A stretch of DNA of 64,000 nucleotides from an uncultured Aliarcobacter sp. (GCA_963664305.2 CAXXLV010000001.1:192001-256000); one strand, 5' to 3'; positions 1-64,000 are shown, counted from the first letter of the stretch. Notes: generated by a model not told the origin, from the sequence alone. Numbers and translations: made by a program.

Positions 1-375
1 TTTTTTTCTATTTTCACCAAATGTAACTTCAAATTTTTCTTCTACTTCATTATCGTTTAAAACAATATTTGAATGTCTAATCATAAATTTTGGTTTTGGT
101 AATGGTTGAGAAGGAGAAAAAGAGGCGTAATTTGGTAAATCACGTGCTGCTTTATAAACCCAATCTAACTTATCTTTTGATTCGTAAAACTTTTCATCAC
201 CAAAATATTGTCTAAAAGGTTCCCTTGCTTCTTCAAATAAGTATCTTAATCTTCCAATTATTGGATAATTAACTAAAAGTTGATGTTTTCTTTGTACATA
301 TTTATCATGAATAAACCATGCAATTATAATCACAACAAAAACAATCCAAAAATCTTCCCAAAATGTTAAATCCAT
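1..375 (-). CDS. FMN-binding glutamate synthase family protein, 5' part (runs off the window start)
   Basis: Not in the ORF track. Hand translation from ATG at 375 gives MDLTFWEDFWIVFVVIIIAWFIHDKYVQRKHQLLVNYPIIGRLRYLFEEAREPFRQYF..., open to position 1. N-terminal TM followed by the 'NYPIIGRLRY..E..R..FRQYF' motif of this family. Confidence 0.8.
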   Translation of the reverse strand, partial: MDLTFWEDFWIVFVVIIIAWFIHDKYVQRKHQLLVNYPIIGRLRYLFEEAREPFRQYFGDEKFYESKDKLDWVYKAARDLPNYASFSPSQPLPKPKFMIRHSNIVLNDNEVEEKFEVTFGENRKK

Positions 376-376
376 T

Positions 377-1261
377 TTATTCCTTTTTTCCTGATACTAA
401 AAATCCACTAAAAATAATCAATAGTATACCTAAAACAATTAAAAATGAAGGGAAAGAATCTCCTAAAATAAGTCCTAAAATTATCGAAAATACTATATTA
501 CTATATGAAATTGTTCCTATTATTCCAGCTTTAGCAAAAGAATATGCCTTTGTCATATATATTTGAGCGAATGTTGCAAAGATTCCTAACAAAATAATAA
601 AAATCCAATCTTCACTTTTAGGCATTGTAAAAGTCCCTAACATAAAATCCAAATGTGGATTTGAATAAAAGCTTCCAATTATTAATAAAATCATAGGTCC
701 TATTGTTCCAATTGTCATAAAAGATAAAACAATTGCTCTTGAATCATAATAAGTTCTAAGTTCTCTAACTGATGTATAAGCAAGTGCAGCACCTACTCCT
801 GAAAGAATTCCTAAATAATCAGTTTTTTCTAAATTACTACCATCAAATTCTGTTATGAATACTATTCCTATAAATCCTACAAAAACTCCAAGCCAACCTT
901 TAAATCCTAGTTTCTCTTTTAAAAACAAATATGCAAATATTGCTGTAAAAATAGTTGAAGTCTTTGAAAAAGTCATAGCTTCGCCAAGTGAAATCTCTGA
1001 GATATTATAAAAGAAAAATAAAAGTGCTACAAAACCAGCAACTCCTCTAAAAACTAATAACCAAAATTTCCCACCTTTTTGTTTTAAAGGTGAATTATAT
1101 ATAGAAATTAAAATTAAAAATACACCAAAAACATTTCTAAAAAACACCACCTCAACTGAACTCATAGTATCACTTAACTCTTTAGCAGCAGCTCCCATAA
1201 GTGCGAATAAAAGTGAAGCAAAAAGCATATATTTTATGCCTTTATTAACCTGTTCTTCCAT
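377..1261 (-). CDS. DMT/EamA family transporter
   Basis: About 10 hydrophobic helices in two EamA repeats (EVVFFRN, LFLKEKLG). Start moved to ATG 1261 (MEEQV), which has an AGGA RBS. Confidence 0.9.
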   Translation of the reverse strand: MEEQVNKGIKYMLFASLLFALMGAAAKELSDTMSSVEVVFFRNVFGVFLILISIYNSPLKQKGGKFWLLVFRGVAGFVALLFFFYNISEISLGEAMTFSKTSTIFTAIFAYLFLKEKLGFKGWLGVFVGFIGIVFITEFDGSNLEKTDYLGILSGVGAALAYTSVRELRTYYDSRAIVLSFMTIGTIGPMILLIIGSFYSNPHLDFMLGTFTMPKSEDWIFIILLGIFATFAQIYMTKAYSFAKAGIIGTISYSNIVFSIILGLILGDSFPSFLIVLGILLIIFSGFLVSGKKE

Positions 1262-1387
1262 CAAATTCCTTATTATAAAAGGAAGATTGTAGTTATTATC
1301 CAATTAAAAAAAGATTATTACATTCAAATTTTAAAGCTTGTTTTAGATAATATAATTGCTTTATATCACTAATCTTGTAGGGGAAAT

Positions 1388-2653
1388 ATGGAATACTTAA
1401 AAATTATTGGGGGTAAAGATATTTCAGGTAGTGTTGAAATATCAGGTGCTAAAAATGCAGCTTTACCTTTAATTGCTTGTACTATCTTAGGAAAAAATGA
1501 AATAACTATTGGAAATCTACCAAATGTTGTAGATATTAACACTTTTTTAAAACTTATAAAAAACCTTGGTGGAGATTTTGTTAAAGATAAAAACTCTGTA
1601 AAAATAAATACTTCAACAATTAATAACACAAAAGCTACTTACGATATTGTAAAAACTATGAGAGCTTCTATTTTAGTTTTAGGACCGATTCTTTCTAGAT
1701 TTGGACATTGTGAAGTTTCACTTCCTGGTGGTTGTGCAATTGGTCAAAGACCTGTAGATTTACACTTAAAAGCTTTAGAGCAAATGGGTGCAAAAATAGA
1801 AATTTTACATGGTTATATTCGTGCAACTGCTCCAAATGGATTAAAAGGTGCAAAAATTGTTTTTGATAAAGTTACAGTTGGTGGAACTGAAAATACAGTT
1901 ATGGCAGCAGCTTTAGCTTATGGAACTACTACAATAATTAATGCAGCAAAAGAGCCTGAAATTGTGCAACTTTGTGAAGTTTTAGCAAATAGTGGCGTTA
2001 AAATTGAAGGTATTGGAACTTCAAAAATTATAATTGAAGGAACTGGACAAAAACTTCTTGATATTAAACCATTTGATGTAATTCCTGATAGAATTGAAGC
2101 AGGAACTTATATGTGCGCAGCAGCTATTATGAATCAAAAACTAAAAATTGATAAAGTTATTCCTCTACATTTAGAAGCAGTTATTTCAAAACTTGAAGAA
2201 ATGAATTTTGAAGTTTTACAAGATGATAATAGTGTTACAATTTTACCTACAGATGAAATTAAACCTGTAAATATTATTACAACAGAATATCCTGGTTTCC
2301 CAACTGATATGCAGGCTCAATTTATGGCACTAGCTACGCAAGCAAATGGAACAAGTACTATTGATGAAAGATTATTTGAGAATAGATTTATGCACGTTAG
2401 TGAATTATTAAGACTTGGTGCAGATATTCATTTAAATGGTAATATTGCAACAATCAATGGAAAAAGTGGTACTTTAAATGGAACTGATGTTATGGCAACT
2501 GATTTAAGAGCATCTTCTGCATTAGTTTTAGCTGCACTTGTAGCAAGTGGAGAAACAAATATCCATAGAATTTATCACCTTGATAGAGGTTATGAAAATC
2601 TTGAAGGAAAACTATCACTTATTGGTGCAGATGTAAAAAGGTTTGCTGAATAA
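1388..2653 (+). CDS. murA: UDP-N-acetylglucosamine 1-carboxyvinyltransferase
   Basis: [18 protein letters not shown], active-site [34 protein letters not shown]. Confidence 0.98.
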
Positions 2654-2658
2654 CACAT

Positions 2659-2706
2659 CTTAAAAAATGATATGTAAAAAATCATTTACTTATCATTTTT
2701 TTTAAG
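2659..2706 (+). terminator. AT-rich hairpin after murA
   Basis: aaaaaatgata-tgtaaa...tttac-ttatcattttttt imperfect inverted repeat followed by a T-run. Confidence 0.5.
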
Positions 2707-2752
2707 TATAAATTTACTAAAATCCGAACAACTATGAAAAAAGGTACTATTA

Positions 2753-3847
2753 ATGAAACTAGAAATCTCTTTATTTAAGTTTGATAAAAACTCAGATTAT
2801 CTACCATATTACACTAAACATTTTTTAAAAATCGAAAATGAAAAAAACTTATTAGATATTTTAAATACGTTAAATAAAAGTGAAAAATTAGGATTTGAAA
2901 ACTCTTTAGATTTTGATTTAGTTATAAATAATACATATGTAAAAGCCTCATTAACATTAGAAGAACTTGTTGAAAATTTTGGAAAAGAATTGACTATTGA
3001 ACCTATTTCAACAAGAAGAGTTTACAATGATTTATTGATTGATGACAAAGATTTTGTAGAAAAAATTGAAATCTTTAAAAATTTTCTTGATGAAGAAGAT
3101 AGAAAAAATTATTCAAATCTAAAACAATATTTTTATGCGTCAAATACACTTAACTATAAAAGTGACTATGTTGGTGATTCAGCTTTGATTTTAGCATACG
3201 ATTTAATTCAAAAAAATCCAAAAATAAAAGAATATATTTTAACAACATTAGATAGTGTTGAAACAGGTGCTTCATTTCATACAAGTTTAAAAAACAGAAT
3301 TTATAAGTTAGAAGATATTGTTGAAACAAAAATTCAAACTATTCAATCAGAATTAGGTTATTTTGAAGAACTAGAAAAACAAAATTTTAGAATAAATAAA
3401 ACTCTAATTATTGATTTTGGAAAATTTGAAGATAACTTTGAAATATTACATGATTTTAAAGATTTTAATATTGCATATTATCCATCAAATGACTCTAAAC
3501 AAACTAAAGATTTATTAAATAAACTAAAAGCAAATCTTTTAAATCTTGATAGTATGAAATTAGATTTAGCAAAAAATACATTTAATAAAAATCCGCAAAT
3601 TACGTATCATGTAGCTTCAACAATTTTACTTGATGCTTTTGATAATAATGCAGATTTTTTAGTTGTTGATACAAACGAAGATTTTTATATTTTTGATTAC
3701 AATAGAAAAGAGATTGAAAAGCTTTGTGGAAGAGATATACTAATTCCGATAATTCATAAAAATGAATTACAAAAGCTTGTTTCTGGAGATCATAAAGAAG
3801 CAAAAAAAACATTAGAAAAACATCAAATTAATCCTGAAATTATATAA
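2753..3847 (+). CDS. Degenerate SdhB/FrdB-like + SdhE/HdrB-like fusion protein (probably DUF5644-type)
   Basis: N-terminus FKFD..SDYLPYY...LLDILN...INN...FGKELTIEPIS...DLLID resembles Fe-S subunits of fumarate reductase/succinate dehydrogenase. C-terminal ILLDAFDNNADFLVV resembles CCG-domain HdrB/SdhE. Only one Cys in 364 aa. Confidence 0.55.
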   Translation: MKLEISLFKFDKNSDYLPYYTKHFLKIENEKNLLDILNTLNKSEKLGFENSLDFDLVINNTYVKASLTLEELVENFGKELTIEPISTRRVYNDLLIDDKDFVEKIEIFKNFLDEEDRKNYSNLKQYFYASNTLNYKSDYVGDSALILAYDLIQKNPKIKEYILTTLDSVETGASFHTSLKNRIYKLEDIVETKIQTIQSELGYFEELEKQNFRINKTLIIDFGKFEDNFEILHDFKDFNIAYYPSNDSKQTKDLLNKLKANLLNLDSMKLDLAKNTFNKNPQITYHVASTILLDAFDNNADFLVVDTNEDFYIFDYNRKEIEKLCGRDILIPIIHKNELQKLVSGDHKEAKKTLEKHQINPEII

Positions 3848-3856
3848 GGTTCAAAA

Positions 3857-4480
3857 GTGAGATTAGATTCTGAATTTAGTATTTATGCTACTCTTTTAAT
3901 TATCTGTTTATTACCACTTTATATTTACAGAAAAAGAATCTTCTCTCCATCAAAATCTCAAAAAGGAGATTTTGATACTTTTTTAAATGATTTAAAAATT
4001 CATATGAAAAATAATCATCCAAAAATCCATATAAATTATTCAATTGTTGAAAAAACTAAAAATGAACCAAATTTAACAGTTAGAGAAACTTTTATAATTG
4101 AAAAAGTAGTTGAACAGTTTTTCAATTTTGAATATAAAAGAACTACGCAAAAATCTGTAACTAGAGATAAACTTTGGGCAAATTATGATGAAAAATCTAT
4201 TCCTAGTGCAAAATTACCAAGTGATTGGCAACAAAGAAAAGAATTAGCTTGGAGAAGAGATGATAAATGTTGCAATAGATGTGGTTGCAACTTAAATTCA
4301 TTAGGTGATACTTACACAAGTTTTGTTAAAGAGATAAAAGATGGTGGAAGTTATACCTTAGAAAACATCATTATTTTATGTGTTGATTGTAACAAAGTTA
4401 TAAACTCTACAAATCCAAAAAACACTATGGATGCCTTAATTTTAAACGATAAACTACTTCGTCTTGTAACAACAGCTTAA
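3857..4480 (+). CDS. Membrane-anchored HNH-fold protein
   Basis: N-terminal TM (IYATLLIICLLPLYIY); C-terminal RD..CCNRCG...GG.....NIIILCVDCN zinc/HNH pattern. GTG start. Confidence 0.75.
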   Translation: MRLDSEFSIYATLLIICLLPLYIYRKRIFSPSKSQKGDFDTFLNDLKIHMKNNHPKIHINYSIVEKTKNEPNLTVRETFIIEKVVEQFFNFEYKRTTQKSVTRDKLWANYDEKSIPSAKLPSDWQQRKELAWRRDDKCCNRCGCNLNSLGDTYTSFVKEIKDGGSYTLENIIILCVDCNKVINSTNPKNTMDALILNDKLLRLVTTA

Positions 4481-4488
4481 AATAAAAA

Positions 4489-6195
4489 CTACTGTCCTAA
4501 AATTTCTTTTACTCTTTTTTCATGTTCACTTTTATCAACTACAATTTCATTTTCATTATTTAAATCTTTCAATTGTTTACTCAGTTGTATAATCTTTTTT
4601 TCTCTTTCTTGTGACTCAATCTTTTTCTTAATTGCATTCTCTTTTAATCTAATCAAAGAATCTTGTAAATATTTATCCTCTAATTCTTTTAATTCAGCTA
4701 ATTGATTTCTAACATATGTAATATCTTTTGTTTTTGGAATCATATAAGGAGTAACTATTACAACAAGATTATTCTTTTTAGTTTTTGTTAAATCATTTAT
4801 AAATAAATTACCAAAAATTGGAATTTCTCCTAAAACAGGTACTTTTTGAATAGTTGATTCATTTTTATTTTCAATTAAACCCCCAATAATAACACTTTCA
4901 CCATTGTTTAAAATTGCAGTCGTCTTAATCTCTTTTTTCAAAGTATCAGGATTTCCACTACTCGTTTGTGTTGTTTTTATTCCTTCTAATAAAGTATTAA
5001 TTTCTAAAGTAACTTTTGATTCACTTGATATTCTAGGCTTTACTTTTAATGTTAATCCAACATCTTCTCTTTGATAATTTGTTCTTTGAGTTCCTCCATC
5101 AGTTACAGAACTTGAAGTTTGTACAGATATTTTTTCACCAACATAAATAGAACTTTCTTTGTTATTAATAGCTAAAATTGAAGGTTCAGATACAATATCT
5201 AAAGCTCCATTTTGTTTTAAAAGATTAAGTGAAGCACCAAGAGCAAGGCCTGATTTTATATCTGGAATATTTAAATCAATTATATTTAACACATCTGTAA
5301 TTGATGTTGAACCACCATTTAAATTTGATGAAAAAGTTGCAAGACTATTACTTCCACTTGTTCCTCCAAAAATTCCATATTGAACACCAATATTATTTAC
5401 TAATTCATCATTTACTTCAATAATTCTAGCTTGTACATAAACTTGTGTTTTTTCTTTATCTAATTCATCTATTAATTTATTGATATATTCCACTTCATCA
5501 GTATGTCCCATTACTATTATTGCATTTGTTTCTTCATCAACAGAAACTAAAGGTTTTTTATTTACATCACTATAAATTTTTTTACTAACTATTGAATCAA
5601 GAATTTTTATCACATTAGTAGCTTCTACATTTTTTAATGAAAATATTTTTATCTCTTTTTTTATTAAGGAACTATCATTATCAACATTTTTTATATAATT
5701 TACCAAATAATTGATATTTTCTTTTTCTCCAATTATTACTAAAGTATTATTATCTTTATTTTCTACAATTGATATTTTTGAATTTTCTAATTTATCATCA
5801 AATTTTGATTTTGCAATCTCTTCTAAATTTTTCTTTGCTTCATTTACATCAATATTTTTTAGTTCAACTACAACACTATCTTTAGACACAAAATTATCTA
5901 ATTTTACAACTCTTAACATATCACTATTTTCAACTAATTTATAACCTTTATCTTCAAGGACAAATTTTAGTATTTTTATTAATTCATCTTTATTGATAGG
6001 TTTATTTGAGATAAAATCAACATTTCCTTTAATCTCTTCAATTATTAAAATATTTTTATTTATGATTTTGGAAGAAATTTTTATTAAATCCATTATGTTT
6101 AAATCTTTGAAATTTATATTTATTTCACCATTACTTATTGCATTTATTTGTATTAAAAAAACACTTAACCATAAAAATTTATAAACATATCTCAT
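4489..6195 (-). CDS. gspD: Type II secretion-type outer-membrane secretin (GspD/CtsD-like)
   Basis: Signal peptide; N0 (INFKDLNIMDLIKISSKI), N-domain (LKNVEA..., VDEETNAII), secretin domain (QVYVQARIIEV, SEPSIL..NNKES.IYVG, DVGLTLKVKP, IIGGLI, KVPVLGEIPIFG.LF, VVIVTP). Confidence 0.85.
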   Translation of the reverse strand: MRYVYKFLWLSVFLIQINAISNGEININFKDLNIMDLIKISSKIINKNILIIEEIKGNVDFISNKPINKDELIKILKFVLEDKGYKLVENSDMLRVVKLDNFVSKDSVVVELKNIDVNEAKKNLEEIAKSKFDDKLENSKISIVENKDNNTLVIIGEKENINYLVNYIKNVDNDSSLIKKEIKIFSLKNVEATNVIKILDSIVSKKIYSDVNKKPLVSVDEETNAIIVMGHTDEVEYINKLIDELDKEKTQVYVQARIIEVNDELVNNIGVQYGIFGGTSGSNSLATFSSNLNGGSTSITDVLNIIDLNIPDIKSGLALGASLNLLKQNGALDIVSEPSILAINNKESSIYVGEKISVQTSSSVTDGGTQRTNYQREDVGLTLKVKPRISSESKVTLEINTLLEGIKTTQTSSGNPDTLKKEIKTTAILNNGESVIIGGLIENKNESTIQKVPVLGEIPIFGNLFINDLTKTKKNNLVVIVTPYMIPKTKDITYVRNQLAELKELEDKYLQDSLIRLKENAIKKKIESQEREKKIIQLSKQLKDLNNENEIVVDKSEHEKRVKEILGQ

Positions 6196-6257
6196 AATTT
6201 AACTCCATCAATAATTTTTAATCAAAAAATTATTGTAACTTTAAATAATAAATTAAA

Positions 6258-6830
6258 TTATTTTATAACAATATTTCTAGAAAGTAAAGGTAAAAGTAAA
6301 TTAAATTGTTCAGTTGTAAGTTCTATTTGTAAACTTACATTTGTAGAAAAATCTTTCGATTTTATATTGATATCTTCTTGATTTAAAAGATACTCAAGTT
6401 GAGAAAGTTCATTGTATTCACACTCTAAAGTTTTAGTTATAAGTTTTTTATACTCCTTAAAAGTTGCTATTTTTATAACTTCATTTACACTATCACCATA
6501 AGCTCGAACTAAACCACCAGTTCCTAGTTTCACTCCACCAAAATATCGTACAATTATCACTGCACTATTTATGATTTCAGCTCCAGCTAAAACAGCAAGA
6601 GATGGTTTTCCACTTGTTCCTTTTGGTTCTCCATCATCACTACTATTCTCAACTATTTGTTCAAATTCATTTAGATATCTATAGGCATAAACAAAATGAA
6701 CTGCTTTTGGATGTTCTTGTCTTAATCTATTCATTACTTCACCAAATATTTCATAAGGCATTAAAAAAGCAATAAACTTTGACTTCTTTTCTTCAATTGA
6801 ACAACTAAACTCTTTTTGAACAAACTTCAA
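6258..6830 (-). CDS. yigZ: YigZ/IMPACT family protein
   Basis: KKSKFIA, SDDGEPKGTSG, VRYFGGVKLGTGGLVRAY. TTG start with AGGTGG RBS. Confidence 0.95.
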   Translation of the reverse strand: MKFVQKEFSCSIEEKKSKFIAFLMPYEIFGEVMNRLRQEHPKAVHFVYAYRYLNEFEQIVENSSDDGEPKGTSGKPSLAVLAGAEIINSAVIIVRYFGGVKLGTGGLVRAYGDSVNEVIKIATFKEYKKLITKTLECEYNELSQLEYLLNQEDINIKSKDFSTNVSLQIELTTEQFNLLLPLLSRNIVIK

Positions 6831-6844
6831 CTATAATTCCACCT

Positions 6845-7555
6845 ATGAGATTAGATTTATATTTAACTACAACTTTTAATGTCCAAAGCCGAAATAAAGC
6901 AAGCGAACTAATAAAATCCAACAAAGTTAAATGTGATGGTGTGATTATAACAAAACCATCTTTTAATGTTGAGGAAAATCATAAAATAGAACTTTTAGAA
7001 GAAGATTTTTATGTATCTAGAGCAGCTTATAAATTAAAATATTTTTTAGAAGAATTAAAAGATTTTAATTTGAAGAATAAAAATGCTTTAGATATTGGAA
7101 GTAGTACAGGTGGATTTACACAAATTCTTCTGGAAAATGAAGTTTTAAAAGTAACTTGTGTGGATGTTGGAAGTAATCAACTACATGAAAAAATAAAAAA
7201 TGATAAAAAAATCTCATTTTTTGAAAATACAGATATAAGAAATTTTCAAAGTAATGAAATATTTGATGTTATTACGTGTGATGTATCATTTATCTCTATC
7301 CTAAATATAATTGAAGATATAAATAGATTAGCTTCAAAAGATATTATTATTCTTTTCAAACCTCAATTTGAAGTTGGAACAAAAGTAAAAAGAGATAAAA
7401 AAGGTGTAGTAAAAGATAAAGATGCTATAAAAAAAGCAAGAGAAATTTTCTTAGAAAAAACAAAAACATTAAACTGGAAAACAGTATATACAAGTCTTAG
7501 TAAATTACAAGGGAAAGATGGTAATGAAGAAGAACTCTTCTACTTTAGTAAATAA
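6845..7555 (+). CDS. tlyA: TlyA family rRNA (cytidine-2'-O)-methyltransferase
   Basis: S4 domain MRLD...SRNKA, YVSRAAYKL, LDIGSSTGGFT, DVSFIS, KPQFE, GNEE. Confidence 0.95.
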   Translation: MRLDLYLTTTFNVQSRNKASELIKSNKVKCDGVIITKPSFNVEENHKIELLEEDFYVSRAAYKLKYFLEELKDFNLKNKNALDIGSSTGGFTQILLENEVLKVTCVDVGSNQLHEKIKNDKKISFFENTDIRNFQSNEIFDVITCDVSFISILNIIEDINRLASKDIIILFKPQFEVGTKVKRDKKGVVKDKDAIKKAREIFLEKTKTLNWKTVYTSLSKLQGKDGNEEELFYFSK

Positions 7556-8369
7556 AAAAACAATCACTTCAATTGCTATTGGGGGATTTGATGGTATGCA
7601 TGTTGCTCATCAAGAACTTTTCAAGAATTTAGATGAACATGGTGCAATTGTATCTATTGAATCAGGATTTGCAAATCTTACTCCAAAAATATACAGACAA
7701 GAATATAGTGATTATCCAATTTATTATTATGTACTTGATAATATCAAACATTTAGAAGGCGACCAATTTATTAAACTATTAAATGAAGAATTTCCAAACT
7801 TAAAAAAAATAGTTGTTGGTTATGATTTTTGTTTTGGTAAAAATAGAAGATATTGTATAGAAAAATTAAAAGAACTTTTTCACGGTGATGTAAAAATTAT
7901 TGATGAAATAAAAATAGATAATATTGCTGTTCACTCAAGATTTATTAGAGAATATATAAAAGATGGCGAAATAGAAATGGCTAATAAGCTTTTAGGAAAA
8001 GAGTATAAAATCTATGGTCATCAAATCAAAGGTCAAGGACTTGGTAGCAAAAGTTTTGTACCAACAATAAATCTAAAAGTAGAACAATTTTTGCTTCCTA
8101 AAGAGGGAGTTTATATTACAAAAACTATTTTAAATGAAATAGAATATAACTCTGTAACTTTTTTAGGTCATAGAGTTACAACTGATGGAAGTTATGCTGT
8201 TGAAACACATATTTTAGATGAAAATATTATAAATGACACATATACTATTCAAATAAAATTTATTAAAAAAATCAGAGAAAATCTAAAATTTGATAACTTT
8301 GAAGAGTTGAAAAATCAAATAGATAAAGATATAGAAACAACAAAAAATTACTTTATTAATATTTATTAA
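7518..8369 (+). CDS. ribF: Bifunctional riboflavin kinase/FAD synthetase
   Basis: IGGFDGMH.AHQ, VGYDF.FGK.R, PTINL, GVY, ETHILD, IRENLKF. Overlaps the tlyA 3' end; the true start may be ATG 7524. Confidence 0.95.
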   Translation: MVMKKNSSTLVNKKTITSIAIGGFDGMHVAHQELFKNLDEHGAIVSIESGFANLTPKIYRQEYSDYPIYYYVLDNIKHLEGDQFIKLLNEEFPNLKKIVVGYDFCFGKNRRYCIEKLKELFHGDVKIIDEIKIDNIAVHSRFIREYIKDGEIEMANKLLGKEYKIYGHQIKGQGLGSKSFVPTINLKVEQFLLPKEGVYITKTILNEIEYNSVTFLGHRVTTDGSYAVETHILDENIINDTYTIQIKFIKKIRENLKFDNFEELKNQIDKDIETTKNYFINIY

Positions 8370-8393
8370 TATGCATTTAGATAAAATATTAGA

Positions 8394-9104
8394 ATGATAG
8401 ATAAAGTATTTAATAAATCAATTACCAAACAGTTTGAATTCGATGAAGAAGTAGCATCAGTATTTGACGATATGTTAAATAGGTCAGTTCCTTTTTACAA
8501 AGAGATGCAAAGATTATCAATAAATTTTGCTTGCAATTTTTTAGAAGAGAATGATGTAGTTTATGATTTGGGTTGTTCAACAGCTTCAACTTTAATAGAA
8601 TTAAGTAAACATTGTAAACATAATCTTAATCTTGTTGGTATTGATAATTCTGAAGCTATGCTAAATAGAGCTAGTAAAAAAGCCAAAGCATTTGGAGTTG
8701 ATATAAATCTCATAAATGCAGACTTACATGATGTAAATTATGAAAATGCAAAACTAATTCTTTCAAACTACACTTTACAATTTATCAGACCACTACAAAG
8801 AGAAAAATTAGTAAAAAAAATATATGATTCTTTACAAGAACAAGGTATTTTTATCTTTAGTGAAAAAGTTATCTCTTCAAATTCAACTTTAAATAAACAA
8901 TCTATTGATGAATATTATGAGTTTAAAAAAACTCAAGGATATAGTGAATTTGAAATTGCTCAAAAAAGAGAAGCTTTAGAAAATGTATTGATTCCATATA
9001 CAGAAGAAGAAAATAAAAAAATGATTTTAGATGCTGGATTTGCTCACTGTGAAACTATTTTCAAATGGGTAAATTTTGCAACATTTATAGCAATAAAAAA
9101 ATAA
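8394..9104 (+). CDS. cmoA: Carboxy-S-adenosyl-L-methionine synthase
   Basis: [54 protein letters not shown]. Confidence 0.95.
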
Positions 9105-9110
9105 AGGATT

Positions 9111-9620
9111 ATGATGTTAAAAGTTGGAGATATTGCACCTAGTTTTTGCGCACCAAATCAAGATGATGTGGAAATTTGTTCAAGAGATTTAGCAGGAAAA
9201 TGGATAGTTTTATATTTTTATCCAAAAGATTTAACTCCAGGTTGTACAACTGAAGCTTGTGACTTTACAGATAAACACTCATTTTTTGATGATTTAGATG
9301 CAGTAATTTTAGGTGTTAGTGCAGATGATACAGAAAAACATAGAAAATTTATTGATAAATATGATTTAACAATAACTCTTTTATCAGATATAAATAAAAA
9401 AATGTGTGAAGATTATGGAGTTTGGCAATTAAAACAATTTATGGGTAAAGAGTTTATGGGTGTTGTAAGAAGCACTTTTATCATAAATCCAGAAGGAAAA
9501 ATTGCTGCAATTTGGGATAAAGTTAGTGTTAGAAAGAAAAAAAGTGTAAAAGGTGAAAAAGTAGAGATTTTACATGTAGATGAAGTTAGAGAAAAACTTC
9601 AAGAATTACAATCAAATTAA
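9111..9620 (+). CDS. bcp: Thioredoxin-dependent peroxiredoxin (BCP/PrxQ)
   Basis: VLYFYPKDLTPGCTTEACDF, RSTFII.PEG. Confidence 0.95.
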   Translation: MMLKVGDIAPSFCAPNQDDVEICSRDLAGKWIVLYFYPKDLTPGCTTEACDFTDKHSFFDDLDAVILGVSADDTEKHRKFIDKYDLTITLLSDINKKMCEDYGVWQLKQFMGKEFMGVVRSTFIINPEGKIAAIWDKVSVRKKKSVKGEKVEILHVDEVREKLQELQSN

Positions 9621-9631
9621 TAGGAATAAAA

Positions 9632-10627
9632 ATGGGGAAAATATTTAATAAAGTTTTATTATTAGGTGCTGTTTCTTTAATGTCAAACACATTATTGGCA
9701 CAAGAAACTATTTGTTTCAAAAATGGTGTTGATAAACCTTCAATGATAGAAGAGATTGCACTTGATGGTGATGTTTGTAAAGGAACTTTAACTGTTAATG
9801 ATATGAAAAGTAATGGTTGGGATGTTTTAGATATAAAAATTTCAACTTCTCAAAATAAATTTAATTATTCGTACTATTTTTATAAAGGAAATACTACAAC
9901 TTCAAAAACTATTCTTAGCACATCTGTTGCTCAAGAGCAAGCAAGTTCTAATGAATTTTCAATAAAACCAATGGGTACAAAAATTACAAATATTGAAAAT
10001 AATAGAAGTACTATAAATATAGGAAACTTAATTGTAGGACAAACAGGAATCGTTGTACATATTTATGATAATGACAAAAGACAAATCATTTCTAATACAA
10101 AAGTTATTAGTTCAAATGCAAACTCTTCTGTAATAGAATTTTTCCCATTTGATGACTTATTACAAGAAGCACTTCCTACTTCAAATAGACAAGTTTCAAT
10201 AAATGATGTTGTTGTATTAAATTACATGTATAACTCTTCACTTTTAATTGCTCCTACACTTGATTCTTTCCAATCTGTAAGAAGTAATTTTAAATCAAAT
10301 AACTTTGTACATTCAGATATTTTTGCAGCAAAATTAAAAATTACTAATACTCCATTCCCAACAAAAGAAGACATACAAAAATTTGCAATAGAGCAAAATC
10401 TAGGAACAATTTTCTTTGTATTAAACAACAAAGTATTTATTGTTGATACAAAAACATTTACTATACTTGCTAGATACAATTTTGCTTATGAAAATAAAGA
10501 TACTCAAATGCCATTTTACACAAGAGTTGAAGAGATTGAAGGTTCAATATTTGATTTCTCATTCTTCTCAAGTAATGAAGATTTAACTTATGATGAATAT
10601 TATGAAAAAGTTTTAGGATTAAAATAA
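9632..10627 (+). CDS. Exported PgbA-like (plasminogen-binding protein N-terminal domain) protein
   Basis: Signal peptide; GQTGIVVH, FDDLLQEALP, LNYMYN.SLLIAP, FVHSDIF, FYTRV. Position before glcD-yihY matches the Campylobacterales arrangement as I recall it. Confidence 0.75.
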   Translation: MGKIFNKVLLLGAVSLMSNTLLAQETICFKNGVDKPSMIEEIALDGDVCKGTLTVNDMKSNGWDVLDIKISTSQNKFNYSYYFYKGNTTTSKTILSTSVAQEQASSNEFSIKPMGTKITNIENNRSTINIGNLIVGQTGIVVHIYDNDKRQIISNTKVISSNANSSVIEFFPFDDLLQEALPTSNRQVSINDVVVLNYMYNSSLLIAPTLDSFQSVRSNFKSNNFVHSDIFAAKLKITNTPFPTKEDIQKFAIEQNLGTIFFVLNNKVFIVDTKTFTILARYNFAYENKDTQMPFYTRVEEIEGSIFDFSFFSSNEDLTYDEYYEKVLGLK

Positions 10628-12015
10628 TGATTGATAAAAAACATTTAGATTACCTTACTTCTATTGTAGGTGAGGAAAATATAAAAAGCGATAAAGCTCA
10701 TTTAATCGCTTTTTGTTATGATGCAACAAGAACAAGATTTGAACCAGATGCTGTTGTTTTTCCAAGACATGAGCAAGATGTAAGTGATATTTTAAAATAT
10801 TGTAATGAACATCAAATTATCATTGTTCCAAGAGGAGCAGGTTCTGGATTTACAGGTGGTGCACTTCCTGCAAATGGTGGAATTATTCTTTCACTTGAAA
10901 GACACATGAATAAACTTCTTGAAATTGATATGGAAAATATGGTTGGTGTTGTTCAACCAGGACTTATCAATATGCAATTTCAAAAAGCAGTAGAAGAAGT
11001 AGGATTATTTTACCCACCAGATCCAGCAAGTGAAGAGTATTCAACACTTGGTGGAAATGTAAGTGAAAATGCAGGTGGAATGAGAGCGGCTAAATATGGA
11101 ATTACAAAAGATTATGTAATGGCCTTAAGAGCAGTTCTTCCAAATGGAGATATTATAGTTGCTGGTAAAAAAACTATTAAAGATGTTGCAGGATATAACA
11201 CAGCTGGGATTTTAATAGCAAGTGAAGGAACTTTAGCAGTTATCACTGAAATTACTTTAAAATTAATTCCAAAACCAAAATACAAAAAAACATATATGGG
11301 TGTTTTCCCTTCAGTTGATAGTGCAATGACAGCAGTATTTAAATCGCTTGCTGCTGGTGCAAATCCAGTTGCTATGGAATTTTTAGATGCACTTGTAATT
11401 AAAGCTTTAAGACAAAAATTCCCACAAATTTCACTTCCAGAACATGCAGGTGGAATTTTAGTTGGTGATGTTGATGCAAGTAGTGAAGCAGAAATTGAAT
11501 CTCAACTTCAAACTTTAAAAGAGTCATTTGCAGCAAATGGTTCTATTGATTTTATCATAGCACGTGATGAAGAAGAAGGTAAAAAGCTTTGGTTTGCTAG
11601 ACGTAATGCAAGTCCAGCAACAATGATTTATGGAACTAAAAAATTAAATGAAGACATTTCAGTTCCTAGAAGTAAATTACCAGTTGCATTAGAAGGAATC
11701 TATAAAATTGGTGAAAAATATGGATTCAATGTTCCTTGTTTTGGTCATGCAGGTGATGGGAATATTCACGTAAATGTTATGGTTAAAGACAAAACAAATG
11801 AAAAAGAGATGGAAGATGGACATAAAGCAATTGAAGAGATTTTCCAATATGTTGTTGATTTAGGTGGAACATTAAGTGGTGAACACGGAATTGGAACATC
11901 AAAAGCTCCATTTATGCATATTGCTTTTACAGAAGCTGAAATGAATCTATTTAGAAGTATTAAAAAAGCTTTTGACCCAAATAATATCTTAAATCCATTT
12001 AAAATGGGACTTTAA
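10627..12015 (+). CDS. glcD: FAD-linked oxidase, glycolate/D-2-hydroxyacid dehydrogenase subunit
   Basis: PRGAGSGFTGG, PPDPAS, GGNVSENAGG, SEGTLA, GHAGDGNIH, SGEHGIG, DP.NILNP.K. Confidence 0.9.
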   Translation: MIDKKHLDYLTSIVGEENIKSDKAHLIAFCYDATRTRFEPDAVVFPRHEQDVSDILKYCNEHQIIIVPRGAGSGFTGGALPANGGIILSLERHMNKLLEIDMENMVGVVQPGLINMQFQKAVEEVGLFYPPDPASEEYSTLGGNVSENAGGMRAAKYGITKDYVMALRAVLPNGDIIVAGKKTIKDVAGYNTAGILIASEGTLAVITEITLKLIPKPKYKKTYMGVFPSVDSAMTAVFKSLAAGANPVAMEFLDALVIKALRQKFPQISLPEHAGGILVGDVDASSEAEIESQLQTLKESFAANGSIDFIIARDEEEGKKLWFARRNASPATMIYGTKKLNEDISVPRSKLPVALEGIYKIGEKYGFNVPCFGHAGDGNIHVNVMVKDKTNEKEMEDGHKAIEEIFQYVVDLGGTLSGEHGIGTSKAPFMHIAFTEAEMNLFRSIKKAFDPNNILNPFKMGL

Positions 12016-12021
12016 TGATAA

Positions 12022-12816
12022 ATGAATAATATAGAAGAAGAAAAAAGCTTTTTAAAGAAATTCATAAGAGGTTTAGATTCATTTTTTAATGATGACACAA
12101 CTTATTATGCTGCTTCTTTAAGCTTTTTTACTATCTTCTCTATTTTACCTATAATTGCACTTTTTATTGCAATAATCTCAAACTTTTCTGAATTTGATAA
12201 CTATCTAGATATTTTTATAAACTACATTTTTAGTCTTATCAATCCAACTCATTCAACTGACATTGTTGAAGCTTTAAAAAAATATATATCAAATTCTAAT
12301 CAATTAGGAGTATTAGGTATAGTTTATATGATTTTTGTATTTATAATGTTCTTTAAAGATTATGAGTATATTGTAAATAAAATTCATCATGCAAAAAGAA
12401 AATCAATTCATTTTTCATTCATATTCTATACTTTATATTTAATAGTTGTAGCTTTATTATTTACCATTTCAAATATTTTTCTATCTTTATATAAAAATGC
12501 AATTCTAGATATAATTATTTCATATGTTTTTGCTTGGCTTATATTTTTTAGTTTATTTAAATTTAGTGTTAATAAAAAAATAGATGACAAAGCTGCTATT
12601 ATATCTTCACTTTTAACTTTTATTGTATTAACTGTTACAAAGAATTTATTTATTTACTATGTAATTTATAATAAAACATATACGACGATTTATGGTTCAC
12701 TGGCAACTTTACTTTTTACTTTCTTTTGGATTTATATATCTTGGATTATTTATCTATATGGAATAAAAATGTGTCATAAATTAAATATGATAGAGGAATT
12801 AAAAAAAAGAATTTAA
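12022..12816 (+). CDS. YihY/BrkB family membrane protein
   Basis: YAASLSFFTIFSILP and Y.TIYGSLA...F.WIYISWII.LYG motifs; multiple TMs. Confidence 0.9.
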   Translation: MNNIEEEKSFLKKFIRGLDSFFNDDTTYYAASLSFFTIFSILPIIALFIAIISNFSEFDNYLDIFINYIFSLINPTHSTDIVEALKKYISNSNQLGVLGIVYMIFVFIMFFKDYEYIVNKIHHAKRKSIHFSFIFYTLYLIVVALLFTISNIFLSLYKNAILDIIISYVFAWLIFFSLFKFSVNKKIDDKAAIISSLLTFIVLTVTKNLFIYYVIYNKTYTTIYGSLATLLFTFFWIYISWIIYLYGIKMCHKLNMIEELKKRI

Positions 12817-12843
12817 AAGAGTAGAAAAACTTCTACTCTTTTA
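12814..12843. terminator. Bidirectional intrinsic terminator
   Basis: Perfect 13-bp stem taaaagagtagaa/ttctactctttta between convergent genes. Confidence 0.8.
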
Positions 12844-14577
12844 TTAATTTGAAGGTAAATCTATTTGAATAGTATTTTGAATTAATACTTTATAAGTTGA
12901 ATCTTCGCTATTAGAATATACATTATAATCAATGCTATCAATACTTTGAGTTCCTGAAGAACTCCATACACCACTATCTGAATCAACTAAACTTACATTA
13001 TCAGTAGTATCACCAATAATTTTTAAAATACGCTCTCCTGATGCATCAGTCATATCAACAACATCTGTAAAAGATAATTTTATTAATGAATTAGAATTAA
13101 CATCTGTAGCTAAATCAATTCTTTCTATATCTTTAATATTAGAGTTATCCACTGTAGAAAAATCTATCTCACTTCCACCTAATAATTTCAAAGTATCAAT
13201 TCCATCACTACTATCTACTTGAATATTTGTTTCAAGAGTATCTCCACCATTTGATTCAGTTGAAGTTACTAAAGCTTCAATGCTATCTTTTGGAATTTGA
13301 TTATCACTTACAAATGTATATTCACCATGTCCATTTTCATCTAATGGAATTAAAACCGTTTGTCCACCTATATTAACACTAACATCAGATAATGTTTCAC
13401 TTCCATCTGTATCAGTTAATAAAGCATCTACAGATATATCATATTCATAAGATGTAACCACATTATCAACTTCTTTAGTATATGGTTCAACCTCTTCCAT
13501 GATAGTTGCTTCATATGCATCAATTTGTATTGCTGAAGATCCATTTCCAGCTGTTCCTGTATGAATAATTTCAAAAGAATTAAATAAAGTTGAATTAGAA
13601 TAAGAGTGTTCACCATCAATCAATGTATTTCTTCCAACTTCATTTCCATCACTATAAAATATAATTTCACCATTTGCTTGACTTTGTCCATGATTATTTT
13701 CATTTGCAGTCAAATTAATATTTAAACTTATAATACTAGTATCTCCGCCTAAAGTTAATATTCCTGTAGTTTCTTTACTTCCTTTATTAAGAATAATCTT
13801 ATCATTTCCATTTAGTAAGATATTTATATCAGTATTTTTATAGTAATTATCTCCTATATTAAATATCCCTTCTGCTTCATTTTTTTCAGTATCAATAACT
13901 GTAGAAATTCCTATTTTATTATATTTAATAATCTCATTAACAATTGTATTTAAATTTACTTCAGAAGCAGTAGTATCAATTGTTGGTGTTTCTATTGGTG
14001 TTTCTGTTAGAATTATATTATTTGAAACATCAATAGTATCATTTGCTACAACTGTTTCATCAATAACAGTAGTAACAACTTCAGCATCTCTTAAATCAGT
14101 AGTGATATTAGTTTCACCAGCTGTTCTATCTTCCAATCTTAAAGGAACAATTCCAACTGGGTCAGTTGTTGTTTGATCACCACCTGCAGCTGCTGCATCT
14201 AAGTTTTCGATTTGAGCTAAAGTAAGATTAGCTTGTTCATTGTTTTGATTTGGAGTATCTTGTAGATTACTTGTTGCTTGTTCTAATAAGTCGCCAACTT
14301 CATTGTTTTTAACAACAGTATCTTCTGGAATTTCTCCAGATAATAATGTAATATCAAAAAGTTGTTCATTATTTCCAACTACTTGGATTTGACCTAAATT
14401 ATTTACCAAATTCACAAAAATTGAATTTATATTACTGTTTGATGAACTTCCAACTATCACATCACCTTTACTTAGCATAGCGCCCACTTTAGCAACTTCT
14501 AAAGTTCCATCTGGATGTTTTATAAAAAACGAACCATTTTCGAATGTAATTTTTCCAATTATATTTGCCATAGCCAT
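12844..14577 (-). CDS. Retention-module-containing, T1SS-secreted protein (short LapA/adhesin-like)
   Basis: N-terminal retention-module-like region ending in LDAAAAGG; D.DGSETLS motif; acidic, Thr/Asn-rich, no Cys; C-terminal GIDTLKL...IDFS...IERIDL...LKI.GD..D.V T1SS target-like region. Confidence 0.7.
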   Translation of the reverse strand: MAMANIIGKITFENGSFFIKHPDGTLEVAKVGAMLSKGDVIVGSSSNSNINSIFVNLVNNLGQIQVVGNNEQLFDITLLSGEIPEDTVVKNNEVGDLLEQATSNLQDTPNQNNEQANLTLAQIENLDAAAAGGDQTTTDPVGIVPLRLEDRTAGETNITTDLRDAEVVTTVIDETVVANDTIDVSNNIILTETPIETPTIDTTASEVNLNTIVNEIIKYNKIGISTVIDTEKNEAEGIFNIGDNYYKNTDINILLNGNDKIILNKGSKETTGILTLGGDTSIISLNINLTANENNHGQSQANGEIIFYSDGNEVGRNTLIDGEHSYSNSTLFNSFEIIHTGTAGNGSSAIQIDAYEATIMEEVEPYTKEVDNVVTSYEYDISVDALLTDTDGSETLSDVSVNIGGQTVLIPLDENGHGEYTFVSDNQIPKDSIEALVTSTESNGGDTLETNIQVDSSDGIDTLKLLGGSEIDFSTVDNSNIKDIERIDLATDVNSNSLIKLSFTDVVDMTDASGERILKIIGDTTDNVSLVDSDSGVWSSSGTQSIDSIDYNVYSNSEDSTYKVLIQNTIQIDLPSN

Positions 14578-14700
14578 CTCCTTAGTAATATAATATATTT
14601 ATATCTAAGTATATAGCTTTTTCAAGATATTGTCTATTGTACTTAGGTGATAGAAGATAAATAAAAGAAGCCATAGAAAAAGAAGGCAGAAAGCGGGGCA

Positions 14701-14755
14701 AAAAAAAAGCTTCTGCTAAAAAGAACTTAAAGAAGTTCAAATTAGCAAAAGCTTT
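14701..14755 (-). terminator. rRNA operon terminator
   Basis: Long hairpin aaagcttttgctaa..gaactt-aagttc..ttagcagaagcttt followed by a T-run on the minus strand, just 3' of the 5S gene. Confidence 0.75.
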
Positions 14756-14769
14756 GAAAAAAACTCAAG

Positions 14770-14886
14770 AGCTGGCAGCGGCCTACGTTTCCACCAGGGG
14801 ACCCGGCAGTATTATCGGCGATGAAGTGCTTGACTTCCAGGTTCGGAATGGGACTGGGTATTTCCACTTCTCTATAGCCACCAGCA
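14770..14886 (-). rRNA. rrf: 5S rRNA
   Basis: Minus strand TGCTGGTGGCTATAG...CCCATTCCGAAC...GCCGATAATACT...GTAGGCCGCTGCCAGC with pairing ends. Confidence 0.97.
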
Positions 14887-15034
14887 AAGTTGAGTAAAGA
14901 AGATATTATAAAAAATATACTCTTCACTCAACTCGTTTAGGAGTTAAGAAAAAATAATGTTAAAGTCTTTTCACAATATATACTAAATATAAGAAATATA
15001 TTTAATAAGATAGTAAACCAAAGAATTGTTTAAA

Positions 15035-17945
<2,911 letters not shown>

Positions 17946-18241
17946 TAAATAGAGTTAAACTCTATCGCTTTTTGATAATATTCTTTGGCTACTATCTTAT
18001 TAAACATATTATTTAAAATATATCCAATAAAATAATGTTGTGTTCTATCTAATTTCTTAGATATGAAATTTTTTTTGTTTTAAATTATTTAACATTTCTG
18101 TTATCTAATTCTTACGAAAAAATTAAAGACTTTAACATTATATTTTTAAATATCGTTTTGATTTTGAAAATCAAATATAAATTCAATCTCTTATTGAACT
18201 TATATTTAACTTTTAAATCAGATGAACTTATTAGTTATAGG

Positions 18242-18317
18242 TGGTGGAGAATAGCGGGATCGAACCGCTGACCTCCTGCGTGCAAAGCAGGCGCTCTCCC
18301 AGCTGAGCTAATTCCCC
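18242..18317 (-). tRNA. tRNA-Ala(TGC)
   Basis: GGGGAATTAGCTCAGCTGGGAGAGCGCCTGCTTTGCACGCAGGAGGTCAGCGGTTCGATCCCGCTATTCTCCACCA. Confidence 0.98.
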
Positions 18318-18348
18318 AACCTAAATTAATCTTTACTAGATTATTTAA

Positions 18349-18425
18349 TGGTGGGCCTATCAGGACTTGAACCTGAGACCTCACGATTATCAGTCGAGCG
18401 CTCTAGCCAGCTGAGCTATAGGCCC
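18349..18425 (-). tRNA. tRNA-Ile(GAT)
   Basis: GGGCCTATAGCTCAGCTGGCTAGAGCGCTCGACTGATAATCGTGAGGTCTCAGGTTCAAGTCCTGATAGGCCCACCA. Confidence 0.98.
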
Positions 18426-18506
18426 CTTTACTACCTATTTAAATAATCTTTATAAACCGAATATAAAATCTCTGGAAGTAAGAAACGAATCTTACTTCTC
18501 TCTCTG

Positions 18507-20024
<1,518 letters not shown>

Positions 20025-20228
20025 TTATAGAGTTTTTGAAACTGACAAATTTTATAACTCTTCAATTACAAAATTATCACTCAAATTTTATAGACAAGAT
20101 TTGTTTTACCAAATTTCTTGTTTTTATATTTTTTAACATTTATTCTTATTTTAAATCTAAATAAACATAGATTTTTTATAAGAGTTCTATATTCGGTTTA
20201 TAAAGATTACTTTACAAACTTTCATTCA

Positions 20229-20242
20229 TTTTTAAAGATCAT
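20229..20242 (-). promoter_or_regulatory. boxA-like antitermination element in the rrn leader
   Basis: Minus strand ATGATCTTTAAAAA, similar to the boxA consensus TGCTCTTTAACA, between promoter and 16S. Confidence 0.55.
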
Positions 20243-20310
20243 TCCAGACTCGATTGAATCGTTTCTCTTCAAGCTTTTCGTTTGAAGCGTTCCAGTCAAA
20301 TTGGACGGGA

Positions 20311-20339
20311 ATTATAATAGATTTTTATCTACTTGTCAA
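20311..20339 (-). promoter_or_regulatory. rRNA operon sigma70 promoter
   Basis: Perfect TTGACA (20339-20334) - 17 bp - TATAAT (20316-20311), followed by a GC-rich discriminator TCCCGTCC. Confidence 0.9.
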
Positions 20340-20492
20340 TACCCTAACGCTGAAATGTAGCTTAAATTTTGAAATTTGTCGGCTTTACTATTCTTTTATT
20401 GCCTTTTTTATTCTTTTTCTTTTATTTGCTATGTTTTTCTTGTGTTTTTGTTGTTTTCTATTATTTTTTACGAAGAATTATTTTAAAAGTTT

Positions 20493-20519
20493 ATATAAAA
20501 GGTAAAAAACCTTTTATAT
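20493..20519 (-). terminator. Hairpin terminator after the cytochrome c gene
   Basis: 11-bp stem atataaaaggt/accttttatat. Confidence 0.6.
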
Positions 20520-20536
20520 TTTTGATTGTAGATGGA

Positions 20537-21178
20537 TTATAAGTTAGAGATAAATGTAGATAATGCATCAATTTCTGCATCAGTTTTTGAATCAATTTGT
20601 GTTTTCATTATATTTTTCATTACGCCACCATATGTTCCAGCTTTATAACCATTTAATGCATTAATAATTCTTTCTTTATCCCAACCTGCAATAATTTGAG
20701 ATTTTCCTAAAGCTTCTTTTTCAGCTTTTTGTCCATGACAAGATGAACATGTTTTAAATAATAGTTCTCCATTTGGTCCTTCTTCAACTGTTTTTGAAAC
20801 TTCTTGAACTTCATTAGTTGCATTTGATATTGCTTCTTTTACTTCATTTTGTGTTTCATTTACTTTTTCAGCTACATTAGATACTTGAGTTGCTATTGTT
20901 TCTTTAACTTCTTGTGCAACAGGCGCAACAGCTTCTTTTAAATCTTGAACTGTATTCTCAGTTACTTTATTTGTTGCTTCTTCAACTGTTTTTGAAACTT
21001 CTGTTGCAGCAGTTGTTACTGTTTGAGATACTTCTTTTGCTGCTTCATTTACAACTTCTTTTGTTGTTTCTTGTTTTGTTGTAACCTCAGCAGTTGCTTG
21101 TTCTGTTTTTTTATCTTCACCACATCCACTTAATAGTAATACTGCAATTGCAGCTGAACTTAGTAAAATTTTATTCAT
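20537..21178 (-). CDS. Lipoprotein c-type cytochrome (c553-like) with long low-complexity linker
   Basis: Lipobox LLLSGC; Ala/Glu/Thr/Val-rich linker; single CSSCH heme motif; YGG.MK.IM distal Met region. Confidence 0.9.
   Translation of the reverse strand: MNKILLSSAAIAVLLLSGCGEDKKTEQATAEVTTKQETTKEVVNEAAKEVSQTVTTAATEVSKTVEEATNKVTENTVQDLKEAVAPVAQEVKETIATQVSNVAEKVNETQNEVKEAISNATNEVQEVSKTVEEGPNGELLFKTCSSCHGQKAEKEALGKSQIIAGWDKERIINALNGYKAGTYGGVMKNIMKTQIDSKTDAEIDALSTFISNL
20779..21002. repeat. 26-bp direct repeat inside the cytochrome c linker
   Basis: cttcttcaactgtttttgaaacttct at 20779-20804 and 20977-21002 (encodes EVSKTVEE twice). Confidence 0.85.
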
Positions 21179-21250
21179 TTATTTTCCTTTTCTATCATAT
21201 TATTAAAATTTTATTTTTTATTATAACTAAACTATTGTATAAAAATTGTG

Positions 21251-23479
21251 TCAAAGACTTTTATATGTAAATACAAAGTCATTATCAAAATCAATTTTTA
21301 CAATTCCACCTTTTTTAAGTTTTCCAAATAATATCTCATCTGTTAAAGGATTTTTTATCTTATCTGAAATAACTCTATTTAATGGTCTTGCCCCCATTGC
21401 TTTATCATAACCTAATGTTGCTAACTCTTTTTTAGCTTTTGCACTAATTTCAATTTTTATTTTTTTATCTACTAATTGTTTTTCTAAATCTTCTATAAAT
21501 TTACCTGCAACTTTTGCAACAATATCCATACTTAATGAATCAAATGTCACAACTGCATCAAGTCTATTTCTAAACTCTGGAGCAAAGAATTTATTTATTG
21601 CTTTGTTTTCATTTAGTTTTTCATTTTTTGCAAATCCCATTACATTTGCTTCTGTTGCACCTAGATTTGATGTCATAATTAAAACTACATTTTGGAAATC
21701 TGCTTTATTTCCACTATTATCAGTTAATTCAGCGTTATCCATAACTTGAAGTAAAATTGACATTAAATCAGGATGAGCTTTTTCAATCTCATCTAATAAT
21801 AAAACTGTATGAGGATGTTTTCTTATAGCTTCTGTTAAAAGTCCACCTTGTTCAAATCCAACATAACCAGCAGGTGCTCCAATAAGTCTTGAAACAGTAT
21901 GAGCTTCCATATATTCACTCATATCAAATCTTTCAAAATGAATACCTAATTGAGTTGATAGCTCTTTTGCCACTTCAGTTTTACCAACTCCTGTTGGTCC
22001 ACTAAATAAGAAACTTCCTATTGGTTTTTTATCAAGTCCAAGCCCAGCTTTATTTCTTTTTATTGATTGAACTATAGTAGTTATTGCTTTATCTTGACCA
22101 AATACTCTTTTTTGCATATTTTTTTCTAAAGATTTAAGTAGTGTTAAATCTGATTTTGTTGCACTTCTTTCAGGAATATGTGCCATTTTTGCAACTGTTG
22201 TTTCTACATCTTTTGAAGTAATTGTTATATTATTTTCAGATTTTGTTTTCAAACTTGTTGATAAACTGATTTTTTTAGAAGCTCCAACCTCATCAATAAC
22301 ATCAATAGCACAATCAGGTAAAAATCTATCTGTAATATATTTTTTACTTAGTTCAACTGCGCTAGAAATTGCACTTTTTGAATATTTTACTCCATGGTAT
22401 TCTTCATATTTTGATTTTAAACCTTCTAAAATTAAAATTGAATCTTCAATACTTGGTTCTTCAACATCTACTTTTGCAAATCTTCTACTAAGAGCCTTAT
22501 CTTTTGCAAAATCATTTCTAAATTCACTAAAAGTTGTTGCACCAATACATCTTAATTTTCCATTTGCAAGCATTGGTTTTAAAATATTTGAAGCATCCAT
22601 GGCACTTCCACCAACACTTCCAGCGCCAACAATAGTGTGAATTTCATCTATAAATAAAATTGCATTTTTAATTTTTGATACTTCTTTTAAAAGAGTTTTT
22701 AATTTTTTCTCAAAATCTCCTCTATATTTAGTTCCTGCTAACATAGAACCCATATCTAAAGAGAAAACTTTTGATTTTAATAAAAATTCTGGAACTTGTT
22801 CTTGTGCAATTTTTAAAGCTAATCCTTCTGCAATTGCAGTTTTTCCAACTCCAGGTTCTCCTACAAGTATTGGATTATTTTTCTTTCTTCTACTTAAAAT
22901 TTCAATTACTCTTGAAACTTCTTTTTCTCTTCCAATAACTGGGTCTATTTCACCTTTTTTTGCTAAAGCAACAAGTTCAGTAGAATTTTTATCTAAAACT
23001 TTATTATCATTATCTACACCATTTTCTGAACTTTCATCTTCGTCATCATTATCTTTATGTGAAATCTCTTCAAGAATATCTACTCTTTGTATTCCTAATT
23101 TTTTTAATAAATATGTTGCATATGAATTTTCATCTTTTAAAATTGCAACAAACATATCTTCAACATTTGCATTTGTTTTTCCACTTGTTTGTGTATGCGA
23201 AACCATATATTCAATAGTTGAAGCTAAAGATAATGTTTCCATTGGTTCTTCATTTATATTTTGGTCTTCTGGAAATTTTGGAGTATTATCATCAATATAT
23301 TTTTTTAATTCATCAAATAACTTATTTGTATCAACTCCTAAATCTATAAAAAGATTTTCTATTGTTTGGTCATGTATTAACATTAAAAAGATATGCTCAA
23401 CAGTTAAATATTCATGTTTACTACTTTTTGCATAACCAACCGCTTGTGCAAAAATATTTCTTAATTCTTTACTTATCAT
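21251..23479 (-). CDS. clpA: ATP-dependent Clp protease ATP-binding subunit ClpA
   Basis: Clp N domain (HEYLTVEH); two AAA+ modules (GEPGVGKT, LFIDEIH; GPTGVGKT, LLLDEIEKAHP); MGF ClpP-binding loop; no ClpB middle domain; next to clpS. Confidence 0.96.
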   Translation of the reverse strand: MISKELRNIFAQAVGYAKSSKHEYLTVEHIFLMLIHDQTIENLFIDLGVDTNKLFDELKKYIDDNTPKFPEDQNINEEPMETLSLASTIEYMVSHTQTSGKTNANVEDMFVAILKDENSYATYLLKKLGIQRVDILEEISHKDNDDEDESSENGVDNDNKVLDKNSTELVALAKKGEIDPVIGREKEVSRVIEILSRRKKNNPILVGEPGVGKTAIAEGLALKIAQEQVPEFLLKSKVFSLDMGSMLAGTKYRGDFEKKLKTLLKEVSKIKNAILFIDEIHTIVGAGSVGGSAMDASNILKPMLANGKLRCIGATTFSEFRNDFAKDKALSRRFAKVDVEEPSIEDSILILEGLKSKYEEYHGVKYSKSAISSAVELSKKYITDRFLPDCAIDVIDEVGASKKISLSTSLKTKSENNITITSKDVETTVAKMAHIPERSATKSDLTLLKSLEKNMQKRVFGQDKAITTIVQSIKRNKAGLGLDKKPIGSFLFSGPTGVGKTEVAKELSTQLGIHFERFDMSEYMEAHTVSRLIGAPAGYVGFEQGGLLTEAIRKHPHTVLLLDEIEKAHPDLMSILLQVMDNAELTDNSGNKADFQNVVLIMTSNLGATEANVMGFAKNEKLNENKAINKFFAPEFRNRLDAVVTFDSLSMDIVAKVAGKFIEDLEKQLVDKKIKIEISAKAKKELATLGYDKAMGARPLNRVISDKIKNPLTDEILFGKLKKGGIVKIDFDNDFVFTYKSL

Positions 23480-23483
23480 TGTT

Positions 23484-23783
23484 TTATTCTTCTTCCATAA
23501 CAGCTTTTAAAGGAAAGCCTTTTTCTCGAGCCATTGTTTTTACTTGTGCCACTTTTGTTGAAGCTATTTCATGAGTATAAGTTCCACATAACTCTTTTCC
23601 ATTATTATGAATATTAAGCATAATAACTGAAGCTTCATCTAATGATTTTCTAAATACTTTTACTAAAACATCTACTACAAAATCCATTGTTGAAAAATCA
23701 TCATTTAAAAGAAAAACATTATATTTCTTTGGCTCTTGTAAATCTAAATCATCATTTAATTCTATTTCTATTTCATTACTCAC
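23484..23783 (-). CDS. clpS: ATP-dependent Clp protease adaptor ClpS
   Basis: [24 protein letters not shown]. Start moved to GTG 23783 (AAAGG upstream). Confidence 0.95.
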
Positions 23784-23798
23784 TTCAAACCTTTGTTT

Positions 23799-23840
23799 TG
23801 ATAAAATCTCATTTTTAATAAAAAACAACCTATTATAACA
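23799..23840. promoter_or_regulatory. Face-to-face extended -10 promoters for bioD (+) and clpS-clpA (-)
   Basis: TGATAAAAT on + at 23799-23807; TGTTATAAT on - at 23840-23832. Confidence 0.55.
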
Positions 23841-23854
23841 AAAAAGAGATAATT

Positions 23855-24490
23855 ATGAAAAAAGATATCAAATATTATATAAACAAATCAATATTTATTA
23901 GTGCAACAAATACTGATGTTGGTAAAACTTATGCATGTGAAAAGTTTTTAAAATTTTTTGCAAAAGCTGGTTTAAGAGTTGGTTATTTTAAACCTTGTGA
24001 AACAGGAGTTATTGATAAACCACTAGATGGTTCAAAAATGTTTGAACTAACAAAAGAGTTAAATAAAGATTTTGAAAATGTAACTTTAAATGATGTTGTT
24101 CCATATCAATTTAGACTTCCTGCAGCTCCTTATGTTGCATCAAAAGATACTATTATAGATATAGAGTTTTTAAAAGAGAAAAAAAAATATCTACAATCTT
24201 TTTGTGATATTTTAATTATTGAAGGAGCAGGAGGACTTATGGTTCCTGTAAAAGAAAACTTATTTATGATTGATTTAATAAATATATTTGAAAGTGAAGC
24301 ATTTTTAATCACTCCTTCAAAACTTGGATGTATAAATGACACCCTACTCTCATGTGAAGCTTTAAAAAATAGAAATATTGATTTTGAATTTTTTATAAAT
24401 CTATTTCAAGATATAGATACATTTGATGAAGTTTCAAAACCATTTTTAATTGACTATTTTGGTGAGTTAAATTTCTTACAAAATTTATAA
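23855..24490 (+). CDS. bioD: Dethiobiotin synthase
   Basis: ATNTDVGKT, FKP.ETG, PAAP, IEGAGGLMVP, LGCIND. Confidence 0.95.
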   Translation: MKKDIKYYINKSIFISATNTDVGKTYACEKFLKFFAKAGLRVGYFKPCETGVIDKPLDGSKMFELTKELNKDFENVTLNDVVPYQFRLPAAPYVASKDTIIDIEFLKEKKKYLQSFCDILIIEGAGGLMVPVKENLFMIDLINIFESEAFLITPSKLGCINDTLLSCEALKNRNIDFEFFINLFQDIDTFDEVSKPFLIDYFGELNFLQNL

Positions 24491-24497
24491 AAACTAG

Positions 24498-24528
24498 AAA
24501 AATTGGAAAATTTTTCCAATTTTTTTTT
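24498..24528 (+). terminator. Palindrome/terminator after bioD
   Basis: aaaaattggaaaa-t-ttttccaattttt followed by a T-run. Confidence 0.6.
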
Positions 24529-24798
24529 AATTTACGATTTTTTTAGTCTTAATTTTCACTAGTTTTTTAATACTTTTTTACATTTTTTTCACACAACTTT
24601 AAGTTTTCTTTCCCTAACTTTAGGGTTTTATTAGAGTTTTTTAATTCTAAACTTAAATTTATTTACTATTTCAAAAGACATAAAAACAATTCATTTTAAA
24701 TTGTGTATAAATTCTGTATTAGTTTTCATGTATAATATTACGTTTACTAAACATGGAACAAATAGCATTAAAATCAAATTATGAAAGGTAGATAAAAA

Positions 24799-25929
24799 AT
24801 GACTTCTGCAATAGATTTATCTAAATTAACAGCAAATGATGATTTAACACCAATTTTAGGTGGATATTGGCCTGGTATCCAAATTTATTACCCACCAATT
24901 AAATTCAATCCATTAGATGGAACATATGAGAGTATGGAACAAGCAAAACTAAGATTACAAAAACACGCTTATAAAACAAAAGCTCATACTGTATTATTTG
25001 ACTTAGAAGATGGATGTAGACAAAAAGCTATGTCAAGAGAATTATTAATTCAAGAGTTACCAAAATTTCCTGAAAGAAATTTTCAAATAGCTGTAAGAAT
25101 AAATCCATTCAGAACTGATGAGTATGAAGAAGATTTAAAAATGTTAAAACAAATTCACCAATATATAGATGTTATCGTTTTAGCAAAAGCTGGAGAAGTT
25201 TATGGTTCAGCTGAAATCAGAGATTTATCTTCTTGGTTAGTATCTATTGGAAGTAAATTAACTATTCAACCAATCGTAGAGCATCCAAAATCTTTACAAA
25301 TTGCTGATAGATTAATGGAACATTCAACTGTTAAACACATCGTATTTGGTATTCACGATTTTTCAAAAGCAATGGCTTATAAAATCACACCAAAAGGATG
25401 GATTGATGAATTAGAAACTTTCTTTAATATGCTTACAATGGAAGCAAGAATTAAAGGGAAAGGAGTTATCGGAGGAGTTGAAGTTATGTTAACACCTCAT
25501 TCATTACCAGATTCTTGTGTTGAGAAAAAAGATATTAGAAGATGGTTAGATTTACATGGTGACGAAGCTAGTAGACATGTTTATGCTCATGCAATCAGAG
25601 AAAATGCAATGGGATTAACTGGAAAACAAGTTATTACTCCAAATCATATTAATGTTTGTAAAGTTGCATTTACACCAAGTCCAAATGAAATTGCAAAAGA
25701 TGTTTCTATCTTAAAAGCTGCAATTGATGCTGATGCATTATTAAGTGGAGCTATTAGATATGAAGGTGAGATGTTAGATCCACCAATGTTCGGTAAATCT
25801 CTACAAAATATCTTAAGAGCTTATGCTTTAAGAAGTTTAGAAAAAGAAGATGAACTATTTGCATTATCTGTATTAAATAGAATGCCAATTCATACGTTTA
25901 AAGAAAACTGGCCATACGGTCAACTGTAA
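24799..25929 (+). CDS. CitE/malyl-CoA lyase-like (HpcH/HpaI aldolase/citrate lyase family) protein #1
   Basis: VLFDLEDG, AVRIN, IVEHP, FGIHDF, GKQVITP.H, C-terminal EMLDPP: all expected catalytic/metal residues present; carries insertions relative to typical CitE. Confidence 0.85.
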   Translation: MTSAIDLSKLTANDDLTPILGGYWPGIQIYYPPIKFNPLDGTYESMEQAKLRLQKHAYKTKAHTVLFDLEDGCRQKAMSRELLIQELPKFPERNFQIAVRINPFRTDEYEEDLKMLKQIHQYIDVIVLAKAGEVYGSAEIRDLSSWLVSIGSKLTIQPIVEHPKSLQIADRLMEHSTVKHIVFGIHDFSKAMAYKITPKGWIDELETFFNMLTMEARIKGKGVIGGVEVMLTPHSLPDSCVEKKDIRRWLDLHGDEASRHVYAHAIRENAMGLTGKQVITPNHINVCKVAFTPSPNEIAKDVSILKAAIDADALLSGAIRYEGEMLDPPMFGKSLQNILRAYALRSLEKEDELFALSVLNRMPIHTFKENWPYGQL

Positions 25930-25948
25930 TTTCGTAAGGAGATTTATT

Positions 25949-28468
25949 ATGAGTGAAACAATTAAAATAGAAGTACCTGAATTTTTAAACATTGGGGTGG
26001 CTTGTACATCAGCACATGTTGGAACAGCAAAAGAAAACAATATTGCGATGGTTATTGAAGATGATAAACTAGGAACTGATGAAATAACTTATAAAGAGTT
26101 AGCAAAAAAATCTGACCAAGTTTGTAATTTCTTTACGGGAATTGGACTAGAGCCAAGAGATAGAGTATTAGTTTGTTTAAAAAACTCTTTAGCATACCCT
26201 ATTTCATTTTTTGGAACTATGAAAGCTGGAATTATTGCAGTACCTACTTCAACACTTTTAAGTGGTAGTGAAGTTAAATATCTTGCTGAAGATTCTCAAG
26301 CAAGAGCAATTGTATTAAGTGCTACTATGTATGAAAACTTAGTTCCATATTTAGAAAATTTAGATAATTTAAAAACTATAGTTGTTGCAGGAATTGATAG
26401 TGTTGAAAATCTTAAAAAACCAAAAGATATTAATGTTTATTCATTGAATGAAATTTTCAAAAATACAGATGCAACACCAAATCATTATAATTCAAAATCA
26501 GGTGAACCTGCGTATTTAGTATATACATCAGGAACAACTGGTTATCCAAAAGGTGTTTTACATTCACATAGATCACTAATTGGAAGAAAACCAGCAACTG
26601 ATTATTGGTTTGATTTTAAAGAAAATGACAGAATCATGCACTCTGGTAAATTTAACTGGACATATGTTTTAGGTTCAGCTTTAATGGATCCATTATTTAA
26701 TGGTCATACAGTTATTGCTTACGAAGGTGCAAATGATGCTTCAACTTGGATTGATTTAATTAAAAAACACCAATGTACAATTTTCATTGGAGTTCCAACA
26801 ATTTATAGACAAATTATCCAAAAAACAGATTTCACTCTTGATGATTGTCCATCATTAAGATATTGTATGTCTGCTGGAGAGCATTTATCAGATGAAATGT
26901 TAGGATTATGGAGAGATAGATTTAAACAAGATATTTTCGAAGCAATTGGAATGTCTGAGTGTTCTTATTATATTTCTCACTCTAAATATAATCCAATTAG
27001 ACCAGGAAGTGCAGGATTCCCACAACCAGGACATATCGTAAAACTTTTAGACCCTGAAACTTTAGAAGAAGTTGGAGTTGAAGAAGAAGGTATGATTTGT
27101 ATTGGTGAAGATGATCCAGGTTTATTCTTAGAATATTGGCAATTAGAAGAAGAAACTGCAAAATCAAGACATGATGGATACTTCTTTACAGGAGATTATG
27201 CAAGAAAGGATAAAGATGGATATATCTGGTTTATCGGAAGAAAAGATGATATTATCAATACTTTTGGATTTAGAGTATCTCCACATGAAATCGAAAGAGT
27301 TGTAAAAACTCATGATGCAGTTGCAGATTGTGTTGCATTTGGTTTAGATATCGGTAAAGATAAAACAATAGTTGCAATTGCAGTTATTGGACATGAAGAA
27401 TTAAGTGAAGAAAAACAAGCAGAAGTTTTAGCATTTGCTCAAGCAAATCTTGCAAAATATAAAGCTCCAAAAGAGATTTTTGCAATGACTGATTATCCAA
27501 GAACAAAAAATGGAAAAGTTCTAAGAAAACAACTTGTTAAACAATTACATGAACAATATCACGCAATTGAAACAGGAACAAAAGTTGTTGAGTATAAAGC
27601 AAGAAGATCAATGTTATTTGTTCCTCCATATAACAAAAATAATGTTGAAAAAGCAAAAACAGTTTTAGCTGATAGTGTTATTTTTGATTTAGAAGCAATT
27701 TTACAAGAGCAAAGAGAACCTGCTAGACAAACTATCAAAGAAGTTTACAAAGATAGCGGTGCTAAATTTGGAGAAAGTGAAAGAGTTTTAAGAATTAATA
27801 ATCTTGGAAGTGAAGATATTAAAAAAGATTTAGAATTAGCTAAAGAGATTGAAATTGATGGATTATTATTCTCTAAAATTCAATCTAAAGAGGATGTTTT
27901 AGAAGCAGTTAAATTAATTGAAGAAGTAAATCCTAATTTAACTTTAATGATTATGATTGAAACTCCATTATCAGTTTTAAATATTCATGAAATTTGTGCA
28001 GCTAGTCCTAAAGTTGAAGTTGTGGTTGTTGGTTCAAATAAACTTGCAAACAGACTTCAAATTGATATCAAAAAAGGTTCAAAAGCGATGTTTAATTACT
28101 TATCGCAAATTGCCTTAGCTTCAAAAGCATATGGAAAAACTGTAATTGATGGACCACACTTTGATGTTCATGATGAATTTGCTTGTGAAGATTCAACAAA
28201 AGATGCATTTAATTTAGGATTTGATGGTAAATCATTAATTCATCCAATTCAAATTGAATATATCAATGATATCTTTACTCCAAAACAATCTGAAGTTGAA
28301 GATTATGAAAATATGATTGCAAAATATGAAGAAGCAGCTAAAGAAGGAAAAGAAGTTATTTTACATAATAATAGATTAGTTGACTCTTCTAAAATTAAAT
28401 GGGCAAGAAAAATGATTACATTGTATGAAACATACAAATCATTAGGTCAAAATTTATTTGGTAAATAA
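25949..28468 (+). CDS. Acyl-CoA synthetase (AMP-forming) fused to a C-terminal CitE-like domain
   Basis: ANL motifs YTSGTTGYPKG, IGMSE, TGD, GRKDD, PRTKNGK. From ~27602: RRSMLFVP, IFDLE, VLRIN, MIETP, GFDGKSLIHP. Confidence 0.9.
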   Translation: MSETIKIEVPEFLNIGVACTSAHVGTAKENNIAMVIEDDKLGTDEITYKELAKKSDQVCNFFTGIGLEPRDRVLVCLKNSLAYPISFFGTMKAGIIAVPTSTLLSGSEVKYLAEDSQARAIVLSATMYENLVPYLENLDNLKTIVVAGIDSVENLKKPKDINVYSLNEIFKNTDATPNHYNSKSGEPAYLVYTSGTTGYPKGVLHSHRSLIGRKPATDYWFDFKENDRIMHSGKFNWTYVLGSALMDPLFNGHTVIAYEGANDASTWIDLIKKHQCTIFIGVPTIYRQIIQKTDFTLDDCPSLRYCMSAGEHLSDEMLGLWRDRFKQDIFEAIGMSECSYYISHSKYNPIRPGSAGFPQPGHIVKLLDPETLEEVGVEEEGMICIGEDDPGLFLEYWQLEEETAKSRHDGYFFTGDYARKDKDGYIWFIGRKDDIINTFGFRVSPHEIERVVKTHDAVADCVAFGLDIGKDKTIVAIAVIGHEELSEEKQAEVLAFAQANLAKYKAPKEIFAMTDYPRTKNGKVLRKQLVKQLHEQYHAIETGTKVVEYKARRSMLFVPPYNKNNVEKAKTVLADSVIFDLEAILQEQREPARQTIKEVYKDSGAKFGESERVLRINNLGSEDIKKDLELAKEIEIDGLLFSKIQSKEDVLEAVKLIEEVNPNLTLMIMIETPLSVLNIHEICAASPKVEVVVVGSNKLANRLQIDIKKGSKAMFNYLSQIALASKAYGKTVIDGPHFDVHDEFACEDSTKDAFNLGFDGKSLIHPIQIEYINDIFTPKQSEVEDYENMIAKYEEAAKEGKEVILHNNRLVDSSKIKWARKMITLYETYKSLGQNLFGK

Positions 28469-28478
28469 GGAGTTTAAT

Positions 28479-29537
28479 TTGTCTAAAATAAATATGGGTA
28501 ATTTTTTTGAAGATTTTTCAATCGGTCAAAAAATAGTTCATCCACTTCCTAGAACAATAAGTGAAGGAGATGTATCTTTATACATCGCTTTCACTGGTTC
28601 TAGATTTGCTCTACACTCTTCTGATGTAGTGGCAAAGGAAATGGGATATGACAAAAGACCAATTGATGATATTTTAATGTTCCATTTAACATTTGGTAAA
28701 TCTGTACAAGATATCTCTTTAAATGCAATTGCAAATTTAGGATATGCAGAGATGGCTTTCCCAAATCCTGTATATGTTGGAGATACAGTTTCTATGACTT
28801 CAACAGTAATTGGATTAAAAGAGAATTCAAATGGAAAAAGTGGAGTTGTTTACGTTCACTCTATTGGTGTAAATCAAAATGGTGCTGTTGTACTTGATTT
28901 CAAAAGATGGGTAATGGTTCATAAAAAAGACCACTCTACTTTAAGTGGAGTTAATGAAGTTCCAACTTTTGCAAAAACAACACCTATTTCACAAATTAAT
29001 ATTCCAACTATTAAATGTGTTGATACAGATTCAACTGGTGGAAAATATTTCTTTGAAGATTATGTTGAAGGTGAAAGATTAGACCATCCAGAAGGAATTA
29101 CAGTAGATAATAGTGACCACACTTTAGCTACTAAGTTATATCAAAACAATGCTAAAGTACATTTCAATGACCATATGATGAAAAGCACACCAATGGGGCA
29201 AAGATTAATGTACGGTGGGATTATTATTTCAATGGCAAGAGCTATTTCATTTAATGGTTTACAAAATGCTCAATGGGTATGTGCTATAAATAGTGGAGCT
29301 CACGCAAACCCTACATATGCAGGTGATACTATTTATGCTTATACTGAAATTTTAGAAAAAATTGAAGTAAATAGAGATGATATTGGATTACTAAGAGTTA
29401 GAACAATTGGATTAAAAAATACTGAACCAAAAGAAGTTTTAAATCCAAAGAGTGAAGATGGTAAATATTTACCAAATGTTGTACTTGATTTAGATTACAC
29501 TATTGTAATTCCAAAAAAAGTTACTGAAAAAAAATAA
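28479..29537 (+). CDS. mch: Mesaconyl-C1-CoA hydratase / beta-methylmalyl-CoA dehydratase (double MaoC hot-dog)
   Basis: GNFFEDF, PRTI, FH.TFGKSV.DISLNA.ANLGYAE, VIGLKENSNG.SGVV, RWVMV, and a second hot-dog with YQN.AKVHF...YGG: a close match to Mch as I recall it. Start moved to TTG 28479 behind AAGGAG. Confidence 0.8.
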   Translation: MSKINMGNFFEDFSIGQKIVHPLPRTISEGDVSLYIAFTGSRFALHSSDVVAKEMGYDKRPIDDILMFHLTFGKSVQDISLNAIANLGYAEMAFPNPVYVGDTVSMTSTVIGLKENSNGKSGVVYVHSIGVNQNGAVVLDFKRWVMVHKKDHSTLSGVNEVPTFAKTTPISQINIPTIKCVDTDSTGGKYFFEDYVEGERLDHPEGITVDNSDHTLATKLYQNNAKVHFNDHMMKSTPMGQRLMYGGIIISMARAISFNGLQNAQWVCAINSGAHANPTYAGDTIYAYTEILEKIEVNRDDIGLLRVRTIGLKNTEPKEVLNPKSEDGKYLPNVVLDLDYTIVIPKKVTEKK

Positions 29538-29569
29538 AACAAATTTAATTTTAACAAAAAGGAAAAAAT

Positions 29570-30553
29570 ATGACACACCCAAGCGAAGCTTTATTTGAAA
29601 ATGGTAAATCTTTACCAATTATCCCTACTTGTGAACACTTTGCAGGAAGCGAAAAGCTAATCCTAAAAGGTTTTGAAATGCAAAAAAAATTAGGTCCAGT
29701 TTTTGATATTACTTGTGACTGTGAAGATGGTGCTGAAACTGGTAAAGAAGTTGAACATGCTCAAATGATTGTTAGAGTTGTTAATTCTGCAGAAAATCCT
29801 TATGCAATGGCTGGAACTAGAATTCATGACCATTCACACCCAGATTGGAGACAAGATGTTGATATTTTAGTTCCAGGTGCAGGAGAAAAATTAGCATATA
29901 TTACATTACCAAAATCAACTTGTTATGAAGATGCAAAAACTCAAATTGAATATATTCAAAAAGTGGCTAAAGAAGCTGGTATTTCAAGAGAAATTCCAAT
30001 TCACGTATTAATTGAAACTCATGGTGCATTACAAGATGTAGAAAAAATTGCTACATTACCTTGGTTACAAGTTTTAGATTTTGGATTAATGGACTTCGTT
30101 TCAGGATACCAAGGAGCAATTCCAGCTATTAATATGAGATCTCCAGGTCAATTTGATCATAGATTAATTGGTGCTGCAAAAGCAAGAGTTGCACAAGCAG
30201 CTATCCAAAATAAAGTTATTCCTGCACACAACGTAACATTAGATTTAAAAAACCCATACCAAACTTATAAAGATGCAGAAAGAGCAAGAAATGAGTTCGG
30301 ATTTATGAGAATGTGGTCAATTTACCCAACACAAGTACAAGCTATCGTTGATGCAATGAAACCAGACTTTACAGAATTAGAAGCTGCTCAAAACATTTTA
30401 ATTAAAGCACAAGATGCTGAGTGGGGACCAATCCAATATGATGGTGAATTACACGATAGAGCAACTTATAGATACTTCTGGGAATTAGTTCAAAGAGCTA
30501 AATTCTCTGGTGCTAAATTATTTGATGAAACTGAAAAAAGATTCTTCGCTTAA
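29570..30553 (+). CDS. CitE-like (HpcH/HpaI aldolase/citrate lyase family) protein #3
   Basis: CEHFAGSEKL, TCDCEDGA, GTRIHD, LPK, LIETHGAL, FGLMDFVS, MWSIYP, ELHDRA.YRY; catalytic residues intact. Confidence 0.88.
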   Translation: MTHPSEALFENGKSLPIIPTCEHFAGSEKLILKGFEMQKKLGPVFDITCDCEDGAETGKEVEHAQMIVRVVNSAENPYAMAGTRIHDHSHPDWRQDVDILVPGAGEKLAYITLPKSTCYEDAKTQIEYIQKVAKEAGISREIPIHVLIETHGALQDVEKIATLPWLQVLDFGLMDFVSGYQGAIPAINMRSPGQFDHRLIGAAKARVAQAAIQNKVIPAHNVTLDLKNPYQTYKDAERARNEFGFMRMWSIYPTQVQAIVDAMKPDFTELEAAQNILIKAQDAEWGPIQYDGELHDRATYRYFWELVQRAKFSGAKLFDETEKRFFA

Positions 30554-30558
30554 TATTT

Positions 30559-30593
30559 TAAACATAAGCCCTTTGGGGGCTTTTGTTTCTTTT
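30559..30593 (+). terminator. Intrinsic terminator of the CitE/mch operon
   Basis: aaacataagccc-tttg-ggggcttttgttt GC-rich hairpin plus T-rich tail. Confidence 0.8.
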
Positions 30594-30700
30594 CTAAACA
30601 AACAATTTCTACATAAATTTTTAGGTATATCAAAACTAAACACTTTTTATAAATATTCATATTTTTATTAGTTTAAAAAAGTCTATTTTCATAAGTGCAT

Positions 30701-30709
30701 TGGTATAAT
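30701..30709 (+). promoter_or_regulatory. Extended -10 promoter of the fumarate hydratase gene
   Basis: TGGTATAAT about 30 bp upstream of the ATG, with AAGGA RBS. Confidence 0.65.
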
Positions 30710-30738
30710 AATTGAATTTCTAAGCAAAAAGGAAAAAA

Positions 30739-32232
30739 ATGAGCAAAAAAATTACAGAACAAGATATTATAGACTCAGTTGCTTCAGCATGTCAATATAT
30801 TTCGTTTTACCATCCAGAAGATTTCGTAAAAGGTATGGTTGAGGCGTATGAAAAAGAACAATCTGAATCAGCTAAAAATGCAATCGGACAAATTTTAATT
30901 AACTCTAAAATGTGTGCAATGGGTCACAGACCACTTTGCCAAGATACAGGAAGTGTTAATATTTTCGTAAGAGTTGGATTAAAAGCTAACTTAGACATTT
31001 CAAAAAATTTAGAAGATGTTTTAAATGAAGGTGTTGCAAAAGGTTATACTGACCCAGACAATACTTTAAGATATTCAGTTGTTGCTGATCCAGCAGGAAA
31101 AAGAACAAACACAAAAAATAATACTCCAGCAGTTATCCATGTTACAGTTGATAATTCTGATGAATTAGATATCACAGTTGCAGCTAAAGGTGGAGGTTCT
31201 GAGAACAAATCTAAATTTGCTGTATTAAATCCTTCTGATTCAGTTTATGACTGGGTTATGGCTAATGTAAGAGAAATGGGAGCTGGATGGTGTCCTCCAG
31301 GAATCTTAGGAATCGGAATTGGTGGAAATCCAGAAAAAGCAATGCTTTTAGCAAAAGAGTCTTTAATGGGTCATGTTGATATTCATGAACTACAAGCAAG
31401 AGGTCCTCAAAATGCTTTAGAAGAATTAAGATTAAAACTTTATGAAGATATCAATAAAGTTGGAATTGGTGCACAAGGTCTTGGAGGATTAACAACTGTT
31501 TTAGATGTTAAAATCTTAGATTACCCTTGTCACGCAGCTTCATTACCAGTAGCTATGATTCCAAACTGTGCAGCAACAAGACACATTCACTTTAAATTAA
31601 AAGGTGATGGACCAGCTGTATTTAAAAAACCATCTTTAGATTTATGGCCAGATATCAAACTTCCAATGGATACTATTAAAAGAGTAAATATTGCTGATTT
31701 AACTAAAGAAAACTTATCTCAATTTAAATCAGGAGATACTTTATTATTATCTGGAAAAATTTTAACAGCAAGAGATGCTGCTCACAAAAAAATCGTTGAG
31801 TACAAAAATGCGGGGAAACCACTTCCAAATGGTGTTGACTTAAAAGATAAATTTATCTACTACGTGGGACCTGTTGATCCAGTTAGAGATGAAGTAGTAG
31901 GACCTGCGGGACCAACAACATCTACAAGAATGGATAAATTTACTAAAGATATGATGGAAATTGGTATCATGGGTATGATTGGTAAAGCTGAAAGAAAACA
32001 ACCAACAATTGATTTAATTAAAGAGTACAAATCTATTTATTTAATTGCAACTGGTGGAGCAGCTTATTTAATTTCTCAATCAATTAAAGGTGCAAAAACT
32101 TTAGCATTTGAAGAACTAGGTATGGAAGCAATTTATGAATTTGAAGTTGAAGATATGCCAGTTACTGTTGCAGTTGATACAGAAGGAAATTCTATTCATA
32201 CAACAGGTCCAGCTAAATGGAGAACTATCTAA
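30739..32232 (+). CDS. fumA: Class I (Fe-S) fumarate hydratase
   Basis: RPLCQDTG, KGGGSENKS, GWCPP, CHAASLP, CAATRH, ARDAAH, GPTTSTRM, IGK. Confidence 0.92.
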   Translation: MSKKITEQDIIDSVASACQYISFYHPEDFVKGMVEAYEKEQSESAKNAIGQILINSKMCAMGHRPLCQDTGSVNIFVRVGLKANLDISKNLEDVLNEGVAKGYTDPDNTLRYSVVADPAGKRTNTKNNTPAVIHVTVDNSDELDITVAAKGGGSENKSKFAVLNPSDSVYDWVMANVREMGAGWCPPGILGIGIGGNPEKAMLLAKESLMGHVDIHELQARGPQNALEELRLKLYEDINKVGIGAQGLGGLTTVLDVKILDYPCHAASLPVAMIPNCAATRHIHFKLKGDGPAVFKKPSLDLWPDIKLPMDTIKRVNIADLTKENLSQFKSGDTLLLSGKILTARDAAHKKIVEYKNAGKPLPNGVDLKDKFIYYVGPVDPVRDEVVGPAGPTTSTRMDKFTKDMMEIGIMGMIGKAERKQPTIDLIKEYKSIYLIATGGAAYLISQSIKGAKTLAFEELGMEAIYEFEVEDMPVTVAVDTEGNSIHTTGPAKWRTI

Positions 32233-32238
32233 TCTAGT

Positions 32239-32262
32239 TTACAAAGGGGATACCCTTTGTAA
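32239..32262 (+). terminator. Hairpin after fumarase
   Basis: ttacaaaggg-gata-ccctttgtaa perfect 10-bp stem. Confidence 0.7.
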
Positions 32263-32371
32263 CACTTTCCTAAAATAATCCTTATATCAACAAACTATAT
32301 TTCTTTTTTGACTTTTTCAAGACTAACTTTATGCTATTGTTCCAACCAAAGAAAATATTATAGGAAATAAT

Positions 32372-33211
32372 ATGAATTTATTAGAAGATTTAAAAGACTA
32401 TTTAGGCTTTGCTGTAGCAGGTAATTTTGCAAATCACTTAGGTGAAGCAGGAGAAGCTGATGAATTTTCTGTAATAAAAACAAAAGAAAAAGATGCACCA
32501 AAGGGGATGTTCCCTTTTTATATAAAAGGACATAATAGTTTTTTAGGAACTTATCCAATTTGTGATGAAATTATCTTAACTCATGGTAGAGAAAATGATA
32601 ATTTACAAGTTGAAGCTGAAGTTGCATTAATCTGCGATTTTATTTATGAAAATGATAAAGTTATTGATATAGTACCAAAATATTTTTCAGCATTTAATGA
32701 CTGTTCAATTAGAATTCAAGATGGAAATAAACTTAGTACTAAAAAGAATTGGGGAACGAATACAAAAGGAATTTCTCAAGATATTATCGAAATTGATAAT
32801 TTCTCACCAAAAGGTGTTTTAAGTAAATATCATATTTCATCATTTATAAAAAGAGATGGTATTGTTTATGATTATGGAACTACAAGTGCCGTAAAATCAT
32901 ATAGCTACTTCTTTGAACAATTAAAAGATTGGATGATTGATATTTTAAATACTCAAGAAGATTGTGGACCACTTGAAGAATTAACACAATTCTTAAAAGT
33001 TGCAGCTAAAGATTCAAAAGGTATTTTAATAGCAGCAGGTGCAACAGCATATACAGAGTTTGGAAAACATAACTTTCTAAAAAAAGGTGATGAGATTTTT
33101 GTTTATGTTTATAATGCACACGCACATAGTTTTAACGATATTATGAATGATATGTGTGGAATGGATACTTATTTAGGTCAGTGTTCAAAACTTCATCAAA
33201 TAGTTCAATAA
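32372..33211 (+). CDS. DUF5718-type protein with fumarylacetoacetate-hydrolase (FAH) superfamily motifs
   Basis: VAGNFANH...E, QVEAEVAL, AFNDCSIR, KKNW, AGAT, FLKKGD.I. Confidence 0.65.
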   Translation: MNLLEDLKDYLGFAVAGNFANHLGEAGEADEFSVIKTKEKDAPKGMFPFYIKGHNSFLGTYPICDEIILTHGRENDNLQVEAEVALICDFIYENDKVIDIVPKYFSAFNDCSIRIQDGNKLSTKKNWGTNTKGISQDIIEIDNFSPKGVLSKYHISSFIKRDGIVYDYGTTSAVKSYSYFFEQLKDWMIDILNTQEDCGPLEELTQFLKVAAKDSKGILIAAGATAYTEFGKHNFLKKGDEIFVYVYNAHAHSFNDIMNDMCGMDTYLGQCSKLHQIVQ

Positions 33212-33235
33212 AAGATAGATTTTCTATCTTTTATT
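33207..33235. terminator. Bidirectional terminator overlapping both stop codons
   Basis: aataaaagataga-ttt-tctatcttttatt perfect 13-bp stem. Confidence 0.75.
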
Positions 33236-36145
33236 AAGTTTAGACTCAATATATAAAACATCATTTAAACTATCAAATACTTTTATAGTTCCCTCTTCTA
33301 TTTCACTTGCTGTTTTTCTTAGGTGTTGATTTTCTATTTTATTTGCATTACTAGTTACATACTCTTGAACTTTTTTATGTACATTTTCATGATTTTGTTT
33401 TAAAGTATTCCACTCTTTCATTTTCGTAAATTCTTCATTTTGTACTTCACAAGAACTAATCCATTTCCCTAAATTACAAGATTTACAATCAACTACTGTA
33501 CAATCTTCATAACTATCTAATGTTTTAAAATAACCCTTTTTAAAATTTATGTGGTCATTTTTATATTTTGATATCTCTTTCATCAAATTAATATTTTCAA
33601 CCATTTCATAATATTTTTCATCAATTTTTGATAGAGATGTAATCTCTAGTAATCTGCTTGAAAGTTTTGAAACTTCACTTGATAATAAATCAATATTTGA
33701 AGCTGTCATTGCATTTTTTTGTGTTGCACTATCTAATCTTGAAATAGTGTCATTTATTTGAATAATTCCTGTTTCTTGCTCTTTACTAAATTGAGTTACA
33801 CTATCTATAATCTCTTTTGTTTGAGAGATTTTTGAACTAAGATTTTCATAACCTTTTATCATATCATCAGCAATAACTTTTCCTTCATTTGATTTTAAAC
33901 TTGCACTTTCAACCAAATTTTTAATCTCTCTTGCTGCATCTGCACTTCTACTTGCTAAGTTTCTAACTTCTGCTGCAACAACAGCAAAACCTTTTCCAGC
34001 TTCACCAGCAGTTGCTGCTTCTACTGCTGCATTTAAAGATAAAATATTTGTTTGGAAAGCAATTTGGTCAATTACAGTTATAGCTTCATTGATTGCTTTA
34101 ACTTTTTCATTTATCTCATCCATTGATAAAGAAGTCTTTTTAGCTGCTTTACTTCCATGTGTAGAAGCATCATTTAATTCATCTGCAATTTGTAACATTT
34201 GATTCATATTTTCATTATTATTTTTAATATTTGCCGTAATTTGTTCAAGTGCAGCTGAACTTTGTTCTAGAGAACTTGCTTGTTCTGTTGATGAAACTGC
34301 TAATTCAGTTGATGAATTTGCTAAAACTTTTGTATTTTTTTCTAAATCATTACCAGCATTTGTTATCATTGCAATTAATTCTGAAGATGATTGACCAAGA
34401 AGAACAGTAGAAGAACAAAGTGTTCCAAAATCTCCGTACATTCCTCTTGTATGAACTTCATCTAATCTAAATTTATAATTTCCTTGAGAATAGTTATTTA
34501 ACAATAAATTTAAACTATCAATTTTTAGTTTAGTTCTATTTATCATTTTATTTATAATTTCAACTAAAGAGGCTAACTCTTTAGATGAAGCTTTTGTTTT
34601 GATAGAATATTCAAAGAAACCATTATTTACTTTTTCCATAATATCAGTAATTTCAATAACAACTTTTTTATCATTTTCCATTATTTGTTCAATTTTTTCA
34701 ACTTGAATGTTCATATTTTGAGTCATTAAAGCAAACTCATCTTTTCCTTCAATTTGATTTAATCTAATTTCATCTTTTTCTCTCATAGAATAAGAGAAGA
34801 ATTCATTTAAATTATCTTGGAATTTTTTAATAGAATTTGAAATTTTATTTGTCATTAATGTAATTACAATAAATAATATTACAAACATAACTACTAATAC
34901 CAATAAGAATAAAATCACTTGATTATCTAATGTTGAAACATTTGATTTAATATCAGTTATCATATCATCAACAATTTGATTTTTTATTTTTTCCAAAGAA
35001 TCTAATCTTTTTGAAGATGATTCTTCCCATTTTAAACTATCTGAACCATAAATATTTTTTGATAAAGTTTCAATTGCTCTTAAAGTTTTTGTATCCATCT
35101 CTTTTGTTTCATTTAATCCACTGTTATCATATGCTTTTGCCATATATGCATCAATAGTTGATTCAATTACATTTAATAACTCTATCTCTTCTTTTGAAAC
35201 ACCTTCTAATCTTTTATATTCTTTTAGTGCTCTTGAAATTTTTGTATGACTTTTTTGAATTTTATTTAAAAGATTTTCATCTTGATTTATCACAAAATCT
35301 TTATAAAAATGAATTAATCCGCCAAATCCAAATGCTTCTTTAATTGAAGATAATAAAACATCTTTTTCTACTTTTGATATTAAAATAGCTCTAAATTTAT
35401 CAACTTCTTTAAAACTCTCTGTTTGAGCTTCGTTTTTTAATAACTCAAGTTCTGCTGCTGTAAGATTTTTTATTAAAACTTCAATATATGCGTTTTGAGA
35501 TGCAACAAAAGATATAAAATCATTATAATTACTATTTGAAATAGAACCTTGTTCAAAAATATTTTTTACAATATTTTTTTCACTGTAAGATTTTTCAATA
35601 ACATTTACTAAAGATACATAAGCTTGAGAAGATTTTGATAACTCTTTACTATTTGAATAAATAAGTAAATCATCAAAAAATGAGATTAAATTTGAACAAT
35701 TTTTATCATAATAACTAACTAACTCACTTATACTGATTTTTAAATCTATTGTTTTTTTTCTATTTTCAGCTAATGCTTCTAAATCTTTTTTATATAGATT
35801 TATTTTTTCTAAAAGATTATTATCATCTTTTATTAATTTAAAACTTTCTACAAAAGTATTTAGTAATTGTAGATTTTCATCACTATTTTTAATTTGAGTT
35901 AATAACTCATCTTTTTTATTTTTACCATAACTATTCAAATACAATATTGATAGTTCTCTTTCTTTTTGAAAACTAGTTAGTAAAGTAGAGATTTTAACAG
36001 TAAACTCTATATAACTAGAAGTTCTCGCCATATTTCTCTCTTTCTCAATTTTTGTTGAGATTAGAATAGAAGATAAAATAAATATTGTAATTAAAGGTAA
36101 AAGCAATATTAATAATATCTTATTTTTTAGTTTTAGATTATTCAT
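33224..36145 (-). CDS. Methyl-accepting chemotaxis protein with NIT-like periplasmic sensor and C-terminal CZB domain
   Basis: TM1, FQKERELS (NIT-like), TM2, hairpin tip [39 protein letters not shown] (DH..FK, CNLGKW, HENVH). Confidence 0.92.
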
Positions 36146-36218
36146 TTTTTCTCCAAAAAATTATCTTCTTGGAAATATATTCTTTATTATTTAAATAAAA
36201 GGTTATGTGAATGAAGCT

Positions 36219-36236
36219 TGTAATCAAGCTGTAATC
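36219..36236. promoter_or_regulatory. TGTAATC direct repeat with 11-bp period (candidate OmpR/PhoB-type site)
   Basis: tgtaatc-aagc-tgtaatc in the divergent MCP/mscL intergenic region. Confidence 0.45.
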
Positions 36237-36345
36237 TTTAAATTATTTTGAATTATTTTTTAAAATATTAATTACATTTTGTATTATTTTATTATCAATA
36301 AAGTTCTTTTTATTATAATTTTAAAAAATATAAAAGGATTTAGAA

Positions 36346-36777
36346 ATGCTAAAAGAATTTAGAGATTTTCTTATAAAAGGAAATGTTGTTGATATGGCTG
36401 TAGGATTTATTTTTGGAGCTGCATTCGCAACACTTATAAAATCACTTGTTACAAATGTAATTATGCCTCCAATTGGATTGCTACTTGGAAGAGTTGATTT
36501 TTCACAATTATTCATTTCTTTAGATGGTATTTCGTATGCAACACTTGCCGATTTAGAAAAGGTAGGAGCACCAGCTATTAAAATTGGAGTATTTTTAAAT
36601 GATACAATTTCATTTGTGATTTTAGGTTTTGTGATGTTTATGTTTATAAAATCATATAATAAATTAAAAAAAGAAGAAGTAAAACCAGCACCTACAACAA
36701 AAGTTTGTAGTGACTGTGCTATGGAAATTCCAGTTGCAGCAAAAAAATGTGGACACTGCGGTAATACAGCAGTATAA
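36346..36777 (+). CDS. mscL: Large-conductance mechanosensitive channel with C-terminal zinc ribbon
   Basis: EFRDFL.KGNVVDMAVGFIFGAAF..LI.SLV..VIMPPIG; C-terminal CSDC...AKKCGHC. Confidence 0.95.
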   Translation: MLKEFRDFLIKGNVVDMAVGFIFGAAFATLIKSLVTNVIMPPIGLLLGRVDFSQLFISLDGISYATLADLEKVGAPAIKIGVFLNDTISFVILGFVMFMFIKSYNKLKKEEVKPAPTTKVCSDCAMEIPVAAKKCGHCGNTAV

Positions 36778-36785
36778 AAACTAAA

Positions 36786-36811
36786 AATTAAAAGGCATTT
36801 GCCTTTTAATT
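36786..36811. terminator. Bidirectional terminator
   Basis: aattaaaaggca-tt-tgccttttaatt between convergent mscL and the flavin reductase gene. Confidence 0.8.
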
Positions 36812-37373
36812 ATAAATCTACTAAAGCCTTAAATGTTACTCCACATCTTCCAATGTTTTCAACATTTATATGATTTCTTTCATTAATTCTATCATCTTCA
36901 ATAAATTGATATTTTAATTCTAAAACAACAGGTGTAGTATCTCCTGGAATTTTATAAGTATCATAATATTCACAAAATAATGCACTTTGAGAAGAAGCAA
37001 TCATGGGAGGGAAACCTTCCATTACATTTTTTACTTCAATTTCAAATTTCTCAATTTCACTAACTTCTTTTCCAAGAGGTGTTGCACATTTTTGTACATA
37101 TTCAACATTCTCTTTATTTGCAAAACAAATAGTTGCTTTTTTTGTTTTCAAAATATTTGCTAAACTATCTTTTGGACTTCCATCATCTTTTTTCCCAATT
37201 GCCACAATCAATAGAGCAGGATTTGAAGAAATAGGAATAAAATATGAAAATGGTGCTGCATTTAATACACCTTCATCTTCTGTAACAATCCAAGCTATTG
37301 GTCTTGGAATTACTGTTCCTGACATTATTTTGTATCTATTTAAGTCATCAATATCTTTATAATCTAAAATCAT
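36810..37373 (-). CDS. Flavin reductase-like (DIM6/NTAB) family protein
   Basis: YKIM...VIPRPIAWI.T...NAAPFSYF...KDS..NI. Confidence 0.9.
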   Translation of the reverse strand: MILDYKDIDDLNRYKIMSGTVIPRPIAWIVTEDEGVLNAAPFSYFIPISSNPALLIVAIGKKDDGSPKDSLANILKTKKATICFANKENVEYVQKCATPLGKEVSEIEKFEIEVKNVMEGFPPMIASSQSALFCEYYDTYKIPGDTTPVVLELKYQFIEDDRINERNHINVENIGRCGVTFKALVDL

Positions 37374-37383
37374 CTGTTCCCTT

Positions 37384-37608
37384 TTATATTTTAAATTCTT
37401 GTTCTACATTTTTTGCTATTAACTCACCTTTTAAAGTTAAAAATGAATCGCTAACAAACTCTTCAGTTTTTAGTTTTTTCAATAATTTTTTACCCTCTTT
37501 TAAAGTGAATAATCCTGTATTTTCTAATTTTAAAACTATATCGTTCAAAGATTCATTTGACTCTTTTTTTAAAATTGCTAGTAGTAAAATTTTTTCATTT
37601 ATATCCAT
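37384..37608 (-). CDS. Small hypothetical protein, winged-helix-like
   Basis: 74 aa, coupled to its neighbours; ends in an LT.KG wing-like motif. Confidence 0.6.
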   Translation of the reverse strand: MDINEKILLLAILKKESNESLNDIVLKLENTGLFTLKEGKKLLKKLKTEEFVSDSFLTLKGELIAKNVEQEFKI

Positions 37609-38780
37609 TTTAAAATCCTTGTGTAATAAAAAGCAAAGGCTAAAAAACCAATTCCTAAAAGTATAGTAATTATATCAGTAGAAATTAAACTTGCCATTAA
37701 TCCAATAAACAAAGTTGTAACGACACATGAGAGCATAAAAATCATATCATTATATGAAATCACCCTTCCTATATATTTTTCATCACAATTATTTTGTAAT
37801 AAAGCATAAGTAAATGACCATAAAGTCGTAGTACTAAGCCCAACAATAAATAAAGAGATTAATGAAATATAAAAATTACTTTGTGTTAAACTCCATAAAA
37901 TTATTGATAATCCTTGAAAAACTAATAAATAGTGTAAGTTCTCTTTTGTAACATATTTTGAAATAAACATTGGGCCAAACATAAGTGCAACTGCTCTTAC
38001 TGCATTTGAAAGTCCAATTGCAAGTGGAACAGAAATAATATATTTATACTCATTTTTTGCCAAAATAGTTATCAATGCGTCAAAAGATGTAAGTCCAACA
38101 CTTGAATGTAAAAATATCAAATGAAGTATTAATTTATTGTTTTTTATATAAATAAATCCATCTTTTATTAGTTGAAATATTTTATCTGTTGTTTGGCTAG
38201 CTTTTACAACAAAATCTATTCTAATAAAAACAAATAATGCTATTGCAAAAATTACAGCATCTATAATAAAAGCTGTTTTATGTCCAAAAGAGTTTACAAC
38301 AAATCCACTAACAGCCATTCCAACAGCATAAGTAAATGACCAAATGATTGAATGTATTTCATTTGCCATTTGAAGTGGTTTTCCATTTAAAAGTTTTGCT
38401 AAAAGTGACATCTCTGTTGAAAAAAACATAGAAGCTGCACTCATTCTAATAAATATCAAAATCATCAAAAACCAAATTTGTTCTTTATTATCAATAGTTA
38501 AAAATAAAATTGTCATCAATAACTCTGTTGATAATAAGAAAATCATTAAAGGTTTGATTTTTACCCTATCAATAATTGCCCCAGAAATTGGAGCAATTAA
38601 TATTGCAGGAATAAAATGCATTGCAGTTACTACTGAAATTGCCATTTCAGTTGAGCCAAAATCAACAAGCATTGTATATATTGCTACGTTTGAAAACCAA
38701 GCACCAAAATATGCTATAAATTGAACTAAAGATAAATCTCTTATTATCTTATGTTCACGAAATAATTTACGATAATTCAA
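37599..38780 (-). CDS. MFS transporter
   Basis: About 12 TMs; G.IIDR motif A; LLQ......YIGRV.S. Confidence 0.92.
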   Translation of the reverse strand: MNYRKLFREHKIIRDLSLVQFIAYFGAWFSNVAIYTMLVDFGSTEMAISVVTAMHFIPAILIAPISGAIIDRVKIKPLMIFLLSTELLMTILFLTIDNKEQIWFLMILIFIRMSAASMFFSTEMSLLAKLLNGKPLQMANEIHSIIWSFTYAVGMAVSGFVVNSFGHKTAFIIDAVIFAIALFVFIRIDFVVKASQTTDKIFQLIKDGFIYIKNNKLILHLIFLHSSVGLTSFDALITILAKNEYKYIISVPLAIGLSNAVRAVALMFGPMFISKYVTKENLHYLLVFQGLSIILWSLTQSNFYISLISLFIVGLSTTTLWSFTYALLQNNCDEKYIGRVISYNDMIFMLSCVVTTLFIGLMASLISTDIITILLGIGFLAFAFYYTRILKWI

Positions 38781-40473
38781 TTTCTACTAAGACCTCTTGA
38801 TACATTGCAGAAAATGAACTTTCATCTTCATTTGCAGGTGTTAAATAGTTAGCATTTTTATTTCCTGCAAAAAAGAATGCACAATTTTCTTTTATATCAT
38901 CATCTATTTTTACTATAAATTTTGCACTTCCATATTTTGATGAAATATTTACAATATCACCATCTTTAAACTTTGTAGAAGAATTTAAATAAACAAAATC
39001 ATCTTTTGAGAATTGAGAATTTAATGAATTTTTATTTTTTGCAGTAATAAAATAGAAGTTATTTTGCGTTTTTTCTTTATAAAGTGGTTCAACATCTAAT
39101 TCGTCTAAAAATTCAAATGTTTCAAACTCTTCTAATTTTGGTTTATGATTTTCAAAATAAGAGATTATTTCATCTTCACTTTGAAGTTTTTCAAAACTAA
39201 ATTTTTCTAATAAAAAGTTTGTTAATTCATATTCGCTAATACTATCTTGTGTTTTTTCTTTTACAATTTGAGAAATAGATTTTAATTCATGTCCATAAGA
39301 TAATCTAACATCTCTTTTACTTAAAAATGAAGTTGAAGGAATAATTAAATTTGCATATTCACAAGTCTCATTTAAAGTTGTTCCAAAATATACCACAAAA
39401 CTATTTTGTAAACCTTCTATCACTTTTTTTGTATTTGGATGTGAAACAACTGGATTTGCACCTTGAATAAATACTAAATCAAAAGAAGAAAAATCAACTT
39501 TAGGAATTGAAACTTTTTTATTATTTCCTTTTATTTCAAAAGGTTTTTTATATCCAAAAGCAGAATCACTTAAATACCAAACTCCTCCTGCATCTTTTTT
39601 ATGATATCCCATAAAAGCTGCAAAAGAATCAATACATCTTGTGATTTGAGCTCCTTCAAAATATTTTTGAACTCCAAGCCCTACCATTATTGCAACAGTT
39701 TTATTCTCTATTAAATCAAAAAAGTCATTAACTTGTGAAAGAGGGATTCCAGTTGTTGCTTCATAAGAAACAACTGGTCTTCCCCTTGAAATATCAAAAA
39801 AATCATCTGCATTGTTTCCAAATTCTTCAATAAACTCTTTATCTTCTAAATCTTGCATATGAGCAAATCTTGTAAGTAATAAAGCTAATTCATAATCTGT
39901 TTTTGGATTTATTTGCATATGAATTTTTGATTTCTTTGCTATATCTGTAGAAACTGGGTCAATTGTTACAAAAGTTTTATCTTTTACTAAATTATACATA
40001 TGAGATGAAGTAACACTAAAATTTCTTCCCCAAACAACTATTACATCAGCATTGATAAGTTTTTCTAAAGGAGGATTTATAACATTTGTACGCCCTGCTT
40101 CAATTCCAGCACCACCTCCACCATCACATAAACTACCTCTTGTTAAAGTTGAACCATATAAAGTAAAAAAGTTTTTAGTTACACTTTGCATAACTCCAAT
40201 ATTTCCACTTCCCTTATAAAAAAGTGTTTTTATTGGTGTTGTTTGTTTTAATTTATCAACTAAAATATTTAAAGATTTATCCAATGAAATCTCTTCACCT
40301 TGATAAATTGCTTTTTCTAAATTTTTTTCTTTTAATAAATTTGCAAAATTAACACATAACTTTCCATTTGTAGTTTTATGTTCTTTTGAGCCTTTTATAT
40401 TATCTTCAATTATTTGTCCTTGACATGCATCGTAACAGTCAAGTGGACATGCTACTTTATTATTTGAATTCAA
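38767..40473 (-). CDS. Molybdopterin-dependent oxidoreductase (DMSO-reductase superfamily), compact cytoplasmic form
   Basis: N-terminal CPLDCYDAC...KLC [4Fe-4S] motif, GSLC, VWGRN, TIDP, GANPV.S.P, ET..YA.LI.P, C-terminal dinucleotide-binding domain; no Tat signal. Confidence 0.85.
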   Translation of the reverse strand: MNSNNKVACPLDCYDACQGQIIEDNIKGSKEHKTTNGKLCVNFANLLKEKNLEKAIYQGEEISLDKSLNILVDKLKQTTPIKTLFYKGSGNIGVMQSVTKNFFTLYGSTLTRGSLCDGGGGAGIEAGRTNVINPPLEKLINADVIVVWGRNFSVTSSHMYNLVKDKTFVTIDPVSTDIAKKSKIHMQINPKTDYELALLLTRFAHMQDLEDKEFIEEFGNNADDFFDISRGRPVVSYEATTGIPLSQVNDFFDLIENKTVAIMVGLGVQKYFEGAQITRCIDSFAAFMGYHKKDAGGVWYLSDSAFGYKKPFEIKGNNKKVSIPKVDFSSFDLVFIQGANPVVSHPNTKKVIEGLQNSFVVYFGTTLNETCEYANLIIPSTSFLSKRDVRLSYGHELKSISQIVKEKTQDSISEYELTNFLLEKFSFEKLQSEDEIISYFENHKPKLEEFETFEFLDELDVEPLYKEKTQNNFYFITAKNKNSLNSQFSKDDFVYLNSSTKFKDGDIVNISSKYGSAKFIVKIDDDIKENCAFFFAGNKNANYLTPANEDESSFSAMYQEVLVEIELS

Positions 40474-41167
40474 TTTTTACCAACCTTGAAAATTGTTGAG
40501 CATTTGTTACAATCAATTCAACTTTATATGCTGAAATATTTGTACTATCTGCTACATCATAAATTTTTGATATTTTTATATCACTTTTAATTCCATCTAA
40601 ATATATCTCTTTATTTTTTATCTCTTCAATTTGTGCAATAGGAACAAAAATTTCTAATTTTCCTTTTGATAAATCTTTTGCTTCATAAAGTAAAGTTCCA
40701 GGAGTTACATAATCTCCCTCTTTTACAGCTATATTAAAAACATAATTTGATTTTTCAACCAATTTTTTATTAGAAATCGTATCTTTTAAAGTTTCTATTT
40801 TTATTAGCATATCTGCTTTTGAACTTTCAAGATTTATCACTTTTAATTTTTGTGTATCTTTTTCAAAAGCTGATTTTGATGTTACTTGATTTAATCTATC
40901 ATAATTATTTTGTTCGATTTTTAACATCTCATCAATAAATCTTAATTTATTTTTTGATTGTTCCAACTCTACTTTATCAACATTTGAATCCAATTCTACA
41001 ATAGTTGTATTATTTGCTTGTAAACCTTCTATTTTAGAATTTGAGAAAACAACCTTTCCTGCAGTTGCAGCTTTTACTTGATAACTCTCTATTGGTTCTA
41101 ATTTTGCATAATATTCATTTGCAAAAATAGATGTAATCATAATCATTGATAATAAAAAAACTTTCAT
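40460..41167 (-). CDS. HlyD/RND-type periplasmic adaptor-like protein
   Basis: Signal peptide, helical hairpin, lipoyl half-motif VKEGDYV.PG..L. Confidence 0.75.
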   Translation of the reverse strand: MKVFLLSMIMITSIFANEYYAKLEPIESYQVKAATAGKVVFSNSKIEGLQANNTTIVELDSNVDKVELEQSKNKLRFIDEMLKIEQNNYDRLNQVTSKSAFEKDTQKLKVINLESSKADMLIKIETLKDTISNKKLVEKSNYVFNIAVKEGDYVTPGTLLYEAKDLSKGKLEIFVPIAQIEEIKNKEIYLDGIKSDIKISKIYDVADSTNISAYKVELIVTNAQQFSRLVKIEFK

Positions 41168-41175
41168 ATTTTTCC

Positions 41176-42624
41176 TTATAATTTTAATTGTTTCAAAATA
41201 TTAATAATCTCTTTTTTTAATATTTTGGAATCTTCTTCTTTTTCCAATCTAAAAATCAATTCATCTAATCTGGAGTCAATTTTTAAATATATTGCTAAAA
41301 TTTTGATTAATTCATTTTTGCTTTTTGATTCTTTTACTTTTTTTAATAAAGGATAAGATTCATCTTTATTTTTTCTTTTTGAAGTTATAACATAAAAATA
41401 TAAACTTACTGTTAATAATGAAAAAATAACACCCAAAACAAAATATAATATTTTATCTTCAAGGGAAGTTTTTTCAATTATTTTTACAACTTCCTTTGTT
41501 TCAGTGTTTTTATCTGCTTTTTCTAAAAAACTCTCTTTTACTTTCTCTTCTTCGACTTCAATTTTATAACTTTTAGTTGTCTTAGTTACAACTTTTTCTC
41601 CATTTTTATCAAAATATTCAAAAGTTATACTTGGAATTTCAAAAGATTTATTAGAAACTATAGAAAATGTTTTTTCATAAGTTCCCTCATACTTATCATC
41701 TGAAATATATGTTTTTATTTCTGGTTTATTTTCATAAATTGTTACATCAGATAAAGGAAGTTTAATATCTGAAATGTCATCAAAATTCCCACTTCCTGTT
41801 ATTTTTAATTTATAAGAAACTGCTTCCCCTGATTTGATTTTTTCTTTATCAATTGTTGACTCAATTTCAAAGTCACCTATAATTTTTATATTTTGGGGTA
41901 ACTCTTTTATTTTAAGATTTAGTTCATTTGAATATATATTTATATCTTTTGTTGCAGAAAAATATGATTTGAAACTTTCATCAATCACTTGAGCTTGAAA
42001 TAAAATTGGATTTATAAATAAATTTCCACTTTTTAAAGGTGTCAATAAAAATTTTAATTCTATAACATCAAAATCATTCTCTTCATATTTTTTTGAATCA
42101 TCAATTTGTTTATACCAAAAACCATCAAAATTTGGTTTACTTAAAGATAATCCAACTATTTTTGCATCTTTTTTATGTTTAAAAATAATTTTTAAAATAA
42201 AATTTTCACCAACATAAAACTCATTTTTATCAGTTTTAATACTCAAATCAAAAATATCAGATTTTGTTTTTGAAGCTTTTTCTATAATTATATTTTTTTC
42301 TTTAGTTTTAACTTTTTTCCCATCAACTTCAAATTCTAAAGATGGAAAAATAAAATCTTTTGTTGGAAATAAAGAGTATCTTTTTTTTATAACTTTTGAA
42401 ACTTTTCCATTAATTATATTTGTAGAAACTGAACTAGAAATCTCTTGTACAAGATTACCATCAATTGAAGATAAATCAGGAAATTTTATCTCTTCTGCTG
42501 AAATTTCAATAGTAAAAACTAAAGGTTCACCCAAAGTAACTTTTTCATTTACATATAAATTTACACTAGCAAAAAGTGATATTACAAAAAACTGAAATAA
42601 AAAAAATATTTTAATAAGTTTCAT
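41176..42624 (-). CDS. BatD family protein
   Basis: Signal peptide, repeated Ig-like blocks (IING, YVGE, PLKSG, IGDF.I, GE.VS..L.I.G.GN), C-terminal TM. Confidence 0.8.
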   Translation of the reverse strand: MKLIKIFFLFQFFVISLFASVNLYVNEKVTLGEPLVFTIEISAEEIKFPDLSSIDGNLVQEISSSVSTNIINGKVSKVIKKRYSLFPTKDFIFPSLEFEVDGKKVKTKEKNIIIEKASKTKSDIFDLSIKTDKNEFYVGENFILKIIFKHKKDAKIVGLSLSKPNFDGFWYKQIDDSKKYEENDFDVIELKFLLTPLKSGNLFINPILFQAQVIDESFKSYFSATKDINIYSNELNLKIKELPQNIKIIGDFEIESTIDKEKIKSGEAVSYKLKITGSGNFDDISDIKLPLSDVTIYENKPEIKTYISDDKYEGTYEKTFSIVSNKSFEIPSITFEYFDKNGEKVVTKTTKSYKIEVEEEKVKESFLEKADKNTETKEVVKIIEKTSLEDKILYFVLGVIFSLLTVSLYFYVITSKRKNKDESYPLLKKVKESKSKNELIKILAIYLKIDSRLDELIFRLEKEEDSKILKKEIINILKQLKL

Positions 42625-42626
42625 TT

Positions 42627-44738
42627 TTAAAACTCTAAAGTTCCCTCTATCGCAAAATTTGCTTTTGAATCAAGTTCAGCATGAGATAACACAGAAACTT
42701 GTAAACCAAATTTTTCATAAATTTCAGAAATTCTTTTTCTAAGAACAGGATCAACAACCATACAAACTTTTGAGAAACCTTTTGCTTCCACTGTATCTAA
42801 AAGTTGTTTTGTTTTTGTAACTAAATTATTAATCTCAGCAATTGAAAGCATCAGTTGTGAAACTCCATGATGGTCTTGAAGTTTACCAATAAATTGTTGT
42901 TCTAGCTCAGGTTTTATTGTAACAATATGTAAAACATTATCTGTGTCTTTAAATTTTTGAGTAATCAATCTATAAAGTTTTGCTCTTACATGCTCTAATA
43001 ATATCTCAGGAACTTTTGTAAACTCTGCAATATCTGCTACAGCTTCAATTATTGTTAACATATCAACAATAGGTATTTTTTCATGTAATAAATCTTTACA
43101 AACTTTTAATAATGCTCCATATGAAGTAACTTTCATTGCCTCATCTATAACTATTGGGAAATCTTTTTTCAATCTATCAACAATATCAACAATGTCCTGT
43201 CTTGTTATAATATCTTCTGCATGTCTTTTTATAATTTCAGAAATATGTGTTGAAATAATAGTAGGAGCATCAACAACAGTAAATCCTTTCATCAATGCTT
43301 CTTCTTTTAAATCTGGTGTAATCCAAGTTGCATCAAGGTTAAATACAGGCTCTTTTACTTTTAAACCTGCAAGTTTTTCATTTCCTAAACCGCCCATCGC
43401 AAGAAACTTATCAACTTCAATTCTTCCTTTTGCTAATGGGATTCTTTTTAAATATAGTTGATACTCATTTGGCCCTAAATTTGCATCATCTGAAATTCTA
43501 ATTTGTGGAATAACAAAACCTAATTCACTTGCAATTGTTTTTCTAATTGCTTTTATTTTATCCAACAACTCAGAATTTCCTTGAACTAATTGTAATAATC
43601 TAATTCCAAGTTTTAACTCTAAAACTTCTAGTTTCATAATATTTTCAATAGTTTGATTTTCATCAGGAACAGCAGCACTTTTTTTCTTCTCTTTTAATGA
43701 AGAAACATTCTCATCAATTTTTGCTTTTACAGCTTGTGGTTTAAATAATCTAGTAATTGCATTATCTTGTTTATTTTCAATCATTGTTATTACATATCCA
43801 ATGAATACCATCATTAAACCCATTACCATTAAAATTCCAGCAGGGAATCCTGGTACAAAACCAAATAAAATCATACCTAAACCAACAAGAATTAAAGACT
43901 TACTATCTTTAATAAGTTGATTAACAGATTGACTTGCGAATTTATCTTCATCCATATTAGAACGAGTAATTATAATAGCAGTTGCAGTTGATAAAATTAA
44001 GGCTGGGATTTGAGCAACTAATCCATCACCAATAGTTAAAATTGTATAAATTTCACCTGATTGAGCAACACTCATATCATGCTGGAAAAGTCCAATTAAA
44101 AGACCTCCAATAAGATTTACCATTGTAATTATGATACCAGCAACAGCATCACCTTTTACGAACTTAGAAGATCCATCCATTGCCCCATAGAAATTTGCTT
44201 CAGAAATAAGCATTTTTCTTCTTTCTTGAGCCTCTTTATCATCAATAAATCCAGCATTTAAATCTGCATCAATTGCCATTTGTTTACCAGGCATAGAGTC
44301 AAGTGTAAATCTCGCTGTTACTTCAGCAACCCTTGTTGCACCTTTTGTCACAACCATAAAATTTATTAATACTAAAATGATAAATACGATTACTCCAATA
44401 ACCATATTTCCACCAACTACGAACTCTCCAAAGGCAGCAATAATTGAACTAACTGCATCTGGACCATTATGTCCTTCACTTAAAATAGACCTAGTTGTTG
44501 CAATATTTAAAGATAACCTAAATAAAGCCAAAATAAGAATAAGTGTTGGAAAGGTTGTTAAATCCGATGGTTTTTGTATATATAAAGAAATTAATAAAAT
44601 TAATAAAGACAAAGATAAAGATATTACCAAAAAGAAATCTAAGATTCCTTTTGGTAAAGGCACAATTATAATTGCAAGAATAGAGATAAAAAGAGCAACG
44701 ACAATTAAGTCTTTAGAAAATATCTTTTTTATGTTCAT
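42627..44738 (-). CDS. flhA: Flagellar export protein FlhA
   Basis: FRLSLNIATTR, KGATRVAEV.ARFTLDSMPGKQMAIDADL, FYGAMDG.SKFVKGDA, TIGDGLV.QIP. Confidence 0.97.
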   Translation of the reverse strand: MNIKKIFSKDLIVVALFISILAIIIVPLPKGILDFFLVISLSLSLLILLISLYIQKPSDLTTFPTLILILALFRLSLNIATTRSILSEGHNGPDAVSSIIAAFGEFVVGGNMVIGVIVFIILVLINFMVVTKGATRVAEVTARFTLDSMPGKQMAIDADLNAGFIDDKEAQERRKMLISEANFYGAMDGSSKFVKGDAVAGIIITMVNLIGGLLIGLFQHDMSVAQSGEIYTILTIGDGLVAQIPALILSTATAIIITRSNMDEDKFASQSVNQLIKDSKSLILVGLGMILFGFVPGFPAGILMVMGLMMVFIGYVITMIENKQDNAITRLFKPQAVKAKIDENVSSLKEKKKSAAVPDENQTIENIMKLEVLELKLGIRLLQLVQGNSELLDKIKAIRKTIASELGFVIPQIRISDDANLGPNEYQLYLKRIPLAKGRIEVDKFLAMGGLGNEKLAGLKVKEPVFNLDATWITPDLKEEALMKGFTVVDAPTIISTHISEIIKRHAEDIITRQDIVDIVDRLKKDFPIVIDEAMKVTSYGALLKVCKDLLHEKIPIVDMLTIIEAVADIAEFTKVPEILLEHVRAKLYRLITQKFKDTDNVLHIVTIKPELEQQFIGKLQDHHGVSQLMLSIAEINNLVTKTKQLLDTVEAKGFSKVCMVVDPVLRKRISEIYEKFGLQVSVLSHAELDSKANFAIEGTLEF

Positions 44739-44755
44739 ATATTAATTTTTATTAG

Positions 44756-45889
44756 TTAATTCATAAAATTAACTAATGACAGTTGATTTGTTTTACTTAT
44801 TGTTGAATAAAGTGCTGTATAAGTTAATTCTAATGCTTTTGCTTGAAGAGCAACTTCAGTTAAATTAGAAGAACTTAAATCCTGTGACACTATTTTATAT
44901 TGAGTCAATTTAGAACCAATACCTTCTAAAGATGTTTCAAATATTTTATTTCTACTTCCTAATTCAGCATGGGCAATATTAACTCCATCATATGCTTTTT
45001 TTAATTCATCCAAACCTTTGCCTATTAAATCTTTTGACTGTGCAGTTGTAATAGGATTACCACTTGAATCAACTTTATTTAAACTATTTACTACATTATC
45101 AATTAAATCAAAAATATTTGTTTTTGCTTCAAATTTAGTACCATCTGCTGTAAAGACTGGAGTTGAATAAGTATTATTTACAGCATCAAAAGTTACAGCC
45201 ATAGTATCAGTAGTAACATTTCCATCTGGATCATATTTTGTTAAAGTATCATTTGTTGGAGTATTTAGTTTCCACTCATTTCCATCTTGATCAATGATTC
45301 TGTCAGTTGCACTAAATGTTAAAGATTCACCTTTATATGCAGTTGCAGAAGAATACATCATCATATCAAAACCATTTACACCTCTTTCTCGATAAGAACC
45401 TTCTTCAACAGCTATACTTCTTAATTTATTATCACCAACATAAGTTACCTTACCATTCGCATCTTTTTCAAAAGGCTTAATTGAAGAATCTGAACCTGTA
45501 AAAACATATTCACCTTCAACTTGTGTATTTGCTAAATCATAAAGATTTTCTTTCATCCCTGCAATGTTTATAGCAATTGATTTTAAACCATCTTCGCCTG
45601 TAGTATCAGTATTTGCTTTTATTAACTCAGAATTTATATATTCTAAAATTTTTTTAATTTCAGCCATACTAGAATCTGCTGTATTATTTTGAATAACAGT
45701 TCTTTCTATTTGAGTTTCAATTCCTTCATAAGTTCTAATCTTATCATCAACTGAAATAATTCTTGAATATAAAATAGAATCATCACTTCCATTTTCAAGC
45801 TGTTTTCCACCATACTGATAATTAAGTTTTCGTTGTAAGGTATCTAGATTATCTAATCTGTACATCATTTGTTCTGTTTGATTAATCAT
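44756..45889 (-). CDS. flgL: Flagellar hook-associated protein 3
   Basis: Flagellin-like termini; ANTQVEGEYVF.GS...KPF; C-terminal LSLVNFM. Confidence 0.88.
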   Translation of the reverse strand: MINQTEQMMYRLDNLDTLQRKLNYQYGGKQLENGSDDSILYSRIISVDDKIRTYEGIETQIERTVIQNNTADSSMAEIKKILEYINSELIKANTDTTGEDGLKSIAINIAGMKENLYDLANTQVEGEYVFTGSDSSIKPFEKDANGKVTYVGDNKLRSIAVEEGSYRERGVNGFDMMMYSSATAYKGESLTFSATDRIIDQDGNEWKLNTPTNDTLTKYDPDGNVTTDTMAVTFDAVNNTYSTPVFTADGTKFEAKTNIFDLIDNVVNSLNKVDSSGNPITTAQSKDLIGKGLDELKKAYDGVNIAHAELGSRNKIFETSLEGIGSKLTQYKIVSQDLSSSNLTEVALQAKALELTYTALYSTISKTNQLSLVNFMN

Positions 45890-47190
45890 TGTAAAACCTT
45901 TCTAAAATTTGCAATAGTATTATCAAAAGACATAGTTTCTTGAGTATCTTGTGTCAAGAATTCTCTTATTTTTTCTTTTTTACCCATTGCGTTATCAAGT
46001 TCAGGGTCCATACCTGTTTTGTATGCACCAACTCTTACTAAAACTTCATTCTCTTTTATTAGTGATAATACTCTTTTTAACTTTAAAAAATCATTATAAT
46101 GTTCTTTTGTAACAACCTTATCCATTACCCTTGAAGCGGATTTTAGAAGATTTATAGGTGGATAAAATCCTTGTTCAGTTAATTCTCTTGTTAATACAAT
46201 ATGTCCATCTAAAATTGACCTACTTTGATCAGCAATTGGATCATTCATATCATCACCATCAACTAAAACAGTAAAAAAAGCAGTAATTGAACCTTTTTGA
46301 TTATTTCCTGCTCGTTCCATTAATTGAGGTAATAAAGAGAATACAGAAGGTGGATAACCACGACTAACAGGTGGTTCTCCTGTACTTAAACCTATTTCTC
46401 TTTGTGCCATTGCAAACCTTGTCACTGAGTCCATCATAAGTAAAACATCATGCCCTTTATCTCTAAAAAACTCTGCAATTGCCATTGCTGTAAATGCACC
46501 ATATTTTCTCATTAAAGCAGATTCATCTGATGTTGCAGTTACTATAACTGTATTTTCAAGATTATTATTTAAATTATAATGAATAAATTCAGGAATTTCA
46601 CGTCCCCTCTCTCCAATTAATGCAACAACTTTTATCTGAGCTTCACAACCTTTTACAATCATTCCCATTAAAGTTGATTTTCCAACTCCAGAACCTGCAA
46701 AAATACCTACTTTTTGACCTTTTCCACAAGTAAGCATAGAATCAATTGCTTTTACACCCGTTCCAAATCTTTTATCAATAATTCCTCTTTCAAGTGCTGG
46801 CATTGAAAGTTTATTTATTGCAGCATTTTCTTCTAAATTTCTTATTTTCCCTTTATTATCTATTGGTTCACCTAAAGCATTTACAACTCTTCCTAATAAA
46901 CCATACCCACATTTAACATTAAGTCCATCTTTTTGTAAATATACTTTATCATGAATTCGAAAACCTTCAATAAAAGAGAAAGGAACAATAGTAAAATTTG
47001 TATCGTTAATTGAAGCTACCATTCCCAAAACTGTGTATAAATGCTGAACTGATTCTATTTTTACAATATCTCCAACAGCAACTTCAAGACCTGTTGCAGT
47101 TAATGTTGTAGTTGAAATATTTGTGATTCTTCCAAATGCGATAGATAAGTTTGTTGGATCAATTTTATTTAATATATCATCTATATTCAT
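45886..47190 (-). CDS. fliI: Flagellar export ATPase
   Basis: GIFAGSGVGKST, IGERGRE, MDSVTRFAMAQREIGL, GYPPS, DPIADQ.RSILDGH. Confidence 0.97.
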   Translation of the reverse strand: MNIDDILNKIDPTNLSIAFGRITNISTTTLTATGLEVAVGDIVKIESVQHLYTVLGMVASINDTNFTIVPFSFIEGFRIHDKVYLQKDGLNVKCGYGLLGRVVNALGEPIDNKGKIRNLEENAAINKLSMPALERGIIDKRFGTGVKAIDSMLTCGKGQKVGIFAGSGVGKSTLMGMIVKGCEAQIKVVALIGERGREIPEFIHYNLNNNLENTVIVTATSDESALMRKYGAFTAMAIAEFFRDKGHDVLLMMDSVTRFAMAQREIGLSTGEPPVSRGYPPSVFSLLPQLMERAGNNQKGSITAFFTVLVDGDDMNDPIADQSRSILDGHIVLTRELTEQGFYPPINLLKSASRVMDKVVTKEHYNDFLKLKRVLSLIKENEVLVRVGAYKTGMDPELDNAMGKKEKIREFLTQDTQETMSFDNTIANFRKVLQ

Positions 47191-49184
47191 TACATCTCAT
47201 CACACATTTTTTTATAAAGACTATCTGATGTATCTTTAACTTCTTTACATTTTAATATATATTCATCTTTTTTTGTTTTATTCCCTAAATTATCATATAA
47301 ATTTAAAACATCATAATAAATTTTAACCTCATCATTTGGTTTAATTTTTCTTGTATTTTCTAATGCTTCAAGAAGATAATCAACAGATTTTTGATAGTTA
47401 TTATTATCTTTTTCAATTCTAGATAATTCGTTTTCAACAAAAGGTGAATATATATAAGCTTTAAAATCTTTTTGTTTATTATATAACTTTTTAATCACTT
47501 CATTTGCTTGTTTTTTATCTTCATTCTTCATTAAATACAAATAATAATCATGATAAAAATCAATAATTACAGGATTTGATTCATTTAACTTTATAAAATT
47601 TGGATATAAAGATGCATAAATAAAGAATTTTTCCATGAAATTTGGATTATCTTTTATTTTATTAATTTGATATCTATAAATAAACTCATTCGCTAAAACA
47701 TTTTTATCATCAACCATTTCAACCTTTGATGAAAAATCAAAGGCATCATCAATTAAACCTAAAGAAAATGCCATTCTTTCAAGATATAAATATATATTTG
47801 CATCCCTTGTTTTATTAAACGTCTCTTTTATTTGATGATAAGCTCTTTCATAAGGAGCTTCTACTAGACATTCAAAGAAGTTATATTTAACACTTTCATC
47901 TTCGATTAATTTTTCCAAAGTTTCACTTCTCGAAGTTCTTAAAATATCATTTAATTCTGAACATTTACCTTGTGATAAATAATCCTTAATTAAATCCATA
48001 TTAACTTCATCAAATATGTCATCTATACTGTCATAACCAAATCTTTTTACTATTTCATTTGATACTTTTCTATATACTTTTTCTGTTTTTAAAACTTGTT
48101 CAAATTTTCTATCATTTTTATCATTCATCAACTCTTGTAACAAGGCTTTTTGTTGCATTGCTTCTATGTCTTGATATTTTGTTGCAACTGCACTTGGAGT
48201 TAAAAATCCTTGTCTCATTAATATCTCATCTATAAACATTTTTGAGTTTTTAGCATGGATTCCTTGAGGATAATCATTAATAACATCTTTATATAAGTCT
48301 TTTGCTTTTTCCAAATAATAATTTGTTTTATCATACATTAACATATATGTATTTGCTAATTTATATTTAAAATCTTCAATTGCATCATCTTTTGTTGTTC
48401 TTTTTAATAATTCAGTTAAAATTTCTGCTGCATGTTCTGGCATTCCAGCTTTTATTAAACGATTAACTTTTTTATTTGCAAGATAAGAATCATTTGCATA
48501 AAACTCTATATTATTTTTTAGAACTTGTGTAATTAGCTCATTTGCTTTATCAAATTTTTCATCTAAAATATAAACATCAAATAATTCATCAGCTACTAAA
48601 GTCGCTACTTCTTTATTATTTGTAACAGTTAAAATTTCATAAAGATACTTAATTGCTTTTGTATAATCTTTTTGATATTTATAAACTTTTGCAAGAGAAA
48701 TTTTTCCATAGGTTTTTGTTAATTCATCATCAAAATTATCAATTATTACTTGAGCAAAATATTTTGCATCATCCATTTTATTTACTTCTAGTTTTAGTTC
48801 TACTAATAACATATAAGCTTTTGATAAATCATTTTGATTAATTAATGAAGAGTTTATTGCATTTTCAAGTTCTGTTGAGGCTTCTAAAATCAACCTTTTT
48901 GATTGTTTTTTTAAAGCTAATTCTGCATATAAAATCATAATATCAGAAGTTAAAACTTTTACTTTATTTTTTTCTTTAAAATCTTTTATTTGAGAATATG
49001 CTTCATCTATCTTATCATCTCTTGCTAATAACCTAGCATTTTGGATTATATCAAAACCATCAGTAATAGATTGTTTTCTCTCTTCAGAAATCTGTTCCCC
49101 TGATGAATCAATAAAGCTATAGTAAAAATCTTTTTTTGCGTATAAAATATTTACTAATAAAAAAATTGTTAATATTAATTTCAA
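47190..49184 (-). CDS. Exported TPR protein, PflA-like motor accessory candidate
   Basis: Signal peptide, all-helical TPR-like repeats, coupled to flhB and fliI. C-terminal Cys pattern reminiscent of PflA (from memory). Confidence 0.55.
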   Translation of the reverse strand: MKLILTIFLLVNILYAKKDFYYSFIDSSGEQISEERKQSITDGFDIIQNARLLARDDKIDEAYSQIKDFKEKNKVKVLTSDIMILYAELALKKQSKRLILEASTELENAINSSLINQNDLSKAYMLLVELKLEVNKMDDAKYFAQVIIDNFDDELTKTYGKISLAKVYKYQKDYTKAIKYLYEILTVTNNKEVATLVADELFDVYILDEKFDKANELITQVLKNNIEFYANDSYLANKKVNRLIKAGMPEHAAEILTELLKRTTKDDAIEDFKYKLANTYMLMYDKTNYYLEKAKDLYKDVINDYPQGIHAKNSKMFIDEILMRQGFLTPSAVATKYQDIEAMQQKALLQELMNDKNDRKFEQVLKTEKVYRKVSNEIVKRFGYDSIDDIFDEVNMDLIKDYLSQGKCSELNDILRTSRSETLEKLIEDESVKYNFFECLVEAPYERAYHQIKETFNKTRDANIYLYLERMAFSLGLIDDAFDFSSKVEMVDDKNVLANEFIYRYQINKIKDNPNFMEKFFIYASLYPNFIKLNESNPVIIDFYHDYYLYLMKNEDKKQANEVIKKLYNKQKDFKAYIYSPFVENELSRIEKDNNNYQKSVDYLLEALENTRKIKPNDEVKIYYDVLNLYDNLGNKTKKDEYILKCKEVKDTSDSLYKKMCDEM

Positions 49185-49187
49185 TTT

Positions 49188-50237
49188 TTACCTTTTTCTT
49201 TTTAATTCATAAATATAAGAGAAAATTTCTGCCATAGCCTTATAAAAACTACTTGGTATCTCTTTATCAACTTCTATTTGTTCATACAAAGATCTTGCAA
49301 GTGCTGGATTTTCTATTATTGGAATCTTATTTTCTTTTGCTATATCTCTTATTTTTAAAGCAATAAAATCTATTCCTTTTCCAACAACTACAGGAGCTGA
49401 ATTAACTTTATTATCATATTTTAAAGCTATTGCATAATGAGTTGGATTTGTTATTACAACGTCTGCATTTGGTACATTACTCATCATTCTTTTTTGTGCC
49501 ATTTGCATCTGAATTCTTCTAATTCTACCTTTTACTTGAGGATCTCCCTCCATATTTTTAAATTCATCTTTAATCTCTTGTTTACTCATTCTTAAAGATT
49601 TCATATAGTAGTATTTAGAAAAATAAAAATCAATTATAGCAAAAATAACCAGAATAAAAAGAATTGCAAAAATAAAATATATTGTTAACTGTAACATCGT
49701 ATTTATTGTTGCGTTTGTTTCCTGACTCATCATCATCAAAAATTGTTTGTTAGTTAATAAAAAAATTACAAACATTACAATCATAATAATAGTCAATTTT
49801 AAAGTTAATTTTAATGCTTCAATAAGTTTTTTAAAACTAAAAATATTTTTTATCCCTTTTATTGGATCCAACTTCTGTAAATCAAATTTTAAAGGAATAA
49901 CAACAAACCCAAATTGCATCCAATTAGTTACTAATGCTAAAACTAAAATTAATATAAATAATGGTGCTAAAGCTTTTAATAAAGTAATCGTTACAGTATA
50001 AGTTATAGAAAAAAGAATTGGACCATCTAATTCTTGACCTATAAAACCATATGAATACATCATAAGTTTTTTTATTTCAATTAATGAAAAAGAGGAAAAA
50101 AACAATAAATAAACAGATCCAAAAAGTAATATTGTAGCACCTGTTACTTCCATTGATTTATGGATGTTTCCCTCATTCTTTGCATCTTCTAGTTTTTTGG
50201 ATGTGGGTTCTTCTGTTTTTTCTTCTTCGTCAGCCAT
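49188..50237 (-). CDS. flhB: Flagellar export protein FlhB
   Basis: EKTEEPT.KKL, MSKQE.KDE.K..EGDP, NPTH autocleavage site. Confidence 0.97.
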   Translation of the reverse strand: MADEEEKTEEPTSKKLEDAKNEGNIHKSMEVTGATILLFGSVYLLFFSSFSLIEIKKLMMYSYGFIGQELDGPILFSITYTVTITLLKALAPLFILILVLALVTNWMQFGFVVIPLKFDLQKLDPIKGIKNIFSFKKLIEALKLTLKLTIIMIVMFVIFLLTNKQFLMMMSQETNATINTMLQLTIYFIFAILFILVIFAIIDFYFSKYYYMKSLRMSKQEIKDEFKNMEGDPQVKGRIRRIQMQMAQKRMMSNVPNADVVITNPTHYAIALKYDNKVNSAPVVVGKGIDFIALKIRDIAKENKIPIIENPALARSLYEQIEVDKEIPSSFYKAMAEIFSYIYELKRKR

Positions 50238-50252
50238 AATTTATTCCTTAAA

Positions 50253-51002
50253 CTACTGCAATTTATCTATAAAATATTGTGTAAATGCTTCAGAAAAAAC
50301 TTCCATTCCAAGAATTAGAAAAATAAAAATAAATGCAAATTTCAATTGAAAAGTAACAACAAATGGAGAAAAAGAAGGCATTGATTTAGTTCCATATCCA
50401 TAATAAACATCCATAATAAATCCAATAAAAAATAGTGGTAAAGCAAATGCAAATGCAAATGCAAACATTCTTTTCACTTCATCAATAGCAAGTTGAATTC
50501 CATTATAAGAAAATATATCAAAAGTTCCCAGATGAATCATAGTAAAACTTTTTACTAAAATAACTAATGTCATTTCATACATTCCTGTTTGAAAAAAAAG
50601 CATTAATGCAATCCAAAAAAGTAATTTAGCAACTAATCCCTCTTGAGAACCAGTTGTTGGGTCAAACATTGCAGCCATTGATAATGCAGTAGAATATTCT
50701 ACAAACTCTCCAATAATTCTAACTGCTGAAAAAATAATATTTATAAACATTGAAGCAACTAAACCCAAAGTTAATTCAGAAATTAAACTTATAATAAAAT
50801 TATCTGCTGTGATATTTGTGGCAACATTTATTAGAGGGAAAATAAATACTGTTATATAAAAAGCAAAGGCTACCCTGATTGTAGGATTAATTGAAGCATG
50901 ACCAAAAACTGGCATGAAAGCTACAAAGGCAAGAATTCGAGCAAATAGAAGAAGAAATTGAAACAGAACCTCTTCATTTAATAATGATAAAAAAGCTTCC
51001 AT
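50253..51002 (-). CDS. fliR: Flagellar export protein FliR
   Basis: Hydrophobic; RI.AF...PVF, FDP, ALP; lies upstream of flhB. Confidence 0.9.
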   Translation of the reverse strand: MEAFLSLLNEEVLFQFLLLFARILAFVAFMPVFGHASINPTIRVAFAFYITVFIFPLINVATNITADNFIISLISELTLGLVASMFINIIFSAVRIIGEFVEYSTALSMAAMFDPTTGSQEGLVAKLLFWIALMLFFQTGMYEMTLVILVKSFTMIHLGTFDIFSYNGIQLAIDEVKRMFAFAFAFALPLFFIGFIMDVYYGYGTKSMPSFSPFVVTFQLKFAFIFIFLILGMEVFSEAFTQYFIDKLQ

Positions 51003-53017
51003 TACATATAATCTATATTTTCTTCTCTATTTTTATTCTCTTCTTTTAATTGTAATACATTTTGTGTATCCATTTGTCTTTCAAATCTTCTCTCTTGATT
51101 AGATTGACTATTTTGATTATTTGAAGATTGACTATCACTTTGAGTAGAAGAACTAAAATCTAAATTAAACTCCGTATAATCATTAAATGTTTTATTTAAA
51201 GAATTTCTTAAAACATTTTGATTGTCTACAAATGTATCTAACGTTGTAGGATTTGAAATGCTCATACTAATTGATAATCCATTATTTCTATCATTTTTCA
51301 TTAAAATTGCAATATTTCCTAAATCTACTGGATTTAAGTTAATTCTAAAAACTGTAACTGGAGGTTTATAATTTTCATACATTTGTCTTGCAATATCAGA
51401 CATCATTGTTGACATTTGTTGTTTTGCACCTATAATTTTCGACTGGATATTATATGACAATGGAGAATTAACGTTAACTGCTACATCATCTGAAACATTT
51501 AAAGTATTATCTAGTAACGCTGCACTTGCATCTACCGATTTTGTAATTAAATTTTTAATATCAACTGTTCTAATATTTTTTTCATTTAATAAAGAATCTA
51601 AAATATTTTTTTTATCTAAAGTATCTAAATCTTCTTTTTTAACTATTCCCAAAGTTTCTTTTTGGATATTTTGTTCTATATCCAAATCTTCTAATCCTAA
51701 ATCTAAAATATTTGCACTTTTTTCAATATCTTTTAAAGAAGCACCATCTTTCAATAAACTAATTGCTTCACCTTTATTAAATAAAACTTGATTATTTAAT
51801 AAATTTTTCTGTTCACTCAAATAAATATTTGAAATTAACTCTTTCGAATTTACTTCACCTTTTAATAAAACTATTTCTGTTTCATCTGAAGTTTTTAAAT
51901 TTGCTTTTTCCATATTTTTTTGAATTAATATATCCATTAAACTTTTTTTCTCTTCAGGTTTATTCTCTGGATCTATTATATTTTTTGATACAGTTTGATT
52001 TTGAGTATTTTCAATTTCTAATAAACCGCTATCATCTACAATATTTTGTGCTTCAGTATTAGTAATTTTTGTTTCATTTTCTAATAATATATTATTATCA
52101 ACTATTTTATTTATAATTGATTCATCTAATAAAGTTGAAGTTTCTTCTATTTTGTTCTCATCAACTTTAGTTTCTGATTTGTTATTTACTATATTTTCAA
52201 CTAATATTTCTTCTTTTATATTATTTTCTAACTTCGTAACTTCAAATTTATTTTCTTTATCTTCAGTGTTGTTTTTTTCTAATTTATTTTCTTTATTTGT
52301 TACATTATCTAAAACTAACTCTAAATCTTTTTTTGTATTAGTTTTTGATTCTTCCACAATTACATCATTTTCTGGCATTGTTATTTGAAGATTTTCTTTA
52401 ATTTCTGGTTCAGTTGTAAGTTCTTCAACAATTGAATTATTTTGTAAATTTGTTTGCTCTTCTACTTTTGTTTCAATATCTGTATTAATTGGCTTATCAT
52501 CTTTAACGGGTATTTCTAATTCCGTTTCTGTACTAAGTAATGGTTCTTTTTGATTATTTACTATTTCTTCAGATAACTCATTTTTAACAAGTAATGAATT
52601 TTTAACATCTTCATTTTTTGAATTATCAATATTTTCTAAATTTGAAGTTTCTATTTTTGAAGGAGTTTCTTGTAAAATATTCTTTAATGTTGATTTTGTT
52701 CCATCTTCACTTAATTCATTTTTTGCTTCAATTATTAATCTATCTAACAATGAATTTGAGCTTGTAGAACTTGTTTTTACTTCTGCTTCTACTTTAGTAG
52801 TTTCAGTTTTTACTTCTTTTAATAAATTTGTTTCTTTATTTAATTCAGGTTTATTTGACTCAACTTTATGTTGAATGTTTTCATCTTTACTAAAACTTTC
52901 TTTCAATAAAGAATCAAATAATGATGGCTGTTCTTTTACACTATCTTTTTCAGCCGTAGAAGAAACATCAGGAGTAGAAGTTTTTGTTTTTATTAAAATA
53001 TCAGTAACATTTGCCAT
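51002..53017 (-). CDS. fliK: Flagellar hook-length control protein
   Basis: Long disordered E/K/N/T-rich region; C-terminal T3S4 domain INLNPVDLG.I.I followed by a Q/S/N-rich tail. Confidence 0.85.
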   Translation of the reverse strand: MANVTDILIKTKTSTPDVSSTAEKDSVKEQPSLFDSLLKESFSKDENIQHKVESNKPELNKETNLLKEVKTETTKVEAEVKTSSTSSNSLLDRLIIEAKNELSEDGTKSTLKNILQETPSKIETSNLENIDNSKNEDVKNSLLVKNELSEEIVNNQKEPLLSTETELEIPVKDDKPINTDIETKVEEQTNLQNNSIVEELTTEPEIKENLQITMPENDVIVEESKTNTKKDLELVLDNVTNKENKLEKNNTEDKENKFEVTKLENNIKEEILVENIVNNKSETKVDENKIEETSTLLDESIINKIVDNNILLENETKITNTEAQNIVDDSGLLEIENTQNQTVSKNIIDPENKPEEKKSLMDILIQKNMEKANLKTSDETEIVLLKGEVNSKELISNIYLSEQKNLLNNQVLFNKGEAISLLKDGASLKDIEKSANILDLGLEDLDIEQNIQKETLGIVKKEDLDTLDKKNILDSLLNEKNIRTVDIKNLITKSVDASAALLDNTLNVSDDVAVNVNSPLSYNIQSKIIGAKQQMSTMMSDIARQMYENYKPPVTVFRINLNPVDLGNIAILMKNDRNNGLSISMSISNPTTLDTFVDNQNVLRNSLNKTFNDYTEFNLDFSSSTQSDSQSSNNQNSQSNQERRFERQMDTQNVLQLKEENKNREENIDYM

Positions 53018-53023
53018 AATTTT

Positions 53024-53488
53024 TTACACAGTTAATATATCTAAAGTTTTAGAATCTATATTTTTATGAGTATTAAATGAAGAAACATTCGCTTCATATG
53101 ATCTCATTGCCTCAATTAAATCAACCATTTCTATAACTGGATTTATATCTGGATAAGCTACATATCCTTGTTCGTTAGCATCTGGATGATTTGGCTCATA
53201 TTTCATTACAGGTTTTGCATCAGATTGAAGTATCGATTTAACACCAACACCTCTTAAAGAAACATCAGAGCTTGCATTATTTGTCGTTTCTACATCATTT
53301 GAATTTGTTTTTTTATTAGTATTTGAAATCAAAACATCTTCAAAAACAACTTGTTGCTTTTTATATGGTCCACCTTCAGCAGTATGAGTTGTTTTTGCAT
53401 TTGCAATATTTGCACTTACAACATTGATTCTTGTTCTTTGTGCACTCATTCCAGATGAGGCAACATTATAACCATCAAAAAAACCCAT
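53024..53488 (-). CDS. flgC: Flagellar basal-body rod protein
   Basis: SGM.AQR.R..VVS.NIANA.TT, PY, YEP.HPDA..GYV.YP.IN...EMVDLI.A.RSYEAN. Confidence 0.97.
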   Translation of the reverse strand: MGFFDGYNVASSGMSAQRTRINVVSANIANAKTTHTAEGGPYKKQQVVFEDVLISNTNKKTNSNDVETTNNASSDVSLRGVGVKSILQSDAKPVMKYEPNHPDANEQGYVAYPDINPVIEMVDLIEAMRSYEANVSSFNTHKNIDSKTLDILTV

Positions 53489-53500
53489 GACTACTCCTTA

Positions 53501-53800
53501 TTAAACTTGCATTCTCATTATCTCTTTATATGCACTAATAGCTTTATTATTAACTTCTAATGCTAATTTCATAGATAATTCTGCTTCTTCTATTCTTTGA
53601 ACTGCTTCTTGTAAATTTGTTACTTTACCAGTAGCTATTCCTTCCATTGCATCATAACCTTTTACTTGTTGGTTATTTACATCAGAGATAGCATCATTTA
53701 GCATACTTTGAAATGATTTATCTTCATTACTATTCTCTACATTATTACTATTATTCATTCCTAATACATTTAAAGAATTAGCAATTGATGAAATATTCAA
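53501..53800 (-). CDS. fliE: Flagellar hook-basal body protein
   Basis: F..ML..AI..VN..Q; EV.NK.ISAY.EIMRMQV; TTG start with AGGAG RBS. Confidence 0.95.
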   Translation of the reverse strand: MNISSIANSLNVLGMNNSNNVENSNEDKSFQSMLNDAISDVNNQQVKGYDAMEGIATGKVTNLQEAVQRIEEAELSMKLALEVNNKAISAYKEIMRMQV

Positions 53801-53810
53801 AATTTACTCC

Positions 53811-54146
53811 TTATTTTGCTTTTGTCAAGTTTTTTTCATTTGTATCTATGATATCTTTCACAGATAATTCATCTAACATAACTTGTATTTTTTCTTTGTT
53901 ATATTTAAAATCAAATTCATTTCTTTTATTTTCAAGACTAAACAAACTTATAATTAATGAAAGCATCATATTACTTATGCCTTTTAAAATTATCGTTACT
54001 AAAATTATACCTAATAACATCTCTGTTGGAGTAAATAATTCTGCATTAATTGTAAAAAATATTAAAGTTGCAAAAAAACCAGTAGCTATATAAAGTCTAA
54101 AGATGCCACTATTTATTACTGTTTGAGAGAATCGTTCTATTATCAT
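53811..54146 (-). CDS. Hypothetical two-TM membrane protein
   Basis: Two hydrophobic segments plus a charged helical tail; sits inside the flagellar cluster. Confidence 0.7.
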   Translation of the reverse strand: MIIERFSQTVINSGIFRLYIATGFFATLIFFTINAELFTPTEMLLGIILVTIILKGISNMMLSLIISLFSLENKRNEFDFKYNKEKIQVMLDELSVKDIIDTNEKNLTKAK

Positions 54147-54209
54147 ATAATATCTTTAACAATAAAAATAAAAATTATTGAAGCTAAATTTAGCACTTAG
54201 AACAAACCT

Positions 54210-55028
54210 TTAATGAATATTTTGTAATATTTTATCGATAATTATATGCAACTGCCTAGTCGTTTCATCTGTTGAAAACTCATTAACAAACAACTTTCTT
54301 AAACGTCCAGTTGTTGAAATATTTGCTGAAGTTGAAACGTTTCCTATATATTCTACCATAAAATCTTCTCTTAAACTATTTTTTTTTCCTAAATTTACTA
54401 AAGAATTGGCAATAGTTTCTCCAATTTGATGAGTTCTTGTGTGATTAAAACATAACATTAATTTATTTTTATCTAAAGATAACATTTTCATTAAAGAATA
54501 AACATCTGTTAAAGCACTTGGGTCAGTTGTTGTAATTGCTAAAATATTATCAGATACTGATAAAAATTCTCTAACATAATCATTTAATCCAGCACCCGTA
54601 TCTATTAATAAAATGTCATACCTATTAAGTGCTAATATATCTTTAACTATTCTTGAGAATAAAAAACTATTTTTATTAGAAGTATATTGATATCCACTTT
54701 TTCCAGCTATTAGTGAAACATTTTCATAAATTGTTTTAGTAATTACTTCATCTAAAGTTTTAATACCATTTATATATTCAAAAAGTGTATTTTGAGGTTT
54801 TAAATCAAATAATACTTGCATATTTGCAAGACCAATATCTGCATCTAAGACTGCAACATTAAATCCTCTACGAGCAAGTAAAAAAGCCATATTTGCTGTT
54901 ATTGTTGATTTTCCAACTCCACCTTTTCCTGAAGTAATTGTTAAAAGTTTTGTTTTAGAGTAGTTTTTTTTTACCCCACTTGTAAGTTTTACTAATTTAC
55001 TAGCTTGAGAAGATATAGTATCAAACAC
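54210..55028 (-). CDS. flhG: MinD-like flagellar number regulator
   Basis: TSGKGGVGKS, DADIGLAN, IDTGAG, DPSALTD.Y; directly after flhF. Confidence 0.93.
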   Translation of the reverse strand: MFDTISSQASKLVKLTSGVKKNYSKTKLLTITSGKGGVGKSTITANMAFLLARRGFNVAVLDADIGLANMQVLFDLKPQNTLFEYINGIKTLDEVITKTIYENVSLIAGKSGYQYTSNKNSFLFSRIVKDILALNRYDILLIDTGAGLNDYVREFLSVSDNILAITTTDPSALTDVYSLMKMLSLDKNKLMLCFNHTRTHQIGETIANSLVNLGKKNSLREDFMVEYIGNVSTSANISTTGRLRKLFVNEFSTDETTRQLHIIIDKILQNIH

Positions 55029-55030
55029 TA

Positions 55031-56182
55031 TTATCTCCTAATACATTGATTATTCATAAAACAATCAATTAAAAAAGAAGAATCTGAAACAATTAAATCA
55101 TCAGGAACATTTTGACCAATTGAAAAATATGTAATTGATTTTTTTGTTTTATGTGCAAAAGATATCAAGTTTCCAAAACTTTTTGTTTCATCTAATTTTG
55201 TAAATGTTAAATAATCAATTGATAATCTTGAATAATTTTTATAAATCTCAAGTAAATCACTATGTTTAACATTTGCAGGAAGAACTAATATTTTTTCTAT
55301 TGGTAACTCTTCTACTCTTTTTTGATATTCATTTATTAGTTCAATTTTATCAATATCATATTGACTAGATCCTGCTGTATCAATAAAAATATAATTACAA
55401 TCTTTTAATCTTAAAAGTGCTTCAGATAAACCTTCAGGTTTTTTTACTATTTCTAAAGGTAATCTCATAATATTTGTATATGCTTGTAACTGCTCAATTG
55501 CTCCAACTCTAAAAGAGTCTAAAGTTACAATCCCTACTTTATAATTTTGTCCTAATTTATAAGCATATCTTGCTGCAAGTTTTGAGATAGTTGTTGTTTT
55601 TCCAACACCAGTTGGTCCAACCATCATTATGATTTTTCTTTGATGTTTTCTTAAAGGAACTTCATGTTTTATTGGAATTACTCTTCTTAGAATTAATTTA
55701 AAAAAATCATTAACTTTTTTTGGATTAGACTTTAATGCAATTGGAAGTTGTTTTATAGTCTTCTTCATAATTGTATAAGTCATTTCTTGATCAAATTCAT
55801 TTTGCTCAAATATATTATACATTGATGCAAATTCAGGAGGAATTGTTAAATCATAAAGTTGACTTTTTGGATTCCAAATTGATTTTTGAACTTGTTCTAA
55901 AACACTTTGCATTTTTAAAATTTCTTCTTTGAAATCATATACTTGTGTTTTAATTGGTTGGGAATTTTCAGATGCTTTACTAATTGCTGATTTTGTATAG
56001 ATTAAATTCTTTTTTTTATCTTCATCTTCAATAGCAACAACAACTTCATACATATCTTTCGATGTACCTTTTGCATTTGCTATTTTTTTTGTTGATATTA
56101 CAATTGCATCTTCTCCACACTCTTCTTGAGCTAATCTTAGAGCAATTGTAGGTGTTTCTCCTAAAAAAGAGAGCATATTCAT
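55031..56182 (-). CDS. flhF: SRP-family GTPase FlhF
   Basis: GPTGVGKTTT.SKLAAR, D.FRVGA.EQL, DTAG, TKLDET, GQ.VPDD. Confidence 0.96.
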   Translation of the reverse strand: MNMLSFLGETPTIALRLAQEECGEDAIVISTKKIANAKGTSKDMYEVVVAIEDEDKKKNLIYTKSAISKASENSQPIKTQVYDFKEEILKMQSVLEQVQKSIWNPKSQLYDLTIPPEFASMYNIFEQNEFDQEMTYTIMKKTIKQLPIALKSNPKKVNDFFKLILRRVIPIKHEVPLRKHQRKIIMMVGPTGVGKTTTISKLAARYAYKLGQNYKVGIVTLDSFRVGAIEQLQAYTNIMRLPLEIVKKPEGLSEALLRLKDCNYIFIDTAGSSQYDIDKIELINEYQKRVEELPIEKILVLPANVKHSDLLEIYKNYSRLSIDYLTFTKLDETKSFGNLISFAHKTKKSITYFSIGQNVPDDLIVSDSSFLIDCFMNNQCIRR

Positions 56183-56574
56183 TTTAATCTTCCATCTTTA
56201 TAAATTTGTTCGATTGTCCCATCTATATTTTTTATACGAATAAATTCGTTATTTTCATAAATGATTTTACCTTTTTTTTCTATTTTAACTCCACCAAAAT
56301 CAAATACAACAGACTCATTTTCATATTTTTTAACATCTTTTGTACAAATAATTGTATTTTGATTTATATAGTGTGTTGTTATGTAATCTCCATTTTGTAA
56401 TTCTGATAATTTTAATGGAATACAATATTTATTTACTTCAGAAACATTTTGTAATTTAACTTTACTACTATCTAATTTTTCTTCATAATTTATTGCTTGT
56501 GTTGATACTAATACACTTACAGCAAATAAATTAACACTTAATAAAAAAGATAGAAAACTAAGCTTTAATATCAA
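56179..56574 (-). CDS. Short exported FlgA-like (P-ring chaperone/SAF-like) protein
   Basis: Signal peptide; V.V...I...E.L, Y...HYI....I, I...GK, IRIKN layout recalls FlgA. Start moved to TTG 56574 behind GGAGG. Confidence 0.5.
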   Translation of the reverse strand: MILKLSFLSFLLSVNLFAVSVLVSTQAINYEEKLDSSKVKLQNVSEVNKYCIPLKLSELQNGDYITTHYINQNTIICTKDVKKYENESVVFDFGGVKIEKKGKIIYENNEFIRIKNIDGTIEQIYKDGRLK

Positions 56575-56935
56575 AAATTCTTCCTCCATTAGCTGCACTA
56601 ATTTCTGAAACTAATTCTTTATACATTTGTTGGACTGGTAAAACAATAGAGGCTAATTTTTTATTTAATTCATAAAGTTCTTTTAGTTGAATTTCAAGAG
56701 AATCAACGCTACTTCTATAAATATTCACATCTACTCCTTCTTGAATTTTTTTCACTAATTCTTGATTTAATAAAGCTTTTAGATTTGTAATCTCATCAAT
56801 TAATACATGTTTTCTATCATTTCTTTTTAATAATTCTTCATGTTTTGCAGCTTTAATATCTGATATATCTTGATTTATTGATTCTTTTAATTCATTTACT
56901 AATGAAGACATTTTATTTACTATATTTTCAACCAT
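56558..56935 (-). CDS. flgN: FlgN-like export chaperone
   Basis: Small coiled-coil protein; DI.DIK.AKHE.L...K...I and L..L...NK.LA pattern of epsilonproteobacterial FlgN-like proteins. Confidence 0.6.
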   Translation of the reverse strand: MVENIVNKMSSLVNELKESINQDISDIKAAKHEELLKRNDRKHVLIDEITNLKALLNQELVKKIQEGVDVNIYRSSVDSLEIQLKELYELNKKLASIVLPVQQMYKELVSEISAANGGRIFDIKA

Positions 56936-56947
56936 GAATGAACCTTT

Positions 56948-57247
56948 TTATTTATTATTTTTACTTAAAAAATCAAATAACATATCACTTATTCCTAATG
57001 TCCCACTTGAACCATCAGCTACAGATTGAATATACATACTCTTGATAATATCTGAACCTGGACTTTCACCTGCAATATTTGTAGAACGTAATGAAACATC
57101 TAATATTTGATTTAAGAAAAATGATTCAAAATCATTACTAACTTTTCTTAATGTTTCTTCATCATTAATATTTTCAGATTTTATATTATCAAACTTTTTT
57201 GTTTGTAAAACATCACTATTGATTAAGTTATTGCTATTTATTTCCAT
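56948..57247 (-). CDS. flgJ: Rod-binding protein (FlgJ N-terminal domain only)
   Basis: L..VS.DFES.F..Q.L, G.DI..SMY...A......GI..ML..FL. Confidence 0.85.
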   Translation of the reverse strand: MEINSNNLINSDVLQTKKFDNIKSENINDEETLRKVSNDFESFFLNQILDVSLRSTNIAGESPGSDIIKSMYIQSVADGSSGTLGISDMLFDFLSKNNK

Positions 57248-58026
57248 TATTCCAACCTATCAAAGAAATTTTCTTCACTTAATATATCTTGTTGATTATC
57301 CTGAGAAAAGAATCTCATTTCAACTCTTCTATTATCAGCTGCAACATCACTTTTTGGATGATAAGAACCATATGCTGAAACTTTTAAAGTTGCTGGATCT
57401 ATCTTATTTTTTATTAATTCTTTTACAACAGAAATTGATCTTAATGCAGAAATATCCCATGCATCTCTTGGTATTTTATCACTAATTACTCTATTTGTAT
57501 CAGTATGACCAATTATTTCTATATTAAATGTTTGAGGCATCGTTCTAATAACCCTTGCAATTTTTGAAATAAAGATTTTTGCACTTTGGTTTGTTAATTC
57601 ATATTGACCATCTTCAAACATAATTGTTGAAGGAATATCCAATGTAAATTCGTTTTTACCTTTTTCTATACTAATTTCTTGAGATTCAATATTTTGATTT
57701 GAATTTAATTCCTCAACCATTTGAGAAACTTCTTGAACACTATTATCAAATGAACTCTCACTTGATTCATTATTATTTTGTGACTCTGAATTTGTACTAT
57801 CTTTTGTAGAATACGAATCACTTTGTGTTTCAACATCTGTTGAAGCATCAATAAATCCCATTGCCTTCTTCATAATATCGAAATATTCTTCAACTTTCTT
57901 TTTATCCATTACTGCCATAGAAAGTAAAAGAATAAAAAAAGTTAGTAACAAAGACATTAAATCCCCAAATTGAACTAACCATCCAGGTAAACATTTTGGG
58001 CATTCAGGACATTTGTTTTTAGCCAT
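57247..58026 (-). CDS. motB: Flagellar stator B subunit (PomB/MotS-like)
   Basis: W..QFGDLMSLLLTFFILLLSM TM; OmpA-like domain GHTD, W.ISA.R, NRRVE. Confidence 0.95.
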   Translation of the reverse strand: MAKNKCPECPKCLPGWLVQFGDLMSLLLTFFILLLSMAVMDKKKVEEYFDIMKKAMGFIDASTDVETQSDSYSTKDSTNSESQNNNESSESSFDNSVQEVSQMVEELNSNQNIESQEISIEKGKNEFTLDIPSTIMFEDGQYELTNQSAKIFISKIARVIRTMPQTFNIEIIGHTDTNRVISDKIPRDAWDISALRSISVVKELIKNKIDPATLKVSAYGSYHPKSDVAADNRRVEMRFFSQDNQQDILSEENFFDRLE

Positions 58027-58035
58027 AATTATACT

Positions 58036-58791
58036 TTATTCTATAACTTCAGTTAAAATTGCATTTAATTGCATTTTTATATTACCAATTGATTCTTCTG
58101 CTGCAATCATTGCTGCACCATGAATTATAACTTCACAAGCTGTAACTTCAACACTATGTTTTTGAGACAACTTATTTTCCATAATTCCAGCAAATAATGT
58201 ACCTAATAATGCTCCATACATTGTTGTAAGTAAGGCAACTGCCATTGCAGGTCCAACAGAAGCTGGGTCAGATAAGTTAGCAAGCATTGCTACAAGACCA
58301 ACAAGAGTTCCAATCATTCCCATAGCTCCAGCTGTTCCACCAATATTTCCAAAAATACTAATCATTACAGAATGTCTTTTTTCCATATGTTCTAATTTTA
58401 ATTCCATTAAAGGTTGTAATACATCTGGTTTAGTTCCATCAACTAATAATTGAAAAGCTTCTTTAAAAAAAGGATTTGTTTCTTGTAATACTTTTTGTTC
58501 AATTTGCATTACACCATGTTTTTTTATTTCTGTTGCATAAAATACAATTTTTTCTACTAATTCTGGTAAAGGCTCTACTTTTACTCCATTCATAGCAATT
58601 TTCATTGCAGGTACAATTCTTTTTAAATCTTTTCCTTCAAACTGTCCAGCAGTAACTGCAATAGTTCCACCAAAAACAATTACAACAGATGGAATATCAA
58701 TATATGGACCAAAACCAACTCCACCTAAAATAATTGCAAGTGCAACTAACGCCCATCCTGCTCCTAAACCACCAACTGTACTCTTATCCAT
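58036..58791 (-). CDS. motA: Flagellar stator A subunit (PomA/MotP-like)
   Basis: D.PS..IVFGGT, AMGMIGTLVGLVAML, GPAMAVALLTTMYG. Confidence 0.95.
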   Translation of the reverse strand: MDKSTVGGLGAGWALVALAIILGGVGFGPYIDIPSVVIVFGGTIAVTAGQFEGKDLKRIVPAMKIAMNGVKVEPLPELVEKIVFYATEIKKHGVMQIEQKVLQETNPFFKEAFQLLVDGTKPDVLQPLMELKLEHMEKRHSVMISIFGNIGGTAGAMGMIGTLVGLVAMLANLSDPASVGPAMAVALLTTMYGALLGTLFAGIMENKLSQKHSVEVTACEVIIHGAAMIAAEESIGNIKMQLNAILTEVIE

Positions 58792-58794
58792 AAA

Positions 58795-59667
58795 TTACAA
58801 TCCTATTTGATTTAATCTTAATTCTTCATTTCCAATTTTTTTAATTTTTAAGCCAAATTTACCTTCAACGATTACAGCTTCACCTTCTCCAATTTTTACA
58901 CCATTTACCAAAATTTCTAAGGGTTCATTTACCATTTGTTCTAATTCTATGATTTCACCAACATCCCATCTTAGAATATCTTTTAATAAAACAACTTTTG
59001 TTCCTAATCTAACACTTAACTTTAATTTTACGTTATAAAGAAGTTCAAGATTTTTTGGAACTTGCATTGACGATACTGAAGCACTACTTACATGCGTAGG
59101 AGAAGATACTACTTGTGCAGGTTTAACTTCAGTTTCAGTAGAGGTAACTACTCCTGTAATAGAAGAAAAAAATGGCAAAATAAATTCATCAAAAGAGATT
59201 ATTATTGGTAATTTCTCATTCTCAAGAGAAATTATAAATTCAAAACAATTGTTTTTTGAAGATAAAATTGAACCTTCAACAATTGAAGCACTTTTTATTT
59301 CTGATTTCAATGAACCAACATCAGGAAGACCTTGAGCATTTACAGCTGTACAAAAACTACCACAAATATTTGAAACAATTTCATTAACAGCATCTGTTAT
59401 TTCATCATCAATGTGCTCTTTCAAATCTCCCATACCACCAAGCATTAAATACTCAAATTTAGTTGCTGTAAGTGTTGGTATATAAAATAATACTTGAGAA
59501 GAAACACCTTTTAAATCAAATTTTACATTACACTCAACCAATTGCGTAGAATCAAAATTCTCATTTACAAGTTTTGAAACTGAATCTACTTGAGAGTTTT
59601 TTGATAATAACTGCTCTAATGTATTTGAAAGTTCATCTTTAAAGATGTTTGATAAATCTGATGCCAA
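58795..59667 (-). CDS. fliY: Flagellar C-ring protein FliY (CheC-like + FliN/SpoA domain)
   Basis: DAVNEIVSNI.GS CheC-like helix; C-terminal L..V.L.LSVRLG...G.IIEL.Q.V.EPL.I.VNG..IG.GE.V.VEG.FG.KI. Confidence 0.85.
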   Translation of the reverse strand: MASDLSNIFKDELSNTLEQLLSKNSQVDSVSKLVNENFDSTQLVECNVKFDLKGVSSQVLFYIPTLTATKFEYLMLGGMGDLKEHIDDEITDAVNEIVSNICGSFCTAVNAQGLPDVGSLKSEIKSASIVEGSILSSKNNCFEFIISLENEKLPIIISFDEFILPFFSSITGVVTSTETEVKPAQVVSSPTHVSSASVSSMQVPKNLELLYNVKLKLSVRLGTKVVLLKDILRWDVGEIIELEQMVNEPLEILVNGVKIGEGEAVIVEGKFGLKIKKIGNEELRLNQIGL

Positions 59668-59676
59668 TTAACTACC

Positions 59677-59991
59677 TTATTCTTTACTGTTTTGTTCTAA
59701 TTCTTGTAAAATATATGCTTTTACTTTCATCATATCCTCAGTTGGATATTTATATTCAGCATCTCCTCGAGTAACTTTCACAAAAAAATCTTTTGAATTT
59801 TTGTTATAACCAAATCTCACATTATCTAGTATAACTTCATTTTTTTCAGCTATATTTTGGTTTCCGATTGATTTTTTATATTCATCATCTTGAATTACTT
59901 TGTTTTTGTCGTTAACTTCGCTAACTTTCTGAACTTTTTCACTATTATTTAATTTTGCATTGTCAATTTCAGCTATTCTTCCAATTTCCAT
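59677..59991 (-). CDS. flaG: FlaG family protein
   Basis: N..FGY......F.VKV.......YP.ED pattern; 104 aa; AGGAG RBS. Confidence 0.7.
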   Translation of the reverse strand: MEIGRIAEIDNAKLNNSEKVQKVSEVNDKNKVIQDDEYKKSIGNQNIAEKNEVILDNVRFGYNKNSKDFFVKVTRGDAEYKYPTEDMMKVKAYILQELEQNSKE

Positions 59992-60022
59992 GAGGTTCTC
60001 CTAAAAATAACAAATATTAATT

Positions 60023-60031
60023 ATTATAGCA
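60023..60031 (-). promoter_or_regulatory. Extended -10 sigma70 promoter upstream of flaG
   Basis: TGCTATAAT on the minus strand, 31 bp before the flaG ATG. Confidence 0.7.
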
Positions 60032-60067
60032 GAAAAAAATTAAATTATTTAAGATTTTTTGGTCAAA

Positions 60068-62065
60068 CTATAGAGATTCTAGGTACTCATCAAATCCAAC
60101 AAGTTTAAAATCTATTAAAGAATCTAAATAAGGTTGAGTTAAAAATTGTTTTGCACTTGATATTTTAAGTTCTTGTATTAACTGTATTGCAGTTAAGAAA
60201 TCTGCATCAGGATCATTTAAAATAGCTTTTATTAATGAAATTTGAATTGAAGCATCATTATATCTTCCTGCTTCTAAAAGTGCTGCAACAATCAAATACA
60301 TTGTATATTTATCTTCTAATTTATATTCACTTTGTAAATATTCCAATGTTTTTATAGTTTCGTCAGGAAGATTGAAATGTAAATCTCTCAATGCTTTTGT
60401 TCTAAGATAAGAAGGAGTATTTTTACCTGTTATTTTTAAATCTGCTTTAGTAAATATTCCCAATGCTTTTAATATATCAATATAATATCTAGTAATAATC
60501 AATGGTCCATCTAAAAAATTGTTATTTAAAGTTAAAGGAATTGAATCTTGTAATCTTGAATGATAAACATAATCACTCTCTTTTTCTCTTCTTTGTACAA
60601 GTCTAATTAAAAATGTTAAAGGATCTTTTATATATTCATCCAATAACGGCTGATTTAATAAAGGTTGATTTTCATTCATTGCCTTTAAAAATTCCAATGA
60701 TTTATAAAAAATTGTATTCTCATAGTTTAATGGTTGATCAGCGAAAGTAAATTGTGGATTTAAAAATAATCTATAAATCTCTTTTCCAAAATAATTATAC
60801 AAACCATTACTAGTTTTAATAGTTGTTTCAATATATTCTTTATCTTTAATTTTTACATTTATTCTATTTGCTGATATTAAAAACATTGTAGAATAAAGTT
60901 TATTTCCTGGATTTAATTTATAGGCTTTTTCAAAATATTTAAAGGCATTGTGAAAATCATTTATCTGAGCACAAGAAAGTGCTAAATTATAATAAATATA
61001 TGATTTTGTATCTTTTGTTAACATTTTTTTTAATTCAGAAACTCTAATAATTGGGTCTTCTTTAACTATCTTTAAAAATTTTGAATTATAATCAACCATC
61101 TCTTCTAAATTTAGAATACTCTCTTTTTGACTATATATAAATCCTTTTACTGTATCATAAATAATTTCTTGAGAATCTGAAAAAATAAAAGGAGCAAAAT
61201 AAAAAATAAAATCAATCTTTCTTGATTCATCAAATTTTAAAACAGAATCAAAATACTGCTTTGAAGTAAATTTATTTTTATTGAAATAAATTTCTAGAGG
61301 TAATTCTATATTAGCTTTAAATGTACTTCTTCTTTCATTTATTAACTCTAATGTTTCTTTTAATTTATCTAATTGATTTAATTTTAAATCTGTAAAACTT
61401 AAAATCCATAAAATTTTATCTAATGTATTTGGATTAACATTTTGTTCTTTTGCTTTTCGTAATAATAATGAAGCTTTTTCATAATCTTTTAGTTTTATAT
61501 AAACAAGTGCTTTTTTTAAATCCATTGTATAATCCATTGAATTTAAAACTTCTAGCGCATTTTCATACTCTTTTAAAATTATATATGTATCAGCCAACAT
61601 TCTTTTAGTATGTTCAGAAAGGTTTTTATATTTTTTAGAAACTTTTACAATAGTATCAAGATACTTATTGTCTTTTGAAATTTGATATAAATAATAACAA
61701 GCTGACATATAAGAAAAAGTATCAGCTTTTACATTATTTTCATTTTCATATATCTTATTTAAATAAACAATTGCATTATCAATTGATCCCAATTTATAAT
61801 ATGCTATTCCCATGTTTAAAAAAGATGGTATTTGAAGTATTTTAGAAGTTTTTTTAAATAATTCTATAGCCTCTTCATACTCATTTTTACTTAAATGTAA
61901 AACTGCTTTATTAAAATCAACTTGTAATGCTAAATTTTCTTGTGATTTTTCTAATTTCTCAAATTGAAAAATTATTTCTGGCTGAGATTCGATTAAATCA
62001 TTAGCATTCAAAATAGAATTAAAAATATAAATAGTAAAAAATGTTTTGAACAATAATTTTATCAA
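60068..62065 (-). CDS. TPR protein, PflB-like motor accessory candidate
   Basis: N-terminal signal/TM; TPRs (FN.AV..L....Y..A; YYNLAL..AQ..DF..A.KYF.KAY.LNP); inside the flagellar cluster. Confidence 0.6.
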   Translation of the reverse strand: MIKLLFKTFFTIYIFNSILNANDLIESQPEIIFQFEKLEKSQENLALQVDFNKAVLHLSKNEYEEAIELFKKTSKILQIPSFLNMGIAYYKLGSIDNAIVYLNKIYENENNVKADTFSYMSACYYLYQISKDNKYLDTIVKVSKKYKNLSEHTKRMLADTYIILKEYENALEVLNSMDYTMDLKKALVYIKLKDYEKASLLLRKAKEQNVNPNTLDKILWILSFTDLKLNQLDKLKETLELINERRSTFKANIELPLEIYFNKNKFTSKQYFDSVLKFDESRKIDFIFYFAPFIFSDSQEIIYDTVKGFIYSQKESILNLEEMVDYNSKFLKIVKEDPIIRVSELKKMLTKDTKSYIYYNLALSCAQINDFHNAFKYFEKAYKLNPGNKLYSTMFLISANRINVKIKDKEYIETTIKTSNGLYNYFGKEIYRLFLNPQFTFADQPLNYENTIFYKSLEFLKAMNENQPLLNQPLLDEYIKDPLTFLIRLVQRREKESDYVYHSRLQDSIPLTLNNNFLDGPLIITRYYIDILKALGIFTKADLKITGKNTPSYLRTKALRDLHFNLPDETIKTLEYLQSEYKLEDKYTMYLIVAALLEAGRYNDASIQISLIKAILNDPDADFLTAIQLIQELKISSAKQFLTQPYLDSLIDFKLVGFDEYLESL

Positions 62066-62074
62066 AATATTAGC

Positions 62075-62404
62075 CTAAACCATTGCATTAACTTGAGCAT
62101 ATAATTCTTCATTTCTTTTTTCTAAATCATCAACTCTATTTTTTAAATTCATATTTTCTAATCTTAATTCTTGTAAATCGTCTCTTGCAACTTGGAGATT
62201 ACCTTGATTATTTTTTAATGTATTTGCACTAATCTTAACTTGTTTTTCATATCTTTCAATAAGGCTCTCTAATTTAGCCATATCTTCTTCTATGATATTT
62301 TTTTCTTCATTTAATTTTCTATATAAAGATTTGTACACATTAGCACTTGAAAAGAAATATAATAATAATACGCCAAGTACTGCAATTAATAAAAAATTTT
62401 CCAA
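62075..62404 (-). CDS. Hypothetical single-TM coiled-coil protein
   Basis: TM LLIAVLGVLLLYFF then ~85 aa of heptad-rich helix; AGGA RBS, TTG start. Confidence 0.75.
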   Translation of the reverse strand: MENFLLIAVLGVLLLYFFSSANVYKSLYRKLNEEKNIIEEDMAKLESLIERYEKQVKISANTLKNNQGNLQVARDDLQELRLENMNLKNRVDDLEKRNEELYAQVNAMV

Positions 62405-62420
62405 AATTATCCTACCAAAT

Positions 62421-62449
62421 TAAATAGAGTAAATTAATTACTCTATTTA
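62421..62449 (-). terminator. Hairpin after flgE
   Basis: taaatagagtaa-attaa-ttactctattta perfect 12-bp stem. Confidence 0.65.
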
Positions 62450-62454
62450 TAAAA

Positions 62455-64000
62455 TTATCTTTTTAAGTTTATTAATGTATTTAATAAATCGTCAGATGTT
62501 GTAATTGATTTAGCATTAGCTTCAAATGCTCTTTGGAATACCATAAGATTAACTAAACTTTCACTTAAATCAGCTGTACTTAATTCTAATGTTTTTCCCA
62601 TAACAGAAGCTGTTTTATTATTATTTAAATTGTAAACAGGATCTCCTGATTCATTTGTTTTTGCTAATAAGTTATTCCCAACTGGATTTAATCCTCTATT
62701 ATTATTAAATACTGCAATTGCAATTTGTCCAATTGCGAACTCTGCACCATCTTGTTTCATTGTGATTAAACCTGTACTATCAACTGAGAATTCTCCAAAT
62801 GCTGAATCTGAGATTCCTAATGTATCAAGTCTTAATTGTAAGCTTCCTTTTGATGATGTTTGATCAACTTTATTTACTATTTCAATAAACTCAGCTCCAG
62901 CACCTTTTCTTCCTGAATAATTTGCATTTACATCTATTGGAGTTAAATTCCCAACTATTCCAGCTGCTGTTCCAGTATTATCATCTGAAACTTTTAACGT
63001 ACCTGTAAATTCAACATCATAATTTTCATCTAATGTTTGAATTACTAAATTACCATTTACATTTCTTGCTTCAACATATTTTGATAAATCTGGATTAGCA
63101 TTTATTTGAGAAACAAAATCATCAACAGTAGATGCATTATCAATTACCATTTCAACAACTTGAGGCGGTGTTGCACCATCATTTGGAACAGGAATATTTT
63201 GTCCTAATTCTTTATCAAAAATTGTTATTGCATAAGTAAAGTCTCTTTGTGTTCCATCTAATATTTGAGTTGGAGTATACACATCTTGTTGTTTACCAGT
63301 TATCAATTTTGATAAAGCGTCTCTTGATGTTTCTAATCCAGCAATTCCAGAACCTTTTTCAGCTGAAGTGGTTGTTTGGTAATTTCCTTGAATAGTTACA
63401 CCACTAGCTACTTCACCTACTTCAGAAATTTTAAATTCTTCACCAGGTATTAATGATTTTATTTGAATAATACCTTTTAACATATCTCCTGAATTTGTTG
63501 ATGCAGTATAACTTTCACCTGTATTAAATACATCTGCTCTTCCTGAATCAATTGCCATTGTAGCAACTAATCCAGGTATTTGAGATATTTGATCTGCTAA
63601 AGCTTTATAAGTCGCTATCTTCCCTGCAGCTTTATCATATGCAGCAATTGCAGCTTCATATGCTGGTGTTGTAGGAGATGGAGCCGGTACTAATGTTGAA
63701 GGGTCTGTTAATCCCTCAGCTGTTCTATCTGCTACACTTAAAGAATCCCATAAATCTTGTCTAAATGATTGAGTTGATGAAGTAACTAAGAAATTTTGTG
63801 AATATTTATTTCCATCGATATATACATAAATTTGATGCCCATCACTACCTATTATTGAATCTGATCCAGATTTAAAATTAATTTGAGATGTTTGAGCAAT
63901 AGATGTTGCAGATAAAGCATCTGGTTCATCTTTTAATTTTTGTAACCAAGAAGTATAATCTTTAATTGCTTCTTCAATATCTGATACTTTTGCTGATTTA
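62455..64000 (-). CDS. flgE: Flagellar hook protein FlgE, 3' part (start lies beyond the window)
   Basis: The frame stays open from 63558 to the window end (KSAKVSDIEEAIKDY...). C-terminal LELS.ADL.ESLVNL.VFQRAFEANAKSITTSD.LL.TLINLKR is the FlgE/FlgG signature; its length favours hook. Confidence 0.9.
   Translation of the reverse strand, partial: KSAKVSDIEEAIKDYTSWLQKLKDEPDALSATSIAQTSQINFKSGSDSIIGSDGHQIYVYIDGNKYSQNFLVTSSTQSFRQDLWDSLSVADRTAEGLTDPSTLVPAPSPTTPAYEAAIAAYDKAAGKIATYKALADQISQIPGLVATMAIDSGRADVFNTGESYTASTNSGDMLKGIIQIKSLIPGEEFKISEVGEVASGVTIQGNYQTTTSAEKGSGIAGLETSRDALSKLITGKQQDVYTPTQILDGTQRDFTYAITIFDKELGQNIPVPNDGATPPQVVEMVIDNASTVDDFVSQINANPDLSKYVEARNVNGNLVIQTLDENYDVEFTGTLKVSDDNTGTAAGIVGNLTPIDVNANYSGRKGAGAEFIEIVNKVDQTSSKGSLQLRLDTLGISDSAFGEFSVDSTGLITMKQDGAEFAIGQIAIAVFNNNRGLNPVGNNLLAKTNESGDPVYNLNNNKTASVMGKTLELSTADLSESLVNLMVFQRAFEANAKSITTSDDLLNTLINLKR

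Follow-up and report, generated by a model that had tools for sequence, protein, structure and literature searches.

A ligase, CitE and Mch operon in an uncultured Aliarcobacter and its genomic link to the methylcitrate cycle

In a 64,000-nucleotide stretch of DNA from an uncultured Aliarcobacter sp. (GCA_963664305.2, CAXXLV010000001.1:192001-256000; hereafter the window), we found four same-strand genes (24799-30553, + strand) with a single promoter region and a single terminator. Their products, in order, are a CitE-like protein of divergent sequence, an AMP-ligase fused to a CitE domain (ligase::CitE), an orthologue of Mch and another CitE-like protein, and the genes are best read as one transcription unit for CoA-ester chemistry around mesaconyl-CoA. 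Tentatively, and giving it not quite an even chance, we propose that the ligase would drive a C5 acid by way of mesaconyl-CoA and beta-methylmalyl-CoA to propionyl-CoA and glyoxylate, coupled to the methylcitrate cycle. Neither the operon nor the idea is new, both having been in print since 2007; added here are the genome-wide absence of rival pathways, a distribution confined to PrpB-positive genomes, 17 loci in which the module runs into prpB, and the loss of a metal-ligand Asp from 39 of 39 fused CitE domains.

Operon anatomy and gene products

The operon and its surroundings comprise the following features:

24660..24798, + strand: promoter/leader region with an AT-rich conserved block, TGTGTATAAA (~24702-24711), TGTATAAT (24729-24736, in the 308-nt region upstream of gene 1) and, read from the sequence, the gene 1 ribosome-binding site GAAAGGTAG (24784-24792)
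24799..25929, + strand: gene 1, 376 aa, long divergent CitE-like protein (Pfam HpcH_HpaI, 7.3e-8)
25949..28468, + strand: gene 2, 839 aa, ligase::CitE fusion; ribosome-binding site TAAGGAG before 25949, read from the sequence
25949..27604, + strand: gene 2 N-terminal AMP-forming acyl-CoA ligase domain (AMP-binding 1.9e-71, AMP-binding_C)
27605..28468, + strand: gene 2 C-terminal CitE domain, short canonical type with a remodelled metal site (HpcH_HpaI 3.3e-35)
28458..29537, + strand: gene 3, mechanical ORF, 359 aa; ribosome-binding site AAGGAG at 28467-28472, read from the sequence
28479..29537, + strand: gene 3 from its probable start, predicted Mch, i.e. mesaconyl-C1-CoA hydratase / beta-methylmalyl-CoA dehydratase, double hot-dog (PDB, Pfam MC_hydratase)
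29570..30553, + strand: gene 4, 327 aa, long CitE-like protein, 3qqw/3r4i subfamily (Pfam HpcH_HpaI 3e-9; PDB); ribosome-binding site AAAGGAA before 29570, read from the sequence
30566..30592, + strand: intrinsic-terminator-like hairpin and T run (7 pairs, 4 of them G-C, loop of 3, T-rich tail)
30739..32232, + strand: class I (Fe-S) fumarase (Fumerase and Fumerase_C) with its own promoter-like site TGGTATAAT
32372..33211, + strand: DUF5718 protein (PF18985, 4e-94)

The four-gene operon with strong ribosome-binding sites and an upstream region of ~300 bp, as called in the first-pass annotation, was recovered here, the upstream region measuring 308 nt. The terminator is likewise present and closes the operon, with the hairpin proper at 30566-30582 followed by the T run (30559-30593 in the first-pass annotation). 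The block at ~24660-24740 is the best-conserved intergenic stretch when eight relatives are compared, and may act as an operator. Overall, the promoter scan yielded no excess over its shuffles (50 found, 53.8 expected), and the operon promoter was called because of its position and its conservation in relatives. An Rfam search of 23500-33500 gave no matches at E<=0.1, which leaves the leader block without an Rfam family and speaks against a riboswitch or other known RNA there. RNA contigs gave little cover over 23800-24750 and 32359-33300; this should not be taken as silence, since the 92% likeness filter favors conserved genes.

The clearest assignment was obtained for gene 3, which homology strongly supports as an Mch orthologue with predicted hydratase activity. 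Its nearest solved relative, PDB 4e3e, presumably a Chloroflexus protein, was matched over the full length (1.5e-114, residues 9-354 on 3-351), followed by 8hgn ('Beta-methylmalyl-CoA dehydratase'; 9.6e-103, residues 10-353 on 2-348), which we take to be an Mch enzyme of Chloroflexus or Roseiflexus. Pfam domains MC_hydratase (1e-21, covering 13-310) and MaoC were also identified. The protein has the layout of Mch, i.e. one ~350-aa chain made up of two MaoC-like hot-dog halves that aligns with solved Mch proteins over its whole length, and tblastn found this type of hydratase in a single copy in the genome. Its probable start is an in-frame TTG at 28479, 6 nt past the AAGGAG, giving 352 aa, as judged from that spacing, from the length of relatives (347-357 aa) and from PDB alignments that begin at residue 9. 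Genes 2 and 3 are therefore separated by 10 nt, without overlap, and the remaining gaps are 19 nt (genes 1/2) and 32 nt (genes 3/4).

No NCBIfam model reached its cut-off in the ligase domain of gene 2, whose nearest PDB chains were short-/medium-chain, benzoate, 4-hydroxybutyrate and malonyl-CoA ligases. Nothing else in the genome scores as high against the Acs model (224 bits, cut-off 725). In the fused CitE domain, where the HpcH_HpaI match spans residues 553-766, the closest NCBIfam models were citE (148 bits) and RipC_Ccl (116 bits, cut-off 375), both below their cut-offs, and PDB matches were found to 5ugr (5.4e-25) and CLYBL (1.7e-20). A search for further fusions in a representative library returned one full-length fusion representative (P0241) and fragments among its best 150 matches; these were dominated by NRPS proteins, and little can be drawn from them.

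Gene 4 matched 3qqw (1.3e-137) and 3r4i (3.4e-99), solved structures titled only '(putative) citrate lyase', as well as the Rhodobacter sphaeroides malyl-CoA lyase 4l9y (6.6e-14), while scoring 39 bits against RipC_Ccl. It is the most conserved part of the operon and adjoins Mch in all cases. Of 8000 candidates scored, 7989 were relatives at E<=1e-30. The genes of the module are widespread, a single scan of species-representative genomes having confirmed 591 relatives of gene 4. In Leptospira loci gene 4 occurs alone; the one locus scanned had uninformative neighbors. Gene 1, situated directly upstream of the ligase in every case, is far more divergent: it passed the HpcH_HpaI cut-off (32.4 bits, cut-off 25), scored far under the cut-offs of citE (56 bits) and RipC (50 bits), and in the PDB resembled CLYBL (2.9e-9) and the Mcl 5ugr (2.4e-8) weakly. 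It also has 'ITP' in place of the 'IHP' of its relatives. Its AF2 model was of low confidence (mean pLDDT 63.6; under 50 for residues 185-292), and the best fold matches were all CitE-type CoA lyases (TM ~0.4-0.5), which would support the superfamily only and is of no help on the substrate.

Domain profiles thus agree with the three CitE-family domains, the AMP-forming ligase and the double hot-dog Mch recognized earlier. All three CitE domains matched the HpcH_HpaI profile and solved family members, they are the only HpcH/CitE matches in the genome, and all three proteins score below every curated family cut-off. The catalytic set of CitE-type enzymes consists of an Arg in the RIN motif, a Glu and an Asp that bind the metal and are spaced by 26-28 residues, and an acidic residue at the C-terminal end. 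It is present in gene 1 (Arg100, Glu161, Asp187 and Asp327, invariant among 15 sequences) and in gene 4 (where Arg, Glu, Asp and the C-terminal Asp are conserved in 21/21 aligned sequences), and is incomplete in the fused domain, which when aligned to CLYBL has a Lys at the GxxD Asp position. This second metal-ligand Asp is replaced in all 39 fused forms and kept in 21 of 23 unfused ones. The fused domain is also the fastest-evolving part of the operon, with the lowest identity in 27 out of 38 loci. For these two reasons it cannot be taken for granted that all three domains work as a lyase, synthase or thioesterase, and the earlier assignment of three lyase-type activities is shaky.

Rival pathways across the genome

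The genome is 99.96% complete, and the absences reported below hold for all of it but 8000 bases. Isocitrate lyase is absent genome-wide, the sole ICL-family match being a partial one in PrpB, and malate synthase gave no matches; the genome therefore lacks a glyoxylate shunt, in keeping with the suggestion of a route without isocitrate lyase. The ethylmalonyl-CoA pathway is lacking as well, the best genome match to Ccr reaching 49.4 bits (cut-off 378.55) and MM_CoA_mutase, for B12 acyl-CoA mutases, none. Methylaspartate ammonia-lyase (MAAL_C) and family III CoA-transferase (CoA_transf_3) also gave no genome matches, and thus, although genes like glmS, glmE and glmL for glutamate mutase are present elsewhere in the genome, the methylaspartate cycle is incomplete. 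The absent CoA-transferase (Mct) likewise leaves no glyoxylate-assimilation part of the 3-hydroxypropionate bi-cycle. Consequently, no complete ethylmalonyl-CoA or methylaspartate pathway was found in the genome that would explain Mch, which is left without another pathway to serve. The absence of the usual partners, first noted for the window, holds genome-wide for Ccr, the B12 mutases, the family III CoA-transferase and the ammonia-lyase, but not for glutamate mutase.

Glutamate mutase was considered as a required feeder and rejected because its co-occurrence is loose (GlmE in 37 of 48 module genomes versus 17 of 33 module-less ones; five out of five same-genus relatives carry the module without GlmE) and the ammonia-lyase is missing. 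A module that as a general rule offsets a broken TCA cycle was also rejected: SucC was not found in this genome, and A. butzleri is likewise reported without SucC (PMC2147049), but SucC is present in 7 of the 15 module-bearing genomes sampled across the phylum. The methylcitrate cycle genes prpB, prpC, acnD and prpF are present on another contig than the operon. With no canonical Acs or PrpE above cut-off in the genome, this cycle is without an obvious propionyl-CoA supplier.

The RipABC (Ict/Ich/Ccl) system of itaconate degradation resembles the operon in pairing a MaoC-type hydratase with a CitE-type lyase for C5 CoA esters. RipB_Ich was matched by the N-terminal hot-dog of gene 3 (2.2e-34), and RipC_Ccl by the CitE proteins. 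These similarities, together with the wastewater and compost origins in the sequencing-run labels and the fumarase/mesaconase that serves mesaconate use in Burkholderia (PMC4682846), would fit a breakdown of C5 dicarboxylates from outside the cell (mesaconate, citramalate, itaconate or methylsuccinate) to propionyl-CoA and glyoxylate or to acetyl-CoA and pyruvate, with the ligase replacing the CoA-transferase and no closed cycle. We consider this quite unlikely, as the scores fall far under the equivalog cut-offs (RipB_Ich 118.9 of 340 bits; RipC_Ccl 50, 116 and 39 of 375), no CoA-transferase is found, gene 3 has the full length and double hot-dog of an Mch, unlike the single-domain Ich, and the operon here holds no transporter or regulator genes. 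Scavenging of rare C5 acids is also hard to expect of a 1.3-Mb Methylophilaceae genome that keeps the module.

Earlier descriptions and related systems

The operon had been put forward in the first-pass annotation as a candidate undescribed pathway, which proved wrong on two counts. Firstly, Miller et al. (2007, PLoS One, PMC2147049) describe ab1917-ab1921 of A. butzleri RM4018, i.e. CitE, Acs::CitE, enoyl-CoA hydratase, CitE and class I fumarase, with gene order and domains like those found here, which places the two in one operon type. A citramalate/3-hydroxypropionate-like route was proposed there for the cluster, linking pyruvate and acetyl-CoA with glyoxylate and propionyl-CoA and drawn alongside the methylcitrate cycle, nearly the same route as the one considered here. 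Aliarcobacter butzleri fusion proteins are 90% identical to gene 2 over 100% of its length. RM4018 belongs to another species, has a larger genome (2.78 Mb) and, according to the same paper, has the FumC that is absent here; the paper offers neither biochemistry nor an analysis of distribution or active sites.

Secondly, the module is listed in the 'methylcitric acid cycle' (MCC) cluster of Methylophilaceae as cyl1, maoC, cyl2, cyl3, prpE and fum (2014, PMC4109929). In Methylotenera this cluster is highly expressed, and its role was stated to be unknown by the authors (PMC4109929; Vorobev et al. 2013, PMC3728764). Homologs of all five functions occur there, with identities of ~60% (gene 1), ~60% (ligase), ~36% (CitE), ~53% (Mch) and ~67% (gene 4), and the orders CitE-Mch-gene 4 and gene 1-ligase are kept. 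In contrast to the operon here, however, ligase and CitE are encoded separately, in two operons that diverge, the unfused CitE retains the metal-ligand Asp, and the module is merged into the prpBCD operon, whereas here the prp genes lie on another contig. Beyond the cited papers, the literature searched yielded no later work on ab1917-ab1920, on citramalate in butzleri or on propionyl-CoA plus glyoxylate in Methylotenera, and no mesaconate- or citramalate-CoA ligase.

Among related pathways, the haloarchaeal methylaspartate cycle runs from mesaconate over mesaconyl-C1-CoA and beta-methylmalyl-CoA to propionyl-CoA and glyoxylate (PMC8307300), thus sharing with the proposed route its intermediates, the Mch step and the conversion of glyoxylate and acetyl-CoA to malate. 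It differs in that mesaconate comes from glutamate mutase together with methylaspartate ammonia-lyase, of which the latter was not found here; in activation by a succinyl-CoA:mesaconate CoA-transferase instead of an AMP-forming ligase; and in passing propionyl-CoA through methylmalonyl-CoA, for which there is no mutase here. The glyoxylate-assimilation cycle of the 3-hydroxypropionate bi-cycle (Chloroflexus Mcl-Mch-Mct-Meh) also contains Mch, and Mcl-type lyases are the nearest characterized relatives of gene 4, but instead of Mct the operon has a ligase and three non-orthologous CitE subfamilies. The citramalate cycle proposed for Rhodospirillum rubrum (Ivanovsky et al. 1997), as set out in PMC8307300, follows the same logic, i.e. 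acetyl-CoA and pyruvate to citramalate, mesaconate, mesaconyl-CoA, methylmalyl-CoA and finally glyoxylate and propionyl-CoA. There propionyl-CoA returns via succinyl-CoA, here it would do so via the methylcitrate cycle, and according to that review the R. rubrum enzymes from citramalate to mesaconate and from citramalyl-CoA to citramalate were not known.

Link to the methylcitrate cycle and the proposed route

Using gene 1 as the module marker, we found 48 genomes with both module and PrpB among 81 Arcobacteraceae, none with the module only, seven with PrpB only and 26 with neither. Among 301 Campylobacterota, 15 out of 15 module genomes had PrpB, against 56 of 301 overall, and in two genera the single genome with either gene had both; as these counts come from related genomes, they overstate independence. 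Furthermore, gene 4 is directly followed by prpB in 17 out of 80 related loci, all betaproteobacterial, and prpC and prpD come next where the contig continues, with sdhAB, malic enzyme, gene 1 and the ligase on the opposite strand. By predicted function, these 17 loci hold the full enzyme set for the proposed cycle. The conservation mapping called for earlier placed the module in Arcobacteraceae and other groups; in the Arcobacteraceae and Campylobacterota samples it occurred only in PrpB-positive genomes (48/48, 15/15). A producer of toxic propionyl-CoA should need the methylcitrate cycle and a consumer should not, and the module is therefore read as a producer; this strict link strengthens the citramalate-cycle-like route put forward in the first-pass annotation, which remains the leading reading.

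The class I fumarase behind the operon is a candidate mesaconase, as class I fumarases hydrate mesaconate (PMC4682846). It is a single-copy gene by tblastn and the sole fumarase of the genome, the only class II fumarase-family member being AspA. Many Arcobacteraceae and Sulfurospirillum loci have it beside the module, and in two Thiobacillus loci it runs divergently from the module. The adjacency may nevertheless be a matter of housekeeping, since the gene is the only fumarase and lies behind the terminator.

In the favored route, for which we infer substrates, direction of flux and the division of steps among the CitE proteins, this fumarase would make mesaconate from (S)-citramalate, and the ligase of gene 2 would activate a C5 dicarboxylate, most likely mesaconate. 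Mch would hydrate mesaconyl-C1-CoA to beta-methylmalyl-CoA, and a CitE-type lyase, most likely gene 4 as it is Mcl-like and beside Mch, would split this into propionyl-CoA and glyoxylate. PrpC, AcnD, PrpF and PrpB would then take propionyl-CoA to pyruvate and succinate. Glyoxylate and acetyl-CoA would be joined through CitE-type chemistry, so assigned because the genome has no malate synthase, and another CitE-type protein would remake citramalate from pyruvate and acetyl-CoA. The sum would be a variant of the citramalate cycle that converts acetyl-CoA to glyoxylate and malate independently of isocitrate lyase. The scheme in the cluster description of Miller et al. (2007, PMC2147049), arrived at independently, speaks for this; speaking against it are the reported lack of growth of A. 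butzleri on acetate, propionate and citrate ('data not shown', in that same description), the intervention of the Mch step between two activities whose fusion suggests consecutive steps, a ligase that could equally be the propionate or acetate ligase of the cell, and the cost of ATP to AMP with thioesters lost.

Consecutive steps would be better accommodated if the pathway ran in reverse, assimilating glyoxylate and propionyl-CoA in the manner of the 3-hydroxypropionate bi-cycle's second cycle, though with no CoA-transferases. After CitE condensation, Mch dehydration to mesaconyl-CoA, hydrolysis of the CoA ester and formation of citramalate by the fumarase, the ligase::CitE protein would re-activate citramalate and cleave citramalyl-CoA to acetyl-CoA and pyruvate; in a variant, a propionate-CoA ligase activity would feed a fused condensing domain. 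The ligase and a short Ccl/CitE-like domain are indeed fused, or adjacent in unfused lineages; citE and RipC_Ccl are the closest NCBIfam models of that domain; the genome has no other Acs/PrpE; the ligase was labelled prpE in Methylophilaceae (PMC4109929); and the conversion of glyoxylate and propionyl-CoA to pyruvate and acetyl-CoA was also weighed in PMC2147049. We nevertheless hold this direction to be unlikely. A propionyl-CoA consumer would stand in place of the methylcitrate cycle, but the module was never found without PrpB (0/48, 0/15) and is co-operonic with prpBCD in the 17 loci. Nor is there an evident source of glyoxylate, given that isocitrate lyase is absent and that the GlcD-like gene at 10627-12015 falls below cut-off (519.7 bits, cut-off 567.9) without glcE or glcF alongside. 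Moreover, a mesaconyl-CoA thioesterase would be needed in addition, and the metal-ligand Asp is missing from the fused CitE domain.

PrpB dependence is a shared weakness of a further scheme, in which glyoxylate derives from C4 acids. Here the fumarase would give malate from fumarate, the ligase would make malyl-CoA, the fused or neighboring CitE would release glyoxylate and acetyl-CoA, and Mch with gene 4 would dispose of glyoxylate with propionyl-CoA. This is the second scenario in the cluster description of Miller et al. (PMC2147049), where A. butzleri is reported to grow on fumarate and malate but not on acetate; it would give the ligase-lyase fusion consecutive steps, and the fumarase is adjacent. 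With no known AMP-forming malate-CoA ligase among the ligase matches, and a degenerate metal site in the fused domain, we regard it as improbable.

A wider form of the favored producer route appears doubtful to us, i.e. that the module, the methylcitrate cycle, succinate dehydrogenase/fumarate reductase, fumarase and malate dehydrogenase/malic enzyme together make up a complete, undemonstrated central cycle. Such a cycle would oxidize acetyl-CoA to glyoxylate, allowing assimilation or burning to CO2 via malate, and would be independent of isocitrate lyase and 2-oxoglutarate dehydrogenase. It would be common to Arcobacteraceae, some Sulfurospirillum, sulfur-oxidizing Gammaproteobacteria, Thiobacillus and Methylophilaceae, and the fused CitE would be a non-lyase partner of the ligase, in hand-over or a thioesterase-like role.

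Should the producer route be true, it would represent a further natural way from acetyl-CoA to glyoxylate and C4 acids without isocitrate lyase, settle whether a citramalate cycle exists anywhere, show what the strongly expressed 'methylcitric acid cycle' cluster does in Methylotenera, and provide the first named mesaconate- or citramalate-CoA ligase. The value of the module lies in its being a compact, directly testable set of five proteins.

Lastly, the DUF5718 protein has no NCBIfam family and no sequence relative in the PDB, where none of the matches had an E below 0.19, and its gene is a conserved downstream neighbor in Arcobacteraceae, found either after the operon or after the fumarase.

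Operon structure and transcription

Domain identification against Pfam and NCBIfam bore out the domains that the first-pass annotation had claimed for four consecutive genes, and a Shine-Dalgarno-like site was present at each of them, in line with the strong ribosome binding sites described there. The features of the operon and the fumarase gene downstream are the following.

24799-25929, plus strand: gene 1, weak but significant HpcH_HpaI/CitE match (7.3e-8, Pfam)
25949-28468, plus strand: gene 2, AMP-binding ligase (1.9e-71) fused to an HpcH_HpaI domain (3.3e-35, residues 553-766)
28458-29537, plus strand: gene 3, mechanically called ORF, MC_hydratase/MaoC double hot-dog
29570-30553, plus strand: gene 4, weak CitE match (3e-9)
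30566-30592, plus strand: hairpin and T run that end the operon
30739-32232: class I fumarase, single copy in the genome

The mechanical start of gene 3, a TTG at 28458, makes it overlap with gene 2. An in-frame TTG at 28479, situated 6 nt past an AAGGAG, is more likely to be the start, because it agrees with how long the relatives are and with where the PDB alignments begin, and the intergenic gaps then become 19, 10 and 32 nt. Within the 308 nt upstream of gene 1, the motif TGTATAAT is found at 24729-24736, while a generic promoter scan was overall not above chance. Conservation of this spacer among eight relatives was confined to the final 140 nt ahead of the gene 1 start codon, and no Rfam family matched the region upstream of and around the operon. 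An approximately 80-nt block upstream of the -10 box (24660-24740; …CTTAAATTTATTT.CTATTT…ACAT.AAAACAATTCATTTTAAAT..TGTATAA…) is almost identical among relatives in a spacer that is otherwise unalignable, and could represent an operator or tandem promoters.

Contigs from four runs deposited as RNA, which come from three studies on wastewater and compost, cover 24751-32358 at a likeness of at least 92% and span the junctions of genes 1/2, 2/3 and 3/4, with hardly any contigs on 23800-24750. These lend weak support to transcription in close relatives, as contigs cannot prove a single transcript and the libraries may contain DNA. The contrast in contigs between the operon and bioD may merely reflect the lower conservation of the latter (67-74% identity).

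Protein identities and CitE active sites

The gene 3 product aligned end to end with PDB 4e3e (1.5e-114), which we take to be a Chloroflexus protein, and with 8hgn (9.6e-103), titled beta-methylmalyl-CoA dehydratase; given these full-length alignments, it is clearly an Mch orthologue. The product of gene 4 falls into a highly conserved subfamily for which two structures are available from structural genomics, 3qqw (1.3e-137) and 3r4i (3.4e-99; titled Bxe_B2899 of Burkholderia xenovorans), and its closest characterised relatives are malyl-CoA lyases (4l9y, 6.6e-14). The most divergent of the CitE-type proteins is that of gene 1, for which the AF2 model was poor (pLDDT 63.6) and the fold matches were CitE-type CoA lyases only. 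The CitE domain fused to the ligase in gene 2 is of the short canonical type; its nearest NCBIfam models were citE (148 bits) and RipC_Ccl (116 bits), both far under their cut-offs, and its nearest solved structures were Mcl 5ugr and CLYBL. The ligase itself matched no NCBIfam equivalog, its nearest relatives being short- and medium-chain, aryl and malonyl-CoA ligases.

Catalytic residues were placed by alignment to 5ugr and CLYBL. Genes 1 and 4 retain the Arg of the RIN/RIH motif, the C-terminal Asp and a Glu spaced 26 residues from an Asp; in CitE proteins, these residues have catalytic and metal-ligand roles. In the fused domain, Lys takes the place of the GxxD Asp, and the other three residues (Arg, Glu and C-terminal Asp) are retained. 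Among 63 sequences compared, the metal-ligand Asp was missing from all 39 fused forms (K in 20, N in 8, T in 6, S in 2, and R, Q or H in the others), which have an invariant Asn directly ahead of the replaced position, and was kept in 21 of 23 unfused forms, the exceptions being L079 and the split L025. At the position of the C-terminal acid, every fused form has Asp, and 21 of the 23 unfused ones have Glu; three fused gammaproteobacterial forms have additionally lost the Glu ligand. Moreover, in 27 of 38 loci the fused domain was less well conserved than any other component, and fused and unfused CitE share only 34-39% identity, compared with 50-68% for other parts of the module. The fusion was thus accompanied by remodelling of the active site, possibly into that of a non-lyase.

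Distribution and association with the methylcitrate cycle

The operon is real and conserved. Mapping its conservation, as the first-pass annotation had proposed, revealed the module across Arcobacteraceae, Sulfurospirillum, Gammaproteobacteria, Thiobacillus and Methylophilaceae. The 120 best of 3220 matches to the fusion protein had 82-95% identity, and their named sources were Arcobacter, Aliarcobacter, Malaciobacter, Poseidonibacter, Halarcobacter and one MAG labelled Sulfurovum. A scan of species-representative genomes with an alignment of gene 4 yielded 591 confirmed relatives, of whose loci the best 80 were inspected. Mch adjoins gene 4 in 63 of these, and an intact ligase::CitE fusion was found in 38 (Arcobacteraceae, Sulfurospirillum, Piscirickettsiaceae and other gammaproteobacterial MAGs, Chromatiales and Sedimenticolaceae). 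The fusion is split in two loci (L025 and L045), and ligase and CitE are separate genes in 22, from Pleionea, a gammaproteobacterial MAG, Thiobacillus, a betaproteobacterial MAG and Methylophilaceae. Three further loci are cut by contig ends. Throughout, two sub-units are constant: in one, gene 1 precedes the ligase, and the other has the order CitE-Mch-gene 4. In four MAG or long-read assemblies (L025, L045, L050 and L083) the fusion gene or Mch lies in two frames, which may be due to assembly frameshifts or real pseudogenes.

Gene 4 occurs alone in 14 of the 80 loci, namely 13 from Leptospira, Leptospiraceae and Spirochaetota and one from a Pseudomonadota MAG (L059), in which only about 170 bases of contig are left upstream of the gene. 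Since it stands alone in Leptospira-type genomes, gene 4 must have a function of its own. The spirochaete genes (L056, L060-L062, L064-L066, L070, L077, L087, L088, L090 and L092) are 67-70% identical, and their 9-kb flanks are devoid of Mch, ligase and other CitE genes; the neighbors in L061, the single spirochaete locus scanned, are unrelated (cytochrome c peroxidase, carbamoyltransferase and globin). Neighbors of the module outside Arcobacteraceae are acyl-CoA thioesterases, of the TesB-like type in Pleionea (L057:10071-10931) and of the 4HBT type in a Sedimenticolaceae MAG (L054:3592-3960), and, in Sulfurospirillum arcachonense, a divergent IclR regulator (L046:3161-3880).

In 17 of the 80 loci, prpB directly follows gene 4, and is itself followed by prpC and prpD if the contig continues, with a GntR-like gene, malic enzyme, sdh genes, gene 1 and the ligase on the opposite strand (one locus, L076, checked by NCBIfam and the remainder by blastp). 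Among 301 Campylobacterota genomes, gene 1 was found in 15, i.e. 12 of 15 Arcobacteraceae, the present genome (G000) and 2 of 11 members of a second family, and PrpB was above cut-off in 56, including all 15 with gene 1. A sample of 81 Arcobacteraceae comprised 48 genomes with both, none with the module only, seven with PrpB only and 26 with neither; two of the seven are 81-84% complete and belong to a genus that otherwise bears the module. In genera g62 and g63, either gene was present in a single genome, which has both. As the genomes are related, a Fisher test on the 81 overstates the association, and the real signal of co-occurrence is the nestedness and the co-variation within genera. Wherever the module was seen, the methylcitrate cycle was present too, and one large lineage has the module built into its prp operon.

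Partner enzymes and the candidate pathway

The window corresponds to G000:C1:192001-256000 in a genome of 2.78 Mb (99.96% complete, 8000 bases withheld), in which the only CitE-type matches are the three inside the operon. Absence of the usual partners, previously noted for the window, extended to the whole genome for Ccr (none above cut-off), MM_CoA_mutase, family III CoA-transferase and methylaspartate ammonia-lyase. Glutamate mutase, by contrast, is represented by a glmS/glmE/glmL-like cluster outside the window. The genome search found no malate synthase, no SucC and no Acs/PrpE above cut-off, the best Acs-like match being the ligase of the operon, and the sole match to the isocitrate lyase family was PrpB. 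The latter is encoded in an AcnD/PrpF-variant cluster of prpB, prpC, acnD and prpF, lacking prpE, on another contig (L012:6898-12936, i.e. G000:C2:1651898-1657936). Mch has no alternative pathway here in which it could act. The class II fumarase family is represented by AspA alone and the class I gene is single-copy, which therefore makes the latter the only fumarase, unlike in A. butzleri RM4018, reported to have FumC in addition (PMC2147049).

The glm-like cluster (L011:9321-13854, i.e. G000:C2:763321-767854) encodes glmS-like (135 aa), glmE-like (454 aa; PF06368, 1e-114) and glmL/MutL-like (394 aa) proteins and an AMP-ligase (523 aa), and lies directly 3' of monomeric icd, mdh and a small HMA-domain gene. 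GlmE is present in 54 of the 81 Arcobacteraceae sampled and in none of five same-genus relatives.

The best-fitting reading, which we hold tentatively and for which we infer all substrates and the direction, is the forward route. In this, a C5 acid, probably mesaconate formed from citramalate via fumarase, would be activated by the ligase, hydrated by Mch and cleaved, probably by gene 4, to propionyl-CoA and glyoxylate. Pyruvate would be returned via the methylcitrate cycle, and malate and citramalate would be formed through CitE-type chemistry, in a genome with neither malate synthase nor a dedicated propionate ligase. The main rival is flow in the reverse direction, which the fusion of ligase and lyase favors; the dependence on PrpB speaks against it, and we consider it unlikely. 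Catabolism of external C5 acids appears slightly less probable still, and a role in converting malate to glyoxylate the least probable of these.

The forward citramalate/mesaconyl-CoA scheme of the first-pass annotation thus stands as the best fit, but not its claim that operon and pathway are undescribed. Miller et al. 2007 (PMC2147049) list ab1917-ab1921 of A. butzleri as CitE, Acs::CitE, enoyl-CoA hydratase, CitE and anaerobic fumarase, and propose the steps mesaconyl-CoA synthetase, mesaconyl-CoA hydratase, beta-methylmalyl-CoA lyase, citramalate hydrolase and citramalate lyase, in a scheme that joins pyruvate and acetyl-CoA to glyoxylate and propionyl-CoA beside the methylcitrate cycle. 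With both composition and pathway idea in print, the finding is, as a prediction, not new; the literature searched contained no subsequent study of the operon. Miller et al. further mention, as data not shown, that neither acetate, propionate nor citrate supported growth of A. butzleri (PMC2147049). Beck et al. 2014 (PMC4109929) list the module within the Methylophilaceae "methylcitric acid cycle" cluster (cyl1, maoC, cyl2, cyl3, prpE and fum). For this cluster, Vorobev et al. 2013 (PMC3728764) describe high expression in situ, and call its role and metabolite unknown. The operon is compact and open to direct testing, and is a candidate for a central pathway that has yet to be proven.

Lastly, some other features of the window may be mentioned. 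A DUF5718 protein (32372-33211, 279 aa), for which neither an NCBIfam family nor a sequence relative in the PDB was found, is encoded 3' of the operon or fumarase in Arcobacteraceae loci. About 13 kb upstream of the operon, a GlcD-like FAD oxidase (10627-12015; 519.7 bits against a glcD cut-off of 567.9), with no glcE or glcF beside it, possibly acts as a dehydrogenase of D-lactate or of another 2-hydroxyacid. The region 14000-20000, with short ORFs only and a G+C content of 0.40-0.46 compared with about 0.25-0.30 elsewhere, looks like an rRNA operon.
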